Counted from the stretch's first letter, positions 1-64,000 are shown. The stretch is DNA of 64,000 bases from Methanothrix sp. (GCA_963682135.1 OY821645.1:928001-992000), one strand, 5' to 3'. A program made the numbers and translations. The notes: generated by a model not told the origin, from the sequence alone.

Positions 1-1063
1 GCAGGGCATATTCACCATGTCTGTAGTGGCTGATTTTTCCAATGCGCGTGTCACTGCCAGCGAGCTGCAGGCATGGCTGCAAAGAAAGGCCGAGGATCTC
101 GGCATTCAATTCAACTTCCTGCCCCTGGGCCAGTACCGGGGCCGGCGCAAAGCGAAGAAAAGCCTGCACGTGGTCACCATTCTGGCCAAAGACCGGCCAG
201 GCATCATCCGCGATGCGGCAAACGTTGCTGCTGGAAATGTTGTGAACATCGAAAGGGCATCGGTAACGGCTCGGGGCGATCTCATCTCTATCGAATTTAT
301 TATGGACTTTTCCGAGTGCGATGAAGATAATTGCAAAGCCAGGCTGAAGAAGGATTGTGAGCTTCTGGGGCTGGATGTGGTGATTCAGGATCTGGGCCGC
401 TCACGCAAAGAGAAGCGGCTCATCGTTTTTGATATGGACATGACCATTGTCGATTTTGAGATCATCAACAAGCTGGCGGGGTTTGCAGGAGTAGACGAGC
501 AGGTAAAAGCGATTACTGAGAAGGCCATGAACGGGGAGATGGACTTCAAGGAGTCGCTGCGCCAGAGGGTGCGCCTCCTCAAGGGGATGCCTGAGAGGTC
601 CTTGCAGGAGATTGCATCAGATCTGCAGCTTACCCCCGGATCTGAGGAGCTTTTGCATCACCTCAAGCACTTAGGCTACAAGATCGCACTCATCAGCGGC
701 GGATTTACCTATTTTACCGATGTGCTCAAAGAGCAGCTGGGCTTCGACTACACCTTTGCCAATGAGCTGGAGATTGAGAACGGCTTTCTCACCGGCGAGA
801 TCAAGGGGGATATCATCGATGCTGAGGCCAAGGGGGGCATCATCTACCGGCTGGCAGAGCTGGAGAATATCAGCCCGGACAGCATAGTGGCCGTGGGCGA
901 CGGAGCTAACGACTGTCTGATGATCAAGAACGCTGGCCTTGGTGTGGCCTTCAATGCCAAAGAGGTTCTGAAGAAGGTATCCGACGGCTCACTGTCCCGG
1001 GAGAACCTGCTGGGGCTGCTCAATGTGCTGGGCCTGGCAGAGAAGGATAAAGAAATACCTTGA
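1..1063 (+). CDS. serB: Phosphoserine phosphatase SerB with ACT domains (5'-truncated by window)
   Basis: HAD motifs FDMDMT and GDGAND; ACT-like DRPGII; frame is open from the window start (QGIFTMSVV). Confidence 0.93.
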   Translation, partial: QGIFTMSVVADFSNARVTASELQAWLQRKAEDLGIQFNFLPLGQYRGRRKAKKSLHVVTILAKDRPGIIRDAANVAAGNVVNIERASVTARGDLISIEFIMDFSECDEDNCKARLKKDCELLGLDVVIQDLGRSRKEKRLIVFDMDMTIVDFEIINKLAGFAGVDEQVKAITEKAMNGEMDFKESLRQRVRLLKGMPERSLQEIASDLQLTPGSEELLHHLKHLGYKIALISGGFTYFTDVLKEQLGFDYTFANELEIENGFLTGEIKGDIIDAEAKGGIIYRLAELENISPDSIVAVGDGANDCLMIKNAGLGVAFNAKEVLKKVSDGSLSRENLLGLLNVLGLAEKDKEIP

Positions 1064-1099
1064 TTTGATTGAGAGACACTCACAGCACTTCCCTGGTGG

Positions 1100-1250
1100 C
1101 AGCGCCGAGCTGGGCCTTTTCGGAGAGGATGGCCAGGAACCTATCTCAGGGCCTGGGTGGAAGACGGATGGCTGGAGAAAGGCAAGTCAGTCACGCTGCG
1201 CCCGAACCTGTAGTTTATCGGCAAAATATCGGCAGCTTATCGGCAACGAT
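1100..1250 (+). pseudogene. Frameshifted remnant resembling the C-terminal wHTH tail of Fic-family proteins
   Basis: Peptides across different frames join into AELG.SERMARNL...AWVEDGWLE...SRCARTCSLSAKYRQLIG; recognised from memory only. Confidence 0.4.
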
Positions 1251-2000
1251 TCAGAGAAGAGCGGAGAACAATTAAAGATGTAGTTAAATAAATAATTTTC
1301 AGTTAATCTGCCCGAAGAAAATCTCGATCAAAAGTGGCAATCTGTTTGATGTCATTAAATATTCCTCCAATCTCGCTCCCAGGAAAAAGAGCTTGTGGAC
1401 AGAGAGGTGGCGAGGCAGGCAATGGCGGACTGGATCACTGGCTTGAGACGGATCTGGAGAGAATGATTAATCAGCTGATGATGTTGGATTTATTTTTGAT
1501 GAATACCTCGCAGCTTGCTGCGCGGGTGCGCCGCCGCAATTTCACTTGCATCTCATGGATGGTTAATCTGTGCGATACAAAAACGCTTTCATCTCATACA
1601 TGCGACACAAATCATTGTTCTGGGGAGGTAAGCCTGGCCAGGCAGCCTATTGCAGATGGATTTGAGCACCCTGACTCACTAAAGCTTCTGCTTTAACGCA
1701 GAGGCTCGCAAGAATTTCAGCTTGGAGCAAATTTGCGCGTCATCCGTGACGCACAAATTGGTTTGTGCGACATATTTGGCGAAATATGACGCGCAGATAA
1801 ATTTAAATGAAATCTATGACACAATGAGATAATCAATTGGTCAGACTCCCAGAAATTGGCATCTTTTCACAAATATATCTCGAATCCAAGGAGTATTATC
1901 TCTTGAACATCATTGGCCGATGCGAGGGTGTTCTCTTTCCGGATAGTCAAGTTATTAAGCTAGGAGAACAAAAGAAAAGCTCCAAAATTCGTATCGCTCG

Positions 2001-2020
2001 GAAAAAGCATTTATACTTGT
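2001..2020 (+). promoter_or_regulatory. Probable BRE/TATA of the rps19e operon
   Basis: gaaaaagcatTTATActtg about 60 nt upstream of the rps19e start. Confidence 0.5.
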
Positions 2021-2071
2021 TTCTGCGTAAGGGTTCTGGTTTGTTCCTTATCATTTGGAGGATTGAAGGAT

Positions 2072-2536
2072 TTGACAACTGTTTACGACGTACCTCCCCA
2101 TGACTTAATAGCTGCCGTGGCCCAGGAGCTAAAGGCGGCGGGCAAGGTTCAGCCCCCGGAATGGGCTGAGTTTGCCAAGACTGGGGTAAATAGAGAGATG
2201 CCCCCCACGAACCCAGATTGGTGGTTTGTGCGGTGCGCATCAGTATTGCGCAGGATATACATCGACGGCCCGGTGGGCGTTTCCCGCCTTAGAAGCTTCT
2301 ACGGCGGAAAGCACCGCAAGGGTGTAGCTACTGGATTCTTCTGCAAAGGCAGCGGCTCAGTGGCAAGAGAGTCACTGCAGCAACTGGAGAAGGCCGGCTA
2401 CGTGAAGAAGCTGAAGAAAGGACGCCAAATGACCCCGGCAGGTCAGGCATACCTTGATGGAGTAGCCCATAAGATAAGAAGCCAGATGCAAGGCTCTTCT
2501 GCACCAGCAGCAGAACCTGCTGTCGAATCGACATAA
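2072..2536 (+). CDS. rps19e: 30S ribosomal protein S19e
   Basis: TTVYDVP...PEWAEFAKTG...DWWFVRCASVLRRIY; TTG start at 2072. Confidence 0.97.
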   Translation: MTTVYDVPPHDLIAAVAQELKAAGKVQPPEWAEFAKTGVNREMPPTNPDWWFVRCASVLRRIYIDGPVGVSRLRSFYGGKHRKGVATGFFCKGSGSVARESLQQLEKAGYVKKLKKGRQMTPAGQAYLDGVAHKIRSQMQGSSAPAAEPAVEST

Positions 2537-2561
2537 AGCTTAAGCGAGGAAAGGAAAAAGT

Positions 2562-2903
2562 ATGGCTGATGATGAGCTTGCAGATTTAAGACGAAAGAGG
2601 ATGGACCAGATCCAAAAACAGCAGGTGGATTCGCAGATGGCTGCGGCTCAACAAGAGCAGGCCCAACAAGAGATGGAAGCCAAAAAAGCATCCTTGATGA
2701 GGACCATTCTCACTCCCGAAGCAAGGGACCGGCTCAATGCAATACGCATGACCAAGCCTGAGTTCGTCGCTCAGATTGAAGGTCAGCTCATCATGCTTGC
2801 TCAAAGCGGCAGGCTGAGGGGCGCAATCACAGACGAACAACTCAAGGCGATCCTCAAGCAGGCACAGCCCAAGAAGCGAGACATCACCATAACCAGGAGA
2901 TAA
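2562..2903 (+). CDS. PDCD5-family DNA-binding protein
   Basis: [19 protein letters not shown] motif; conserved position after rps19e. Confidence 0.93.
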
Positions 2904-2928
2904 AGCGGCTGATAGCTGTAGGCAGTTC

Positions 2929-3585
2929 ATGAAGGTTGCAGTCTTGTTTTCCGGCGGAAAAGATAGCAGCCTGGCGGCTCTTCTTCTCGAACCGTTCTTT
3001 GACGAGATAGAGCTTGTCACCTTCAGCTTCGGCCATGATGATACCTGGATGAGAGCGGCTGATGCCGCACGAGAGCTTGACCATCCCCATAGGAGGATGG
3101 TATTTGTTGATGGCGTCCTGGAGCAGGCCCTGGAGATACTGCTTCGCACGGGCTATCCCAACGATGCTCTCAATTATGTTCATCCTATTGCAGTAGAAAC
3201 AATAGCTAAAGAGTGCGAATTTGTGGCGGACGGGACGAGGCGGGATGATCGCGCACCCAAAATGGGTTTCAGCGCCATTCGAAGCCTGGAAGACCGGTTG
3301 CATATGCAATACTTAAGACCCCTGGCGGGCCTGGGTCAAAAGACCATCCGGGCCATGGCCTCGCGCTATTTGGACTTCGAGGAAGAGCTATCCGAGAGGT
3401 ATCCTGCCTCAGACTTTGAGGTGGGCCTGAGATATGCGCTAAAAGAGAGATGCGGCCAGGCTAAGGTCGATGAGATTTTCCCCTCCAATCATACGCACAC
3501 CAGAGTCATTCGGAGGAAGAGATATGTCCAAGAAATTAAAGGGCAAGAAGATCAGGCTTGCCAAGGCGTTCAATCAGAATCGTAG
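2929..3585 (+). CDS. PP-loop (adenine nucleotide alpha-hydrolase) family protein
   Basis: [12 protein letters not shown] and ADGTRRDD motifs; conserved operon position. Confidence 0.88.
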
Positions 3586-3676
3586 GGTACCCTCCTGGGT
3601 TATTGTCAAGACCATGAGGCAGGTAGTCACTCATCCCAAGAGACGACATTGGAGAAGAAGCAGCTTAGAGAGATAG
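3524..3676 (+). CDS. rpl39e: 50S ribosomal protein L39e
   Basis: [25 protein letters not shown]...[12 protein letters not shown]. Confidence 0.96.
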
Positions 3677-3678
3677 AC

Positions 3679-3945
3679 ATGGCGGACACAGAAAGAGTTT
3701 ACACTATACCCCTGGGCATAGTCAAGTGCGCTCCCATTTACAGAAGGTCCAACCGGGCCATAACCGAGATCAGAAGCTACCTCGCCCGGCATATGAAAGT
3801 AGCAAAGAATAACATAAAGATCGACCCCGGCCTGAGCGAAGTCATCTGGGCCAGAGGCGATATGAAGCCTCCCCGGCGCGTAAGGGTACGCGCAGTCAAG
3901 TTCGAAGACGGCGGAGTTGAGGCGGAGTTTGCTGGTGACAGATAA
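3679..3945 (+). CDS. rpl31e: 50S ribosomal protein L31e
   Basis: ERVYTIPL...RSNRAI...IWARG..KPPRRVRV. Confidence 0.96.
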   Translation: MADTERVYTIPLGIVKCAPIYRRSNRAITEIRSYLARHMKVAKNNIKIDPGLSEVIWARGDMKPPRRVRVRAVKFEDGGVEAEFAGDR

Positions 3946-4600
3946 GCGAATAAAGATAGCAGGAAGCAGCCTTATCGGAGTATTTGCCAAATGCACGGAG
4001 AAGGTTCTCCTCGTGCCGCAGGAAGTTGGCGAAGCCGATAGGCAAGTTCTCGAAGCCGGGCTGAAAGTGCCGGCGGTGCAGGTACTGGCCGGAGTAGGCT
4101 CCGTCTTGGGTTCCCTGGTCGCGGCCAACAGCAATGGCTTCGTGGTAACCCATCATGCCGGCAATGAAGAGATCGAGATTCTTCGCGAACATGGCCGGGT
4201 AGCTAGGCTGCCGGCCAGGATCAATGCCGCAGGCAATGTGATACTGGTCAACGACAGCGCTGCTCTGGTCCATGCGGAGCTGTCCGGCAGGGCTTGCGAA
4301 ACGATAGAGCAGACCCTGGGCGTGAAAGTGGAAAAAGGCACCATCGGCGGCCTCAAGACCGTGGGGATGGCGGGTGTCGCAACCAACAAAGGGCTTCTTG
4401 TGCATCCACGCGTCTCTGAAGAGGAGATAGCCGTCCTGGAGAGGCTCTTTGAGTTGCCTGTGGATGTGGGCACAGTGAACCTCGGCTCGCCGCTGGTGGG
4501 CTCAGGAGTGCTGGCCAACAGCCACGGTTACTTCGCAGGTGTTGGAACCTCCGGCCCGGAGCTGGGGCGCATCGAGGACGCGTTAGGCTTCCTGGTTTGA
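3935..4600 (+). CDS. eif6: Translation initiation factor 6 (aIF6)
   Basis: IGVFA, LVAANSNG, GTVNLGSPLVGSG, TSGPELGRIEDALG. Confidence 0.96.
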   Translation: MTDKRIKIAGSSLIGVFAKCTEKVLLVPQEVGEADRQVLEAGLKVPAVQVLAGVGSVLGSLVAANSNGFVVTHHAGNEEIEILREHGRVARLPARINAAGNVILVNDSAALVHAELSGRACETIEQTLGVKVEKGTIGGLKTVGMAGVATNKGLLVHPRVSEEEIAVLERLFELPVDVGTVNLGSPLVGSGVLANSHGYFAGVGTSGPELGRIEDALGFLV

Positions 4601-4649
4601 TGATTTCAGTAACATTCCAGTAATTTTTGAAAATAGTAGGGGTGGAATA

Positions 4650-4838
4650 GTGAGCAAATTCGAGATCAAAGGAAAGTACAAGGGAGGACTTGTCGGCAAG
4701 ACCTGGCTGCCCTTTAGCAAGGTTGTAGAGAGCCAGAACGAGAAGAATGCCGAAAATAAAGTCTATTCCCTCATGGGAAGCGAACACGGCCTGAAGAGAG
4801 GCCTCATCAAGATAGACGAGGTGTTGGCTGTTGAGTAG
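4650..4838 (+). CDS. rpl18a: 50S ribosomal protein L18Ae (LX/eL20)
   Basis: PFSKVVES.NEKNA..KVYSLMGSEHGLKR..IKI. Confidence 0.93.
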   Translation: MSKFEIKGKYKGGLVGKTWLPFSKVVESQNEKNAENKVYSLMGSEHGLKRGLIKIDEVLAVE

Positions 4839-5307
4839 CGCTCCTGGAGGCGAGGAGGAAGTCAGAAGACTCCTGGCCGCATATCAGCAGTATCAGGCTC
4901 AGGCGGACGGCATCATGCAGCAGCTAAACCTGACGCAGATCACCGCCGAGGGCCTGGAAAGGGCACTGATTGCAGTAGAGGCCCTGGACACGGCACAAGT
5001 AGGACAGGAGATTCTCGTCCCCATTGGATCGGGGTCTTTTATCCACGGAAACCTTGCCTCTAAGGAGAAAGTAGTCTTGAATGTAGGCGCGGGCGTCAGC
5101 ATCGAAAAGACCGCAGCCGAGGCCAAGGATATTCTGAAAGTAAGGAAGGCAGAGGTTCTTGAAGGATCAAAGAAGCTCAGTGAAGTGCTTGCCAAGATCG
5201 ATCAAGAGATGCAGAAGATCCAGGCCATAATGCAGCAATTTGAAGAGAGCGCAAATCAACATCAGCATCAACATCAACACGCCGCGGGGAGCGAAAGTAT
5301 TGTTTAG
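4831..5307 (+). CDS. pfdA: Prefoldin subunit alpha
   Basis: EILVPIGSGSFI and VLNVGAGVSIEK hairpins between coiled coils; QHQHQHQH tail. Confidence 0.95.
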   Translation: MSSAPGGEEEVRRLLAAYQQYQAQADGIMQQLNLTQITAEGLERALIAVEALDTAQVGQEILVPIGSGSFIHGNLASKEKVVLNVGAGVSIEKTAAEAKDILKVRKAEVLEGSKKLSEVLAKIDQEMQKIQAIMQQFEESANQHQHQHQHAAGSESIV

Positions 5308-6469
5308 TCGCTTCAAGGAGAAGCTTTCCGGCTTCAAAGAGGCATTGTCCTCCAAGATTGCCGAGAAGGTCTCCCAGGCCGAGAAGCTGGCCGGAAAGAA
5401 AGATGATGATAAAGAGATAAAAAGCCAGGCCAAAGCACTCCCTATGGCAGATAAGAATGCTGCCCAGGTGAAGTCTCCTGCGCCTGATGGGGCTTCATCT
5501 CGTGCCTCCCCAGCAAAGCCTTCTCTGTTTCCGGAAAAGACGACCGAAGCCAACAATAAGCCCAAGAGCCGTTTCTCCTTCCTGGAAAAGGCCAAGAGCC
5601 TGATATTTGAGCAGGAAGTAATCCTGGAAGAGAAGGATCTGGAGGAGCCCATGTGGGCCCTGGAGATGGCCCTCATGGAGAGCGACGTGGCCCTGCCCGT
5701 GGCGGAAGAGATAGTCAGAGAGGTCAAGAGCAATCTGGTGGGAATGAAGAGGAAGATCGGCGCGGACACAGGTGCCATCGCCGAGCAGTCCCTGCGAAAT
5801 GCTCTCTTGACGCTTCTTTCCAGGAACTATCTGGACTTTGACGAGTACATCAAGAGCAAAGAAAAGCCGGTCAAGATTCTCTTCGTTGGCGTGAACGGCA
5901 CGGGAAAGACGACCAGCATTGCCAAAGTTGCCAGGTATCTGATGAACCAGAGCTACTCCGTAGTCCTGGCGGCAGGCGATACCTTCCGAGCCGGAGCCAT
6001 TGAGCAGCTTGAGGTGCACGGCAATAGCCTGGGCCTAAAGGTCGTCAAGCACAAGACGGGCGGCGACCCGGCGGCTGTGATCTTTGATGCCGTGGAGTAT
6101 GCCAAGGCACACAACAAGGATGTAGTGCTGGCGGATACTGCCGGAAGGCTACATACCAACATCAATCTCATGGATCAAATGAGAAAGATCGTGCGCGTGA
6201 CAAAACCCGATCTGCTCATCTTCGTGGATGAAGCAATAGCCGGCAACGATGCTGTGGAGAGGGCGCGCCTCTTCAACGAGTCAGTGCCCATCGACGGCTC
6301 CATTCTCACCAAGACGGATGCCGACGCCAAAGGCGGCTCCGCAATCTCCATCGCCTACATCACAGGCAAGCCCGTGCTCTTTTTGGGCATAGGCCAGACC
6401 TATCCAGACCTGGTGAAGTTCGAGCCGGAGTGGCTGGTGGACAGGCTGATGGGAGAGGCGGAAACGTAG
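5300..6469 (+). CDS. ftsY: Signal recognition particle receptor FtsY
   Basis: [31 protein letters not shown] motifs; TTG start (MFSRFKEKL). Confidence 0.97.
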   Translation: MFSRFKEKLSGFKEALSSKIAEKVSQAEKLAGKKDDDKEIKSQAKALPMADKNAAQVKSPAPDGASSRASPAKPSLFPEKTTEANNKPKSRFSFLEKAKSLIFEQEVILEEKDLEEPMWALEMALMESDVALPVAEEIVREVKSNLVGMKRKIGADTGAIAEQSLRNALLTLLSRNYLDFDEYIKSKEKPVKILFVGVNGTGKTTSIAKVARYLMNQSYSVVLAAGDTFRAGAIEQLEVHGNSLGLKVVKHKTGGDPAAVIFDAVEYAKAHNKDVVLADTAGRLHTNINLMDQMRKIVRVTKPDLLIFVDEAIAGNDAVERARLFNESVPIDGSILTKTDADAKGGSAISIAYITGKPVLFLGIGQTYPDLVKFEPEWLVDRLMGEAET

Positions 6470-6485
6470 CGATTTATTCTTATTT

Positions 6486-7662
6486 TTAAGGTAGGACAAT
6501 CGCGGCATTAATGGCGTCCAAAGCCTCTTTATGGCGCCCAAGCTTATTGAGGGCAGTGGATTTGGTTGCCAAAGCTGATTTATCCTTAGGGTCTATTTTA
6601 ATAGTTTCCTCTGTACACTCAATGGCTAGCTCATATTTGCCCAATTCATTGAGTGCATTCCCTTTATTGGTCCAAGCTTGAGCGTACTGCGAGTTGATCT
6701 TTAGAGCCTGATCATATGCAACTATGGCCTCATCGTATATTGCCAATTGCGTCGAGAGCCAAACCTTTGTTATTCAAGGCTTGAGCATCCTTTGAATCGA
6801 TTTTTAAGGCTTGATCGTAGGCATCAATGGCTTCTTCATGCTTGCCTAGACCATCGAGAGCGCAGCCTTTGTTGCCCCAAGCTTCAGGGTATTGCGAATT
6901 GATCTTTAGAGCCTGATCATAAGCAATGATGGCTTCTTCGTTCTTGCCCAGACCATAGAGAGCATTGCCTTTGTTGTACCAAGCTTCTGCAAGCCGCGGA
7001 TTAATCTGGATGGCTCGATCGCAGGAAATGATGGCTTCCTCATGCTTGCTCTGGTAATTGAGAGCATTTCCTTTGTTATTCCAAGCTTCAGCAAACTGCG
7101 AATCGATCTGGATAGCTTGATCGAAGGCAATGATAGCTTGCTCATACTTGCCCAGTTCGATCAAAGCAGTGCCTTCATTGTAGCAGGCATCCTCAAACTG
7201 CGGATTGATCTTGATAGCTTGGTCGTAGGCGATGATGGCTTCTTCATACTTGCTTTGACCATAGAGAGCATTGCCTTTATTGTACCAGGCTTCAGCAAAC
7301 TGTGGATTGATTTTTATTGCCAGATCACAGGCATCAATAGCACCCTCATAGTTGTTGAGATCATTGAGAGCTACGCCTTTGCCATTCCATGCATCGGCGA
7401 GTTGCGGATCGATATTTATCGCTTCATCCCATGCTTGAATGGCTTCTTCATATTCTCCTTGGTCGTACCGTTCGATGCCCCGATTAAACCAATCATCAGC
7501 TGTCCCTTTGTCGAGCCCAATGTTCAGTGTTTGCGGCGCGAATGCTGAATTCCCGCCCCAGGCAAATGCGGGCATACAAAGAAGCATCCCGACAAGAAAG
7601 ATGATAGTTAGAATATATCTCGTTAGCAGAATATCACCACCCAATCCTTGTATCTTTATCAA
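6486..7662 (-). pseudogene. Secreted TPR-repeat protein split by a 1-nt frameshift near 6738
   Basis: Signal peptide, then ~10 34-aa TPR units (AWxNKGxAL...YEEAIxAYDQA); GGC AAT ATA CGA TGA in place of the expected GGC AAA TAC GAT GAG. Confidence 0.8.
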
Positions 7663-7721
7663 TACTTAAAGATTGATACAGATAGTCCATCCTGAACTCT
7701 CAGCGTAACCCGCGTGATACC

Positions 7722-8335
7722 ATGACCGAAGAGCCGTCAAGATTCTCTTCGTTGGTGTGAACGGAACTGGAATGACGACTAGCATTGCCAAGGTTGCCAG
7801 GTATCTGATGAACCGGAGCTACTCCGTTGTCCTGGCCGCGGGCGATACCTTCCGAGCCGGAGCCATTGAGCAGCTTGAGGTGCACGGCAATAGCCTGGGC
7901 CTCAAGGTCGTCAAGCACAAGACGGGCGGCGACCCGGCGGCTGTGATCTTCGATGCCGTGGAGTATGCCAAGGCACACAACAAGGATGTGGTGCTGGCGG
8001 ATACTGCCGGAAGGCTGCATACCAACATCAATCTCATGGATCAGATGAGAAAGATCGTGCGCGTGACCAAACCCGATCTGCTCATCTTCGTAGATGAAGC
8101 AATAGCCGGCAACGATGCCGTGGAGAGGGCGCGCCTCTTCAACGAGTCGGTGCCCATCGACGGCTCCATTCTCACCAAGACGGATGCCGACGCCAAGGGC
8201 GGCTCCGCGATCTCCATCGCCTACATCACAGGCAAGCCCGTGCTCTTTTTGGGCATAGGCCAGACCTATCCAGACCTGGTGAAGTTCGAGCCGGAGTGGC
8301 TGGTGGACAGGCTGATGGGAGAGGCGGAAGCGTAA
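7722..8335 (+). pseudogene. ftsY: Second copy of the ftsY 3' half (GTPase domain only); Walker A K->M and 1-nt deletion near its start
   Basis: Nearly identical to 5866-6469 (about 23 substitutions counted by eye); GTGMTT instead of GTGKTT. Confidence 0.9.
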
Positions 8336-8445
8336 AAACAAGCAGCGCCCGCGCCGCCCGGAGCCCTGGGCATGCTCGAAACCGACCGGGAAGAGGGCGG
8401 TCGCAACTACTCCTGCGATCCGCACCCCAATCCCCACACCATCAT

Positions 8446-9222
8446 CTAAGCTATCAATTCCGGCAAGATCGGATCACGATTGCTCCAAACTACGGGCACA
8501 ATCTCGTAGCTTCGAAGCGCTTCGATTACTGATGGTGAGACCGCTCTTTCCGAATCATTAAGAAAGGCATACGCTTTTGAATCAGGCTTTCGCACTTCTC
8601 TCGTATCCATCCAGGAGAAAGCTAGAGCTTGTGCTTCATTTTTATCCGGACGATTGATTGCCTGAAGGATTCTTTCCGGTGCCTGGCGATATTTGGGTAT
8701 CACTGCATCAAAGAGATGATCATAACCGCTTTTGCCCGCAAATTTTACATTTGGAATAAAGCGAATATAATTTTGTTCCAACCAGGCCACGAAATCTTCC
8801 AGGAATAGGCTGATAACATTGGGCTTGGCCAGATAGAATAGGTCGTTTACAGCCAGCATAGCCTGAATCAGGTTGTGCTTCTTTAGAGGAAAATTCTCTG
8901 GAGAGGCTGTGACCTGGAGCATTCTGCCTTCAACAAGCTTGACACCAAAGCCATTTAGAGTCATATTGAGCAGCTCCGACCTCTTTGGCGTGTCAAGATC
9001 GCATCCCGACTGCATGAGATCCTGCAGAATATATCCGTCATCTGTCATGAGATAGCTGCCGTTTTGTCTCCTGGCGTAGATCTGCAGATAATCGTTATGC
9101 CTATCAAGATATGGTGTAGTAATCTCGAACCAATCATCAACTCTGCGAAGGGTTATCTTGGCTCTGAGCCAGGATGTATAATCATCCATTAATTGTTGGA
9201 CTTCAGTGGTCGTAATAATCAA
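8446..9222 (-). CDS. DUF1828/DUF1829 domain protein (C-terminal PD-(D/E)XK-like region)
   Basis: EITTPYLDRHNDYLQIY..MTDDGY and GKSGYDHLFDAVIP...AFSWMDT...FLND motifs. Confidence 0.78.
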   Translation of the reverse strand: MIITTTEVQQLMDDYTSWLRAKITLRRVDDWFEITTPYLDRHNDYLQIYARRQNGSYLMTDDGYILQDLMQSGCDLDTPKRSELLNMTLNGFGVKLVEGRMLQVTASPENFPLKKHNLIQAMLAVNDLFYLAKPNVISLFLEDFVAWLEQNYIRFIPNVKFAGKSGYDHLFDAVIPKYRQAPERILQAINRPDKNEAQALAFSWMDTREVRKPDSKAYAFLNDSERAVSPSVIEALRSYEIVPVVWSNRDPILPELIA

Positions 9223-9661
9223 CCCCCTTCTGAATATCAGGTGGGCGAGTCACATTGCAGCATTTCATAAAGTCTTGAAGCGTCTGCCAGAGATCCGCGA
9301 TATTTGCAAATTGATTCGATTGCAGTGGCTCAGCAAAACGGTCTCCATATCCTTCCCGATATTTGTGAAGGTGGGGACAGGATATTTCCTGACCATCGGG
9401 ATTACGATGAGGCGGACCGTTCAGGTCCAGACGCATTAGAACTACAATGACCTTTGCCCGATTCTGATATGTTGCCTTAAGGCGGTTGATCCTTCCTCGA
9501 CTTATATCAAGCCAAAAAGATTCCCTCTGATCTTCAGAAATTAGAGGGACAACGATAGAACCGCCTACTCCAGGAAAATGGAACTCATCCTCATTGGCTC
9601 TATGTTTTGGCATAGCAATGAGCAAATCTGCCTCATTCTGGGTTAGATCAAGATCTGACAT
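9203..9661 (-). CDS. DUF6978-like protein, overlapping the DUF1828/1829 gene
   Basis: LTQNEADLLIAMPK...LMRLDLNGPPHRNPDG..ISCPHLHKYREGYGD. Confidence 0.72.
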   Translation of the reverse strand: MSDLDLTQNEADLLIAMPKHRANEDEFHFPGVGGSIVVPLISEDQRESFWLDISRGRINRLKATYQNRAKVIVVLMRLDLNGPPHRNPDGQEISCPHLHKYREGYGDRFAEPLQSNQFANIADLWQTLQDFMKCCNVTRPPDIQKGVDYYDH

Positions 9662-9776
9662 CAGTAAATGATATTAATTTGGTGAATATGGATATATCTT
9701 TTGGTGTGGCAAATTTCAGACGGCGAAATCCATCGAATTTTTTTGACCCTGCGCCCTTAAGACAGGAGTCAGCCAC

Positions 9777-10004
9777 GGCCTCAAGGTCGTCAAGCACAAA
9801 ACGGGCGGCGACCCGGCAGCTGTGATCTTTGATGTAGTGGAGACGGCGCGCCTCTTCAACTAGTCGGTGCCCATCGACGGCTCCATTCTCACCAAGACGG
9901 ATGCCGACGCCAAAGGCGGCTCTGCGATCTCCATCGCCTACATCACAGGCAAGCCCGTGCTCTTTTTGGGCATTGGCCGGACCTATCCGGACCTGGTGAA
10001 GTTC
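9777..10004 (+). pseudogene. ftsY: Third, more decayed ftsY 3' fragment (internal ~162-bp deletion, stop codon)
   Basis: Matches ftsY 6032-6097 joined to 6248-6421; AAC TAG replaces AAC GAG. Confidence 0.88.
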
Positions 10005-10127
10005 ACCCATGCCCAACTGGATTCCCGCGTCACCTGTGCAAGAGCTTGCCTGGTAAGTTTTGTCCATCCAGACGGCTCCACGCGCGCAGCCGGAACCAGA
10101 GGCGTGGACGCGGCGCAGGCGAGCGGC

Positions 10128-10245
10128 TGGCCCGCTGCCCCACAAATACCTTCAAGCCGGAGACTGCCCCGAACCTCGGCTAAACAGCCTTTGTGCGTCC
10201 TTTGTGGCTTTGTGCCTTTGTGGTTAGCGTAACTTTTAGGTTATA
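10128..10245. repeat. 118-bp direct repeat, copy 1 (four CTTTGTG units)
   Basis: Aligns with 11365-11482; the last ~78 bp differ at only 3 positions. Confidence 0.9.
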
Positions 10246-10511
10246 GTATAATAATAACTGCAAGCCGCCACAGTTTCCAAAAATCCCGCTGCCCGAAAAT
10301 CTGCCCTGCCGGGCCTCCCACCCCCTAGGCCGCTAGCCCACGCCGCCCGCGCTTGCCATGCGTGAGCCCGCACGCGCGTGCCCGTCGGGAGGCTGCCATC
10401 AACTCGACAGCATCACAATCCAGGTCAGTTTTGCAGGAGCGAAAATGCTTTATTCTCACGGCAAAGTATTCGGTAATATAAATTGAGATGCAGCCGAATG
10501 GAGTTTGGTAA

Positions 10512-10664
10512 ATGGCAAGGCAAATTAAGCTTGGAATGGTATTTGAGGGTGCTGAGGCTGAAGAATTCCTCCAGAACGAAAACAGCTCAGTTTTTACCTC
10601 CGAGCAGCTCGCTTTCTTCAAGAAAGCAAAGAGAATTTACAGAGCCAATCGCAATAAATTTTGA
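10512..10664 (+). CDS. 50-aa probable antitoxin (below the ORF-track size cutoff)
   Basis: MARQIKLGMVFEGAEAEEFLQNENSSVFTSEQLAFFKKAKRIYRANRNKF*; its TGA overlaps the GNAT ATG (TGATG). Confidence 0.7.
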   Translation: MARQIKLGMVFEGAEAEEFLQNENSSVFTSEQLAFFKKAKRIYRANRNKF

Positions 10665-11239
10665 TGACCGGAATTTTGGAAAGGGAACTCTCCATATTAT
10701 TGCTAAGTTCCAGATATGACCTTTCTCCGTTCGATTCCGGCAATGTTGAGCTAAACGCCTTTCTTAAGAATGATGCATTGCATGAGCAGGAGGAATTCCT
10801 GAGCAAAACGCATCTCTGTTTTTATAGGGACCGTGTTGCAGGCTTCATCTCTATGGCCGCAGCTTCCGTCCAGGTAAAAAAAGACAAGCTTGATCCGCGT
10901 CAAATCATCGATGACTGCGAATATCCTGCGTATCCTTGTATCTTAATTGCACGACTTGCAGTCGACAAAAAGCTTCAAGGACACGGCATAGGGAGTTATC
11001 TTCTTTCCCTTGCTATTGGTTATGTCATGGAGAGCCCCCTTGGATGCAGATACCTGGCAGTAGATCCAAAAGATGACGCCTTAGAGTTCTATGAAAAAAT
11101 CGGATTTAGATTTTGGACAAAGAGCCAGAGCAGGATGTTTTTGAATCTGCGAGATGTATCCGAACAAATGAAACTGAATGAATCACAGGATTTGTGGACA
11201 ACAAACGATAATTCAGAATTAAAATCGAACACAGGCTGA
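10664..11239 (+). CDS. GNAT acetyltransferase, TacT/AtaT-like toxin
   Basis: FDSGNVELNAFLK, YPCILIARLAVDKKLQGHGIG, FYEKIGF. Confidence 0.85.
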   Translation: MTGILERELSILLLSSRYDLSPFDSGNVELNAFLKNDALHEQEEFLSKTHLCFYRDRVAGFISMAAASVQVKKDKLDPRQIIDDCEYPAYPCILIARLAVDKKLQGHGIGSYLLSLAIGYVMESPLGCRYLAVDPKDDALEFYEKIGFRFWTKSQSRMFLNLRDVSEQMKLNESQDLWTTNDNSELKSNTG

Positions 11240-11364
11240 AGCATCAAATCTATCCCGCTCTATTTTGTCGTCCTCCCGGTCCCCCGATGTTGCCTGCTCA
11301 CATAGCCACCCTCGTGCCCGAGACGACGAAAGCGACACATCCTGGCGGCTGCCCAGGGCACGGA

Positions 11365-11482
11365 TGGCCCGCTGCCCCGCAATGATCGATAAACTGAAGA
11401 CTGGCCCGAACCTCTGCTAAACGGCCTTTGTGCGTCCTTTGTGGCTTTGTGCCTTTGTGGTTAGCGTAACTGTTAGGTTATA
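11365..11482. repeat. 118-bp direct repeat, copy 2
   Basis: See 10128-10245. Confidence 0.9.
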
Positions 11483-11596
11483 ATCGAACCGGTGAGCGTT
11501 ATTGAGTAAAGTTCTCCAAAAATACCGGGAAGGCCGGAAAGATCAGCAAATCCGCCTTTCCCTGCCTACCGAATAAGCCTAGCACCTTTGATATTA

Positions 11597-12394
11597 TCAA
11601 TCCAATATCTTAATCGCTTCTTCCGCCGTCTTGCCCTTGTTGACAATAGCCGCAATGGCCATGGTCATCTTCACGGGATCCTTATGCTGGAAGACATTCC
11701 TGCCGATGGCAACGCCGCGCGCGCCAGCCTGCAAGGCTCCGTCAATCATTTGCAGGAATTCCATGTCCGTCTCGGTCTTGGGCCCGCCGGCGATGACCAC
11801 AGGCACCGGACAGCCATCCACCACTCGCCGGAAGGAATCGATATCTCCGGTGTAGTTGGTCTTGATTATATCCGCGCCAAGCTCCGCGCCGGCCCGGGCG
11901 GCGTGAGCCACGACCTCCACATCATTGGGATTGACGATGGCTTTGCCGCGCGGGTACATCATGGCTATGAGCGGCATGCCCCAGAAGTCACAGCGCTCGC
12001 TGACACAGCCCATTATGCTGAGCTGATCTGACTCGGTCTCAGAGCCGATATTGATGTGAATCGATACTGCATCTGCTCCCATCTTCAGGCACTCCTCCAC
12101 CAGGCAGACCTGTACCTTGTTATTGGGATCGGGGCCAAGGGAGGTTGAGGCGCTCATATGCACAATCAGACCGACATCTCGACCGTAACCGCGATGTCCA
12201 TGGCGGACCATTCCCTTTTGCTGAAGAACGGCATTGGCTCCGCCCTTGGCCACCTTGTTTACCATCTCTGGCAGGTCGACCAATCCCTTGATGGGGCCGA
12301 CGGATATGCCGTGGTCCAGTGGAATTATGACTGTGTTCCCGCTGTCTCTGTCCATTATCCTTTCAATTCGAACTCTCTTGCCAATCTCACCCAA
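11597..12394 (-). CDS. aroA': 2-amino-3,7-dideoxy-D-threo-hept-6-ulosonate (ADH) synthase, DhnA-type class I aldolase
   Basis: [42 protein letters not shown]. Confidence 0.88.
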
Positions 12395-12569
12395 ATTGTA
12401 TCATCCCGTAAATGTTAACATGTCACATGCTAGCACGTATCATATTTAAGTGTTGCGATTAGCTGATTGCAGGCATCAAGAAGACGATAGGTTGATGATG
12501 ATGACTACGATTATGATATAGAATGGCCCGGCGCGAGGAAAATAATTGAAATAAAAAATTGCGATTCAG

Positions 12570-12962
12570 CTAGCTGCAACCGCAGTCGCTGTCATCGTGT
12601 CCGCATCCGCATTCGCCGTGGTCGTGATCGCAACTGCTGTGATCATGATCACAGCTATCGACATTGGCACAGGAACCACAGCCGGAGATTTCATCCTCTG
12701 GGCCCCTAATGATGAACCCGGTTCCCCTATCGTCGTCCACGTAATCAATTATGGTCTCGCTGAGCAGTTCAGTATCCTGTGGGCTCATGTAGACCTTTAC
12801 GCCCCGGCTCTCATAAACTTTGTCACCAGCCTCCTCGTTTCCCAGAGCCAGACCATAATTCGCGCCGGTAGCATCAATAGCTGCCAGGAACATCCTGATC
12901 ACTTTGCCTTCTACCAGGCTATGCTTTATCATATTAGCTGCCGCCTCTGTAATCTCTATCAT
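12570..12962 (-). CDS. HesB/IscA-like protein with Cys/His/Asp-rich tail
   Basis: MIEITEAA..., YGLAL, IDYVDD.RGTGF; tail CGSCANVDSCDHDHSSCDHDHGECGCGHDDSDCGCS. Confidence 0.75.
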   Translation of the reverse strand: MIEITEAAANMIKHSLVEGKVIRMFLAAIDATGANYGLALGNEEAGDKVYESRGVKVYMSPQDTELLSETIIDYVDDDRGTGFIIRGPEDEISGCGSCANVDSCDHDHSSCDHDHGECGCGHDDSDCGCS

Positions 12963-13294
12963 GAACTGCACATCCAAATCATATCACCACAAACTCGTAT
13001 TTATAGATATTATCTTTTCAGACTCCGCCAAAAGGGAGATGGAGGATTTGGAGCTGGAGCTGAAATATCTCTTCATCGAGCACCTTGAGAAGACGCATAG
13101 AATGTTGATATTTGCCATAAAAAGGATAAGGGGGCGATCCGCAATTAAACGCAGGGCAGCCAGTCAACGCTGATGGCTTCGCATGTGGAATTGCCCCAGA
13201 GCTGAATGAACTTTGCAGACGATGCCAACCCGACCAGCGCAAATATCAGTACCGCCAACATAAGCATTCTCTTCACTATTCTTCCCTCCACCCT

Positions 13295-14713
13295 TTACCA
13301 GAGCAACAGTCCCGCATACCTCACTGCATAAACCACGCCCACCACTATCACCAGCAGCCCGAAGAATTTGGTGGTCCAGGCTCCAACGGATACATATTTC
13401 TCTCCGATCCTTCCCCCCACTGCCCGAGAGAAGGTGGCAATGGGAATGATGGGCACACCATGCCCGATTCCAAAGATGAAGAGCATCACGCCTCCTGCCA
13501 GGGGAGTAATATTTTGCGAGGCCAGCCAGATCAATACCGGCAGAACCATGGAGAGAGCACAGGGTGCCCATCCCAGGGCGAAGAATATGCCGAGCGTGAA
13601 GGCGCCAATGAAAGAGGAGTGCTTGAATAGAGCAACAGATGCCTCAACCGACCTTTGCAGCAGGCTTTTCCTGGTCTCGCAATACTCTCCTTCTCCACGA
13701 TAGAGCCTAATTCGAGATCTCACCGGCTCCAGGATCTCTTCCAATGGCTTGATATTGCTGATGCCCAGAAGTATCATGATAATACCGGCTATCAGGTCGA
13801 AGATCCTGGAGTCTCTTATGAACAGGCCCACCTGAGAGATGAACAGCCCCAGCACAAAGAATACTGCGGCCATGCCAAAGGTAAAGGCAATGCCTATCAT
13901 AAAACCCTCTCTTGAGGTTGAGACGCTCTTTCTCAGGTATTCATCCTTTCTTCTTACGGTCATAACATAGGAGAATACGGCGATCATAAGAGCTATGGAG
14001 CAGGGTGCAAGTGACGTTAATATGCCCAGCAAGAACATACCAAAGGCGGACACATCCTGCCGGAAGACCTCTCCCTCCAGGCCATTCCACTCTCTGCCAC
14101 CCACGTCTTGCAGCTTCTGGTAAAGCTTTTCGCTACTCTGCACACCGTCTTGCACCCCCTCGCCCACCCGGTAGACATGATAGACTGCAGCGATATTGCC
14201 GTCTTTGTCGATGAGAAGAATTGTGGGGTTGGAAGAGCCGCCTCTCACATTCCAGTAGTCTAGATACTTGCTGGCGATCGTATAAGGCTCAATATCCTCA
14301 GCCCAAGGCCAGGTGATATTCAGCTTCCACCACTTCTCCGCCAGTGATTTGCCGTCACGCGAGTAGGAATTCTTCCTCAGGTTCAATGTGACTATCTGGA
14401 CCGCCGGATGCGCAGCCTTGAGTCTTACCAGCTCCTCTACCTGTCCTTTCAGGGACGCTTCGCATTCCACACAAAGAGGTATCTCGATGTTGGTGATATG
14501 CAGGATAAGAGGCGCGCCGGCAAAGTCGGAAAGAGAGAAATTCTTGCCGTCAACTCCAGTGGCCGTAAACTGCGGGGCCTTTATGGCATCAGCGGCAAAT
14601 ACGGGACTGGAAAAGATGGCTAGAAAGGCCAGAGCGAAAAGGAGGATGAGAGCTGCCGGTTGCAGCTTTTTCTTGCAGCTATTGGCGATTATCAGTATCA
14701 CTCTCTGGTCCAT
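13295..14713 (-). CDS. Thioredoxin-like domain fused to a CcdA/DsbD-type membrane domain
   Basis: Signal peptide, CVEC, then LAPCS and ALGWAPC transmembrane cysteines. Confidence 0.88.
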   Translation of the reverse strand: MDQRVILIIANSCKKKLQPAALILLFALAFLAIFSSPVFAADAIKAPQFTATGVDGKNFSLSDFAGAPLILHITNIEIPLCVECEASLKGQVEELVRLKAAHPAVQIVTLNLRKNSYSRDGKSLAEKWWKLNITWPWAEDIEPYTIASKYLDYWNVRGGSSNPTILLIDKDGNIAAVYHVYRVGEGVQDGVQSSEKLYQKLQDVGGREWNGLEGEVFRQDVSAFGMFLLGILTSLAPCSIALMIAVFSYVMTVRRKDEYLRKSVSTSREGFMIGIAFTFGMAAVFFVLGLFISQVGLFIRDSRIFDLIAGIIMILLGISNIKPLEEILEPVRSRIRLYRGEGEYCETRKSLLQRSVEASVALFKHSSFIGAFTLGIFFALGWAPCALSMVLPVLIWLASQNITPLAGGVMLFIFGIGHGVPIIPIATFSRAVGGRIGEKYVSVGAWTTKFFGLLVIVVGVVYAVRYAGLLLW

Positions 14714-15288
14714 GCGGCGCTATTCTGCTTGTAGTAGTAGATAGCATCCTTCACATAAGCGTCGATCCTTCCCTCGCTCATGGCATCAATTTCGCTGCGC
14801 CAGACGACATCCACCTTTCCGTCCGGGCCCTTGGCCAGGGTGATGAAGATGGTTGTTGGGACGACCGGCTTTCCCATTCCAAACGGATCATAGACATCCA
14901 GGATATCAATCGCCTCTTGCAAGCTGCTTCCTTCCCCCAGTATATCGTAATAATCGAGATCGCCGCTATTGCTATTCACAGCCGCTTTAATTCTTGGCGT
15001 CTGGGTCAGGCAGGGCACGCAGTTGCTGCTATGAATCAGGATGAGCACAGGCTTTTCCTTGAGAGCTTTCATTATCCAGTCCGGATGTTCTACCGCCTTG
15101 CCTGAGTTTTCATTCTGATCGGGATATGTCGTCCACCAGTCGTCATCTCCTGAGCCTACGACATGCGCAGGACTGTAGCTATTCCAATCCTGGGAAAGGG
15201 CCGTGTCCGCCGTTACGAATACCGCAATAGAAAAGGCAGCCATCGCCACCAGAACCGATAATGTGAAATTCCTGAACCTAACTAGCAT
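14698..15288 (-). CDS. Secreted thioredoxin-fold protein
   Basis: Signal peptide; HSSNCVPC and VVPTTIF (cis-Pro) motifs. Confidence 0.8.
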   Translation of the reverse strand: MLVRFRNFTLSVLVAMAAFSIAVFVTADTALSQDWNSYSPAHVVGSGDDDWWTTYPDQNENSGKAVEHPDWIMKALKEKPVLILIHSSNCVPCLTQTPRIKAAVNSNSGDLDYYDILGEGSSLQEAIDILDVYDPFGMGKPVVPTTIFITLAKGPDGKVDVVWRSEIDAMSEGRIDAYVKDAIYYYKQNSAAWTRE

Positions 15289-15444
15289 GATTTAAACCCC
15301 CGAAATATCCTTTGCTCCATTAATCCGACTGGAGAATGACAAAAGTGCCCGGAAATAGCGCCCGCTTCCGGCCATCTGCATGCAAAGCATAGAAACATTA
15401 ACGAGAACCAGAATGTGACGCTTCATATTTATTGTTTTTGGGCG

Positions 15445-15850
15445 ACAGCATTCACCGCCTGAGCGCCAACTTCCACGAGCTACCTACCAACCAGCCGCTT
15501 TCGCCTGTGGCCAATAACCAGCGCGATGCCGCTATGCAGAGCCAGGTGTTCCAGGTACCCGTAAACTTCAGCCCGAGTAGTCAGGGTGGGCCGGTGACTG
15601 CTCCACAGGCGGGAGCGGCCGATAGTTCCTATCTCCAGGGCAATCTGGTTAGAGAGAAGATCCCGAAGACCTATGACTTCGTACAAGGAGGGGAGAGATA
15701 CCGCTCCATGAACAGAACCGAATCGAAGCATCTGGTGGAAAACCTAGGTGGCCGATCTGAGTCTCGTCACTGACACAAGTATCCAGAAGCGAGCTATCGA
15801 GAACCTGGCAAAGGCGGACGAGGGGCTGGCAAGAGCCGTGGGGACTCGGG
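15445..15850 (+). pseudogene. C-terminal remnant of a monofunctional heme catalase, frameshifted
   Basis: HRLSANFHELPTNQP.SPVANNQRDAAM...VNFSPSS...DFVQGGERYRSM...HLVENL, then (other frame) IQKRAIENLAKADEGLARAV. Confidence 0.75.
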
Positions 15851-15967
15851 CCGGAGAAGTTGATTCAAAAGAGATGAAAAGATCTGAAGCCTTGCGACCC
15901 CCAGGCCTCGTCTCTATCTTCTATTTTGGACGGAAAGGGCCATGTGTAGTCCTGAAAACTCAGGACT

Positions 15968-17065
15968 ATGTATAATGAAGAGAACCACAAGTTACTTAAG
16001 TGCCTGAGTCATGCTAAAGAATTGGATCATGGGAGGGATGAGATAGCGGTGTCTCTAAGAGTTGCAGGTATTGTTTTATTTTTTATTTTGGCTTTGTTCA
16101 TACAGCCGTTTGCTTGTAATCAGGCAGCAGGTCAATCTGCTACACAAGCAGAAATAAATGCATCTCAAAACGCAGGAGATCTTGGATATAAATTAATTAA
16201 TGATCCAATTACCGGAGGCCGCTACTATCTTATCGGCTCAAAATACCGAGAGTCTGTTGCCAGCGAGAAAAAAATTGGACCAACAAATGCAGCCGAATCA
16301 ATAATTAATGCAACGGCAACGAAAGACATTATTCCAACAAAGAACCTATGTGAATCGTGTGTTTTTTATATAAATTCCGCAGAAGAGCTTAGAATAAGTC
16401 TTAATAATACTACTTGCATTAAAAAGATAATTTTATTAGAGAGTGGAAAATATAATGGTCAATTTTATATAGGTAATAATATAAGTAATGTAACAATTAA
16501 GCCTGACCCTAAAAATAGAGGTTCTGTGATATTAGATGCTATGAATGCCGATTTCAATTTTGCTTTAGAAAATACATCGAATGTTTCGATCAATGGCCTA
16601 ACGCTTAAGAATGGGAATAATGGTATTTTATTGGAAAAAGTTAAAAATTGTCTAGTTGATGGTAATAAAATTTATGGTTTCAAATTTAATGGTATTTTTG
16701 CAGATCATAGTGTTCAAAATAATAGTATAACAAATAACATTATTAGTTCAGATAAGTATCAAAATGATGTCTCTGGAATAACCCTAAGCGAATCAAGAGA
16801 TGTAGTAATCGGAGGGAATGAGATTCTTGTTGGTTATAAAAATCCATATTCTAATATAAATGGTAATAATTACATAGATATTTTATTAAATAAAAGCGTT
16901 GGAAACATCATAAATTTTAATGGAATCGGCATCATTACTGAAGATGCCATAAATTGCGGAGTTACATGCGATGGAGATGCACCAAAGTGCGCCTGTGAAT
17001 CTGTAGAAGATGGATGTCAACATTTTATAGGAATAAGCAATAACAGTTGGAGCTTTATATGCTAG
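15968..17065 (+). CDS. Membrane-anchored right-handed beta-helix (NosD/CASH-like) protein, AT-rich
   Basis: N-terminal TM; NVSINGLTLKNG.NGILLE...NNSITNNII repeats. Confidence 0.72.
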   Translation: MYNEENHKLLKCLSHAKELDHGRDEIAVSLRVAGIVLFFILALFIQPFACNQAAGQSATQAEINASQNAGDLGYKLINDPITGGRYYLIGSKYRESVASEKKIGPTNAAESIINATATKDIIPTKNLCESCVFYINSAEELRISLNNTTCIKKIILLESGKYNGQFYIGNNISNVTIKPDPKNRGSVILDAMNADFNFALENTSNVSINGLTLKNGNNGILLEKVKNCLVDGNKIYGFKFNGIFADHSVQNNSITNNIISSDKYQNDVSGITLSESRDVVIGGNEILVGYKNPYSNINGNNYIDILLNKSVGNIINFNGIGIITEDAINCGVTCDGDAPKCACESVEDGCQHFIGISNNSWSFIC

Positions 17066-18693
17066 AGAAAAGCTCAACGGAATTATCAGCGATTTTGATC
17101 TTGGTCTTCATTTTTTCAGCAATTTCGATTGCTGATTCAATTACTATTCCAAGTGATAAGAACATACCGGATGTGCCTAAAGATCTAAAAGATTTCGTAT
17201 ATTCAGGGCCAAGTGGCGAATCTAAATCAGTTACATATTCTAGTGGAAGTGGTGCCCGAGAAAAGACGCAATATATCCAGGTACCAGAGAATCCTATCCA
17301 AATAACGAAATCTATAATCCCCTTGAGAGAAAATTACCATACCGGAGATACAGTAGCTATATTTGTAGAAGTTAAAAATATGGGGACAGAATTAAAAAAA
17401 ATAGATATAAAAGAATATGTGGACAAAGGATTAGATATCATAAACATATCAAAAAACGCATACATATTGAAAGAACTTGACGAAATTGCAGACTATAAGA
17501 GCGAATCAAATAGCTGTTATTACTTAGATATGTATAATTATACACATAGATCTAATAATAGTATTCACGCCGACGATCTGCTTGACATAAAGATAGATTG
17601 TGGAGATTACTTATTCAATCAAAATAATACTGAAAGCAACCATAATAATATTACAAAATTTATTAATGAGAATTTCGACATTAATTGGTCAAACATTACA
17701 GTTGATAAATCCTCAGATGAAAAAATTCTCCGCATAATGAATGATAGAGATCCATCTGAAGAGATGAGTGTGACTGTAGATGAGGAAAGTGGATATGGAA
17801 AAATGCAATATAATAATAAAACGTATAAATTTAGGATTAATTCACACAACATATATAAACTGTCCAACGAGTTTGATATATATATAAATAAGCTTGATAG
17901 GAAAGATAGAATAGTATATTGGTACTATGCAAAATTAAAAAAAATTGGTGATTTTGACGCCTCAACAATATTTAGATATTGGGTCGAAGAAAACAGTCAC
18001 TTTCTCGATGTAGATAAAATCCTCACGATAGGAGTAGTCAGACCAACACTTAATGTTGATGTAGATATAAATAGATTGAATTTATTAAAAAAAGAAGATG
18101 CAGTTAATATAACATATAAAATTACTTATATGGGCCCACCAATGAGTAATACAGTCAAATTGGATTTTGTTAAGAAATCATACTATGATGAAATCCAGCG
18201 ATATGGCCCAGATGTATATGTATATCCAAGGGATATACATGTGGGAGAGCCCTTTACTAAAACTATAAAAATATCATATCCCAATGAAGGAGAGTATTTC
18301 TCTCCGGAAATAATTATTAACGGGGAAATCTTTCCCTTTACGAAAGAGAAGATCGTGGTTGAGACAAGGTTTGGGAAATATGCAAATCTAGTAGCTCTGA
18401 TTTTGGCAATAGTGTTTTTTTTCATAGGTGATCTTTCTATGAAATTAAACTATTTAGCCAATAGTAGAGATGTTTCCAACTATTCAAATCCAAAAGATTT
18501 CATTCGAGAAAGATCCAAGAAAATTGAAAGAACGTGTCAAGGTATAATTATTTTGTTTATTATATTACTTATACCCATAATATATTTTACTTCATCGTCT
18601 TTCTACTGGATATTAGTATCTTTAATAATTTGTGCTGTAATATTAATAGCAATATCCTTATATTTTAAGTTAGTAACATCTGTACTTAAATAA
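17059..18693 (+). CDS. Secreted Ig-like (DUF11/BatD-like) protein with three C-terminal TM helices, AT-rich
   Basis: Signal peptide; PIQITKSI...GDTVAIFVEVKNMG; hydrophobic C-terminal segments. Confidence 0.65.
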   Translation: MLEKSSTELSAILILVFIFSAISIADSITIPSDKNIPDVPKDLKDFVYSGPSGESKSVTYSSGSGAREKTQYIQVPENPIQITKSIIPLRENYHTGDTVAIFVEVKNMGTELKKIDIKEYVDKGLDIINISKNAYILKELDEIADYKSESNSCYYLDMYNYTHRSNNSIHADDLLDIKIDCGDYLFNQNNTESNHNNITKFINENFDINWSNITVDKSSDEKILRIMNDRDPSEEMSVTVDEESGYGKMQYNNKTYKFRINSHNIYKLSNEFDIYINKLDRKDRIVYWYYAKLKKIGDFDASTIFRYWVEENSHFLDVDKILTIGVVRPTLNVDVDINRLNLLKKEDAVNITYKITYMGPPMSNTVKLDFVKKSYYDEIQRYGPDVYVYPRDIHVGEPFTKTIKISYPNEGEYFSPEIIINGEIFPFTKEKIVVETRFGKYANLVALILAIVFFFIGDLSMKLNYLANSRDVSNYSNPKDFIRERSKKIERTCQGIIILFIILLIPIIYFTSSSFYWILVSLIICAVILIAISLYFKLVTSVLK

Positions 18694-18724
18694 TATCATG
18701 TTTTGAAGAGATAATAGATCATCA

Positions 18725-20401
18725 TTATCTCTTCACATCAATCCTAATCAATCCTAATTCCTTCAGCCGCTCTTCTATCCTTTTATCGACAATCTCAGAG
18801 ATATCACGATCCCCATAAATTCTAGCCGTAGACTTCTTTTCGTTTTCCAGAAATGAAACGTCTTTTTGGAAGATGCGCAAAGGATTGATGAAGAAAGGCT
18901 TTTCGCCATTTCTAAGCCTATTTCTGGCCTCATTCAGCTCGAAGACAAAGCCACTTGTCTTGCTGGAACCATCCAGGCCAAAGAAGAACGTCTTGAGAGC
19001 CTCCTTGGAGGCAGCAGTGAGCCTTACTTGATCCGCCTTTCCATCCATTCCGCTCTTTTCCTTTTCCTTGCCTTCATAAAACAGATCCTCTGGCCGTTGG
19101 CTAATATACTGCAAGGCAAGGGTAATTACTTTGCAGAATCTGCTCTCCAGAGTATTATCCTTATGGTAAGCTTTCGGATCGCTTCCGTAGGGATTTCGAA
19201 GTAGTATCAGAATTTCGTTTTCCCCTTCACCCATCTTTCGCATCGGCCATATATTCAAAGCCGCAATGCCTGTCTCTTTGGAGAGCGCCTCTCTTATCTT
19301 CTCGGAATCAATAAAACCTCGGCAGAAGACCATGGCAAAGTCCGCCTTTTCCGGTGAGCAGCCAAAGAGCCTTCCTTCCTCGCTCAAGGCTTTTTTAACC
19401 AGAGCCATCTCAGGATTTTTGCTTCTCGGCATTGATGCATAAAGTGGCACATATATAGGCGGTCTGCGCAGTCCCCCAGAGGAGTGCTGCGCTATAGCCT
19501 GGCTGGGTGGAATCTCATCTGGATAGTCTCGTGCCGCTACAATGGGTTGCATGATCCTATGAATAAAGCGATTGGCAGAGGCAAAATCCTTTCCAAAATT
19601 CTTCAATAGAATTTCATTATCAACGATGATTACACCATTGGCTCCGCTGCCTTTTGTTAGAAGATCGTAAAGAGCACTTATTGCGGCCAGGTTCCTTCTA
19701 CCTTCCTTCGAAAATTGGGCTTTATCGGCAAAATCACCCAGTTCAGTCAATACTCCCAAGACAAATACAGGATAGTCCGCTTTGCCTTCATTTCTGATGT
19801 GGTTGATGATCGGATTAATAAAGCCGGTTCCAGTTCCCCCGCCAAAGGAAACTACAAAGAGGATGCCGTCGCATTCTCCATCTCCCAGTGTTGTGAAGTT
19901 TCTTATGACATTCCAGGCGCTATCGAAGATGGGATTGGGAGCCTGGCTGAAAGATGCGCTGCTATTGGCCCCATTTCCTCCCAATGATTCGATCATCTCT
20001 TTGTTCATGGTTTTGGCGACGATGGCCTGGATCTCCTTATCCGTATCAAAAATTTCAAATATGGCCTTGAGATATTGGGCATCTCTAACAAAGCCCTGTT
20101 TCTTTACATCGTAGCCGTATTTTTCCCGGACAATTCTATGAACCTCGCAGCCATCGGCTACAACATCATGTGGAATATAAAAGCAGGGGTAGCACCCCTC
20201 ATTCAGATCTCCGAAGAAATGTTGGATATTCTTGGCATCGTTTTTATCGGCTTCAAGCCAGATGCCCTGTATCATGCCGGGAGAGATATATTGCGCATCA
20301 GTTATTCGAGAAAGAAGCTGGAAATCCAGATCCTCATTTCCCAAGAACTCCTGGGTGATTTTACCCCCGGCTCCGCCAATTCCGACAATGCATAGTCTCA
20401 T
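18725..20401 (-). CDS. Divergent tubulin/FtsZ-superfamily GTPase (CetZ-like N-terminus), 558 aa
   Basis: MRLCIVGIGGAGGKI (T1), SFGGGTGTG (T4 signature), IIVDNEIL; true start at 20401 overlaps the upstream stop (ATGA). Confidence 0.88.
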   Translation of the reverse strand: MRLCIVGIGGAGGKITQEFLGNEDLDFQLLSRITDAQYISPGMIQGIWLEADKNDAKNIQHFFGDLNEGCYPCFYIPHDVVADGCEVHRIVREKYGYDVKKQGFVRDAQYLKAIFEIFDTDKEIQAIVAKTMNKEMIESLGGNGANSSASFSQAPNPIFDSAWNVIRNFTTLGDGECDGILFVVSFGGGTGTGFINPIINHIRNEGKADYPVFVLGVLTELGDFADKAQFSKEGRRNLAAISALYDLLTKGSGANGVIIVDNEILLKNFGKDFASANRFIHRIMQPIVAARDYPDEIPPSQAIAQHSSGGLRRPPIYVPLYASMPRSKNPEMALVKKALSEEGRLFGCSPEKADFAMVFCRGFIDSEKIREALSKETGIAALNIWPMRKMGEGENEILILLRNPYGSDPKAYHKDNTLESRFCKVITLALQYISQRPEDLFYEGKEKEKSGMDGKADQVRLTAASKEALKTFFFGLDGSSKTSGFVFELNEARNRLRNGEKPFFINPLRIFQKDVSFLENEKKSTARIYGDRDISEIVDKRIEERLKELGLIRIDVKR

Positions 20402-21042
20402 CTTCTCGCCTCCCAGGCCTCTTTGTAAATAGGCATGACAAGCACTCCGGCCGATACAACCAAAAGCATCAGGCTCAGAAGCTCGACAGGCTGCGAATGA
20501 ACCGGATAAATTGTGCCGATATAGGCTGATAACAATACTGATGTGCATAAGGCAATGACTGTCATGCCGATCATCTTCTTCGTGGTTTTAGAGATGGAAT
20601 AAAAGCTATACAATTCCGTTAGCTTTAAATCTCTGTGATCTTGGGGGAGCTTGTCAAGAAATAGAATTATCGTCGCTGCAATACCTGCCACAAGAAGGCC
20701 GAAAATAGCAAATCCCAATGTACCGGAGGCCAATTCGGCTATATCCATGTAACTGATGGGAAGGACGGTTGGGACCAGCAGGTAAAGATAAGCAACGGCT
20801 ACCGTGAGCATAATCCACGCTGCCAGTGCCAGGGCTGTGAAGTTTGATCCCTGCGGGACAGTCATCTCTTTATAAAAGATGGCCTTGGAGACCTGCTTTT
20901 TATGCTGCAGGATGGCCACAAGCTTGTGGACCCGTTTTAGGTTATTAATGTGCAAAATTGCTGCAAGGATCAGCAATAATGCCAGCAGCAACGTGCCTGC
21001 GGGAAATAGGCTATTCATTACAGTTGGGATATCAATTGCCAT
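20398..21042 (-). CDS. Integral membrane protein (4-5 TM), unknown function
   Basis: Several long hydrophobic segments; coupled to both neighbours. Confidence 0.8.
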   Translation of the reverse strand: MAIDIPTVMNSLFPAGTLLLALLLILAAILHINNLKRVHKLVAILQHKKQVSKAIFYKEMTVPQGSNFTALALAAWIMLTVAVAYLYLLVPTVLPISYMDIAELASGTLGFAIFGLLVAGIAATIILFLDKLPQDHRDLKLTELYSFYSISKTTKKMIGMTVIALCTSVLLSAYIGTIYPVHSQPVELLSLMLLVVSAGVLVMPIYKEAWEARR

Positions 21043-21044
21043 TC

Positions 21045-22586
21045 CTAGCCCCTCCTCAGCATCTTGAGAACTTTGCCGGCAAAACTTCCGTCTGATTTGT
21101 CCCTGCTTTCTTGTTTATTGCTCTTCTTGTTCCCTGCTTTACCTGATGCACTTTCATGAGACTCAATTCCTTTCTTGAGCTTTCTTTCCACGAAAAAGCT
21201 TCCTAATATTATCAGGAAGAGCATTGGCACCAAATTCATGACCATTACTGGATTGTAGATGCTGTAGGGCACTATCTTGGCATTTATCAGCGTCCCTGTT
21301 TCCTCCATGGCATCCTTGCCGCTCTGATCATATTCCGAGTACTTAACTCTGTAATAAAAATTCTGCCCGGCATCTGTAACCCGGAAGGGTTTGGTGTCAT
21401 TGAAGTTCACCTCGACGGGTTCAGGTCCTATTCTGACCGTCTTCGTCTCCACTATATTCCATTCATTGTTACCCGTCCTGGTGCTCAGAGTAAATGCTAC
21501 GTCGTACTTTTCAGGGTTCAGATTCTTTGCTCTCAGATTGAATCCGTACTTCTCCCACCAGTAGTAATTCTCGCTGGTAGAGATGAAGCCCAGCTTATCC
21601 ACAGAGAGCTTTGCACCTTTTCGGATATTGGGTCCTCTTAATGGATCTGCAGGATCTTTGCGGACAAAATCAATCCCATCATCATAGCTGTAGTAGTAGG
21701 TAAAGTTCTTGCCTGCATCAGCCTCTTTGAAGAATCCATATTCATTTGCCTTGAAGCTCACAGGGCCTGGCTTGATGTTCAGTGTTTCATTTTGCAGCTC
21801 AATGCCGTTCTCATCAAGGATGTGCAGTGTCACATTGAGCAAATCTCCATCGGCATCGGCAATATCTGCCTTGTACTCGATAGGATCATTATACCTCACA
21901 AGGCCTGGTGGGGTAACATTGAAATTGCTCATGACCGGCAGGCTATTGGTAACATTGAAGACCAGCTGCGAATAGTAGGGTGGCTTCAGCCCGGAGTAGT
22001 CCGACGTGCTCCATTTATTGACACCGTCGCTCATATTCACCCGCACTTTGACTTCACCCACATTCTTTAGGTAGGCAAAAGAGGGCAGCATGCCCCAGAT
22101 TCTGTAGGTGGTGTTGGTCTTCTCATCGTACTCGTTGGTCTGAATCTTCTCCGGCCAGGAGTTGATGCGTTCGTACTTATCCGACCCTGGCTCCTTTACC
22201 TCCAGATAAAGATCGAGCATACGGCGCATCTCCAGAGGATTATTATTGGTGGCAACCGTTATGATCTCCAGAGGCTGGTTTCGGCTGACCGTGGTATTGT
22301 TTCCTTTGTAGTACATGAGCACAGTGGGCATCACGTATTCTTCGCTAGTTATTGGGTCCTTCCACAGTATGGTCCGCAACTCTTCGTACTTAGCCGGTTT
22401 ATTCTTCTTTGCGTCATCCACGGCTTTGATCAATCTATCGACATCAACCGACTTACTGCCGCCTCCGCCCCCACCACCACCGCTGCCGCCTGACGATCCG
22501 GCCGATTGTGTGGCCGGGCCCACAACGTTTTGCACCGACAGCAGCAAGGCAAATACGATCAGCATGGATACGAGTTTACCATTCAT
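21045..22586 (-). CDS. Secreted, C-terminally membrane-anchored Ig-like repeat protein
   Basis: Signal peptide, Gly/Ser linker, beta-rich domains, TM (LVPMLFLIILGSFFV), basic cytoplasmic tail. Confidence 0.82.
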   Translation of the reverse strand: MNGKLVSMLIVFALLLSVQNVVGPATQSAGSSGGSGGGGGGGGSKSVDVDRLIKAVDDAKKNKPAKYEELRTILWKDPITSEEYVMPTVLMYYKGNNTTVSRNQPLEIITVATNNNPLEMRRMLDLYLEVKEPGSDKYERINSWPEKIQTNEYDEKTNTTYRIWGMLPSFAYLKNVGEVKVRVNMSDGVNKWSTSDYSGLKPPYYSQLVFNVTNSLPVMSNFNVTPPGLVRYNDPIEYKADIADADGDLLNVTLHILDENGIELQNETLNIKPGPVSFKANEYGFFKEADAGKNFTYYYSYDDGIDFVRKDPADPLRGPNIRKGAKLSVDKLGFISTSENYYWWEKYGFNLRAKNLNPEKYDVAFTLSTRTGNNEWNIVETKTVRIGPEPVEVNFNDTKPFRVTDAGQNFYYRVKYSEYDQSGKDAMEETGTLINAKIVPYSIYNPVMVMNLVPMLFLIILGSFFVERKLKKGIESHESASGKAGNKKSNKQESRDKSDGSFAGKVLKMLRRG

Positions 22587-25500
22587 TGGACCGACTCCCT
22601 GGTCTTTCTCTTAATGTCGAAATCATAGTACGGCGACGTTTGGGCCTCCGGAATCTGCCACTTGAAGGTCTGATCTCCCTGGCCGAAGCGGTAATCCTGG
22701 CACTGGCCTTTGGTCGTCCAGGTCTTGATCAGTTCAGGAATTGCATTGTCTCCGCCTATCATGCATACTGTCAGGTTCTCTGAGGAATTGACCGTTGCCC
22801 AGAAGTCATGCACTTTGCCGTTCAAGCGGTCCCCTGCATCGGATACCACAGCAATGATCTCCGGTCCCTCAAATGTCTGCGTCTCGGCCCCATCGATCAA
22901 GAACCTGTACTCAGCCCGGCCCAGGAATTGCGTCTCCCAGAAGGGCTTGAGAGTCCAGCTAACGCTCCTTGTGGCCGGATTGAATCGCTTCTTGCCCCCC
23001 ACGATCATCCATGGCTGGTCGGTTCCGTTCGGCCTTACCGACAGTTCAATCCAGGGAACCTGTTGCATACTCCAGTTCTGAAGCTTCAGAGTATAGGTCA
23101 ATGCATGAAGCGGGTCTTTCTCATCCCATGCCTGGATGACGCCAATCGCCGGCGTTACATTGCCGATTACCGTCACAGTGCTGTCGTCAAAGACCCCAGC
23201 GTTCTTGCCATCCGGTCCGGGTTCCGGAGAGATCGGGCTTATGGGGGCTTTCTTAAGGACCCTCATATAATGATCGGCAAACCGGTAGTCGCCCAAACCG
23301 GTGTGATTGAACGCCAGGGATATAGTGAAGCTGTTTCCTACGTCTTTATCATCAAATGGTATATCCGCTTCATAAAGATATTTGTCAATCCCGATAGCCT
23401 TGTCGGTCAAGTCCTCCCGGAAATTCTTGGATGGGCCGGTCAGGTTCAACTTGAGTATGCCTCCGCTCTCCGAGTAGTTGATGGTGGCATGGATGCTCTG
23501 ATCTGCTTTTCCTCCCGCCGGCACATACAGCGTTGTATCATACTCCAGGATGAGCTTGGGCTCCCATATGGGCTCTGGCTCTGTTCCTTCCAGTGCTACC
23601 TGCATTATGTGGTCGTCAAACAGAGAATAGCTCTTGCCTTCCATTTGGAAATCCAGGGAGAACATGTAATTATTGCCCACGTTCGAAGCATCAAACTGCT
23701 CTGTATAATCATATCTGTACCGATTTGCACCGAGATCAGTGACAGCCATGTCTACCTCTCTGTTTTTGTCCACTCCGGTCAAATCCAGGGTCATGGTTCC
23801 CTTGCCTTTCGGAGAGAAGACCTCAGCACTGAACGTCTGACTGGCTCCCTTCTCAGAAGAGACGAACAGAACTGGCAGGTATTTTACGTCCCCGATGGCC
23901 TCAGGCTCAATTTCGGAACTGGCTTCTTTCAAGACGACAGTCATTGTTCCTGATGATGTGACTATGCCACCAGCGATCTTTGCGTGGGCGTTTCTGATGC
24001 TGATGGTGTAGTTGCCGACATCCCCAATGCCAAATTCCTTCGTCCAGGTGTACAAATACTGAGTTGCACCCAGATAAACGCTATTCATCTCCTCGGTAAC
24101 AGGAACCTTATTTGGGCCGACCATGGTAAGCTGCACCGCGTCCGGTCCCTCTGGGAAGTCTACCACGGCCTTGACCGACTGGTAAGCGGGGGAGTCTTTT
24201 GTTACCTGCAATACGGGTTTGTCGATGTCAAATGATAGCAGCTTAGGCTGGCCTCCGTTGATGGTCGGGCCAAAATAGACATCGGATTCAGATGTCTTGC
24301 CGGCAAAGCTGGCGGCAAAGCGGAAGCTGGCTTCCTTCCCCTCCGAATCGACGCACTTGCTTCTAAGCGGCTGCGCGGTCATATTGAGCACACTCTCGCC
24401 TTCTATGATCTTTTTAAGACCCCTCTGCACCCAGGTATGAGTGCAGGGATTATAAACCTCCAGCTTGACAGATGCATCTATGCTGGAGCTTACTGGCACA
24501 GAATAGACAAATGTATCATTCCACTTGCCCTTTCCGGGAGATACGGTGGCCTTCCCAAAGTCAATTGATAGCGACCTAACCACAATCGCCTTTTCTGCTA
24601 GCTGCATGTCAGCAGAGAGGCTGGAGTGCCTGTAGCTGATGGTAAAATTAAAGGTCTTGCCGACATCTTCCTCATCAAACGGCAGGCTCCATTCATACCG
24701 ATATCTATTGCCTCCTAGAGATATTCCTGTGCTGGCCTCATCTATGCTCATTTCCGCTAGCCGAAGAGTTGCCTGACCCTGGCCTGCTGCATATTCCACC
24801 ACAGCTGCAACGCTGGCAGAAGACTCGCTGCCTTCGGAGATATAGACCACAGGGTCGCTGTCAAGTGAGATTAGGACAGGACTGCCTCCTCTAAAGGCCG
24901 GACCCTGGTAGGGCTTTGAGAAGTAATCCTTTCCAGCAAAACTGGCTTTGAACCGATATTTGGCTCCCGTCAGTTGCATCTCCTCGCATTCATAATCAAA
25001 GGGAGAAAGCGTCCAGTTTAGCACTGATGATTGCGCTGTCGCCTTCCTGATGCCCTTATCAGTCCATTCGCTACTGCAGGAGTCGTAGGTCTGAAGATCC
25101 ACGTCTAGAGGCACAATAGTGGTATCGAGCTTGAGCGAATAAGAGTAGCTGTCATTCCAAAGGCCGCTGGTTGGGGTGACCGTCGCCTGGGAAAACTGCA
25201 CGGAAAGCGGTAAAACTCTGATTAACCTGTCCTCGAAGGCATACCTTCCGCCTTCCAGCGTTGGGTGGACAAAGGATAATGCTAGAGTGTAGTTGTTATT
25301 GATATGGCGGTCGTCGAAGGAAACCTGCCACTTGTACTGATACCTGCTACCTCCCAGGGGCACTCCCTTTTCCGTCAAATTCAGGTCCTGATCCTGGCCC
25401 GACAGATGGAGATTCATATCTCCTAAACCCTTGGAGAAGATAACTGTGGCAATTATATCCTGCGTTGTGCTCTCTCCAGTCCGCACGTAAACGGTTGGGG

Positions 25501-26716
25501 GATATTGCAGGTCCAGTTTGGGTATCTCTTCAACCACTTTAAAGCTGATATTGGACTTCTCGGCCTGATAATCCCAGTTTTCATTCCTGTAAACCACTTT
25601 GGACTGGAAGGGTGCAACTTTGCTGAGCTGTACATCGCTGCGGTTGAATAGAGCAGGTATATTATCATTAGTCCACTCATAAACCAGGCTGCTGCCCTGC
25701 ATCTTCGGCTCGGATGATTCATAAGTCATCTCGCCTTTCTGGGGGTGGCTGATTACCAAGCTGGCTACGCTGCCATCCGGGATGCCGCCCACCATCTTGG
25801 CCCCGGCGTCCTTGACGTAAGCTTGAATGGTGAAGTTGGTATAATCCAGCAGCTTAGGAATAGCAACTTTTTCCAGAGATGGATTATATGGCTGCAGAGA
25901 GATGTTGTAAGGTCCGTAGGTCAGGGGATCGACCTTGAGGTTGTTGTATACCAGCTTGAAAGTGAAATCCCCTCCCGTTTTATAACTGGATAGATCCTCT
26001 GCGACTGTGCAGGAATATGTGCTCTTTCCTGAGGACTGGCAAGAAACGTCGGCTGTGGTCCAGCTTCTGGACTCAGCAGTCCCCAGCGGACCTGTGATCT
26101 CCAGATGACATGTGGGCTTGGGGTTTAGCCCTTCCAGGTCTTTGAATCCCGCAGAGAGTGCAATCCCCTGGAAGAAATACGGCTTCTTCTCAAAACTTGG
26201 AGTGCCGGTCATTGTCGGCGGCTGGACGATAGGGCCTTTTATTCTGGCAGTCTTGCCGACTTGCTGGCCGCCTGCATAGAAGATGAACTCAAAGGAGGCA
26301 TTGCTGGTACTGTCAATGGCAAACCGGTCCTTGAAGCTGTATGGCCCGAAAGAAAAAGAGGTTTGGCTCATGCCGGTTTGGCTGGGTGATGACTCTGAAT
26401 AAATCTGCTGGCCTTGATCGTAGATATTCAGTTTCATGCTGAATTTTGTTACGGCAATCAAGCCCACCTGTCTTGCCACCTCTTCGCTCATCCATATCTG
26501 AGCGGTGTAGGTGAAATCCTCATAACCATATTCCGGAGTGACAGCCGCGTTTCTGATTTCATATCCACTCTGGGCTGCACACATTGGGACAAGGGACACA
26601 GAAATTAAGCACAAAGATAATAGTAATAATCTATAATTATATCTGAATTTTTTCACCTTCTCTGGCAATAATCTGTTGATATACATTTCTTCTTTTGACA
26701 CTTCCAAGTGGCTCAA
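22583..26716 (-). CDS. Large secreted multi-domain beta-sandwich repeat protein (1377 aa)
   Basis: Signal-like LLLLSLCLISVSLVPMCAA; recurring LGxxRYxYxW..F...DVG..F units. Confidence 0.85.
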   Translation of the reverse strand: MSHLEVSKEEMYINRLLPEKVKKFRYNYRLLLLSLCLISVSLVPMCAAQSGYEIRNAAVTPEYGYEDFTYTAQIWMSEEVARQVGLIAVTKFSMKLNIYDQGQQIYSESSPSQTGMSQTSFSFGPYSFKDRFAIDSTSNASFEFIFYAGGQQVGKTARIKGPIVQPPTMTGTPSFEKKPYFFQGIALSAGFKDLEGLNPKPTCHLEITGPLGTAESRSWTTADVSCQSSGKSTYSCTVAEDLSSYKTGGDFTFKLVYNNLKVDPLTYGPYNISLQPYNPSLEKVAIPKLLDYTNFTIQAYVKDAGAKMVGGIPDGSVASLVISHPQKGEMTYESSEPKMQGSSLVYEWTNDNIPALFNRSDVQLSKVAPFQSKVVYRNENWDYQAEKSNISFKVVEEIPKLDLQYPPTVYVRTGESTTQDIIATVIFSKGLGDMNLHLSGQDQDLNLTEKGVPLGGSRYQYKWQVSFDDRHINNNYTLALSFVHPTLEGGRYAFEDRLIRVLPLSVQFSQATVTPTSGLWNDSYSYSLKLDTTIVPLDVDLQTYDSCSSEWTDKGIRKATAQSSVLNWTLSPFDYECEEMQLTGAKYRFKASFAGKDYFSKPYQGPAFRGGSPVLISLDSDPVVYISEGSESSASVAAVVEYAAGQGQATLRLAEMSIDEASTGISLGGNRYRYEWSLPFDEEDVGKTFNFTISYRHSSLSADMQLAEKAIVVRSLSIDFGKATVSPGKGKWNDTFVYSVPVSSSIDASVKLEVYNPCTHTWVQRGLKKIIEGESVLNMTAQPLRSKCVDSEGKEASFRFAASFAGKTSESDVYFGPTINGGQPKLLSFDIDKPVLQVTKDSPAYQSVKAVVDFPEGPDAVQLTMVGPNKVPVTEEMNSVYLGATQYLYTWTKEFGIGDVGNYTISIRNAHAKIAGGIVTSSGTMTVVLKEASSEIEPEAIGDVKYLPVLFVSSEKGASQTFSAEVFSPKGKGTMTLDLTGVDKNREVDMAVTDLGANRYRYDYTEQFDASNVGNNYMFSLDFQMEGKSYSLFDDHIMQVALEGTEPEPIWEPKLILEYDTTLYVPAGGKADQSIHATINYSESGGILKLNLTGPSKNFREDLTDKAIGIDKYLYEADIPFDDKDVGNSFTISLAFNHTGLGDYRFADHYMRVLKKAPISPISPEPGPDGKNAGVFDDSTVTVIGNVTPAIGVIQAWDEKDPLHALTYTLKLQNWSMQQVPWIELSVRPNGTDQPWMIVGGKKRFNPATRSVSWTLKPFWETQFLGRAEYRFLIDGAETQTFEGPEIIAVVSDAGDRLNGKVHDFWATVNSSENLTVCMIGGDNAIPELIKTWTTKGQCQDYRFGQGDQTFKWQIPEAQTSPYYDFDIKRKTRESVQ

Positions 26717-27103
26717 CTCCTATGGATACAAGAGTTTGTTTTTTCCGGGCAAATATATATAGCCCTTTCCCTCAGTTCAGTTTATTGGAGATCTATGATC
26801 TAATGCGTTCTCAGGGCGTCTAAATCTCTCTTGCCGATGCTTTAGAAACAGCCTATGACCTCTAGAAATCTGAAACATCAATCGTATCTGAACTTATGTC
26901 AGGAGGTACGACTATTTATGTAGGGTGGCACGGTTAGATCTCATGGTCATCGCGATCTAACCATATCATCTTCTCAGAATGTCAATGATGAGCCTTGATA
27001 TTCTTATTGGAGAATTCGATGAAGACTTATCTATCGGGTTCCGATTGCATCGTGGCAAATCTTTTATATCAATGATATAGTTAGATAGAAGAAGCTTTCG
27101 AAA

Positions 27104-30100
27104 TTGGAGGGATTTTGCCTGAAAGAAGAAAAATTCAATAGAACATTATTCTATGGTCGAAATGCAGCTTTTTTGCTATATGCTTTCATCGTCATATTCG
27201 GATTATTTATAACTATGTCAGATAGTACAGCTCAACTGGAAAAGGATTGGGTTTGGTCTGTAACAGCAGGAGACATTGAAGGTTATGACAAAAATTATCA
27301 ATCATATTCTTATCCCTACATGATAAATGATAGCGTAAACATATCCTGGACAATCATACCTTCTCCCAGTTCCAAAATTATCGATACAACGTTACAGGTA
27401 TACCCCAAGGATGGCGACAAATCGAAATACAAATCCTATCCAATAACTATTCCTCCGAATAAAAGTTATATGTATGTACCGTTGCTTGATAAATCTATTC
27501 TTAGCGGTATTTTAGCAAAAGATGAAAATATATATAATGTAGAGGTAAACGCCACCGCAATAGATCATTCCATTGAGAACGCAACAGATCCCAATGAATG
27601 GCACACACATAAAATAGAGATAACAGTAACAAAGGCAGGAATGCTCTTGGTTCATAAGAGTGTACCAGGATGGGATAATGCAGACCTGTCAGATTGGCGA
27701 TTCCAAATTAAAGGACCGCTCAACCAAAATCTAACTGAAAACATCCTTACAAGGACTGCAGAAAAGATTACTGATCGCACCGGGATAGTTGCCTTTACAG
27801 GACTGCGACCGGGAATGTACCGTGTTGAGGAGGCTGCAAGAGACGGCTGGAAGCAAATTCCGCCCAGGAGTGTGGAAGTAAAACCGGGGCTCATCAAGCC
27901 GGTCGGCCCGAATGAGCCAGAAGAATTCATCAATATTCCCAATACATTGACTATCGTTAAGAAGGATACCAAAGGCATTCCATTATCCGGATGGACGTTC
28001 AGGGTACAGGGATCAAAAAAGACGATAATCACAAATCCAACCGACAGCTCAGGGATCACAGTGGTCAAGGGATTGCCTTCAGGAGAGTACAATATTGAGG
28101 AATATCCCTCAAAGGAAGGGTGGAGGCAGATAAAAGTAGAGCCGGACAATCCGCTGACAATCGGATCGGGTGAGAGCAAGTCGGTCGAAATAACCAATGC
28201 CAACGTGGGATCGATAAGGATCACAAAGAAGGACTCGGAAGGGAATCCTCTTGCCGGGTGGCCTTTTGCTGTGAACGGACCGGACAGGGCCAATGTGGCT
28301 ACGGATGCATCCGGAGTGGCTGTGGCCGGCAATCTGCTCCCTGGTGAGTACACCATCACAGAGACTCTGCAATCTGGATGGATCAATATAACGGATATTG
28401 AAAGAAAAGTGACATTACAGCCCGGTGAGAATAAGCAACTAGAGCCATTTATCAATGCGAAGATAGTTCCCCTGACCATTGTTAAATTTGACGATGCTAA
28501 TAGAAACGGACAACTGGACAGGGATGCAAGCGGATCGCCCATTGAGGACGGCCTATCCGGCTGGACATTTGTGGTAGAGGGGCCAAAGGGATTCAGCACC
28601 AGAGTTGGACCGACTGATGCCGATGGAATCGCAGCCATAGATCTCACGCCGGGAGAGTACAGGGTCACAGAGGAGATTTCCTCGTCCAGCAAGCCCGGAT
28701 GGATTTGCACTACAGGAAATCCGCAGACCATCAAGGTATCCCGCAGTGCTGCCAATAGGGTTGAATTCGGCAACAAGGTAAACAGGCTCACTGTGATTTC
28801 CTTCAATGACAGCAGCATGAATGAAAAGAAAGAAGACACTGAAAACGGTTTGGTGGGATGGACCTTCGTCCTGAGAGGACCCGCAGAAGCTGGCAACCCT
28901 GCAAGAGTAACCGTTGGGCCAACCGGACCTGATGGCAAAGCAGCAGTAGATGGATTGATGCCAGGATCATACGTAGTCACTGAAAATCTACTGGGCGGCT
29001 GGATAAATACTACTCCGATCTCAATGTCTGTCCAGATTTCCGCGGGAGAGGGCAGACAGGTGGAATTTGGCAATATCAAGCCGAGCAGGATCGAGATCTT
29101 AAAGTTAAATGATACCAATAAGAATGGTAATCGTGACGATGGAGAGAATGGCGTCCCCGGATGGACTTTCGATGTTGCCGGGCCTGATGGATTCGCCGTT
29201 ACCACAGATCCAACCAACGGAGATGGAATTACTGTCCTCCAGGGACTTCTCCCGGGAACGTATACCATAGCTGAGCCTCAGGTTGACCGCTGGCTGAATA
29301 TCACACCCCGCATAAAGAGGGTAGCGATCGGATTTGGAGATAACCAAAGGGTCACCTTTGCAAATTACTATTGCCAGAGATGCCACAGGATCAATGATAA
29401 GCCTAAGCCGAACACCAGCATTGACTTGAATCTGGAAGTGACCAAAGATGTCAGCAGCATCTCCGTGGAGAACATAGACAAAAACGGAATTGCTGTGAAC
29501 TACAACATCAAGCTCTGTCCATCAAGTGGCCTTGAGGTGATTCCGGCCAATCCGACGGATATCGTAATCGCAGTAGACAACTCAAGAAGCCTGAGCAATC
29601 TCAGTGAGTTGGCAACATTGGGTGTGTCAAATCTGGTAGATGGAATAACCCGGAACGATAAACAGAAGATTACCAGATTGGGGCTTGTCTCATGGAGCGA
29701 TAAGGACTTCAGCAAGACCGTGGTGCCTCTGACAAACGATTACAGCAAAGTGACATCGTCTGCCAATGGCATTATCTTCCCTGAGGGCAATTACACCGAC
29801 TTCCAGGCAGGAATCGATTCTGCTCTCCGGCCATTCCAGGAGGCAAAATCAGATTCAAGCCGGACAAAGAAGATCGTGTTCATCACCGATGCCAACGATA
29901 GCGGATACATAGCACCTTCCACTATGCCGGAACGTGATTATGCAATTTATGCAATCGTTGTAGGAAACTACGAGGGCAAAGAGCCATCTGAGATGCTCGA
30001 TAAGCTCACAAGGGACCATCAGGGATACATAAGATCCATAAACAACATATCTGAGCTGCAGAATGCACTCGTCCAGATGGCGACAGCCAGACCGAACATC

Positions 30101-30532
30101 CGGAATGTGCATCTGGTCGAGACCCTGCCCAACTATCTGATCCTGAATAACAGCACTGTAGCAGACGATTCAGGCAGGATAAGGCTCAACGAAGACAGCA
30201 GAGAATGGCCTACTACTACCATCTCCTGGAATGTGGGCGATCTCTCTGAATGCTGGAGCACGACATTCGAAGCCTTCTTCTGCTGGAAGCTGCCTGCGGA
30301 TATGAATCAGCAAGCTGTGACATCGTTCGTCAATTACACGGATGATAAGGGAGTTGAGAGGACAATTCCGCTGCCGGAGTATGAGATCAATATTGTGAAG
30401 GCTTCGGGACAGAAGTCCCAGCCGGAGCCGATCACAACGGAAGAAAAGAAGCAGCAGCCGGGATTCGAGGCATTGTTCGCGGCGATAGGCCTGTGCATTG
30501 CAGGTTACCTCAATCGCCGGAGGGATTCCTGA
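27104..30532 (+). CDS. Surface adhesin: six Cna-B/SdrD-B-like repeats, vWA domain, PGF-CTERM sorting signal
   Basis: Six LxGWxFxxxGP repeats; DxNxNG loops; MIDAS DIVIAVDNSRS; C-terminal PGFEALFAAIGLCIAGYLNRRR. Confidence 0.9.
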   Translation: MEGFCLKEEKFNRTLFYGRNAAFLLYAFIVIFGLFITMSDSTAQLEKDWVWSVTAGDIEGYDKNYQSYSYPYMINDSVNISWTIIPSPSSKIIDTTLQVYPKDGDKSKYKSYPITIPPNKSYMYVPLLDKSILSGILAKDENIYNVEVNATAIDHSIENATDPNEWHTHKIEITVTKAGMLLVHKSVPGWDNADLSDWRFQIKGPLNQNLTENILTRTAEKITDRTGIVAFTGLRPGMYRVEEAARDGWKQIPPRSVEVKPGLIKPVGPNEPEEFINIPNTLTIVKKDTKGIPLSGWTFRVQGSKKTIITNPTDSSGITVVKGLPSGEYNIEEYPSKEGWRQIKVEPDNPLTIGSGESKSVEITNANVGSIRITKKDSEGNPLAGWPFAVNGPDRANVATDASGVAVAGNLLPGEYTITETLQSGWINITDIERKVTLQPGENKQLEPFINAKIVPLTIVKFDDANRNGQLDRDASGSPIEDGLSGWTFVVEGPKGFSTRVGPTDADGIAAIDLTPGEYRVTEEISSSSKPGWICTTGNPQTIKVSRSAANRVEFGNKVNRLTVISFNDSSMNEKKEDTENGLVGWTFVLRGPAEAGNPARVTVGPTGPDGKAAVDGLMPGSYVVTENLLGGWINTTPISMSVQISAGEGRQVEFGNIKPSRIEILKLNDTNKNGNRDDGENGVPGWTFDVAGPDGFAVTTDPTNGDGITVLQGLLPGTYTIAEPQVDRWLNITPRIKRVAIGFGDNQRVTFANYYCQRCHRINDKPKPNTSIDLNLEVTKDVSSISVENIDKNGIAVNYNIKLCPSSGLEVIPANPTDIVIAVDNSRSLSNLSELATLGVSNLVDGITRNDKQKITRLGLVSWSDKDFSKTVVPLTNDYSKVTSSANGIIFPEGNYTDFQAGIDSALRPFQEAKSDSSRTKKIVFITDANDSGYIAPSTMPERDYAIYAIVVGNYEGKEPSEMLDKLTRDHQGYIRSINNISELQNALVQMATARPNIRNVHLVETLPNYLILNNSTVADDSGRIRLNEDSREWPTTTISWNVGDLSECWSTTFEAFFCWKLPADMNQQAVTSFVNYTDDKGVERTIPLPEYEINIVKASGQKSQPEPITTEEKKQQPGFEALFAAIGLCIAGYLNRRRDS

Positions 30533-30600
30533 GATTGATGGGACAGGGGTCCCATTATGCCTTTTTTAAAAAGCAAATAAAAAAATATAAATTATATTTT

Positions 30601-31746
30601 TTAGCTTTCCAGCACTCGGCTAGCAGCTTCCACTCCAGCGCCGCATGAGGCAATCTTGCCCTCCTTGGCCAGGATCAGCTCCAGGGTCTGGATGGTTCGC
30701 AGTATGTCGCCGGAGGAGCACATGCCCATGGTGCCGATGCGAAAGATCTTGCCCTTGATAAGGTCCTGTCCGCCGGATACGATTACACCCCGCTTTTTCA
30801 TGCCGCCGCGCAGCTTGTCGTCCGTGACACCTTCAGGCATCTTCATGGCGGTGACGGTATTGGAGTAGTTGGTGTGCTCATTGACCTGGGGGTATAGCTC
30901 GATTCCCAGAGCTTTAGCAGCGGAGCGAACCGACTGCGCCTGCTTGGCAGTTCTGGCCCGGCGAGCGGCAAAGCCTTCATCGGCAGCCATGTGCAGGGAC
31001 TCTTGCATGGCGAAGAATAGCGACACGGCCGGAGTGAACGGTGTCTGTGGCTGGCTCTTTCGCACGCTTTTCAGATGGGCCTTCAGATCTGAGTAATAGC
31101 TGGCGCTCTTGGGCAAGAAACGCTCCTCTGCCATCGGTGAGGTGGAAACCACGGCTAAGCCCGGTGGTACGGCCAGAGCCTTCTGCGAGCCGGTTATGGC
31201 AATATCTATGCCCCACTCATCGGTGAGAAACTCATTGCCGCCGATAGAGGATATGCCGTCTACGATAAAGACTGCATCATGCTTCCTGGCGAGCTTGCCT
31301 ACCTCTTTGGCGGGATTGGTAAGCCCCACAGAGGTCTCATTGTGAACCATAGCCACGGCCTTGGCACCTTCCTCCAGCGCAGCCTCTACCTTGTCAAGGT
31401 CGAAGGGAGTGCCCCATTCGAACTTCACAGGAATGACTTTGCCGTATCTCTCGCCAATCTCGGTGAACCGCTCGCCGAATTTGCCGTTGGATATGGTTAC
31501 GATCTTATCATCATGGCCGATGAGACCGGCAACGGCTGCATCCATGCCTACCGTGCCGCTGCCTGTCATTACTACGATATCGTTCTTGGTCTCGAAGAAC
31601 TGCTTGAGTAGTCCGCAGCAGTCACTGTAAATCGTGCTAAAGTCACCGCTTCGGTGGCTGATCATAGGCTTGGACAGGGCGCGCAGAACGCGAGGCGCGA
31701 CCTTGACCGGCCCTGGAATCATGAGCAATGTATCCTCTATATCCAT
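30601..31746 (-). CDS. Class V PLP aminotransferase (alanine-glyoxylate/serine-pyruvate family)
   Basis: LLMIPGP, VHNETSVG, VDGISS, TGSQKAL.VPPGL. Confidence 0.93.
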   Translation of the reverse strand: MDIEDTLLMIPGPVKVAPRVLRALSKPMISHRSGDFSTIYSDCCGLLKQFFETKNDIVVMTGSGTVGMDAAVAGLIGHDDKIVTISNGKFGERFTEIGERYGKVIPVKFEWGTPFDLDKVEAALEEGAKAVAMVHNETSVGLTNPAKEVGKLARKHDAVFIVDGISSIGGNEFLTDEWGIDIAITGSQKALAVPPGLAVVSTSPMAEERFLPKSASYYSDLKAHLKSVRKSQPQTPFTPAVSLFFAMQESLHMAADEGFAARRARTAKQAQSVRSAAKALGIELYPQVNEHTNYSNTVTAMKMPEGVTDDKLRGGMKKRGVIVSGGQDLIKGKIFRIGTMGMCSSGDILRTIQTLELILAKEGKIASCGAGVEAASRVLES

Positions 31747-31785
31747 GAGATCCCTTCTTCTTTGCGCTTCTTAGTTTCGGGCGGC

Positions 31786-32418
31786 CTATATAAAACTAGC
31801 TTTTATGCGCTGCGCCGTCGTCCAGCTATGTCTGGCGCATGGCGGAAGCTGCCGTTTTTCCTTCACCCATTCCGTCAGGAAATTTATGGTATCCCTATCG
31901 TGGGGATAACCGCTGCCAATCCTGCAATGCATGGCCTCTTCCAGCTCTCTCATTGATGCATCCCGACGCACCTTGGCCAGTATGGAAGCTGCTGAGACAA
32001 TTTGGTGGCGCTGATCGGCTTTGTGCTCGGCCACAAGGTCCATGGTGGTCTTGCTCGCGGCCTTCACACGATCTGCGAACCTTTGCGCATTCACATCGGC
32101 TGCATCGAGAATAGCCCGGTCGGCATGCAGCTTTGCCACCACGGTTGAGAAGCTCCTCACCATGATCTCATTCATGGTCATAACAAGTCGAAGCTCATCG
32201 ATGACCGGGGCCTTCACCTCCAGGATATATTGGTCGGCTGCGATTGCAGTTATCTTCCTGGCCAGCATCTCTCTTTTCGCAGGCGAGAGGAGCTTGGAGT
32301 CCTTTACCCCCAGGCCCGCCAGATCGAAGAGCTTCTCCTCTTCGATCACCAAACCGGCTACGAACATGGAGCCGATCACAGGGCCTTTTCCAGCTTCGTC
32401 TGCGCCTAGGAGCAACAC
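31786..32418 (-). CDS. rnhB: Ribonuclease HII
   Basis: GADEAGKGPVIG, KDSK, SAASILAKVRRD, GSGYP. Confidence 0.96.
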   Translation of the reverse strand: MLLLGADEAGKGPVIGSMFVAGLVIEEEKLFDLAGLGVKDSKLLSPAKREMLARKITAIAADQYILEVKAPVIDELRLVMTMNEIMVRSFSTVVAKLHADRAILDAADVNAQRFADRVKAASKTTMDLVAEHKADQRHQIVSAASILAKVRRDASMRELEEAMHCRIGSGYPHDRDTINFLTEWVKEKRQLPPCARHSWTTAQRIKASFI

Positions 32419-32699
32419 AAGAATAGCACTAGCACTTTCAGATACATTAAGTAAACGACTCCTTGCGACCTGCCCCAAGAATACCCCGAAAACCCGAGCG
32501 CTAGGCTTTAGCCAACGGCGCGCCAAGAATTATTGCGCATTCGCCAAGATCATGGCGTAAGGTGATGATTTTTAGCATGGGATGAACCTATTATGGGAAT
32601 GTATATGCATAGTCCTTTCTTTTCGCCTCACCAGAACAGTGCCATTTTGTACGCAAGCTTTATAAGCTAAGGTAAAGTCATTGAGTATATCCCAAATGC

Positions 32700-32774
32700 A
32701 GCGGGGTAGGGTAGTCAGGATATCCCGACGGGCTCATAACCCGTAGATCAGTAGTTCAAATCTACTCCCCGCTA
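32700..32774 (+). tRNA. tRNA-Met(CAT), initiator type
   Basis: AGCGGGG...CCCCGCT acceptor with A1-U72; GGG/CCC anticodon stem around CTCATAA; TTCAAAT T-loop; TATA (tttataag) ~40 nt upstream. Confidence 0.96.
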
Positions 32775-33147
32775 TAATTCTAACATAGGATGATAACGTC
32801 ACATTTCTTTTCCTTAAGCTTAACTTTCCTACCATATATTTGCATGAAATGCCGCATTTATTCGCTTCCGGGCCGCATGCTTATCAGGTGGAATCCTTCA
32901 ATCTTTTTGCCACTTTTCCTTCCACCGGGACGACTCTCATCTTCCCTGCTACAACATTCTTTTCATTTCCATATTTGTATCTTATTCATACTTTATATTG
33001 TGTAAAAATGGTTGATGAATATCTTTTTCCTGCAAAGATTCTTAAACTTACACGTAGTGTTATCTTTTCATGACCGCAGTCTTTGATCTACTAAGGCCGC
33101 ATAAAATAGCGATTTTGCATGGCACTCTTAGGAAAGACGCAAGAGCT

Positions 33148-33300
33148 ATGGAGCTGCAGACGGCCAAGGAGATTTTGGCTGAGGTCTTTGGTATCCGTAT
33201 CTCTGAAGTGGACGAGATGATCGCAAATCGATTTTCAGGTTGCCATGAATGCCAGAGAGAAAAAGGGTTGTGGCCCAGGGAGTTTCAACTAGTGAAGTGA
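33148..33300 (+). CDS. Small hypothetical protein (50 aa)
   Basis: MELQTAKEILAEVFGIRISEVDEMI...LWPREF; amphipathic helices. Confidence 0.55.
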   Translation: MELQTAKEILAEVFGIRISEVDEMIANRFSGCHECQREKGLWPREFQLVK

Positions 33301-33389
33301 GGTTCGCCTGAAGTCGCATGCCCGCAGGATCTTTGAAGGTGGACATTAGATCAGAGTGTGACAGTTCACAGCTTGCGGAGAAGAACAAA

Positions 33390-34193
33390 ATGACTACTTT
33401 TGGATTCATAGGCACCGGCCATATGGGGTGCATGCTGATTAAGAAGTTCGTGGAGACCGGGGCCATTGAGGCAGCGGCGGTCCTGGCGAGCAACCGGACA
33501 CAAGAAAAGGTAGAGCGTCTGGCAGAGGCTACCGGAATCCGCCCTGTGAGCAATCGTGTTGTGGCGGAGCTTTCCGATGTGATCTTTATCTGTGTTCGGC
33601 CCCTGGATGTCAGGGACGTGCTCAGCGATGTTGCCTACCTGCTCAATTCCGGCAAGCTCGTCATCTCAGTGGCCGGGGATGTGTCGCTGGAAATATTACA
33701 GAGCCTGTGCCCGGCCCGCATGGCCCGCGCCTTTCCCAGCATGGCCTCTGAAAAGTTGCAGGGCGTGACTCTGCTCGCTTTCGGGGATAATAGTACCGCG
33801 GAAGACCGGTGGCTTATTGCCAGTCTCTTTCATGCCATCGGGCACGCGGTGCCGGCTGAGGAGAATGACTTCGCTGTGCTGGCCGATCTGACCAGTTGCG
33901 CCCCGGGCTATTTCGCGGCCCTCATGCGTGAGTTCGTGTTGGCTGCAAAAAGAAAAGAGATCCCATCGGAGCTGGCTGAGCGCCTGGTCAAGCAGACCTT
34001 GCTTGGCACGGCCATGCTTTTGGAGGAAGAGAGCTTTGCCGGGCTGATCAAGAGCGTGGCCACCATCGGAGGAATCACGGAGGCAGGTGTAAAGGTCATC
34101 CAGCGCGAGGCGCCAGGCATGTTCGACCAGCTTTTCCAGGCTACGGAGGCCCGGCACAAGCAGGTGAAGAAGAAGATAGACGGGCAAGGATAA
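33390..34193 (+). CDS. proC: Pyrroline-5-carboxylate reductase family protein
   Basis: GFIGTGHMG Rossmann motif; LTSCAPG; VATIGGITEAG. Confidence 0.85.
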   Translation: MTTFGFIGTGHMGCMLIKKFVETGAIEAAAVLASNRTQEKVERLAEATGIRPVSNRVVAELSDVIFICVRPLDVRDVLSDVAYLLNSGKLVISVAGDVSLEILQSLCPARMARAFPSMASEKLQGVTLLAFGDNSTAEDRWLIASLFHAIGHAVPAEENDFAVLADLTSCAPGYFAALMREFVLAAKRKEIPSELAERLVKQTLLGTAMLLEEESFAGLIKSVATIGGITEAGVKVIQREAPGMFDQLFQATEARHKQVKKKIDGQG

Positions 34194-34415
34194 CGACAAT
34201 AGTACTATTATGAGTATATAATATTTTGGTTTCTTTTTTAATGTGGGGCTGAATCCATTCGAAATGTTTAAATATTGAGCATATCACTAACTATAGGTTA
34301 GTATCATTATGTAGACTAAGTTAAACTGGCAATCGTGAGGCATTAAATCAATCTCAGAGGAACTGACTAAAAAATTACTTAAGCTTTACATGTACATATA
34401 TCTTGGAGGATTTTG

Positions 34416-36572
34416 ATGACCGGAGAAATCACACTTAAAGTCATAGAAGCGCGTCCCACAGATGTCGGACGTGGCATTGCTCGTATAGATCCTGCTGTAT
34501 TTAGCGAGATGGGCTGGCAGGCTGGAGACGTTGTCAGCATTCAAGGAAAGAAGAAGACTGCGGCACTGCTCTGGCCCGGTTATCCTGAGGACATGGGAAC
34601 AGGCATCGTGCGCCTGGACGGAAATACCCGCCGAAATGCTGGAGCAAGCATAGATGACAAGGTTCCTGTAAAAATAGCCCAGGCGGCAGCAGCAGAGTCT
34701 GTGACCTTTGCCCCAACTGTGCCTTTGCGCATTACCGGGGCTGAGGCCTACCTGCAGAGATACATGGAAGGGCGGGTCATCACCAGGGGTGACATTATTG
34801 AGATCCCGGTCATGGGCAGAAAGATTGAGCTTATGGCTACGCGCGTCTCTCCATCCAAAGAAGCGGCAGTGATCAGCGACAAGACCCGAATCGAGATGTC
34901 GGATAAGCCTGCTAAGGAAGAGAAAAAGGGGCCCCACATCAGCTACGAGGATATCGGCGGCCTGTCTGCTGAGATCAAGAAGGTGCGGGAGATGATTGAG
35001 CTGCCCATGAAGCACCCGGAGCTCTTTGAGAGGCTGGGAGTAGAAGCGCCCAAAGGGGTATTGCTCTACGGCCCGCCGGGTACCGGCAAGACATTGCTGG
35101 CCAAAGCTCTGGCCTCCGAGACCAATGCTCATTTCGAGACTTTGAGCGGTCCGGAGATCATGTCCAAGTACTACGGCGAGTCAGAGGAGAAGCTGCGCAG
35201 TCTCTTCAAGACGGCTGAGGATCAGGCGCCTTCGATAATCCTCATCGATGAGATTGACTCCATTGCCCCCAAGAGAGAAGAGGTTACGGGCGAGGTGGAG
35301 CGGCGTGTGGTAGCTCAGATGCTGGCCCTCATGGACGGCATGGAGTCGCGCGGCAAAGTGGTGGTTATCGGTGCGACCAATAGGCCTGATTCCCTGGACC
35401 CGGCACTGCGCCGCCCTGGCCGCTTTGATCGGGAGATCGAAATCGGGGTTCCCAACCGTCAATCCCGTCTGGAGGTCTTGCAGATTCACACCCGCAGCAT
35501 GCCTCTCTCTAAAGATGTGAACCAGGAGAAGCTGGCCGATGTGACGCACGGCTTCGTGGGCGCTGATCTTGCGGCACTGGCACGCGAGGCCGGCATGCGC
35601 GCCATCCGGCGGGTCTTGCCGGAAATCGACCTGGAGGTTGAATCCATACCTGCCGATATCCTGAACAAGATCGAGGTGGTCAACGATGACTTCCTGGAAG
35701 CTTTGCGCGAGATGGAGCCTTCTGCCATGCGTGAGGTCATGGTGGAGTCTCCAAATGTGCACTGGGATGATATAGGGGGTCTCGCCGATGTCAAGCAGCA
35801 GCTCATCGAATCTGTGGAGTGGCCGCTCGCCTACGCCAAGCTCTTCGCCCACATGGATGCCAAGGCTCCCAAGGGTGTACTGCTCTACGGTCCGCCAGGT
35901 ACCGGTAAGACCATGCTGGCCAAGGCAGTAGCCACCGAGAGCCAGGCCAACTTCATCAGTATCAAGGGCCCGGAGTTTCTCAGCAAGTGGGTGGGAGAGT
36001 CTGAGAAGGCCGTGCGTGAGACCTTCCGCAAGGCTCGTCAGGCGGCGCCTTCCGTGATATTCCTGGATGAGATCGATTCCATTGCCCCGGCCCGAGGCGG
36101 ATCGACCAGCGATTCGCATGTCACAGAGCGCGTCATATCGCAGATCTTAACCGAGCTGGACGGCCTGGAATCGCTCAACAGCGTCATGGTAATTGCCGCC
36201 ACTAACCGGCCGGATATCATCGATTCGGCGCTCCTCCGACCGGGACGCTTTGACCGGCTCATCGAGATAGGTCTGCCGAATGAGGAGGCCCGTCGGGAGA
36301 TCCTGAAGATCCACACCGCCAAAAAGCCCCTGGCCGATGATGTCAAGATTGATGATCTGGCTAAGAGAACAGAGGAGTTCTCCGGAGCCGACCTGGGTGC
36401 ATTGGTTGGCGAGGCGGTAATGCTCGCCATTCGGGAGTGCGTCCTGGGCGGAAAGGCGAAGGTTGAGGCGCAGGTCTGCGAGTACAAACTGGAGAACAAA
36501 CACTTTGAAGAGGCTTTGAAGACAGTCAAGCCCACTGCCTCTGAGTCGGATATCTACAAGAGATTTGCCTGA
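34416..36572 (+). CDS. cdc48: CDC48/VAT family AAA+ ATPase
   Basis: N-domain plus two AAA modules ([28 protein letters not shown]). Confidence 0.97.
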
Positions 36573-36606
36573 AGCTAAGGTTAAGTCCAGGGCAATAGCG
36601 GACCCT

Positions 36607-36630
36607 GAAGGCCGGACATTTCCGGCCTTC
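36607..36630. terminator. Perfect 10-bp hairpin between convergent cdc48 and PemK genes
   Basis: GAAGGCCGGA-catt-TCCGGCCTTC. Confidence 0.55.
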
Positions 36631-36641
36631 CTAGGTCCCAT

Positions 36642-37061
36642 TCAAACTCTGATATGCGTTGTAAGTTTGGTGTTGATTTCGGTTCTCAATACATCGTCGA
36701 TTGAGCCAAACCAGCCAAGAACCTTCTCAAATGGTACCGTAGCCAGAACACCCAATCTTATAACAGATGGATCTTTTAGGCCGGTCTTTCCAAACGAAGG
36801 ATGATTTCGCATAACCAAAACATCCGTCGAATCGGGGATAAGAGGAATTTTTGATGATATATACGCTACGACCATCTGCTTTGGTTTTGTGTAAATAATA
36901 AGCGCTGGCCTTTGTTTACTAAAAACTTTTCTACCGATCATCTTATCGTAGAATGGCCTTACATGCGGAAAATCGACATCGATTACATCTCCTGATCGGA
37001 GATCTTCTTGAGAACCAACTATCCGAGGAACTGCTGAAGATTGGCTCGGATTACCACTCAT
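36642..37061 (-). CDS. PemK/MazF-family toxin
   Basis: GDVIDVDFP...KQRPALII...VAYISS...GLKDPSVIR. Confidence 0.88.
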   Translation of the reverse strand: MSGNPSQSSAVPRIVGSQEDLRSGDVIDVDFPHVRPFYDKMIGRKVFSKQRPALIIYTKPKQMVVAYISSKIPLIPDSTDVLVMRNHPSFGKTGLKDPSVIRLGVLATVPFEKVLGWFGSIDDVLRTEINTKLTTHIRV

Positions 37062-37429
37062 CTAAATCGTACCTTGACATCATCTATTGTGTAGATGTCG
37101 GGCTCATCGTCGAGAAGATCTGAGATAACATCGTTGGATAAAGCCATGAAAGTTTCTTGATCATCTAACTCTTCCGCATCGAGCCTAGATTGATCCATCG
37201 CCATAACCTCTCTCTTAATGGTATTTAGGTCTATTGAACCCGCGAACATCTGATTATGGTAATTAGCTGCATTTATGAAATGTCCGACTGCTACGCCCGC
37301 TGCATATGCCGCATTTGCTATAAATGGCGGAATAGGAGTATTGAAGGAGGCCACGTTCTGCCGATCTATATATCCCAGTTTGAAATGCTTTTCATCAAAG
37401 ATTCGTGTTGATGAAACCCTATATGTCAT
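37058..37429 (-). CDS. Probable antitoxin with acidic C-terminus
   Basis: Ends DLLDDEPDIYTIDDVKVRFR; ATGA overlap with the toxin. Confidence 0.6.
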   Translation of the reverse strand: MTYRVSSTRIFDEKHFKLGYIDRQNVASFNTPIPPFIANAAYAAGVAVGHFINAANYHNQMFAGSIDLNTIKREVMAMDQSRLDAEELDDQETFMALSNDVISDLLDDEPDIYTIDDVKVRFR

Positions 37430-37775
37430 CAAGTAGCTCCTCCACCTTAGCATTTATTTCCTGTTTGACCGGATCGGACTCGCCATTCTTTATTTTGCCA
37501 AATGCATTTTCATATGATTTGATGTTTTGCAGCAGCCAAGTGATCAGGCTCTTTGCTTGCATCGGAGCGAGTTTGAGGGAAATCTCTTCGGTGTGCTCGA
37601 TCACATCTCTGTGATTAACCACTTTTTCGAATGCGCTGGCTTTTGTGGTAACAACGCTCATTTCAAGGAATCCTGGTTTTACGCCGCCAAAAATGTAATC
37701 TGGCGTGACCTCCCTGTAATACGGGGATCTAAGGCCCCTTTGCTCAGGTTCGGTGCTCTCCGCGCCCTCTGCCAT
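37419..37775 (-). CDS. DUF3467-like protein
   Basis: YREVTPDYIFGG...LKLAPMQAKSLITWLLQNIKSYENAFGKI. Confidence 0.6.
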   Translation of the reverse strand: MAEGAESTEPEQRGLRSPYYREVTPDYIFGGVKPGFLEMSVVTTKASAFEKVVNHRDVIEHTEEISLKLAPMQAKSLITWLLQNIKSYENAFGKIKNGESDPVKQEINAKVEELLDDI

Positions 37776-38167
37776 AAAAAGTAAAATGCTGGGAAGAATC
37801 TAAATACTTTTCGCCCATTTGGGCTTTGCATCTAAATGGTGTGAACCCATCCAAGTAGACAATGAGTTAAGCAACATCAACTCATGGTGGGAAATATATG
37901 AAAGGACGAGGCCCTTTTTCTTTAATTTTTATGATCTGCACATTCTTCGTAGGGGCAAAAAGGAGTTGTAGCCCTCAATTTAATCATTCCCCGATATGGC
38001 TCATTACTGGCCTTCCTTGCCATAATCCTCTCCCTAATACATTCCCTCCGGAGAGGATTATATAGGATCTATTATCAATTTAGGACATCAAGAAACATTT
38101 GGGACTACATATTTCCGGTCTTCTTCCGATAGATACAAATTAGCGGGCCGCTCTTGCAGTGCCTAAC

Positions 38168-39598
38168 ATGCCGAGAGATTCAGAGAACTGGCGCGGCTAT
38201 GAGTGGACAGCGCTCTCCGTCACCACCGTGGGAGCGCTCTTAGCATCCATTCAGGGCTCGGCCCTGCTTATTGCTTTGCCTGATATCATGACTCAGCTTC
38301 ATGCAGGATTCATGACCATCATGTGGGTGATCCTGGGCTTTATGCTCATCACCACTGCACTTGTGCCGGTGGTGGGAAGGCTGGCAGACATGTTCGGCAG
38401 AAAGAACCTCTACAACGCCGGTTTTGCCGTCTTCACTTTGGGCTCACTTCTCTGCGGCTTCTCTTCGCCCCAATTTCTTGGCTGGGACCTGGTCTTGTAT
38501 CGCATGATTCAGGGAGTAGGCGGAGCGTTGCTCTTTACGAATAGCGCGGCCATTGTGACTGACGCCTTTCGCAAAGGGCGAGTGGGTCTGGGTCTTGGAA
38601 TAAACACCATCGCCTTTTCCGCCGGCTTCCTTATGGGACCGGTCATTGGCGGCATCCTCACAGCCATCGACTGGAGATTGGTCTTCCTGATCAATGTGCC
38701 ACTGGGGGCAGCCGGCACAATCTGGGGCATTCTGAGGCTGCGTGAGCCGGTGGTGCTGCCCACCCGGCAGAGCTTCGACTGGCCGGGAAGCATCACATTC
38801 ACAGTTGGAATAGCAGCCTTGCTACTGGCCTGCTCGCTGGTAGCCTTCCCACTTATCGATACAGCCTATGTCTACGTCCTCTTCGTCCTGGCCGTGTTGA
38901 GCCTGGCAGCCTTCTACCTGATAGAGAGGAAGACAGAGCAGCCCATGATGGACTTTCGGCTCTTTACAGAGAAGCTCTTCGCCTACGCCTGCGCCTCCAA
39001 TGCCATTAACGGCCTCGCCCGTGGTGCAGTGCTCTTTGTCTTGATATTTTTCTTGCAGGGGCCCTACGGTCTCGATCCCCTCTGGGCTGGAATCATGATG
39101 GCACCTTTCGGGGCCGCCTTTATGTTTGTGGGACCTGTCTCAGGCTACCTGTCGGACAGATACGGGTCAAGGGGCCTTGCCACCGCCGGGCTGCTTATTT
39201 CCGGTATAGGTCTTCTTGGTCTGGCCACGGTTGTGAGCAGCACGCCCTACTGGCAGCTGGCTCTTTACCAGGCTCTGATGGGCGGGGGCTCGGGTCTCTT
39301 TGCCTCGCCCAATACCAATGCAGTCATGTCCTCCGTTGCTGCGGAAAAGAGGGGCACTGCCGCAGGGATCAATTATATGCTAATGAGCACCGGGCAGATG
39401 CTCAGCATCGCCATTGTCTTCCCGCTGGTGCTCAGCCGCATTCCTGAAGAGATCATGTTCCATATCTTCCTCTACGGTGGAGGCATGAGCGGTGGGCCTC
39501 TGGCAGCCTTTGAGTCAGGCATGCACCAGGCATTCCTGGCCAGCTTCGCTGTTACACTGGTTGCGGCAGTCATTTCCGCTCTGCGGCCCGGCAAATGA
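38168..39598 (+). CDS. DHA2-type (14-TM) MFS transporter
   Basis: GRLADMFGRK, RMIQGVGGAL, WRLVFLINVPLG. Confidence 0.92.
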   Translation: MPRDSENWRGYEWTALSVTTVGALLASIQGSALLIALPDIMTQLHAGFMTIMWVILGFMLITTALVPVVGRLADMFGRKNLYNAGFAVFTLGSLLCGFSSPQFLGWDLVLYRMIQGVGGALLFTNSAAIVTDAFRKGRVGLGLGINTIAFSAGFLMGPVIGGILTAIDWRLVFLINVPLGAAGTIWGILRLREPVVLPTRQSFDWPGSITFTVGIAALLLACSLVAFPLIDTAYVYVLFVLAVLSLAAFYLIERKTEQPMMDFRLFTEKLFAYACASNAINGLARGAVLFVLIFFLQGPYGLDPLWAGIMMAPFGAAFMFVGPVSGYLSDRYGSRGLATAGLLISGIGLLGLATVVSSTPYWQLALYQALMGGGSGLFASPNTNAVMSSVAAEKRGTAAGINYMLMSTGQMLSIAIVFPLVLSRIPEEIMFHIFLYGGGMSGGPLAAFESGMHQAFLASFAVTLVAAVISALRPGK

Positions 39599-39872
39599 GT
39601 CTTGCCGGGGGTGGGATCGGGGGCATTCTCAGGCACTCTGGATCTACTGGAGAAAGACGGTGAACGTGGATCAGTCGTTTCACGAGGCATGATGTTCAGC
39701 AATGAACCAGGATGTTTGGGTTTCGTGGGTCCATGTAACGGCGTTAAGCCTCCTTGTGGAACAGGTCGAATCGAGTAGAGGGAAAACTATGAAGCTCTGC
39801 GGGTTCGTCACTCTCAGACTAAATCTATATCAACTGAAAAGAACACATGAATATTGATCTTAGATTGCCGGG

Positions 39873-41091
39873 GTCAACTACCCACGACTGAAGTCGTGGG
39901 CTTGCGGCTCCGCAAAAAGTCGGGCCACGATGGGTATATTGACTGATGCCCGTGCAGCTATATTACGAGCTGCAACTATGTCAGCTGGATCAGAGAAACC
40001 ACAACAGACACAGCAAAAATCATCCCTAGTAGGACGGTTGGATCGAGAGATATGATGGCAGATCGGACATTCTTGGGAAGTATAGGCAGGATCAATATAC
40101 GCAACTGGCACACCAGCAATGGCTGCCTTGTAGCCAATAAACTGCCTAAGCTGATCAAAACTCCAAGAGCTATGTCTATGTCTCTGAACCTTGGTTTGGA
40201 CCGTTGTCCTCTCTCGGATGCCTTTGAGATCTTCAAGGGCGATCAAAGAAGAGGTGTCTATGGCTTTCTTGACAAGCTTCTTGGAAATGCAATGATTGGT
40301 GTCTCTCTTGAACCTAGCCTCATGACCAGAAAGTTTCTTAAGATGTTTTTTGGCACTATCCGTACCACAACTCTGAAGATCCGCTTTGAGATTATCAAGT
40401 TTGGCTCTGGTCTTGTCGATCTTTTTGCAAGAGAAAGTTTCTCCAGTAGAATCTACGACGATGTTCTTAATTCCGAGATCGACACCAAGAACATTCGTTG
40501 GAACGATGAGGGCCGGTTCAGGAACCTCAACGACGACACAAAGATAGAACTCATTGTTTCTGAAAATCAAATCAGCCTGTCCCCTGATTCGATCCAATCT
40601 TGGAGCATGATAATCACAAATCTTAACGGGAGCCTTGATTCTACCATGAACAGTCAACAACGAAACCGTGTCAAGCCCTTTCCAAGAGAGAATTCTTTGG
40701 TCGTAGACGACGGCTCCATTTGGTGCAAATGTTGGTTTGATAGACTTATCTCGTTTATAGGCTTCACATGCTTTAGAAATGGCTCTAACTGCCATTTGGG
40801 AGGATATACCAAACTTCTCACGAATATCATGATAAACAATGGGCTGCAACTTGATTTTATTGGCTGTATGCATTTGAAAAGCAATTTCAGCCACATAGTT
40901 GCAAGCAGCATTGAACTGATGCATAGTCTCATGCAGAGCCTTCGCTTGCTCAGGTTCAACTACAACTTTTACTTTGAGAGTTTGCATCATGATAGTATAG
41001 ACATATATGATCTATGGCATAAATACTTAACGTCCGGGAGTGTCCAATTCCTCCCACGACTAAAGTCGTGGGCCTCCTCGGACGAACGGTC
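39873..41091 (-). mobile_element. IS200/IS605-family IS1341-type element (tnpB only)
   Basis: Subterminal hairpins CCCACGAC-ttta-GTCGTGGG (left end) and CCCACGAC-ttca-GTCGTGGG (right end); right end terminates in TGAC; no tnpA. Confidence 0.88.
39878..40990 (-). CDS. tnpB: RNA-guided endonuclease TnpB
   Basis: RuvC triad GVDLG / IALEDL / ADIVAARNI intact; TSQECPIC..CVCCG zinc ribbon. Confidence 0.95.
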   Translation of the reverse strand: MMQTLKVKVVVEPEQAKALHETMHQFNAACNYVAEIAFQMHTANKIKLQPIVYHDIREKFGISSQMAVRAISKACEAYKRDKSIKPTFAPNGAVVYDQRILSWKGLDTVSLLTVHGRIKAPVKICDYHAPRLDRIRGQADLIFRNNEFYLCVVVEVPEPALIVPTNVLGVDLGIKNIVVDSTGETFSCKKIDKTRAKLDNLKADLQSCGTDSAKKHLKKLSGHEARFKRDTNHCISKKLVKKAIDTSSLIALEDLKGIRERTTVQTKVQRHRHSSWSFDQLRQFIGYKAAIAGVPVAYIDPAYTSQECPICHHISRSNRPTRDDFCCVCCGFSDPADIVAARNIAARASVNIPIVARLFAEPQAHDFSRG

Positions 41092-41100
41092 GTGACAAAT

Positions 41101-41976
41101 ATGCAAAAATCAAAAATCTTCAGACAACTTCTGGAAAAACCTGGTCTCGTCCTCAGACCATGTGGCTATGACGCTCTATCTGCCATTTTGATCGAAAAAG
41201 CAGGGTTTAAACTGATGGGAACATCGGGATATGCCATTTCCGCTTCGGCAATCGGACAGCCGGACCTGGGGCTGATCAGCTTTGGAGAATTGCTGGAGCG
41301 CGCCAGAAATATTATCAATAGCGTATCAATACCTGTTGATGTTGACGCAGACACTGGCTACGGAAATGCTCTGAATGCTTATTGGACTGCCAAGAATTTC
41401 ATCTGGATCGATGCTGGTGGCATCAGAATCGAGGACCAGACCTGGCCCAAACGCTGCGGCCACATGAGTGGAAAAACCATTATCTCTAAGGATGATATGG
41501 TCTCTAAGATTGCTGCCCTGATCAGAGCGAGAGATGAAGAAGGCTCGGATCTGGTTATTGGAGCCAGGACGGATGCCAGAGCGATAGAAGGATTCGACAA
41601 AACCATCGAACGTGCCGTTGCTTATGCCCAAGCTGGGGCGGATTATATCTATGTGGAATGCCCGCAATCATTGCCGGAAGTAGAACATCTCGTCAAGACG
41701 ATTGAAATACCATTGGCATTTAACCTTATTCCTGGCGGCAAGACGCCCAAGTTCTCCATATCCGAGCTGGAAAGCATCGGTGTGAAGTATCTTTCTATTC
41801 CCATGATCTGCCTCTATCCGGCCGTTAAAGCCATGCAAGATGCTTTGCAGGCACTTAAAAGAAGCGATCTGGAACACGTTGATGAATTGGGCATAAATTG
41901 GTCCGAATTTAATGAGCTGATTGGAGTGAAAAAGTGGCGGCAGTTGGAGAAGGAATTCGGTTCAGGAAATCCCTAG
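41101..41976 (+). CDS. Isocitrate lyase/PEP-mutase family enzyme (PrpB-like)
   Basis: DADTGYG, IEDQ.WPKRCGH, ARTDAR, AGADYIY. Confidence 0.9.
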   Translation: MQKSKIFRQLLEKPGLVLRPCGYDALSAILIEKAGFKLMGTSGYAISASAIGQPDLGLISFGELLERARNIINSVSIPVDVDADTGYGNALNAYWTAKNFIWIDAGGIRIEDQTWPKRCGHMSGKTIISKDDMVSKIAALIRARDEEGSDLVIGARTDARAIEGFDKTIERAVAYAQAGADYIYVECPQSLPEVEHLVKTIEIPLAFNLIPGGKTPKFSISELESIGVKYLSIPMICLYPAVKAMQDALQALKRSDLEHVDELGINWSEFNELIGVKKWRQLEKEFGSGNP

Positions 41977-42090
41977 AACCACAATCGCAAGCCTGGAGAG
42001 CTAAACATGAGACGGGTCTTGAGGGGTCACTTGGGAACTAAATTCCGGTTGGACTCTGCCCAACAACTTCATGCCCTTTGAGAAAGAAGA

Positions 42091-43605
42091 ATGTGTCAAA
42101 TGAATACTAATACGAGTTCAGATCCGAAAGCCACTGATATCCAGAACCGTGCCGTACTGCAGAACATCGCCCGAAAAGCCCTGATTATGCGAGGGCTGCT
42201 TCCCGAATTCTCCGTTCAAGCCTTGGCTGAGCTGGCCATGATTAAGGAGCCGGCAAAGGCGGGCCAGCCTGGCCAGGAGGCGCAGGTTCGGGACTTGAGG
42301 GATCTGCTCTGGGCTTCCATCGACAATGACGACTCTGAGGATTTGGACCAGCTCACCTTTGCCGAAGAGCTGTCGCAGGGAAGGACGAGGATTCGCGTCG
42401 CTGTGGCGGATGTGGATGCTCTGGTCAAGAAGAACTCTGCTATTGACCAGGACGCTGCGCACAACACCACTTCGATCTACACCGCCGCTCAGATATTTCC
42501 CATGTTGCCGCTGCAGCTGTCTACCAACCTCACCTCCCTGAATCTCAACGAGGACCGCTGGGCAATCGTAGTGGATATGACCATCGGCCCGGACGGCTCG
42601 CTCCTGGAATCGGATGTCTACCGGGCGGTTGTACGCAATCATGCCAAGCTGGCTTACAATAGCGTGGGTGCCTGGCTGGAAGAAAGGGCACCTGCACCCC
42701 AGGCGGTGACGGCTGTCCCGGGGCTGGCCGAGAATCTGCTTATCCAGGATCGGGCCGCCCAGAGGATGAAGAGCTTGCGGCACGCCCAGGGGGCTCTCAG
42801 TCTGGAAACCATCGAGGCCAGGCCGGTATTCGAGGGCGAGAAGATTAGCGGTCTCTTGGTGGAGGAAAAGAACCGGGCCAAGGAGATCATTGAGGACTTC
42901 ATGGTTGCTGCCAATGGTGTTACCGTGCGCTACCTCACCGCGAGAAATATTCCCTCTATCCGTCGCGTGGTACGTATTCCCAGAAGATGGGATCGAATCG
43001 TGGAGATTGCGGCTGAGCACGCCTTCAAGCTTCCCAAGAGTCCCAGTCCCAGAAAGCTGGAGATGTTTCTGACTATGATGAAAGCGGCCGATCCATTGCG
43101 TTTCCCGGATCTCTCTCTGGCTGTGATTAAGCTTCTGGGCAATGGCGAATATGTGGCGGAGCTGCCCGGAGAGGAAGCTACAGGACACTTCGCTCTGGCT
43201 GTAAAGGACTACACCCACTCCACCGCCCCCAACCGCCGCTACCCAGACCTGATCACACAGCGCCTGCTCAAAGCTGCCATTGAAAAGAGGCCGATGCCCT
43301 ATAGCCTGGAAGAGCTGGATTTTCTGGCTGAGAATTGCACTAAAAAAGAGGATGCAGTCGTCAAAGTGGAGAGGCAGGTGGGCAAATCAGCAGCAGCACT
43401 TCTGCTCGAATCGAGGATAGGAGAGAAGTTCGATGCCATGGTTACCGGGGCATCTGAGAAAGGCACCTGGGTCCGGCTCCTTGAGATTCCCGTGGAGGGG
43501 ATGCTCAAGAGCGGAAGTAAGGGACTCGACGTGGGTGACCGGGTCTTGGTAGAGCTGGAGTCTGTGAACGTGGAGCAGGGTTTTATTGATTTCATCAGAA
43601 AGTAG
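42091..43605 (+). CDS. RNB-domain ribonuclease (RNase II/R family)
   Basis: SIDNDDSEDLDQ; YTHSTAPNRRYPDL; C-terminal S1-like domain. Confidence 0.92.
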   Translation: MCQMNTNTSSDPKATDIQNRAVLQNIARKALIMRGLLPEFSVQALAELAMIKEPAKAGQPGQEAQVRDLRDLLWASIDNDDSEDLDQLTFAEELSQGRTRIRVAVADVDALVKKNSAIDQDAAHNTTSIYTAAQIFPMLPLQLSTNLTSLNLNEDRWAIVVDMTIGPDGSLLESDVYRAVVRNHAKLAYNSVGAWLEERAPAPQAVTAVPGLAENLLIQDRAAQRMKSLRHAQGALSLETIEARPVFEGEKISGLLVEEKNRAKEIIEDFMVAANGVTVRYLTARNIPSIRRVVRIPRRWDRIVEIAAEHAFKLPKSPSPRKLEMFLTMMKAADPLRFPDLSLAVIKLLGNGEYVAELPGEEATGHFALAVKDYTHSTAPNRRYPDLITQRLLKAAIEKRPMPYSLEELDFLAENCTKKEDAVVKVERQVGKSAAALLLESRIGEKFDAMVTGASEKGTWVRLLEIPVEGMLKSGSKGLDVGDRVLVELESVNVEQGFIDFIRK

Positions 43606-43678
43606 ACTCAAATGAAAACAAAGGCGAAATCCAAAGGATTAATAATGATGGAGTTGGCTATCTAATGAGGAGATTTAG

Positions 43679-44827
43679 ATGTCAAGAGCATTGTTAATTG
43701 TTGTCCTGTTCCTGTCGGCGATCCTATCGGTAGCTTGTGGCCAGCAGGCGGATGTCAATGAACCGAACAATGAGATTGGAGATGCAACCGATCTGAGTTC
43801 CAGCCAGACGGTAAGCTCCAGCATTTACCCAGTACAGGATGGAGATTTCTACAAGATTTATGTTGACAGTCCTGGAATACTGCAGGCCCAGCTATCAAAT
43901 GTCCCTGCAGAGATGAAAAGCAGGATCGATTTCTACGGCAGGAACCATGAGTGGATAACCAGGAAGGATGCAGAGAACCCTGGTGAGGCGGTCGTCCTGA
44001 CCGTTGATATAGGCAAAGCCGGATGGTACTATTACGGAATTGGAGACCTCAATGGCGGTTCATACGGATCGGATTATTCCTTGGCGGTTTCCTTTGAGCC
44101 GGTGGTAGATGAGGAGCCCAACGGTGAGATTGGAGATGCAACCGAGATTCAATTAGCACAGCCGGTCAATGCATATATCTTCCCGGCAGGGGACGGAGAT
44201 TTCTACAAGGTATTTCTCAACAGCTCCGGCGTTCTGGATGCATCGCTAACCAATGTGCCCCAGGCCATTGCAGGCAGCATGAAGGGCCGGATCGATCTCT
44301 ACGGCAAGAACATGAACTGGATAACAAGAATGGATGCAGAGAATCCGGGGGATGATGCCACCCTGACCGTGGACATTGGCAATCCCGGATGGTATTACTT
44401 CGGAGTAGGCGATCTTAACGGCGGATCGTATAACTCGACCTATGGATTCCTGGTGAACTTCAAGCCTGTAGTTGATGAAGAGCCGAATAACGAGATAAGC
44501 GATGCTACGGAGATGCAGAAGGGAAGCGAGATCAAGGGATTTATCTTCCCGGCTGGGGATGGAGATTTCTATAAGATCTATGTTGATTCACCCGGGTCGC
44601 TACAGGCTTCACTGGCAGGGGTTCCAAAATCCACCAAGGCCAGCATGAAAGGCCGCATTGACTTCTACGGCAAGAACTACAACGGGATAACCAGAATGGA
44701 TGCCCAAAAGCCTGGTGACGATGTCCTCCTGAAAGTGGACACTGCCACGGCAGGATGGTATTACTTCGGCATCGGCGACCTCAATGGCGGGTCGTATGAT
44801 ACGGAATATACCTTCAAAGTGATTTAA
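43679..44827 (+). CDS. Secreted protein made of three tandem PPC-like (pre-peptidase C-terminal) domains
   Basis: Signal peptide; EPNxEIxDAT...DGDFYK...GWYYxGxGDLNGGSY three times. Confidence 0.82.
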   Translation: MSRALLIVVLFLSAILSVACGQQADVNEPNNEIGDATDLSSSQTVSSSIYPVQDGDFYKIYVDSPGILQAQLSNVPAEMKSRIDFYGRNHEWITRKDAENPGEAVVLTVDIGKAGWYYYGIGDLNGGSYGSDYSLAVSFEPVVDEEPNGEIGDATEIQLAQPVNAYIFPAGDGDFYKVFLNSSGVLDASLTNVPQAIAGSMKGRIDLYGKNMNWITRMDAENPGDDATLTVDIGNPGWYYFGVGDLNGGSYNSTYGFLVNFKPVVDEEPNNEISDATEMQKGSEIKGFIFPAGDGDFYKIYVDSPGSLQASLAGVPKSTKASMKGRIDFYGKNYNGITRMDAQKPGDDVLLKVDTATAGWYYFGIGDLNGGSYDTEYTFKVI

Positions 44828-45202
44828 TAGATTTGGGTTCGGCTTATCGCCGGACCTGAAGTCTTTATTTCATTTTTTCATTTGCTTTTGGTCCCGCCTT
44901 GATCCTCATCGTTGAGCGGATCGCATTTTTTGCGCAATCTCTACCAGCCCCGCTCCTAGCATGAGGCCAGGTTAGCTGCCGGCACTCTTGAGGCTAATAT
45001 GACCTTTGTCCAAGCCCTGACCGGGGCTACCAAGAGAGCCTACGCAACATTAGTAGTAGCCGGCATTCCCGCCTCCAATGCCGAACTCGGGGGGAGACGC
45101 AGGCCAGGAGGCCCTCCGGCCCATCCAGAACATGTGTCTGAGAACTGCAGGACACTTAAGTTCTGGCAATTTAGCTTTCAAGAGGATCAAACGGTACCAA
45201 GC

Positions 45203-46255
45203 TCATTGCCGAATGACGCTCTCGATCCGAAAGATCCCCTTCTCCTCTTTGATCTCAATTCTCCTATCCAGGAAATGCCCGGCCGTCCAGATATTGGTCC
45301 TGGCATGCAAGGAGATCTCTCGCACTGTGTAACTTCCCCCCGCCAGGGCCAGATAGGGAATAAGCTGGTCGGCCAGGTGCACGTCCACACCAGCTGCCGA
45401 TTTCAACTCTAAGATCAGCTCCTCTGCCGCTCTTCGGCCCACTTTTTCTGCCGGAACGCCCCTCTCGCCAAGTGAGCTTGCTCCCTTGTTGCCGTACCAG
45501 AGCGTGATCCCGCTTCCCAGAGATGGCAGGCGCAAAGCCTCACGAGATATTTGCGCAGGAAAGCCCTCCTGCGCCAGCGCCTGCTCAGCCGATTCAGCCT
45601 GCCTGACAGCCACATGATCGGGCAGGTTGGAGCAGTGAGACACTCCCTGCACCTCACTTCGCATTCTCTGCATATTCTGTGTATTTCGAATAGTCTGCCC
45701 GCCGCAATCTGGACTTTCCAGGTGAGAAGCCAACAGCCTTACCGGCTCTACCTGCAAGAGCACCTCGCCCTCCCCTCTTGGATAGTATCCTCTCTGCAAG
45801 ACCTCAAGGCTCACCCTGGCCCCGAAAGAGGATAGAGCCGGCAAAAATACATATTTAAAATAGTCAACCGCAGGAGACCATTGCACATCCGTGCCTCCCT
45901 GGATTTGCAGAGAAGATGGCCTATCGGCATAAAGCAGAGCTGGCAGAAGGCACTGCATGAGCAATGTCACGCTTCCTGCAGTTCCAATCTCCACCCTGTG
46001 TCTGCCGCCTTGAATCTTACCCGGTGTGAAGATGATCTCGGAAGATCCCGGCGTGGCCCCCGATGTCCTGGCATCACAGATTTCCGCCAATGCCCTCAAA
46101 GCCCGGGCATGCTGCGCCGCAAGCCCTGGTTTTGGCCGGCCCTGCCGGATCCTGGTTATGTGCACCGGCTTTCCCGTCACCGCCGAAAGGGCCACGGCTG
46201 TGCGCACGATCTGGCCGCCACCTTCTCCAAATGAGCCGTCTATCTCTATCATCAA
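45203..46255 (-). CDS. rtcA: RNA 3'-terminal phosphate cyclase
   Basis: DGSFGEGGGQI, GGTDV, RGYYPRG, VDVHLADQL. Confidence 0.96.
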   Translation of the reverse strand: MMIEIDGSFGEGGGQIVRTAVALSAVTGKPVHITRIRQGRPKPGLAAQHARALRALAEICDARTSGATPGSSEIIFTPGKIQGGRHRVEIGTAGSVTLLMQCLLPALLYADRPSSLQIQGGTDVQWSPAVDYFKYVFLPALSSFGARVSLEVLQRGYYPRGEGEVLLQVEPVRLLASHLESPDCGGQTIRNTQNMQRMRSEVQGVSHCSNLPDHVAVRQAESAEQALAQEGFPAQISREALRLPSLGSGITLWYGNKGASSLGERGVPAEKVGRRAAEELILELKSAAGVDVHLADQLIPYLALAGGSYTVREISLHARTNIWTAGHFLDRRIEIKEEKGIFRIESVIRQ

Positions 46256-46265
46256 TTGCGATCCT

Positions 46266-47087
46266 TCATTTTGGCTTGATGCCGCTGACCTTTACACTGG
46301 AGATACAATCCTCAACTCTCTTTATCTCTTCAGTTGATCCGTCCAGGCTCTTTAGAATCGCCTGGCCGGTGGGATCATTGGTCATGCAGTCCAGGGGGAA
46401 GACGGACTCTTGCATAACACACACGTCATTGAATCCGGCTGATCTTATGGCATCCAGATACTTATCTTTCTGCAAGGCACCAGCAACGCATCCCACATAA
46501 GCTTTAATCGATTGCTTGACGAAATCTGGTAGTCCTTTCAAAAGGACGATATCCGAGACCATCAGTCTGCCGCCGGGCTTTAGGACTCTAAATGCCTCCT
46601 GGAAAGCCTTCTTTTTGTCCGGCACCAGATTGATGACGCAGTTGGATATGATGACATCGACGGTATTATCCTCGACCGGCAAGGCCTCAATCTCACCCTG
46701 CCGAAACTCCACATTATTGTAGGCACCGTGATCTGCATTGGCCTTGGCCCGCGCCACCATCTCCGCCGTCATATCGACACCGATGACTTTTCCTTGCGGG
46801 CCTACAATCTTCGAAGCCAAAAAGCAATCGAAACCTGCTCCCGACCCGAGGTCAAGGACAGTCTCACCCTCTCTTAGGGAGGCAAAGGCAATCGGATTTC
46901 CGCAGCCAAGCCCCAGGTTTGCTCCCTCGGGGACGGCCCCTATCTGCTCCTCTGAGTAACCGATCTTCTTGCTGATGCTCTGTGGCTTGGCAGATCCGCA
47001 GCAGCCTGACGAACAGCAGGACCCGGCATTCTTTGCCACACGCGAGTAACTCTCTTTTACCGCATTCTTCAGCTCTTGATCATTCAT
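46266..47087 (-). CDS. arsM: Arsenite methyltransferase
   Basis: LGLGCGNP, LDLGSGAG.D, ISNCVINL, GCVAGAL. Confidence 0.93.
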   Translation of the reverse strand: MNDQELKNAVKESYSRVAKNAGSCCSSGCCGSAKPQSISKKIGYSEEQIGAVPEGANLGLGCGNPIAFASLREGETVLDLGSGAGFDCFLASKIVGPQGKVIGVDMTAEMVARAKANADHGAYNNVEFRQGEIEALPVEDNTVDVIISNCVINLVPDKKKAFQEAFRVLKPGGRLMVSDIVLLKGLPDFVKQSIKAYVGCVAGALQKDKYLDAIRSAGFNDVCVMQESVFPLDCMTNDPTGQAILKSLDGSTEEIKRVEDCISSVKVSGIKPK

Positions 47088-47389
47088 TTTTTCCCACCTG
47101 CCTCATCCTTAAAAGCCTCGTTAATTACCGGCCCCAGTCGCGATTTGACCATGCCTTCCAGCTCTTCTACCTTGATCAGAGACAGGCAACAGACCTTGCC
47201 GTCTTTCATCAAGCTTAGCAGAGCCAACTTGTCACCCGGCTTAATCTTTGCTCTCTCCCTGATCTCTTTGGGGAGCACCATCTGCCCTCTCTCGTCAATG
47301 GTTACAATCGACTCTACGCTGCAACTGCCTATCTCATTTGGCTGGCAGCAGGATTCAGACTTGCATTCAGACTTGCCATTTGTGGTCAT
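47084..47389 (-). CDS. Cys-rich AbrB/SpoVT-type DNA-binding protein (HgcAB-associated HgcC-like)
   Basis: SCC...VESIVTIDERGQMVLPKEIR...GDKLAL...CCLSLIK. Confidence 0.8.
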   Translation of the reverse strand: MTTNGKSECKSESCCQPNEIGSCSVESIVTIDERGQMVLPKEIRERAKIKPGDKLALLSLMKDGKVCCLSLIKVEELEGMVKSRLGPVINEAFKDEAGGKK

Positions 47390-47676
47390 TTTGTTACCTC
47401 ATGCAATTATTGCTGCTGCAAATGCAGCATCTTCTGAGAATATAAGCTTTTCTGAAAAATCAGAATAATTAGATCAATCTACATTTCGCGCCCATCGGGC
47501 CGAACATCTTTGCGTTCCTGGTAAGAAGCAATGCACATGACTGCCAAGACGAAAAACAGGAGCATCAATTCCGCAAGGAGATCTCCGAGCAGAAGAAACG
47601 AATCGCGTTGATCTCGACAAATGTACGGCCATGCCATAAATAGAAAAAGAGGCTTTCAGGCCGAGATTGGTTGCGG

Positions 47677-47955
47677 TTACCTTACAGCCTCCGCATATTG
47701 CCTGGAAAACTCCTCGCATTGGCCGATGATGCGCCCTGTGGCCTCTTTCAGAACAACTATGGGGTCCACACCAGACGTCGTCGTCAGACGGAAGACGGGG
47801 TTGTCCATTATGGGAAACTTGGTGTCGTAGGTTGCCATCAGCACCCTTTCATCAGCCAGGAGTTCAGTTCGCAGCAAATTCAAGATCGTATGACCTTCCC
47901 CTACAAACTCGATAATGGCCTGATTTTCCGTCTTCTTAATAATCTTCAAATTCAT
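47677..47955 (-). CDS. rpoL: RNA polymerase subunit L (Rpo11)
   Basis: GEGHTILNLLRTELL..V..ATY...P. Confidence 0.93.
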   Translation of the reverse strand: MNLKIIKKTENQAIIEFVGEGHTILNLLRTELLADERVLMATYDTKFPIMDNPVFRLTTTSGVDPIVVLKEATGRIIGQCEEFSRQYAEAVR

Positions 47956-48515
47956 CAAACCACTCCCAGACCATAGGCGGAACTCATTTTGCGCGTCTCG
48001 GTATTGGCACAATTGGGGCAGACCAATTTGTTTTCTTTCTTGACCAGGCCTGCAAGACAACGATTGCAGTAAGCCTTGATGACACCCAGGTCCTCATCGC
48101 CCGTGGTAAGCCTCATCTGCCGATCGTCAATAATCTTGGCCTTGAGAATATCGCGAATCGAGAAAAGGTGACGCAGGTCTTTGACATAGGAGTTTCTCAC
48201 ATTGGATATGTGAATGGTCGCCTCCTCGTCCGAGATGGGTCTGTCCTCATGCCCCTTCTTGAAGGCCAGCGATATTATGACCAGGCTGTCCTTGAGATCA
48301 ACTACCTCTCCCACCACTATATCGCCCTGAGAGAGCTTTACCGGGGCATTGGTTTTGGGTATGACACTCGCAGATCTGGCTCTAGAATCGATCTTGACCA
48401 GGCCTGCGGTTGAAGCAAAAATCGTTCCTGATCGAGCATAGGTGCAGTCTCCGGGAACAAACTCCTCGGTCGATCCCACCACATCTCCAGGAAGTACAAA
48501 ACTACCGTCCATCAT
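47955..48515 (-). CDS. csl4: Exosome complex RNA-binding protein Csl4
   Basis: VLPGD, LGVIKAYCNRC...CPNC...ETRK. Confidence 0.95.
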   Translation of the reverse strand: MMDGSFVLPGDVVGSTEEFVPGDCTYARSGTIFASTAGLVKIDSRARSASVIPKTNAPVKLSQGDIVVGEVVDLKDSLVIISLAFKKGHEDRPISDEEATIHISNVRNSYVKDLRHLFSIRDILKAKIIDDRQMRLTTGDEDLGVIKAYCNRCLAGLVKKENKLVCPNCANTETRKMSSAYGLGVV

Positions 48516-48590
48516 AATTCCTCAATGAATCCTCTAGTATCTATAGTCTAGCATCACATGATTGCTGTCTCAAGTCTCTGTCTCGAATCT

Positions 48591-49178
48591 CTAGCATGTT
48601 ATTCTATATAGCTCAACCCCAATGACCTTGACATCTTGGCTATGAAAGTCGAAACATCTCTTCAAGGGAAAGGGAATGCGATAAATCTCCTGCACAGTGC
48701 AGGGTTTCATAAAGCTTCTCACGAAACCTTCGCTTCCCTGATTATGCAATGAGTAGATAGTCTTGGCGATCTTCCGGGCGCAGCAGAGAAAAGCGCGGTC
48801 TCCAAAGCTCGTTTTCTGGGCTCCAAAGGGAGGATTCATGACCACGGTATCGATGTCCCTGAGGGCCAATTGTCTCACATCGGCGCGGATGAAGTCCACA
48901 TCCACATTTAATTTCTCTGCATTTCTCCTGGCTATGGCCAAAGCCTCAACGTCAATCTCCACACCAATGGCCCTTGCACCCAGCAGGGCCGCGCCTATGG
49001 CCAGCACGCCCGTACCGCATCCCAGATCACACACTGTGCCAAGCTCTGCGCGCATTCCTGCCAGGAAAAGCATCTCTGCAGCGACCGAGGCGGGCGTAGC
49101 ATACTGCTCCTTTTGAAAAGAAGGACGACCAAAGCCCTCCAGCCGCTCCAGCATCATCTCAAGCTGCTTTCTCTTCAT
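48591..49178 (-). CDS. METTL5-family N6-adenine methyltransferase
   Basis: EQYATP, DLGCGTG, MNPPFG. Confidence 0.93.
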   Translation of the reverse strand: MKRKQLEMMLERLEGFGRPSFQKEQYATPASVAAEMLFLAGMRAELGTVCDLGCGTGVLAIGAALLGARAIGVEIDVEALAIARRNAEKLNVDVDFIRADVRQLALRDIDTVVMNPPFGAQKTSFGDRAFLCCARKIAKTIYSLHNQGSEGFVRSFMKPCTVQEIYRIPFPLKRCFDFHSQDVKVIGVELYRITC

Positions 49179-49206
49179 ATCTGCCAGGCAGACATGCCAT
49201 TTCGGC

Positions 49207-51456
49207 CTATATGAAGTATATTATTGCCTCAACTGCCAGGAGCATAACCAGGAGAACCGTCATGACCTTAAGCAGGAATATTGCTTTCGAGAGGCCGAAG
49301 GGGCTTTCCAAAGACTCTTTCTCAATTTCGGGAGCTTTTACGGCCTCGAAAAATTCCGCGGGCTCATTATTCCCGTCATCCGTTTTCTCTTCAGATCTCT
49401 CATCGTCTTTTATCTCCTTATATCTCTCTTCCGTAACATCCGTGGATGCTCTTTCCTGCGATTCATGCATCACATCCTCTGGTTTATGGGGCGTCTCATT
49501 GTTAGCGCAGAATTGCTGCCTAATGGGCGGCATAAGAAGCTGACCGTAATTCTTGCAGGCCATTTCGGTTTTCAGGGGGACCATGCATCCATCCGCCAAG
49601 ATCAGCTCTCTTGCCTCATACCTCTCTCTTGAGACCTCCCGGACAGGTAGGTCGGCATCTGCTATGGGCTGCGTATCAGATTCATGCAGATCATTTATCT
49701 TGATATTGACTGCAAATTCTCCTGTTTCGTTCTTGGGCAAAAGATGCAAGGACTCATCCCAGATCAATATGCTATTACTGTCATCTATTTTACTTAGCGA
49801 ATTGCTCGCCATGACAAAAGCAATAAGAAGCAAAGCCTTCTGACAAGGACGGATCCCATTTGCAGCCGCCCCCTCTAAAATTTCTGCCGCCTGCACAATC
49901 CTATTAGCGCTGCTATCAGCGCTACTTTCTCTCCCCTCGATTTCCGCCGCGCAAAAATGCTTTTCTGCATGGCGCAAAGCTCCGGCAGCTATCTGCAACT
50001 TCTCGGCAGATTCTCTACCCAGTCTCTGCAAATCCAGGCCGGCATTGATATTCTTCAGAGCTTGGTAAAGATAGTCCCCCGCTTCTTCAGAGGGACACAC
50101 CTGGACCGCTCCTATGAGATATTCAAGTGCATTGTTCAGGGCACGGGACTGCATTAAGGGCTCTTCGGCTAAGAGCCCAATGCGATAGACTTCCTTCATG
50201 CCGGCGATAATTTTTTGCGTGTCCAGTATTTTGGCTTTATTGCCGTTATTGGCATTTGCAGCAGCGCAGTCCAGGAATTCCTGAGCCTTCTCCAGCAAGA
50301 TTAAAGCCTCCTCACCTGGGACCCGCCCGCTGACTCTGGCCAGATAGGACTGACTGTTGGCAATTGCCTCGGCCACTTTGATCTCATCCTGGCCTTCCCC
50401 CAGGGTAGATGCCAGCGATTGATAACGGTTCGCTGCCTGGACGAATAGCATAGAGGCCTCATTTGTTCGCTTGGAACTGATTGGCAGGTCCGGTTCTTCT
50501 TGCAGCTTATTTCTTGCCAGAGAGCTGTAGGTCTTCGCCAGGCAATAGAGCGCATTCTGATAGCCTGGCTTCATTTGACGAGGAATGAGAAGAACAGCAC
50601 TCTCCAGCGGTTCGCGAGCCGCTGTTGCCTGTCCCATCTGCAGGTAGGTACGTCCCAGGTTGGATAAGACAATTCCCTGGCTCTGACTCTCGCCAAGTGC
50701 TGCGAACAGAGATAGGCTGGTATTGAAGTAGTACAATGCCTTATCCCAGTCCATTCTCTGGCCGGCAATTCTTCCCAGCCGGTCCATTACCCAGGCAGAG
50801 CTCCTTTTATCGCCCAATCTCTCAAAGTCGGTCAGGCTTCTCTCGAAGTATCGAGCGGCAAGCTCCTTCTCTCCCATATCGACATAGACCCGGCCGAGGC
50901 TTCCCGTCATCTGAGCTATGCCGAGATCATCGCCCTCTTCCTCGAAGGTCTTCAGGCTGCGGTAGCAGTGCTCTATGGCTTTGTCCCATTCCCCGCTCTT
51001 CCTGTAAGCTGAGCCCAAGTTCCCCAATACATGGGCGAGGCCGATATGGTCCCCCTCCCTGGCAAAGCTGTCGGCAGCCTTCTGATAGTAGAAAACAGCT
51101 TTCGCCAAATCTCCCTGATGAACGAATGCCTGACCCAGATTGCTCTGGAGCACAGGCCGCAAAATAGGATCGCGACAGAGAGACAAAGCTCGATTGTATG
51201 TATTTGCGGCGAGATCGGGCAGTCCCGCCCTGCGACTGATGTCGCCCAGCCGCTTGAGCTCATAAACATCTTGTAGCTTAAGAGAGAGTTTGCGGCAGAC
51301 ATCCGGGTCAATTCTGCCCTTTCGTGCGCTTTCCAGCAATTCGCTTAGCAGTTCAGGACAACTTCCTTCGATGGCATTACTATCGATTTTTTGTAGACCA
51401 TCACCTCCTTTGGAAAGGGATGCATATATTTCTTGGAGAACAACTAATTGATTCAT
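49207..51456 (-). CDS. TPR-repeat protein with C-terminal TM anchor
   Basis: ~40-aa NLGxxY TPR units; C-terminal hydrophobic helix. Confidence 0.85.
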   Translation of the reverse strand: MNQLVVLQEIYASLSKGGDGLQKIDSNAIEGSCPELLSELLESARKGRIDPDVCRKLSLKLQDVYELKRLGDISRRAGLPDLAANTYNRALSLCRDPILRPVLQSNLGQAFVHQGDLAKAVFYYQKAADSFAREGDHIGLAHVLGNLGSAYRKSGEWDKAIEHCYRSLKTFEEEGDDLGIAQMTGSLGRVYVDMGEKELAARYFERSLTDFERLGDKRSSAWVMDRLGRIAGQRMDWDKALYYFNTSLSLFAALGESQSQGIVLSNLGRTYLQMGQATAAREPLESAVLLIPRQMKPGYQNALYCLAKTYSSLARNKLQEEPDLPISSKRTNEASMLFVQAANRYQSLASTLGEGQDEIKVAEAIANSQSYLARVSGRVPGEEALILLEKAQEFLDCAAANANNGNKAKILDTQKIIAGMKEVYRIGLLAEEPLMQSRALNNALEYLIGAVQVCPSEEAGDYLYQALKNINAGLDLQRLGRESAEKLQIAAGALRHAEKHFCAAEIEGRESSADSSANRIVQAAEILEGAAANGIRPCQKALLLIAFVMASNSLSKIDDSNSILIWDESLHLLPKNETGEFAVNIKINDLHESDTQPIADADLPVREVSRERYEARELILADGCMVPLKTEMACKNYGQLLMPPIRQQFCANNETPHKPEDVMHESQERASTDVTEERYKEIKDDERSEEKTDDGNNEPAEFFEAVKAPEIEKESLESPFGLSKAIFLLKVMTVLLVMLLAVEAIIYFI

Positions 51457-51594
51457 GAGTTATAAGATAACTTATATCTTTATATAGTTTTTGAAACGTC
51501 TAATTTTGCGATTTCTATTCAGGGTTTATTCAGATCAAGCACGCAAAAGGGTAATCATTAATGACAGTTAAATTAGGTCTACTGGGTGAGATTT

Positions 51595-52038
51595 ATGAAT
51601 GAGAGCACAAATGAGGGTTGCATTTTCTGCGATATTATCGAAGGCAAGGCGCCAGGCAGCAGGATCTATGAGGACGAACTCTCTTTAGCCATACTTGATA
51701 TCAATCCCTTCTCGAAAGGGCATTGCCTTGTCATTCCCAAGAGGCATGTGCCATGGTGGCATGAGCTGACCCTTGAGGAGAATGCCAGCCTCTTTCGGGT
51801 AGCAAAGGTAGTAGCTGAAAAGATGATGGCGGCTTTAAAGCCGGACTTTGTCTGCATGTATGCCCGGGGCAGAAGAATACCGCATACCCACATATTCCTG
51901 GTTCCTACCTACAGCGGGGATGTGCTGGACAGATTCTTCAATGCACTGGAACTGTTCCAGGAATCGCCGCCAGCACTGACCGCTTTGCGAGAGGAGAATT
52001 CCCAGGAAGATGCGGCCAAGCTTCTCAGGAACGCATAA
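51595..52038 (+). CDS. HIT-family hydrolase
   Basis: CIFCDII, GHCLVIPKRH, IPHTHIFLVP. Confidence 0.9.
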   Translation: MNESTNEGCIFCDIIEGKAPGSRIYEDELSLAILDINPFSKGHCLVIPKRHVPWWHELTLEENASLFRVAKVVAEKMMAALKPDFVCMYARGRRIPHTHIFLVPTYSGDVLDRFFNALELFQESPPALTALREENSQEDAAKLLRNA

Positions 52039-52067
52039 AATGATTGTTAAAAAATTGGCTCAAAGGT

Positions 52068-52083
52068 AGGGGCCCGGGCCCCT
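52068..52083. terminator. GC palindrome between convergent HIT and fdhC genes
   Basis: AGGGGCCCGGGCCCCT. Confidence 0.45.
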
Positions 52084-52107
52084 AACGTGCAATTAAGGAG
52101 AACAATT

Positions 52108-53022
52108 CTATTTCTTCGAGGTATTCCCGGATTTTAGCACGCACAGTGGTCCTCTGAGGTAGACATACCAGTAGAGTGTCGCCACGAAGAGCGCCGCTCC
52201 TACGATGTTGCCGAGGGTGACGGGTATGAGGTTGGTAATGAAGAAGTTGTGCCACCCATTGCTGCCGACCAGGTTTGCCGTGGCCACATTGGCCGTGGCC
52301 AGCTTTGCGGCTATCGCCGGATTGTTGGCGGCAAAGATGCCCAAGGGAATAAAGAACATATTGGCCACACTGTGCTCAAAGCCGATGGCGACGAATGCCA
52401 TGATGGGGAACCAGCAGGCAAAGATCTTGCCGACCACATCTTCAGCACCTATAGCCAGCCAGACGGCCAGGCAGACCAGCCAGTTGCAGCCTATGCCGCG
52501 CAGGAATGCTGTGGAAAAGTCCAGACCGCATTTGCCGTTGGCCACGGTTGCCGCCCAACCCGCCCAGGGCATGTTATCGAAAAATCCGCATAAGTAAGCC
52601 AGGAAAAAGGCGACGAATATCGATCCCAGAAAATTGCCGACATAAACCAGGGACCAATTCTTCACCAGGCCCTTGACGGTGGCCTCACCGTTAAGAATAC
52701 TGATGGGCGCGAACATGCAGTTTCCTGTGAAAAGCTCCGAGCCTGCGATTACGACCAACATCAGGCCAACGGGAAATACTGCCCCGGCAGCGAACTTGAC
52801 AATCCCCCCAGGCAGAGCGATCTTCCAGATGCCTCCGTCCGGATCAGTGATGGTCCCATTGGAGAGGCCCCCGGCCACAATCTCGCTCAACAGGGCTCCA
52901 AAGGCGATGTAGGCTCCGGCTAAAAAGCCCAGCACCAGTAGCTTTTGCCAGGTTATGTTGCATTTTGTGCATCCGGCAGCAATGGCTGCCTTGGCGATAT
53001 CAGCGGGGACTTTGAATGCCAT
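52108..53022 (-). CDS. fdhC: Formate/nitrite transporter (FdhC)
   Basis: GSELFTGN, GIGCNWLVCLA, GFEHSVANM, TLGNIVG. Confidence 0.95.
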   Translation of the reverse strand: MAFKVPADIAKAAIAAGCTKCNITWQKLLVLGFLAGAYIAFGALLSEIVAGGLSNGTITDPDGGIWKIALPGGIVKFAAGAVFPVGLMLVVIAGSELFTGNCMFAPISILNGEATVKGLVKNWSLVYVGNFLGSIFVAFFLAYLCGFFDNMPWAGWAATVANGKCGLDFSTAFLRGIGCNWLVCLAVWLAIGAEDVVGKIFACWFPIMAFVAIGFEHSVANMFFIPLGIFAANNPAIAAKLATANVATANLVGSNGWHNFFITNLIPVTLGNIVGAALFVATLYWYVYLRGPLCVLKSGNTSKK

Positions 53023-53199
53023 ATTCTCCCTCGTAGGATGGCCACTGCTTGCCTACATATCGTGTAAAAAGCTTGCGGTTGCAATTGGCGATTTATGAAT
53101 AGATCAATCCTATAGAAGTCAGAAAAGTTAAAACATTCATTAAAAATAATGATGATTGTGGAGGGGTGGAAAAATCAGAAAATATTGTCCCGAAATGAA

Positions 53200-54132
53200 T
53201 CAGTCTTCCCCCAAACCGCACACCGCATGGCCTTTGTGGCCCTCATGCTGAGCGGCAAGATTCCTCTTTGCCGGATTGAAGCTCTTCTTGGGCTTACTGT
53301 CCATCAATTTGTGCCAGTTATCTCTCTCCCATATGTTGAATGATCTATCTTCTTCCGGGATTAACTGGCGCAGACGCAGGACCAGTCCGTCCCAGTTGAC
53401 GTCGTGGCCTGCAAAATCCGGGCCTTCCACGCAGGCGAATTTGGTCTTTCCGTCCACCTCCACCCGGCAAGCCCCGCACATACCTGTGCCGTCCACCATG
53501 AGTGGTGTGAGGCTGACCATGGTCTCCACTCCCGCCGCTCGTGAGGCATCCGAAGAAACCTTCATCATGAAAGGACAGCCGTGCGCAAATATCCTGTCTA
53601 TTTTATTTCCCGACGCCAGCTCCTGCTCGATGAAGTCATTGGCCCAGGCAGTCTTGCCGCAACCCGTAACGACATGAACCTCGTCGCTGTGCTCCTTGAG
53701 CCGATCCACCCAAAAGATAAAGTCCGGACCGCGGCCTTCCACTACGGTTATCACATAGTTGCCTTTCTCCTTGAGAGCCTTTATGAGGGGCAGAGTAGGG
53801 CCAGCACCAAAGCAACCACACGCGCAGATGACTCTCCCGAAATTCTCGATCTCCGTGGGCGCGCCCAGGGGGCCGGCAATGTTGGATACGCATTCGCCTT
53901 CACTCATAGTAGAGAGCTTGGCGGTGCTGGTCCCCAGAACATAGAAGACAATATCAATAGTGCCCTCTTTTTCGTCCCAGCCGGCCAGGCCCATGGGTAT
54001 TCTCTCTCCTTTCTCGTCTACCCTAATGATAGCAAACTGACCCGGCTTCGCCGTGAGGGCAATCTTGGGAGCTTTGAATTTCATATAAATGATATTGGGA
54101 GCTACGGTCTCCTTGGTTACTATCTCGTACAT
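53200..54132 (-). CDS. FAD/[2Fe-2S] electron-transfer subunit, NfnA/SudB-like
   Basis: KPGQF.IIR..GERIP; MVDGTGMCGACRV...FACVEGPDF. Confidence 0.9.
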   Translation of the reverse strand: MYEIVTKETVAPNIIYMKFKAPKIALTAKPGQFAIIRVDEKGERIPMGLAGWDEKEGTIDIVFYVLGTSTAKLSTMSEGECVSNIAGPLGAPTEIENFGRVICACGCFGAGPTLPLIKALKEKGNYVITVVEGRGPDFIFWVDRLKEHSDEVHVVTGCGKTAWANDFIEQELASGNKIDRIFAHGCPFMMKVSSDASRAAGVETMVSLTPLMVDGTGMCGACRVEVDGKTKFACVEGPDFAGHDVNWDGLVLRLRQLIPEEDRSFNIWERDNWHKLMDSKPKKSFNPAKRNLAAQHEGHKGHAVCGLGED

Positions 54133-54134
54133 CT

Positions 54135-56885
54135 CTAGCCTCCTCTAATCTTATTGAGCTTCACAGCACAGACCTTGAATTCCGGTATCTTGGCCACAGG
54201 GTCCAGGGCCGGATTGGTAAGGACGTTGGTGGGTGTCTCGGAGAAATGGAATGTCATGAAGACCACGCCAGATGGCGACTTTTCCGTGGTTTTGGTCTTG
54301 GCTCGAACTTTTCCCCGGCGAGAGGATACCTCAATCAGTTCGCCGTCTTCTATCCCGAGAGTGAGGGCGTCCTCTGGATTCATCTCCACCAGCTCCTCAC
54401 CCCGAAGAAGGTTGAGATCTCTCACTTTCCTCGTCATGGTTCCAGTGTGATACTGGCAGAGAACTCTGCCTGTGGTGAGGATAAACGGATAATCCTCATT
54501 GGGCAGCTCCATGGAAGGCCGGTATTCGACCACATTGAATTTGCCAAGGCCTCTGGTGAACTGACCTTTATGCAGGTAGCCGGTTCCCGGATGATCCAGG
54601 TTGGGGCAGGGCCACTGCAGCCCATCACCCTCCAGCCGCTCATAGTTTATGCCCCCGTAACTGGGAGCAAGCTTTGCCGCCTCGGACATGATCTCGGATG
54701 GATGGCTATAGCAAAACTGGTCTTTCCAGCCCATGCGGGCCGCCAGAGCGTCCAGGATCATCCAGTCGGGCATGGACTCACCCGCGCTCTGAAGCGCCTT
54801 CCTGATCCTCTGCACCCGGCGCTCCGTATTGGTGAAGGTCCCATCCTTTTCCAGGCTGGTGGTTGCCGGCAGGACCACATCTGCCAATGCCGCCGTTTCC
54901 GACAAGAAGATGTCCTGCACCACCAGAAACTCCAGGGCGTTCAAGGCTTCCACCACATGGCTGCAATCCGGATCGCTCACAACCGGATTTTCTCCCATGA
55001 TGTACATGGCCCGAATATTGCCCACCAGGGCGGCATTCATCAACTCGACGACCGTGAGTCCGGGCTTATCCGGCAGTGCTCTCCCCCAGGCCAGCTCGAA
55101 CTTCTTGCGAAGATCAGGATTGATAACCGCTTGATATCCCGGCAGGAGATTGGGCAGCGCCCCCATGTCGCAGGAGCCTTGCACATTGTTCTGACCGCGC
55201 AGGGGATTGATGCCGGAGGATGGTCGGCCAACGTTGCCCGTCATCATAGCCAGATTGGCCAGAGCAAAGATGTTGTCCACACCATGAGAGTGCTGGGTGA
55301 TGCCCATGGAATAGATTATGGAGGAAGGATTTCCGCTGGCATAAAGCCGGGCCGCATCCCTGATCAGCTCGGACTTGACGCCTGTAATGCGCGCGGCGTC
55401 CGGTCCGGACAGTTTCGAGAGAGAAGCCTGAAAATCTGGGAAGCCCTCCGTTCTCTGGGATATGAAATCCTCATCCATCAGCTTCTCTTGCAGAATTATG
55501 CGGCACATTTCCAGGACGAGCGGCACATCCGTTCCCGGAGTCTGGCGCAGCCAGATATCGGCGATCTTGCATAAATCAATCCAGCGAGGATTGGCCACAA
55601 TGATCTTCGCTCCCTTCCTCTTCGCCTCTTTGATCTTGAGGGCGATGACGGGATGCTGCTCACTGGTGTTCGAGCCGATGATGAAGATGCACCCGGCATC
55701 CGGAAGCTCGGAAATGGAGTTGGTCATGGCCCCGCTGCCGAAAGCCAGGGCCAGGGCGGAGACGGTGGACGCATGACAGAGACGGGCACAGTGATCCACG
55801 TTGTTGGTCTGCATAACCAGCCGAGCGAACTTCTGGGCCAGATAGTTCTCCTCATTGCTGCACTTGGCCGATGATAGGAAAGCAAAGCCGTCGCCCTTAT
55901 ATCCATTCAATTTCCCGGCCACCAGGTCCAGGGCCTCATCCCAGGTTGCCGGCTCCAGTTTGCCGTTCTTCCTGATGAGTGGGACAGTGAGCCGCTCCGG
56001 GCTCTCTACATAGCCCAGGCCAAAGCGGCCCTTGACGCAGAGCTGGCCGTTGTTGGGCAGACAGTCACGTTTGCCTCTCACTCTCACTATGCGTCCGTCC
56101 AGGACGCCTACCTCTATCCGACAGCCCACACCGCAGTAGGGGCAGACGGTTTCAGTGGTCTTCTCCGGCCTCTGCCATTTCTCAAAGCGGGCATAGAGGG
56201 CCCCGGTGGGACAGATATCGACACATGTGCCGCAAAACTTGCAGTCCGAATCCTGCAATGATTCGGGGCCGATCCAGTGCATGCGGTGAAAATCAGGATT
56301 GTTTTCCAGCACGCCCTCGCCGCGCACCTCCTGACAGGCGCGCACGCAGCGGCCGCACAGGATGCAGAGACTGTAATTGCGGTCAAAGAAGGGTTCTCTC
56401 AATACGGGCATATCCTTAAAAGAGGTTTGATATCTTATGTTTTCCAGTCCCACGAACTGCACGGCCCGTTGCAACTCACACTCCTCGTTCTTGAGGCAGT
56501 ACTTGCAGCCCACAGTGACCGGAAATTTGCGCAGGCACTCGCGCAGGTCGCCGCATTCATTCTTCCTATCGCAAAACAGGCAACTGGTAGGATGATTGGT
56601 AAGAGCCAGGAGCATCTCCAGGGTACTTCGTCTCATCTCCTGAAGCTCCTCTGTTTGGGTCTTTACTACCATTCCCTCTTCCGCCAGAGTGTTACAGGCT
56701 GTAGGATAGTAATCCAGGCCTTTTACGGAAACAATGCAAAGCTTGCAAGAGCCGATGGGCTTGAGGTCCGGGTGGTCGCAAAGAGCTGGTACATAAGATC
56801 CCGCTTTTCGGGCAGCTTCGAGAATAGTGGCTCCCTCAAGGACAACTACCTCTCGATCATCAATGATCAGTCTAATTTCCAACAT
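54135..56885 (-). CDS. fdhA: Formate dehydrogenase alpha subunit (Cys ligand), paralog 1, with N-terminal Fe-S module
   Basis: CPYCGVGC, CVKGRFG, DHCARLCHAST, LRGQNNVQG, PEFKVCAV. Confidence 0.95.
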   Translation of the reverse strand: MLEIRLIIDDREVVVLEGATILEAARKAGSYVPALCDHPDLKPIGSCKLCIVSVKGLDYYPTACNTLAEEGMVVKTQTEELQEMRRSTLEMLLALTNHPTSCLFCDRKNECGDLRECLRKFPVTVGCKYCLKNEECELQRAVQFVGLENIRYQTSFKDMPVLREPFFDRNYSLCILCGRCVRACQEVRGEGVLENNPDFHRMHWIGPESLQDSDCKFCGTCVDICPTGALYARFEKWQRPEKTTETVCPYCGVGCRIEVGVLDGRIVRVRGKRDCLPNNGQLCVKGRFGLGYVESPERLTVPLIRKNGKLEPATWDEALDLVAGKLNGYKGDGFAFLSSAKCSNEENYLAQKFARLVMQTNNVDHCARLCHASTVSALALAFGSGAMTNSISELPDAGCIFIIGSNTSEQHPVIALKIKEAKRKGAKIIVANPRWIDLCKIADIWLRQTPGTDVPLVLEMCRIILQEKLMDEDFISQRTEGFPDFQASLSKLSGPDAARITGVKSELIRDAARLYASGNPSSIIYSMGITQHSHGVDNIFALANLAMMTGNVGRPSSGINPLRGQNNVQGSCDMGALPNLLPGYQAVINPDLRKKFELAWGRALPDKPGLTVVELMNAALVGNIRAMYIMGENPVVSDPDCSHVVEALNALEFLVVQDIFLSETAALADVVLPATTSLEKDGTFTNTERRVQRIRKALQSAGESMPDWMILDALAARMGWKDQFCYSHPSEIMSEAAKLAPSYGGINYERLEGDGLQWPCPNLDHPGTGYLHKGQFTRGLGKFNVVEYRPSMELPNEDYPFILTTGRVLCQYHTGTMTRKVRDLNLLRGEELVEMNPEDALTLGIEDGELIEVSSRRGKVRAKTKTTEKSPSGVVFMTFHFSETPTNVLTNPALDPVAKIPEFKVCAVKLNKIRGG

Positions 56886-57150
56886 GTTCCCAACCGCGCC
56901 GGGAATTGTAGAGGATTAATTGTATTAGAACATTACTCTGAAATGAGAATCTTGAAATTATCTGATATTTATCCCAAAAATTCTATAAGCAATATTCTAT
57001 GCACTCAAGAACATTGCTTACCTAAGTTTTTTTTGCTTAAGTTTTTTATGGTTGCGAATCAACCCCTGCGATTCGGCTCGCTGCAGCACTAATCTGAATT
57101 GCGCATTGTCAGAAAAAGTTGAGATCTGTCAGACCAATCACGCGGATCTC

Positions 57151-59904
57151 TCAGCAAACGATCTTCTCTATCCTTATGGCGCATGCCTTATACTCCGGCG
57201 TCTTGGCCTGAGGGTCCAGGCTGGCATTGGTAAGAAGGTTAGTAAGGACATCCTGGTAGTGGAAGGACATAAAGGCAACACCACGCGATGACTTATCGGT
57301 GACTCTTGCTTTTGTCCGGATAACACCGCGCTTTGACCTGACCACAACTTCCTCTCCGTCTCCTACCCCAAGCTCTCTTGCATCCACAGGGCTTATCTCT
57401 ATTGCTTCCTCCGGCCATACCCACATGATTCCTTTGGAGCGCCGGGTCATGGAGCCGCAGTTATAATGCTCTCTTCTCCTGCCGGTTGTAAGAATCAGAG
57501 GATAGTCAGAATCAGGCTGCTCCGCCGGGTATTTATGTTCCACAGCGTTAAATTTCCCGAGGCCCCGGCTGAATTTCTCCATATGCAGCGTCTGTGTGCC
57601 CGGATGATCAATCGACGGACAGGGCCACTGCACCCCTCCGCTACCCAGTCGCGCAAAATTTACTCCGGCAAACATCGGTGCAAGAGATGCAATTTCATCC
57701 ATTACTTCCGTTGGGTGATTGTATTTCATGGGATAGCCCATCTTCTGAGCAATAAGACAGATTGTCTGCCAGTTCTCCTGGCCACAAATTGGATCAATGG
57801 CTTTATTCACCCGTTGAATGCGCCGCTCACCATTTGTGAAGGTTCCGTCGCACTCTGCAAAGCTGGCTGCCGGCAGGATAACGTCCGCATATTTGGTGGT
57901 CTCAGTAGGGAATATCTCCTGGACTACAAGGAAATCCAGAGCTTCTAGCGAAGCACGAACTTTGTTGGTGTCGGGATCTGTCTGGGCAGGATCTTCCCCC
58001 AAAATATAGAGCCCCTTGATTTTGCCTTCCTGAGAAAAATCTAACATTTGCGTGGATGTCTGGCCGGGAGTTGCCGGCAATTTGACCTTCCAGGCTTGTT
58101 CGAATTTGGACTGGATATTACCGTCTGCCACCGGCTGATAGCCAACATGAACATTGGGAAGAGCCCCCATATCACAGGCCCCCTGCACGTTATTTTGCCC
58201 ACGCAGCGGCATTACTCCGGTCGACTCGCGCCCCACATTGCCCGTGAGCATTGCCAGGTTGCCCAGGGACATGACATTAGCGGTTCCTGTAATGTGCTCG
58301 GTTATTCCCAGGCTGTAGACAATCATTGCCTTTTTCGCCCCGGCATAAAGGCGGGCGGCTTTTATTATATCTTCCTCACAGACCCCGGTTATCTGAGCAG
58401 AGCGCTGTGGCGGATAATCCATAACCACCTTACGAAATTCCTCGAAGCCCTCCGTTCGCCCGGCGATAAAGTCACGATCTTCCAACCCCTCACTCAAAAT
58501 GACATTCATCATTGCATTCAGCAGGGCGATATTAGTTCCCGGCTTCAGGTTAAGCCAGATGGAGGCTAGGTCGACCAGCTCGATCTTACGGGGGTCAGCC
58601 ACGATGATCTTTGCGCCCTTGGAGACGGCCTTGATCATCTTCAGACTGACGATGGGATGAGCCTCAGTGGTATTGGAACCGATAATGAAAATGACATCGG
58701 CGTCTTCGATCTGGTCAAAGGAATTGGTGGCAGCTCCACTGCCAAAGCAGGCAGCAAGCCCGGTGACCGATGGGGCATGACAGACTCGCGCGCAGTTGTC
58801 CACATTGTTGGTGCCGAAGGCGGCCCTTGCAAGTTTCGCCACCAGGTAGTTCTCCTCATTGGTGCACCGGGAAGAGGAGAGTGCTCCCAGCGAATCCGGA
58901 CCATATTTATTCTTGATCTCCGAAAACCTCTCGGCGACCAGATTGAGCGCTTCTTCCCAACCGGCCTCCTCAAGTCTGCCGTTACGTCTTATCAGTGGAG
59001 TAGTCAAACGGTCGGCATGATGGATAATCTCGTCCAGGCCAAAACGGCCTTTAACGCAGGCATGACCTCGATTTACCGGACTATCTCTGTCCGGATGGAT
59101 GGAGACGACCCGGCCTTCTTTAACGCCTAACTTTAGTCGACAGCCTACGCCACAGTAGGGACAGATTGTGGAGACCGTGTTATCCGGTTTTATCCACTTC
59201 TCGGAGCGGGCATAGAGGGCGCCGGTGGGGCAGGCATCCACACATGCGCCGCAGAACTTGCAGTTTGCATCCTGCAATGACTGCGGCCCTATCCAGTGCA
59301 TGCGATGAAAATCGGGATTGCTGGACAGCACACCCACGCCTCGCACCTCCTGACAGGTTCGCACGCAGCGGCTGCACATGATGCAGAGGCTGTAATTGCG
59401 ATCGAAGAAGGGCTCTCTTAGAACCGGCAGATTCTTAAAAGAGATATTGTATCTGATTTTTTCCAGTCCCACGAACCGCACCGCCTCCTGCAGTTCACAT
59501 TCTTCATTCTTGGGGCAGTACTTGCAGCCCACGGTCACCGGGAATTTGCGCAGGCATTCGCGCAGATCGCTGCATTCATTCTTCCTATCGCAAAAGAGGC
59601 AGCTGGTAGGATGATTGGTGAGGGCCAGGAGCATCTCCAGGGTATTTCGTCTCATCTCTTGCAGCTCATCGGTCCTGGTCTGAACCACCATTCCCTCTTC
59701 CGCCGGAGTATTACAGGCTGTAGGATAGCGGTCCAGGCCTTTTACCGAGACAATGCACAGCTTGCAAGAGCCGATGGGCTTCAGGTCCGGGTGATCGCAA
59801 AGTGCTGGTACATAAGATCCCGCTTTGCGGGCAGCATCAAGAATGGTAGATCCCTCAGGAACTTCTACCATTTGATCATCTATTACGAGTTTTATTGCCG
59901 ACAT
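57151..59904 (-). CDS. fdhA: Formate dehydrogenase alpha subunit, paralog 2
   Basis: CPYCGVGC, DNCARVCHAPS, LRGQNNVQG, PEYKACAI. Confidence 0.95.
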   Translation of the reverse strand: MSAIKLVIDDQMVEVPEGSTILDAARKAGSYVPALCDHPDLKPIGSCKLCIVSVKGLDRYPTACNTPAEEGMVVQTRTDELQEMRRNTLEMLLALTNHPTSCLFCDRKNECSDLRECLRKFPVTVGCKYCPKNEECELQEAVRFVGLEKIRYNISFKNLPVLREPFFDRNYSLCIMCSRCVRTCQEVRGVGVLSSNPDFHRMHWIGPQSLQDANCKFCGACVDACPTGALYARSEKWIKPDNTVSTICPYCGVGCRLKLGVKEGRVVSIHPDRDSPVNRGHACVKGRFGLDEIIHHADRLTTPLIRRNGRLEEAGWEEALNLVAERFSEIKNKYGPDSLGALSSSRCTNEENYLVAKLARAAFGTNNVDNCARVCHAPSVTGLAACFGSGAATNSFDQIEDADVIFIIGSNTTEAHPIVSLKMIKAVSKGAKIIVADPRKIELVDLASIWLNLKPGTNIALLNAMMNVILSEGLEDRDFIAGRTEGFEEFRKVVMDYPPQRSAQITGVCEEDIIKAARLYAGAKKAMIVYSLGITEHITGTANVMSLGNLAMLTGNVGRESTGVMPLRGQNNVQGACDMGALPNVHVGYQPVADGNIQSKFEQAWKVKLPATPGQTSTQMLDFSQEGKIKGLYILGEDPAQTDPDTNKVRASLEALDFLVVQEIFPTETTKYADVILPAASFAECDGTFTNGERRIQRVNKAIDPICGQENWQTICLIAQKMGYPMKYNHPTEVMDEIASLAPMFAGVNFARLGSGGVQWPCPSIDHPGTQTLHMEKFSRGLGKFNAVEHKYPAEQPDSDYPLILTTGRRREHYNCGSMTRRSKGIMWVWPEEAIEISPVDARELGVGDGEEVVVRSKRGVIRTKARVTDKSSRGVAFMSFHYQDVLTNLLTNASLDPQAKTPEYKACAIRIEKIVC

Positions 59905-60140
59905 GTTCCAACCGCGCCGGCCAATGGTGGTGATTAATTGTATTAGAAGGTTGCTCCAAAAGGAAAATCTTATTAATATTTAGAGGCGGAGTGGCTAACC
60001 AGAATCTGCTAAGTTAAATGTGAAGATGGATGCGAAAAAAGTCCCGGGTCCTCCACCAGGCAATAAGAGGGTCCGTATCCATAAGCATAAGGATGATCAG
60101 CCAGAAGAGATCAAGCCTTCAGAGGCGCGGTGTAGAAAAG

Positions 60141-61553
60141 ATGTCCAGCAAAATTAATTTAAACCGGGTGGAGATGCCCAAACAATCTCCCGAAAAGAGG
60201 AAGAGCAACTTTCAGGAGGTTGCCCTGGGCTACAGTCCTGAGCAGGCAGCAGAAGAGGCCGGCAGATGTCTTCAATGCAAGAAGCCCAAGTGCATGGAAG
60301 GCTGTCCGGTGGGTGTGTTGATACCCAGCTTCATTTGCGCCCTGCGTGAAGGGGACATGCCGGAGGCAGTTGTAGCCCTCAAGAGAAAGAACAGCCTGCC
60401 CGGAATATGCGGCCGGGTCTGTCCTCAGGAGGTGCAGTGCGAGTGCAAATGCATCCTGGCCAAGAAGGGAGCGCCCATCGCCATTGGCCGGCTGGAGCGC
60501 TATGTGGCCGATTGGGAGCTATGCCAATCGCAAAGGCCCAAGTGCGAGATCGCGCAGGCCACGGGAAAGCAAGTCGCAGTGGTGGGATGCGGCCCAGCTG
60601 GGCTGACAGTGGCCGCAGATATGGCCAAGTTCGGCCATAAAGTCACCATCTTCGAAGCGCTGCATGACGGCGGCGGCGTTCTGGTTTACGGTATTCCCGA
60701 GTTTCGTCTGCCCAAGGAAATAGTGAGGGCAGAGATCGAGTACGTGAAATCATTGGGAGTCGCTTTGGAGCTGGACTGTGTAGTAGGCAGACAGGTGCAG
60801 GTCGAAGGTCTGCTCAAAGGAGACTATGACGGCGTATTCCTAGGGATTGGTGCAGGCGCGCCGCGCTTTCTCAATGTTCCCGGAGAGAACCTGAGCGGCG
60901 TCTACTCTGCCAACGAATATCTCACAAGGGTCAACCTGATGAAGGCTTACAAGTTCCCGGAGTACGATACTCCCATTAAAAAGGGCAAGAAAGTAGCAGT
61001 GGTGGGCGGCGGAAACGTGGCTATGGATGCAGCCCGCTCTGCCAAGCGCCTGGGCGCGGATGAGGTGCATGTCATCTACCGCCGCTCTCGCGAGGAGATG
61101 CCCGCCCGTCTGGAAGAGGTGGAGAACGCCATGGAGGAGGATGTGATCTTTGACTTCCTCACCAATCCCACTCGCTTTTTAGGCGATGAAAGGGGCATGG
61201 TCAGGGCCATGGAGGTAGTGCAGATGGAGCTGGGCGAGCCTGATGCCTCCGGCCGTCGCAGCCCGCGGGTGAAGAAGGGCTCGGAGCACATCGTCGATGT
61301 GGATACGGTGGTCATCGCCGTAGGCACAGTGCCCAATCCCCTCATCGCCTCCAGCACGCCAGAGCTTAAGACCACCAAATGGGGCACGCTCGTGGTGGAT
61401 GAGCGGGGCCGCACGACAATGGTTGGGGTCTGGGCCGGAGGAGACATCACCAGCGGCGGAGCCACGGTGATCAGCGCCATGGGCGAGGGCAAGACTGCGG
61501 CTGCGGATATGAACGAGTGGCTGATGAAGGACGGGAAGTGGAGCGAGAAATAA
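60141..61553 (+). CDS. GltD-like NADPH flavoprotein, NfnB/SudA-like (often annotated NADPH-dependent glutamate synthase)
   Basis: RCLQC..PKC..GCP, CGRVCPQE.QCE, YGIPEFRLPK, GGGNVAMDAAR, YRRS; no gltB in the window. Confidence 0.92.
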   Translation: MSSKINLNRVEMPKQSPEKRKSNFQEVALGYSPEQAAEEAGRCLQCKKPKCMEGCPVGVLIPSFICALREGDMPEAVVALKRKNSLPGICGRVCPQEVQCECKCILAKKGAPIAIGRLERYVADWELCQSQRPKCEIAQATGKQVAVVGCGPAGLTVAADMAKFGHKVTIFEALHDGGGVLVYGIPEFRLPKEIVRAEIEYVKSLGVALELDCVVGRQVQVEGLLKGDYDGVFLGIGAGAPRFLNVPGENLSGVYSANEYLTRVNLMKAYKFPEYDTPIKKGKKVAVVGGGNVAMDAARSAKRLGADEVHVIYRRSREEMPARLEEVENAMEEDVIFDFLTNPTRFLGDERGMVRAMEVVQMELGEPDASGRRSPRVKKGSEHIVDVDTVVIAVGTVPNPLIASSTPELKTTKWGTLVVDERGRTTMVGVWAGGDITSGGATVISAMGEGKTAAADMNEWLMKDGKWSEK

Positions 61554-61974
61554 AACGCTTCACTCGTTTAACTTTTTTAAATTCAATTTGATACTTATTT
61601 TAAGCGTTTGCATTTATGATGACTTTCTTGCACAAAACTATCCCAGACGGCATGCGAGTAATTGCACCCCCCACCATCTTTCCCAGGAAGATATTTGCAC
61701 TTTCATCTCTACCGATTTGTTTTTCCAATTTTCTGGAATTGGACATCAGAAACGATTGGATTCGTCCCTGCTGCCTAATCAGCTGGGATGCCGCGCGCGG
61801 TGAAACGCGCGAGAGTCAGCGGGGCGCCCTCAGCGCCGGGCAGGCTTGGAAAATTGGATGGGAATGGTTATGAAAATCAGTCTTCTGTTTGGTAATGCCT
61901 CTAATACCAACTCTGCACCAAAATTTTATATCGGATTATTATGATAATTAGACCTAATCAAAGAGGACCCTGCC

Positions 61975-62379
61975 ATGCCCGACGCCCCCCTGCCAGCCGC
62001 TCCCAAGAAGAGCATCACTATCATCAAAGCCGGACACCACTGGTTATTCAAGCATTTCTTCGAAGACCAAAGCATATTCAAAGAACTGGCAGATTACTAT
62101 GATAAAGATGGCTATCGCTTCGTCCTCAGGACACCGGGCGAGAGGAACCTGGTGCAAAAGCTGCTGGAGAGAAGAGGATTCGAGGTGATACTGACGGAAC
62201 GCTCCCGAGGCTATGTTGTGAAGATCAGCCGTCAGAGCCGATATGCTTCCCTGCTCAAGAACTCCCTGACGATGATTGAGACAGATGAGTGGCGTGTCTT
62301 TCTCATGAAGGACCAGGCTTCTGTCCGGGAGGCCCTGCATCAGGGGGCAAAGATGGTAGAGGTAGATGTGCTATTTTAA
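61975..62379 (+). CDS. Hypothetical protein
   Basis: Clean 134-aa ORF with gagga RBS and an upstream TATA-like tttatat. Confidence 0.65.
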   Translation: MPDAPLPAAPKKSITIIKAGHHWLFKHFFEDQSIFKELADYYDKDGYRFVLRTPGERNLVQKLLERRGFEVILTERSRGYVVKISRQSRYASLLKNSLTMIETDEWRVFLMKDQASVREALHQGAKMVEVDVLF

Positions 62380-62422
62380 GCTAGATTATTATAATATTTA
62401 AACAAAATAAACTACTGTTACA

Positions 62423-63649
62423 TCAACCCCGTTGGGGCGGCACAACCTGGCGGATGCACAGGCTCGCTATCAGGCAGAAGACGCCCAGATAGAGGAAGAC
62501 CAGCAAGAAGTTGTCACCCGTAACATCCAGCAGGTAGCCGGAGAGCGTGGGCCCCAGCGGCCCGGCCACAAAGCCGTAGGCGGCAAAGGTCAGGCCGAAG
62601 ATGGCACCGAAATGCTCCAGGCCGAAACAGTCCGCCACCAGTGGTGCAGAGACTGAGAAGAGAGTACCGAAGGAAAAGCCCACCACCGCAGCCAGCAGAG
62701 TGCAGGCCCCCAGAGCGTTGGCCCAGGGAAGGAGGAAGTAGGCGAAAGCGGCAGCCAGGAAGGCCAGGCTCATGACCTGATTTCGGCCAAACCGATCTGA
62801 GAGAATGCCGCTGATGAGGCGGCTTATTCCGTTGGTCAGATTGAAGGCGGTGAGGATGAGAATGGCCGAGGGCAGGGAAAATCCCAGGAAAAGTCCGTAT
62901 TCTGTGGCGAGTAGAGTCAGGGAGACACCTGCTGCTCCGGCAAAGGTCCAGGTGATCCAGAGCAGCCAGAAGCTTCTGGTGTGCAGGCTCTCCATTACAG
63001 AAAATGATTTTGCAGCTATGACCTGCGGCGCTGGTTTTGCAGCAACGCTCCCGGCACGCCGGGCAGAGGCGGCATTCTCCCAGGCCTCTGGAGCGCGGGC
63101 AAAATAGGCACCCAGAAGGCCGATGGAAAGGGCGAGAACGGCCAAATACAGATTCATGAATTGATAGCCGAATGCGAAGAGCATTTTAGCGAAGAGCGGG
63201 GACATGATGGCTGCCGAGATGCCAAAGACCATGCTCACCAGACCTGCCGCCAGGCCCCTCCTTTTGGGGTAGCACCACTGCACCAGTGTCAGGGCCGGGA
63301 CGTAGACGAAGCTGGAGGCCATGCCGTTAAAAAAAGCCCAGACATAGACGGTGTGAATCGAACCCGCCTGGGAGACAACCAGCGAGGCGAAGGCGGTGAG
63401 GATGACGCCCAGGACTATCATGCGCCGCAGGCCCCAGCGCTCCTGCCAGCGGCCCACCAGGAACATGAAAGCGCCTACCGCAGCGAGCATAAAGAAGATG
63501 GTCAGGCCCGTGGCAGCCCGCCCCACATGAAACATCTCCTGCCAGATGGGGGCCATGACCCCAGGAAAGCCAAAGGTGAGAGCGCCCGGCCAGAAGATAG
63601 CAACGCAAGCGCCGAGTACGGCTAATAGGGCTTTCCGGTCTTTAGGCAA
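62423..63649 (-). CDS. MFS transporter, oxalate/formate antiporter (OFA)-like
   Basis: 12 TM; YPKRRGLAAG, NGISRLISGILSDRFGR, FGLEHFGAIFG. Confidence 0.85.
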   Translation of the reverse strand: MPKDRKALLAVLGACVAIFWPGALTFGFPGVMAPIWQEMFHVGRAATGLTIFFMLAAVGAFMFLVGRWQERWGLRRMIVLGVILTAFASLVVSQAGSIHTVYVWAFFNGMASSFVYVPALTLVQWCYPKRRGLAAGLVSMVFGISAAIMSPLFAKMLFAFGYQFMNLYLAVLALSIGLLGAYFARAPEAWENAASARRAGSVAAKPAPQVIAAKSFSVMESLHTRSFWLLWITWTFAGAAGVSLTLLATEYGLFLGFSLPSAILILTAFNLTNGISRLISGILSDRFGRNQVMSLAFLAAAFAYFLLPWANALGACTLLAAVVGFSFGTLFSVSAPLVADCFGLEHFGAIFGLTFAAYGFVAGPLGPTLSGYLLDVTGDNFLLVFLYLGVFCLIASLCIRQVVPPQRG

Positions 63650-63752
63650 TCAGATCAATCTCCATGAGGCAAGCTAGCATGGGACATACATCTGGCTTTC
63701 GCTCCTGTGCTCTCGAAAATACTAAATACACATACATACACAGATAATACTC

Positions 63753-63980
63753 ATGTCCACGAGAACCATCAGCATAACCGATGAAGCATACCTTAAGCTG
63801 AAAAGCCTGAAAGCCTCGGAGAAGGAAAGCTTCTCAGATGTGATCCTGAAATACTACCCCTCCAGAAAAAAACTCTCTGTTGTCTTGGCTGAGATCGGTG
63901 TGAGCAAAGATCTGGCAGATTCAATCGAGAAGGCATCCAAAGAGATGCGCCAGGCCAAAATGCGAGGTGCTGACCTTTGA
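63753..63980 (+). CDS. VapB-family antitoxin (DUF217-like)
   Basis: [19 protein letters not shown]...ESFSDVI. Confidence 0.88.
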
Positions 63981-64000
63981 TCGTCCTGGACACTGCCTTC
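63977..64000 (+). CDS. VapC/PIN toxin, 5' end only
   Basis: TTGA overlap with the antitoxin; MIVLDTAF is a PIN N-terminal motif. Confidence 0.7.

Follow-up and report, generated by a model that had tools for sequence, protein, structure and literature searches.

The interval behind ftsY in a Methanothrix genome carries a series of small cassettes separated by displaced copies of the ftsY 3' end. With roughly even confidence, this interval is read here as a hotspot that gains small cassettes by host homologous recombination, without a dedicated recombinase. The observations behind this reading are the import of the newest cassette, a single switch point within its ftsY sequence, empty and intermediate states in related strains, the lack of a recombinase or shared motif, and recurrence of the same pattern at other genes. 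The host is a methane-producing archaeon with a closed genome of 3.04 Mb (3,043,341 bases), and the window analysed is a stretch of 64,000 nucleotides of it.

Architecture of the ftsY locus

A whole-genome BLASTN search with ftsY (5240-6469, plus strand) returns, besides the gene itself, only three further pieces, all located just downstream. The intact gene encodes 409 amino acids, matches Pfam SRP54 and SRP54_N, and scores 321 bits against TIGR00064 (cut-off 260.7); polarised differences and a tree show it to be a chimera. Copy 2, a 5'-truncated 3' segment on the plus strand at 7728-8335, corresponds to 5861-6469, and BLASTN aligns its positions 7728-8334 to the gene at 96.05% over 608 nt, with 23 mismatches and 1 gap. 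In a three-way alignment, the homology between copies 1 and 2 begins at 5861/7728 and ends precisely at the stop codon. An in-frame comparison gives 22 substitutions between copies 1 and 2, 19 synonymous and three non-synonymous (K223M in the P-loop, where copy 2 has lost the lysine, Q237R and T409A), plus the loss of 1 nt at the start of copy 2; this matches the count of about 23 differences, three of them amino-acid changing, in the preliminary description.

Copy 3 is an older displaced end on the plus strand at 9771-10004, starting at the equivalent of 6026 and recovered by BLASTN as 9771-9842 (90.3%, 72 nt) and 9831-10004 (94.3%, 174 nt). It has TAG at 9861-9863 where the gene has GAG, and an in-frame internal deletion of 162 nt between 12-nt repeats (GATGCYGTGGAG; 6086-6097 and 6248-6259 in the gene, overlapping at 9831-9842 in the copy). 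Its end is cut at 10004, and the last 48 nt before the stop codon are missing. The layout of copies and cargo had been described from the sequence alone, together with the stop codon and the deletion between microhomologies in copy 3, and BLASTN, alignment and Pfam confirm it. Alignment and substitution counts likewise bear out the described rise in decay with distance from ftsY. The locus is a series of displaced 3' ends behind a conserved 5' part, with the newest proximal; all of these ends are 90-96% identical ftsY sequence without divergent toxin domains, and the cargo is unrelated to ftsY.

Import of the newest cassette

The TPR event, the newest, is the only one in which a clean switch pattern is seen. 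Polarised against 29 relatives, derived states lie in copy 2 at 5899-5974 and in copy 1 at 6037-6464. On the chromosome they form a single stretch continuous with the TPR cargo, with one switch between 5974 and 6037, and the crossover interval is 5975-6036 (plus strand), identical in copies 1 and 2 (copy 2 match, 7841-7902). A single breakpoint fits 19 of the 22 sites, and 622 of 100,000 label permutations do equally well; the switch position was chosen after inspecting the data, and the permutation test allows any breakpoint. Judged from these sites, ftsY up to about 5975-6036 is resident, and 6037-6469 arrived with the TPR cassette. Correspondingly, the first ~110-170 nt of copy 2 are imported, and the rest is the displaced resident end. 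The repeats of this event are not two target-derived copies, as one contiguous imported block spans parts of both.

The substitution pattern between copies 1 and 2 has a dN/dS of 0.046. Under neutral decay of one copy since duplication (pairwise omega 0.5), three or fewer non-synonymous changes among 22 would be seen with P = 7e-6, in agreement with the earlier judgement that copy 2 is not a neutrally decaying duplicate. Its 433-nt 3' part has at most one derived change, against about 41 expected under decay while copy 1 gained 10 synonymous changes. In a tree of this part, the copy 2 branch is near zero and the copy 1 branch is long and private, and the working gene (copy 1) carries 11 private changes. 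These data demonstrate import of the newest cassette with its own ftsY arm, not decay in place.

The preliminary description held that each insertion brings a replacement 3' end and pushes the old one downstream. The polarised block and the tree support this for the newest event, and the older events are not so readable. No donor of the TPR cassette came to light; the closest metagenome matches to the TPR protein reach 62% identity, and ftsY is present at none of the 80 loci encoding such relatives. As for loss of the TPR or another cassette, the contigs of three near-identical runs, which drop rare variants, contain no circular form and no cassette-skipping joint.

Cargo genes of the interval

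The first cargo is a TPR-repeat gene with an N-terminal hydrophobic leader, located on the minus strand at 6486-7662. A frameshift near 6730-6746, between 102-nt repeat units, splits it into two ORFs (6730-7662 and 6486-6746); one unit spacing is 103 among spacings of 102. At the nucleotide level, the gene has no match in the 80 related loci. Directly behind copy 2, at 8336-8440 on the plus strand, lies a DNA methyltransferase gene remnant, derived from the 5' end of that gene and found by tblastn with a methylase ORF from the related locus L003 (64% over 22 aa, E 4.6e-8). The same ORF matches locus L008 at 63% over 71 aa (E 3.6e-23), and the nucleotide identity of the remnant is 76.6% over 107 nt. 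In L003 the methylase gene lies behind ftsY in a cluster with AAA_21 and ResIII genes (Pfam).

The second cargo is the candidate defence pair PDC-M24A/B at 8446-9661, within a mobile unit of about 8441-9755. Pfam and PADLOC identify PDC-M24B (DUF1828/DUF1829) at 8446-9222 and PDC-M24A (DUF6978) at 9203-9661, both on the minus strand, and the PADLOC E-values of the pair are 1.7e-101 and 7.3e-56. The TPR and PDC-M24 genes converge on ftsY from the minus strand, each with its own upstream region. The two inserts measure 1.26 kb and 1.4 kb, and their only Pfam domains are TPR, DUF1828/1829 and DUF6978.

The third cargo (10512-11239, plus strand) consists of a small ORF at 10512-10664 overlapping a GNAT acetyltransferase gene at 10661-11239. 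By its layout, it appears to be a GNAT toxin-antitoxin pair, and PADLOC returns no match for it. The pair is bracketed by its own 122-nt direct repeats (10124-10245 and 11361-11482, plus strand, 88%, from a repeat search), which belong to a dispersed element, and the insertion truncates the end of copy 3. The repeat core consists of four CCTTTGTG-like units and is dispersed about 25 times in the genome; the repeat gives no hairpin signal beyond that of shuffled sequence (z -1.14, -0.79, +0.39, +0.30), and Rfam has no match in 4000-13000. In L008, which is without the GNAT pair, the counterpart of copy 3 is complete. These features identify the GNAT pair as a separate, later event, and the age order of the array is therefore only partly kept. 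The newest cassette does adjoin the gene, as the proposal of an age-ordered array requires, but the most distal cargo is not the oldest, and the GNAT pair no longer counts as cargo belonging to an ftsY copy.

Empty, intermediate and alternative states in relatives

A DeoC/LacD-family aldolase gene (11597-12394, minus strand; Pfam) forms the conserved right-hand border of the variable interval, and in 12 of 80 related loci it lies 154 to 8386 nt behind ftsY. The locus L012 represents the empty site, with 154 nt between ftsY and DeoC. An intermediate state is found in L008, where ftsY is followed by the methylase remnant, PDC-M24, a 450-nt ftsY fragment and DeoC, with no TPR gene. This fragment is the undeleted, full-length counterpart of copy 3 and forms a 450-nt repeat at 91.8%; 12 of its 36 differences are in a state found in none of 28 relatives, and its origin appears blurred by decay. 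A third lineage (L053 and L076) carries HicAB with an ftsY duplicate of ~215 nt (210-221 nt). The PDC-M24 unit also lies behind ftsY in L008 and L003, and in L113 it occupies a different site, flanked by a 51-nt direct repeat.

Independent insertions seen at the ftsY 3' end in the genus number three (TPR, PDC-M24 and HicAB), which supports the proposal of repeated insertions at this essential gene. The left borders of the duplicated segments vary (equivalents of 5861, 6026 and ~6272), and related strains begin to differ at the stop codon, the point up to which the homology extends. All of these events have direct repeats longer than 30 bp (608 nt at 96%, 450 nt, and 210-221 nt), with the corresponding sequence single in L012 and L008. 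Cargo behind ftsY is widely variable among relatives and often defence-like, and a fixed identical arrangement was not what the comparison returned.

Similar scars at other genes

Serial 3'-end insertion is not special to ftsY. A scan of this genome for other genes with serial 3' duplications, as had been suggested, found about nine that bear a scar of this type, in most cases holding toxin-antitoxin cargo. They include a Cas4-like gene (also in three copies), an EVE-domain gene, moaA, alaS, a GT2 gene, the argininosuccinate lyase gene and two unnamed genes. The cargo at these scars comprises MazF, GNAT, PIN, ParE, an RHH protein, and NERD and HSDR_N proteins, with a second GNAT pair lying in the moaA scar. 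Fragments of the alaS end lie downstream on the same contig in seven genomes of the genus. In the alaS and moaA scars, which are older, most derived changes fall in the fragments, and a switch cannot be made out.

Proposed mechanism and alternatives

Under the hotspot reading, the cell would acquire DNA from a related strain that contains the ftsY 3' part up to and including the stop codon, plus that strain's downstream gene or genes. The incoming piece would be circular, either as a self-closed fragment or as an earlier scar excised by recombination between its two repeats. The circle would pair with the resident ftsY, and a single, presumably RadA-dependent crossover would insert it in Campbell fashion. 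The product would be an intact chimeric ftsY with the imported end, then the cargo, then a 5'-truncated segment ending in the displaced resident end. Repeated at the intact gene, such events would stack cassettes with the newest adjoining the gene; the fragments would decay afterwards and could be hit by subsequent events, for example the GNAT block. Toxin-antitoxin and defence cargo is probably retained through addiction, since losing such cargo is probably costly. The pattern does not separate a circle with one crossover from an ordinary two-crossover transfer of a ready-made scar from another strain.

A linear donor is a possible alternative of clearly lower probability. One end would pair with ftsY, and the other would be joined illegitimately to the sister chromosome upstream of the anchor, through homology-facilitated illegitimate recombination or template switching in break repair, yielding a duplication without a circle. 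The signs of import and the missing recombinase are just as compatible with this route. At the TPR cargo-to-fragment junction, 8 of 9 bases match (GAAGAGCCG vs GAAAAGCCG), as an illegitimate join predicts, but most other junctions show no microhomology, and the route requires a second chromosome copy. The authors of PMC5361080 propose such a mechanism for serial displacement arrays; however, homology-facilitated illegitimate recombination, as presented in the accessible part of that paper, places foreign DNA next to the anchor and displaces recipient DNA, and does not duplicate the anchor.

More doubtful is the idea that the cassettes are remnants of integrative elements whose site-specific integrase was lost or acts in trans and whose attachment sites include the target gene's end. 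It would explain why the gene is kept intact by a replacement end. The TPR crossover interval, the only one mapped, includes the left border of copy 3 at 6026, an overlap that could hint at a preferred site, and several alaS fragments share a query start at 402-409, though these may reflect one inherited event. Against it, the left borders at ftsY (5861, 6026 and ~6272) differ between events, the cassettes are merely 0.6-1.9 kb, homology arms reach 713 nt at about ten unrelated genes, and no junction motif is common to the borders of 11 events. Behind ftsY in relatives, 139 ORFs at 24 loci contain no tyrosine or serine recombinase, and no other recombinase apart from one IS21 pair. The window itself has no tyrosine-recombinase (PF00589) or serine-recombinase match, as the preliminary description had stated for integrases, and among 43 further ORFs its only mobility gene is IS605 OrfB/TnpB-like (39878-40990). 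The whole genome contains one uninterrupted PF00589 match (912421-912903, outside the window), three matches with stops, and no serine recombinase.

It is very improbable that the ftsY end was duplicated in tandem within this lineage and that the copies then decayed, underwent gene conversion and had the sequence between them replaced. Copies 1 and 2 are mutually closest (96.3%, versus 95.0% and 94.6% to the nearest other genome), as such a duplication would predict, but the polarised block, the low dN/dS, and the near-unchanged displaced end beside a working gene with private changes contradict it. Gene conversion removes differences and would not leave the remaining ones synonymous, and the units carry different cargo.

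An assembly artefact, in which alternative strain versions of the region were strung together, is scarcely credible: repeats of 600 nt are hard for short-read assembly, and 13 of 80 related contigs end less than 1 kb behind ftsY, but contigs of three runs from two studies (one run may be the source of the assembly) bridge every junction with 0 differences at equal depth. Single contigs of runs X19 and X21 cover 6434-7870, 8300-9891, 9944-10216 and 10205-11453, and X22 has a contig over 6434-7870 and smaller fragments for the remainder. In X19 the unique parts have depths of 49.7, 50.2, 49.7 and 48.1, and in X21 of 210.6, 216.7, 228.7 and 239.8, whereas a strain mixture would divide depth among versions.

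Comparison with known systems

Phage 21 and e14 integrate at the 3' end of icd, a protein gene, and bring a synonymous-diverged replacement end, leaving the old end downstream as a pseudogene. Elements of this type encode an integrase and use one fixed core. There, as at ftsY, the incoming DNA brings a 3' end and thereby keeps the target gene whole; at ftsY, however, the borders vary, the homology extends over ~600-700 nt, and the searches detected no integrase.

The likeness to integrons, drawn in the preliminary description, lies in serial cassettes of 0.6-1.9 kb that enter at one point with the newest proximal. It holds as an analogy only. IntI and other integrases, attI, attC-like elements, a shared promoter and a shared junction motif are all absent from the locus; ftsY segments, not attC, delimit cassettes 1 and 2, and most cargo converges on ftsY.

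C-terminal displacement arrays were reportedly described by Jackson and colleagues in 2009. At rhs, CDI and T6SS effector-immunity loci, such arrays have been likened to an integron, with no integrase found and homology-anchored recombination proposed (Kirchberger et al. 2017, PMC5361080). As far as the accessible part of that paper goes, they share with ftsY a conserved 5' part and a string of displaced 3' ends with cargo, the newest adjoining the gene. There, according to the same part, the ends encode different toxin domains and the retained cargo consists of immunity genes, which gives these arrays a clear selective logic. At ftsY, in contrast, the displaced ends come from a housekeeping gene, are nearly identical and serve only as homology, and the cargo is unrelated.

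The closest likeness is to insertion with long target duplication of restriction-modification genes, reportedly described by Nobusato et al. in 2000. In the accessible part of a later survey (Furuta, Abe and Kobayashi 2010, PMC2853133), the inserts measure <20 kb, encode neither integrase nor transposase, carry selfish or defence-type cargo and often lie at a gene 3' end, between long direct repeats (tens to >400 bp) whose sequence is single in related genomes. The mechanism is not established there; the authors suggested a cycle in which an insert enters, its repeats are used and it is released again. Their screen required homologs of both R and M genes, and by their account no case from archaea passed it. 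The ftsY cassettes share the size, the lack of a mobility gene, the long repeats, the 3'-end position and the selfish or defence-type cargo. An R and M gene pair is not among their cargo, which includes only the methylase remnant at 8336-8440. The published cases, so far as that text reports, are bacterial and involve restriction-modification genes, whereas here toxin-antitoxin pairs, PDC-M24 and a TPR gene are found in a methanogen, events have piled up three deep at a single essential gene, and one arm of the newest event is an imported allele with a mappable crossover instead of a target copy. The ftsY array would thus be a serial version, in an archaeon, of a known but little understood route of gene gain, and its archaeal host, serial stacking and imported arm set it apart from the cases in the part of PMC2853133 considered.

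The ftsY locus and its cargo

The genome is a single contig of 3,043,341 bases, 99.87% complete by marker genes, and the window covers its bases 928001-992000. Intact ftsY (copy 1; 5240-6469, 409 aa) lies 3' of the eIF6, L18Ae and prefoldin alpha genes, and its product scores 321 bits against the equivalog TIGR00064 (cut-off 260.7). FtsY relatives in public genomes all belong to Methanothrix, Methanosaeta or Methanotrichaceae. A BLASTN search of the whole genome with ftsY returns, besides the gene itself, only three pieces, all directly downstream: copy 2, a 5'-truncated segment (7728-8334; 96.05% identity over 608 nt, 23 mismatches, one gap), and the two parts of a decayed copy 3 (9771-9842, 90.3% over 72 nt; 9831-10004, 94.3% over 174 nt). 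In the alignment, homology between copies 1 and 2 starts at 5861/7728 and runs precisely to the stop codon. Copy 3 corresponds to ftsY from 6026 on. It carries a TAG at 9861-9863, has lost 162 nt flanked by two GATGCYGTGGAG words and is truncated at 10004, 48 nt short of the stop.

Each copy is followed by different cargo. Behind copy 1 lies a minus-strand TPR gene (6486-7662), frameshifted by a 1-nt shift at 6722-6746 between 102-nt repeat units, one spacing being 103 nt. Behind copy 2, a minus-strand DUF1828/DUF1829 gene (8446-9222; E 1.7e-101) and DUF6978 gene (9203-9661; E 7.3e-56) correspond to PDC-M24B and PDC-M24A, respectively, a candidate defence pair in PADLOC. The third cargo contains a small ORF overlapping a GNAT gene (10512-11239). 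By BLASTN, alignment and Pfam/PADLOC, the preliminary description of copies and cargo is right in every detail.

The PDC-M24 unit (about 8441-9755) has a 94% identical copy at an unrelated site of another genome, with 51-nt direct repeats at its flanks, and DUF1829 protein homologs occur in 19 of the 105 genomes of the family. A donor of the TPR cassette was sought in 80 related genome loci, none of which has nucleotide similarity to 6470-7720; in a metagenome scan with the TPR protein, the best relatives reach at most 62% identity, and ftsY appears in 0 of 80 such loci. Two more distant Methanothrix loci carry a TPR gene converging directly on ftsY, as in the window (L029:1723-2325; L030:11168-11914), with a protein only 37-42% identical. 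Some lineages may thus have this gene order natively, and it could have given rise to the TPR cassette.

Soundness of the assembly

Logan contigs of three sequencing runs from two studies, X19 (study P12) and X21 and X22 (study P13), one of which is possibly the assembly's own source, show 0 differences to the window and bridge all junctions. A stretch from the end of copy 1 through TPR to the start of copy 2 (6434-7870) is spanned in all three runs, and the stretch from the end of copy 2 through PDC-M24 to the start of copy 3 (8300-9891) in X19 and X21, and in shorter pieces in X22; 9944-10216, 10205-11453 and 11442 onward are likewise bridged. The chimeric assembly considered in the preliminary description, in which alternative strain versions were joined end to end, can be dismissed with near certainty, since it would split the depth, yet the unique parts have equal depths in X19 (49.7, 50.2, 49.7, 48.1) and in X21 (210.6, 216.7, 228.7, 239.8). 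No cassette-skipping joints occur in the contigs of these runs, in which rare forms would be invisible. The TPR frameshift is reproduced with 0 differences in the contigs of all three runs, so this cargo gene may already be a pseudogene. The ftsY structure is real and well supported.

An imported gene end in the newest cassette

Copies 1 and 2 differ in frame by 19 synonymous and 3 non-synonymous substitutions (dN/dS 0.046), in line with the preliminary view that copy 2 is not a neutrally decaying duplicate. A pseudogene formed by local duplication would be expected to give a pairwise ratio of about 0.5, under which three or fewer non-synonymous changes among 22 have P = 7e-6. Polarised against 29 related ftsY genes, the differences fall into two stretches. 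In the first, 5899-5974, copy 2 is the one with the unusual states, among them K223M at the P-loop lysine, a change that should abolish GTPase activity in SRP GTPases. In the second, 6037-6464, copy 1 has them: ten synonymous changes, mostly to A at the third codon position, and a difference in the last codon. Of the 22 sites, 19 are explained by a single breakpoint, a fit matched at any breakpoint by only 622 of 100,000 label permutations.

On the chromosome, the two stretches and the TPR cargo form one continuous block that starts within about 5975-6036 of copy 1 and ends within 7841-7902 of copy 2; on either side of it, the 5' part of copy 1 and the 3' part of copy 2 resemble the resident allele. 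That 3' part of copy 2 (433 nt) has at most one derived change, whereas decay over the time in which copy 1 acquired its synonymous changes would predict about 41. In the tree of the 3' part, the copy 2 branch is near zero and the copy 1 branch long and private. Both the substitution ratio and this near-absence of derived changes make local duplication with decay a highly improbable origin of the copies. Together, the continuous block, the nearly unchanged end of copy 2 and the branch lengths show that the TPR event is recent and that the working ftsY is a chimera whose end came in with the TPR gene. The core proposal of the preliminary description, insertions that bring a replacement 3' end, holds for the ftsY copies.

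Earlier states in related genomes

The right border of the array, a DeoC-family aldolase gene (11597-12394), falls within the available flank in 12 of 80 related loci, where it lies between 154 nt (L012, an empty site) and 8386 nt from ftsY. In the related locus L008, ftsY is followed by a GC-rich stretch, PDC-M24B and A, a 450-nt ftsY fragment and DeoC; the fragment corresponds to the ftsY of the window from 6026 through the stop codon and is 91.8% identical to its own gene. The window is collinear with L008 from copy 2 through the PDC-M24 pair to copy 3, and L008 has neither the TPR cassette nor the GNAT block. The window has the GC-rich stretch at 8336-8440; it is what remains of a DNA methyltransferase gene's 5' end, and in another relative (L003) this gene stands behind ftsY alongside AAA_21 and ResIII genes. 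In a more distant lineage (L053, L076), a HicA gene and its partner lie between ftsY and a 210-221-nt end duplicate that starts near the equivalent of 6272, and the two blocks are mutually 92% identical. Other relatives carry helicase-HNH proteins, Mrr_N, ParE, a metallophosphatase, IS21 and others in this interval. Variable cargo behind ftsY, anticipated from the window, is thus found among relatives as PDC-M24, HicA, an empty site and others.

The L008 fragment differs from its own gene at 36 positions, in 12 of which its state is absent from 28 relatives, and in the allele tree it stands apart from its own gene, yet on a long decayed branch. Because copy 3 and this counterpart are clearly decayed, the PDC-M24 event precedes the TPR event, and the proximal cassette is the newest. 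The GNAT pair is flanked by 122-nt repeats of its own (10124-10245 and 11361-11482, 88% identical), the core of which has about 25 dispersed occurrences in the genome and is present elsewhere in relatives. Its block truncates copy 3, whose L008 counterpart is complete, and these two features mark it as a separate event that came after PDC-M24. Nucleotide similarity to 10005-11595 is absent from the 80 related loci, and the search for an unoccupied GNAT-block site gave none. The proposed age-ordered array therefore stands for TPR and PDC-M24 and fails for the GNAT pair.

One relative has a family-B DNA polymerase gene behind its ftsY (L006:18008-19960, minus strand), accompanied by small ORFs of unknown function; it may belong to a self-replicating mobile element. 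As a raw count without a background rate, 13 of 80 related contigs stop less than 1 kb behind ftsY, which fits short-read assemblies broken by repeats or strain variation.

The same scar at other genes

Genome self-comparison with Pfam annotation revealed about nine parallel scars in the closed genome, each with a duplicated 3' gene segment and cargo between the copies. A Cas4-like nuclease gene is also present in three copies, with duplicates of 459 nt (96.7%) and 193 nt (90.7%) and a MazF pair and a 543-aa unknown protein as cargo. Further scars occur at an EVE-domain gene (228 nt; small ORFs, one DUF7557-like), moaA (533 nt; GNAT pair), alaS (367 nt; HSDR_N protein), a GT2 gene (713 nt; PIN), an unnamed 158-aa gene (456 nt; ParE), the argininosuccinate lyase gene (265 nt; RHH protein) and an unnamed 211-aa gene (413 nt; NERD and MazF). 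The scan for 3' duplications at other genes, proposed in the preliminary description, thus gives a positive result. Pairwise dN/dS at scar genes and copy 3 is 0.05-0.45 in 10 of 11 comparisons; the remaining one gives 2.5 in a doubtful frame. Across the genus, the alaS end is found in 52 of 59 genomes, with a second match in 12 of these, downstream on the same contig in 7 of the 12, and a moaA end fragment lies downstream on the same contig in two genomes. No single switch is readable at alaS or moaA (24 and 18 outgroups), where the fragments look decayed. By sequence comparison, the scar design is general in the genome and genus.

The core of the 122-nt repeats consists of four CCTTTGTG-like units, and some of its about 25 occurrences form inverted pairs 15-40 nt apart. 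In addition, repeats of 150-400 nt form several arrays, with 0.9-2.6 kb from one repeat to the next and toxin-antitoxin genes (HepT/MNT, PIN, ParE, MazE, HicA) in between; outside the window, these observations concern 591-597, 1436-1439, 2476-2485 and 2812-2818 kb of the genome (L090, L091, L092 and L085). These arrays may reflect the same stacking process on a non-coding handle. The neighbouring molybdopterin oxidoreductase genes at 55594-56953 and 58598-59971 (formate-dehydrogenase-like, 916/917 aa, 74% nucleotide identity) are ordinary tandem paralogues, not an ftsY-type scar.

Recombinases and mechanism

Among 139 ORFs behind ftsY in 24 relatives there is no tyrosine or serine recombinase; these ORFs include one IS21 pair and one family-B polymerase. 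The sole mobility-type gene among the other 43 window ORFs is IS605 OrfB/TnpB-like with a Cas12f1-like TNB domain (39878-40990, minus strand). Genome-wide, tyrosine recombinases are represented by a single uninterrupted match, which lies outside the window, and by three with stops; there is no serine recombinase. Rfam gives no matches in 4000-13000 at E up to 1, and 11 events share no common border motif, the most frequent 6-mer occurring in 3 of them. An integron, whose defining features were looked for directly, is ruled out by the lack of an integrase and of attC-like folding in the 122-nt repeat, and the integron-like label is withdrawn. An integrase since lost or acting in trans is improbable. 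Elsewhere in the window, six large proteins (214-1377 aa) without a Pfam match lie in a low-GC stretch at 15900-26700 (27-36% GC against about 52% around it), which may be a foreign or defence island.

The simplest account fitting all the evidence, and the best explanation at about even odds, is homology-anchored insertion through the host's own recombination. Donor DNA would comprise the end of a conserved gene and whatever came after it in the donor. Homology would end at the stop codon because related strains diverge from there, and the left border would be the arbitrary start of the donor piece. Such a circle, with one crossover, would produce the observed layout exactly, and recombination between the repeats of an existing scar would regenerate the circle. 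A linear one-armed donor, entering by an illegitimate join on the sister chromosome or by template switching, is a rather unlikely variant; the data look alike under it, under the circle model and under two-crossover spread of an already formed scar. Under homology-anchored insertion, toxin-antitoxin-type and defence-type cargo would be kept by addiction, and the predominance of such cargo agrees with this.

Conserved gene ends can be proposed, tentatively, as portable attachment handles of a recombinase-free archaeal cassette system in which circles cycle and arrays stack. If so, repeat recombination would free a circle of cargo and one gene end, able to re-enter any genome that carries the housekeeping gene in question. 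In this way, Methanothrix populations would exchange toxin-antitoxin and defence modules, which would stack into arrays, an integron-like outcome reached by host recombination alone, with addictive cargo holding the cassettes.

Significance and comparison with known systems

The TPR event is so young that imported and resident DNA can be separated per base and the crossover placed within 62 nt, and the site also offers an older event and, in relatives, intermediate and empty states. Together with about nine parallel scars, they make what was a descriptive category testable as a model of gene-end handle plus host recombination. The case suggests a route for the spread of toxin-antitoxin and defence genes in methanogens, which have few integrases. 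Repeats of this type also have practical consequences: short-read assemblies break on them at housekeeping genes, and annotation can mistake displaced ends for additional gene fragments.

Among known systems, insertion with long target duplication of restriction-modification genes comes closest. According to PMC2853133, it is bacterial, recognised by genome comparison since 2000, free of mobility genes and of unresolved mechanism, and no archaeal case survived the screen of that 2010 survey; the titles and abstracts listed in a literature search contained no archaeal description either. Compared with that account, the ftsY locus differs in having a methanogen host, in carrying cargo other than a restriction-modification system, in its stacked events at an essential gene, and in one arm shown to be imported rather than duplicated. 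A second close parallel comes from rhs, CDI and T6SS loci, where displaced 3' ends form strings; for these, the authors of PMC5361080 draw the integron analogy and invoke homology-facilitated illegitimate recombination.
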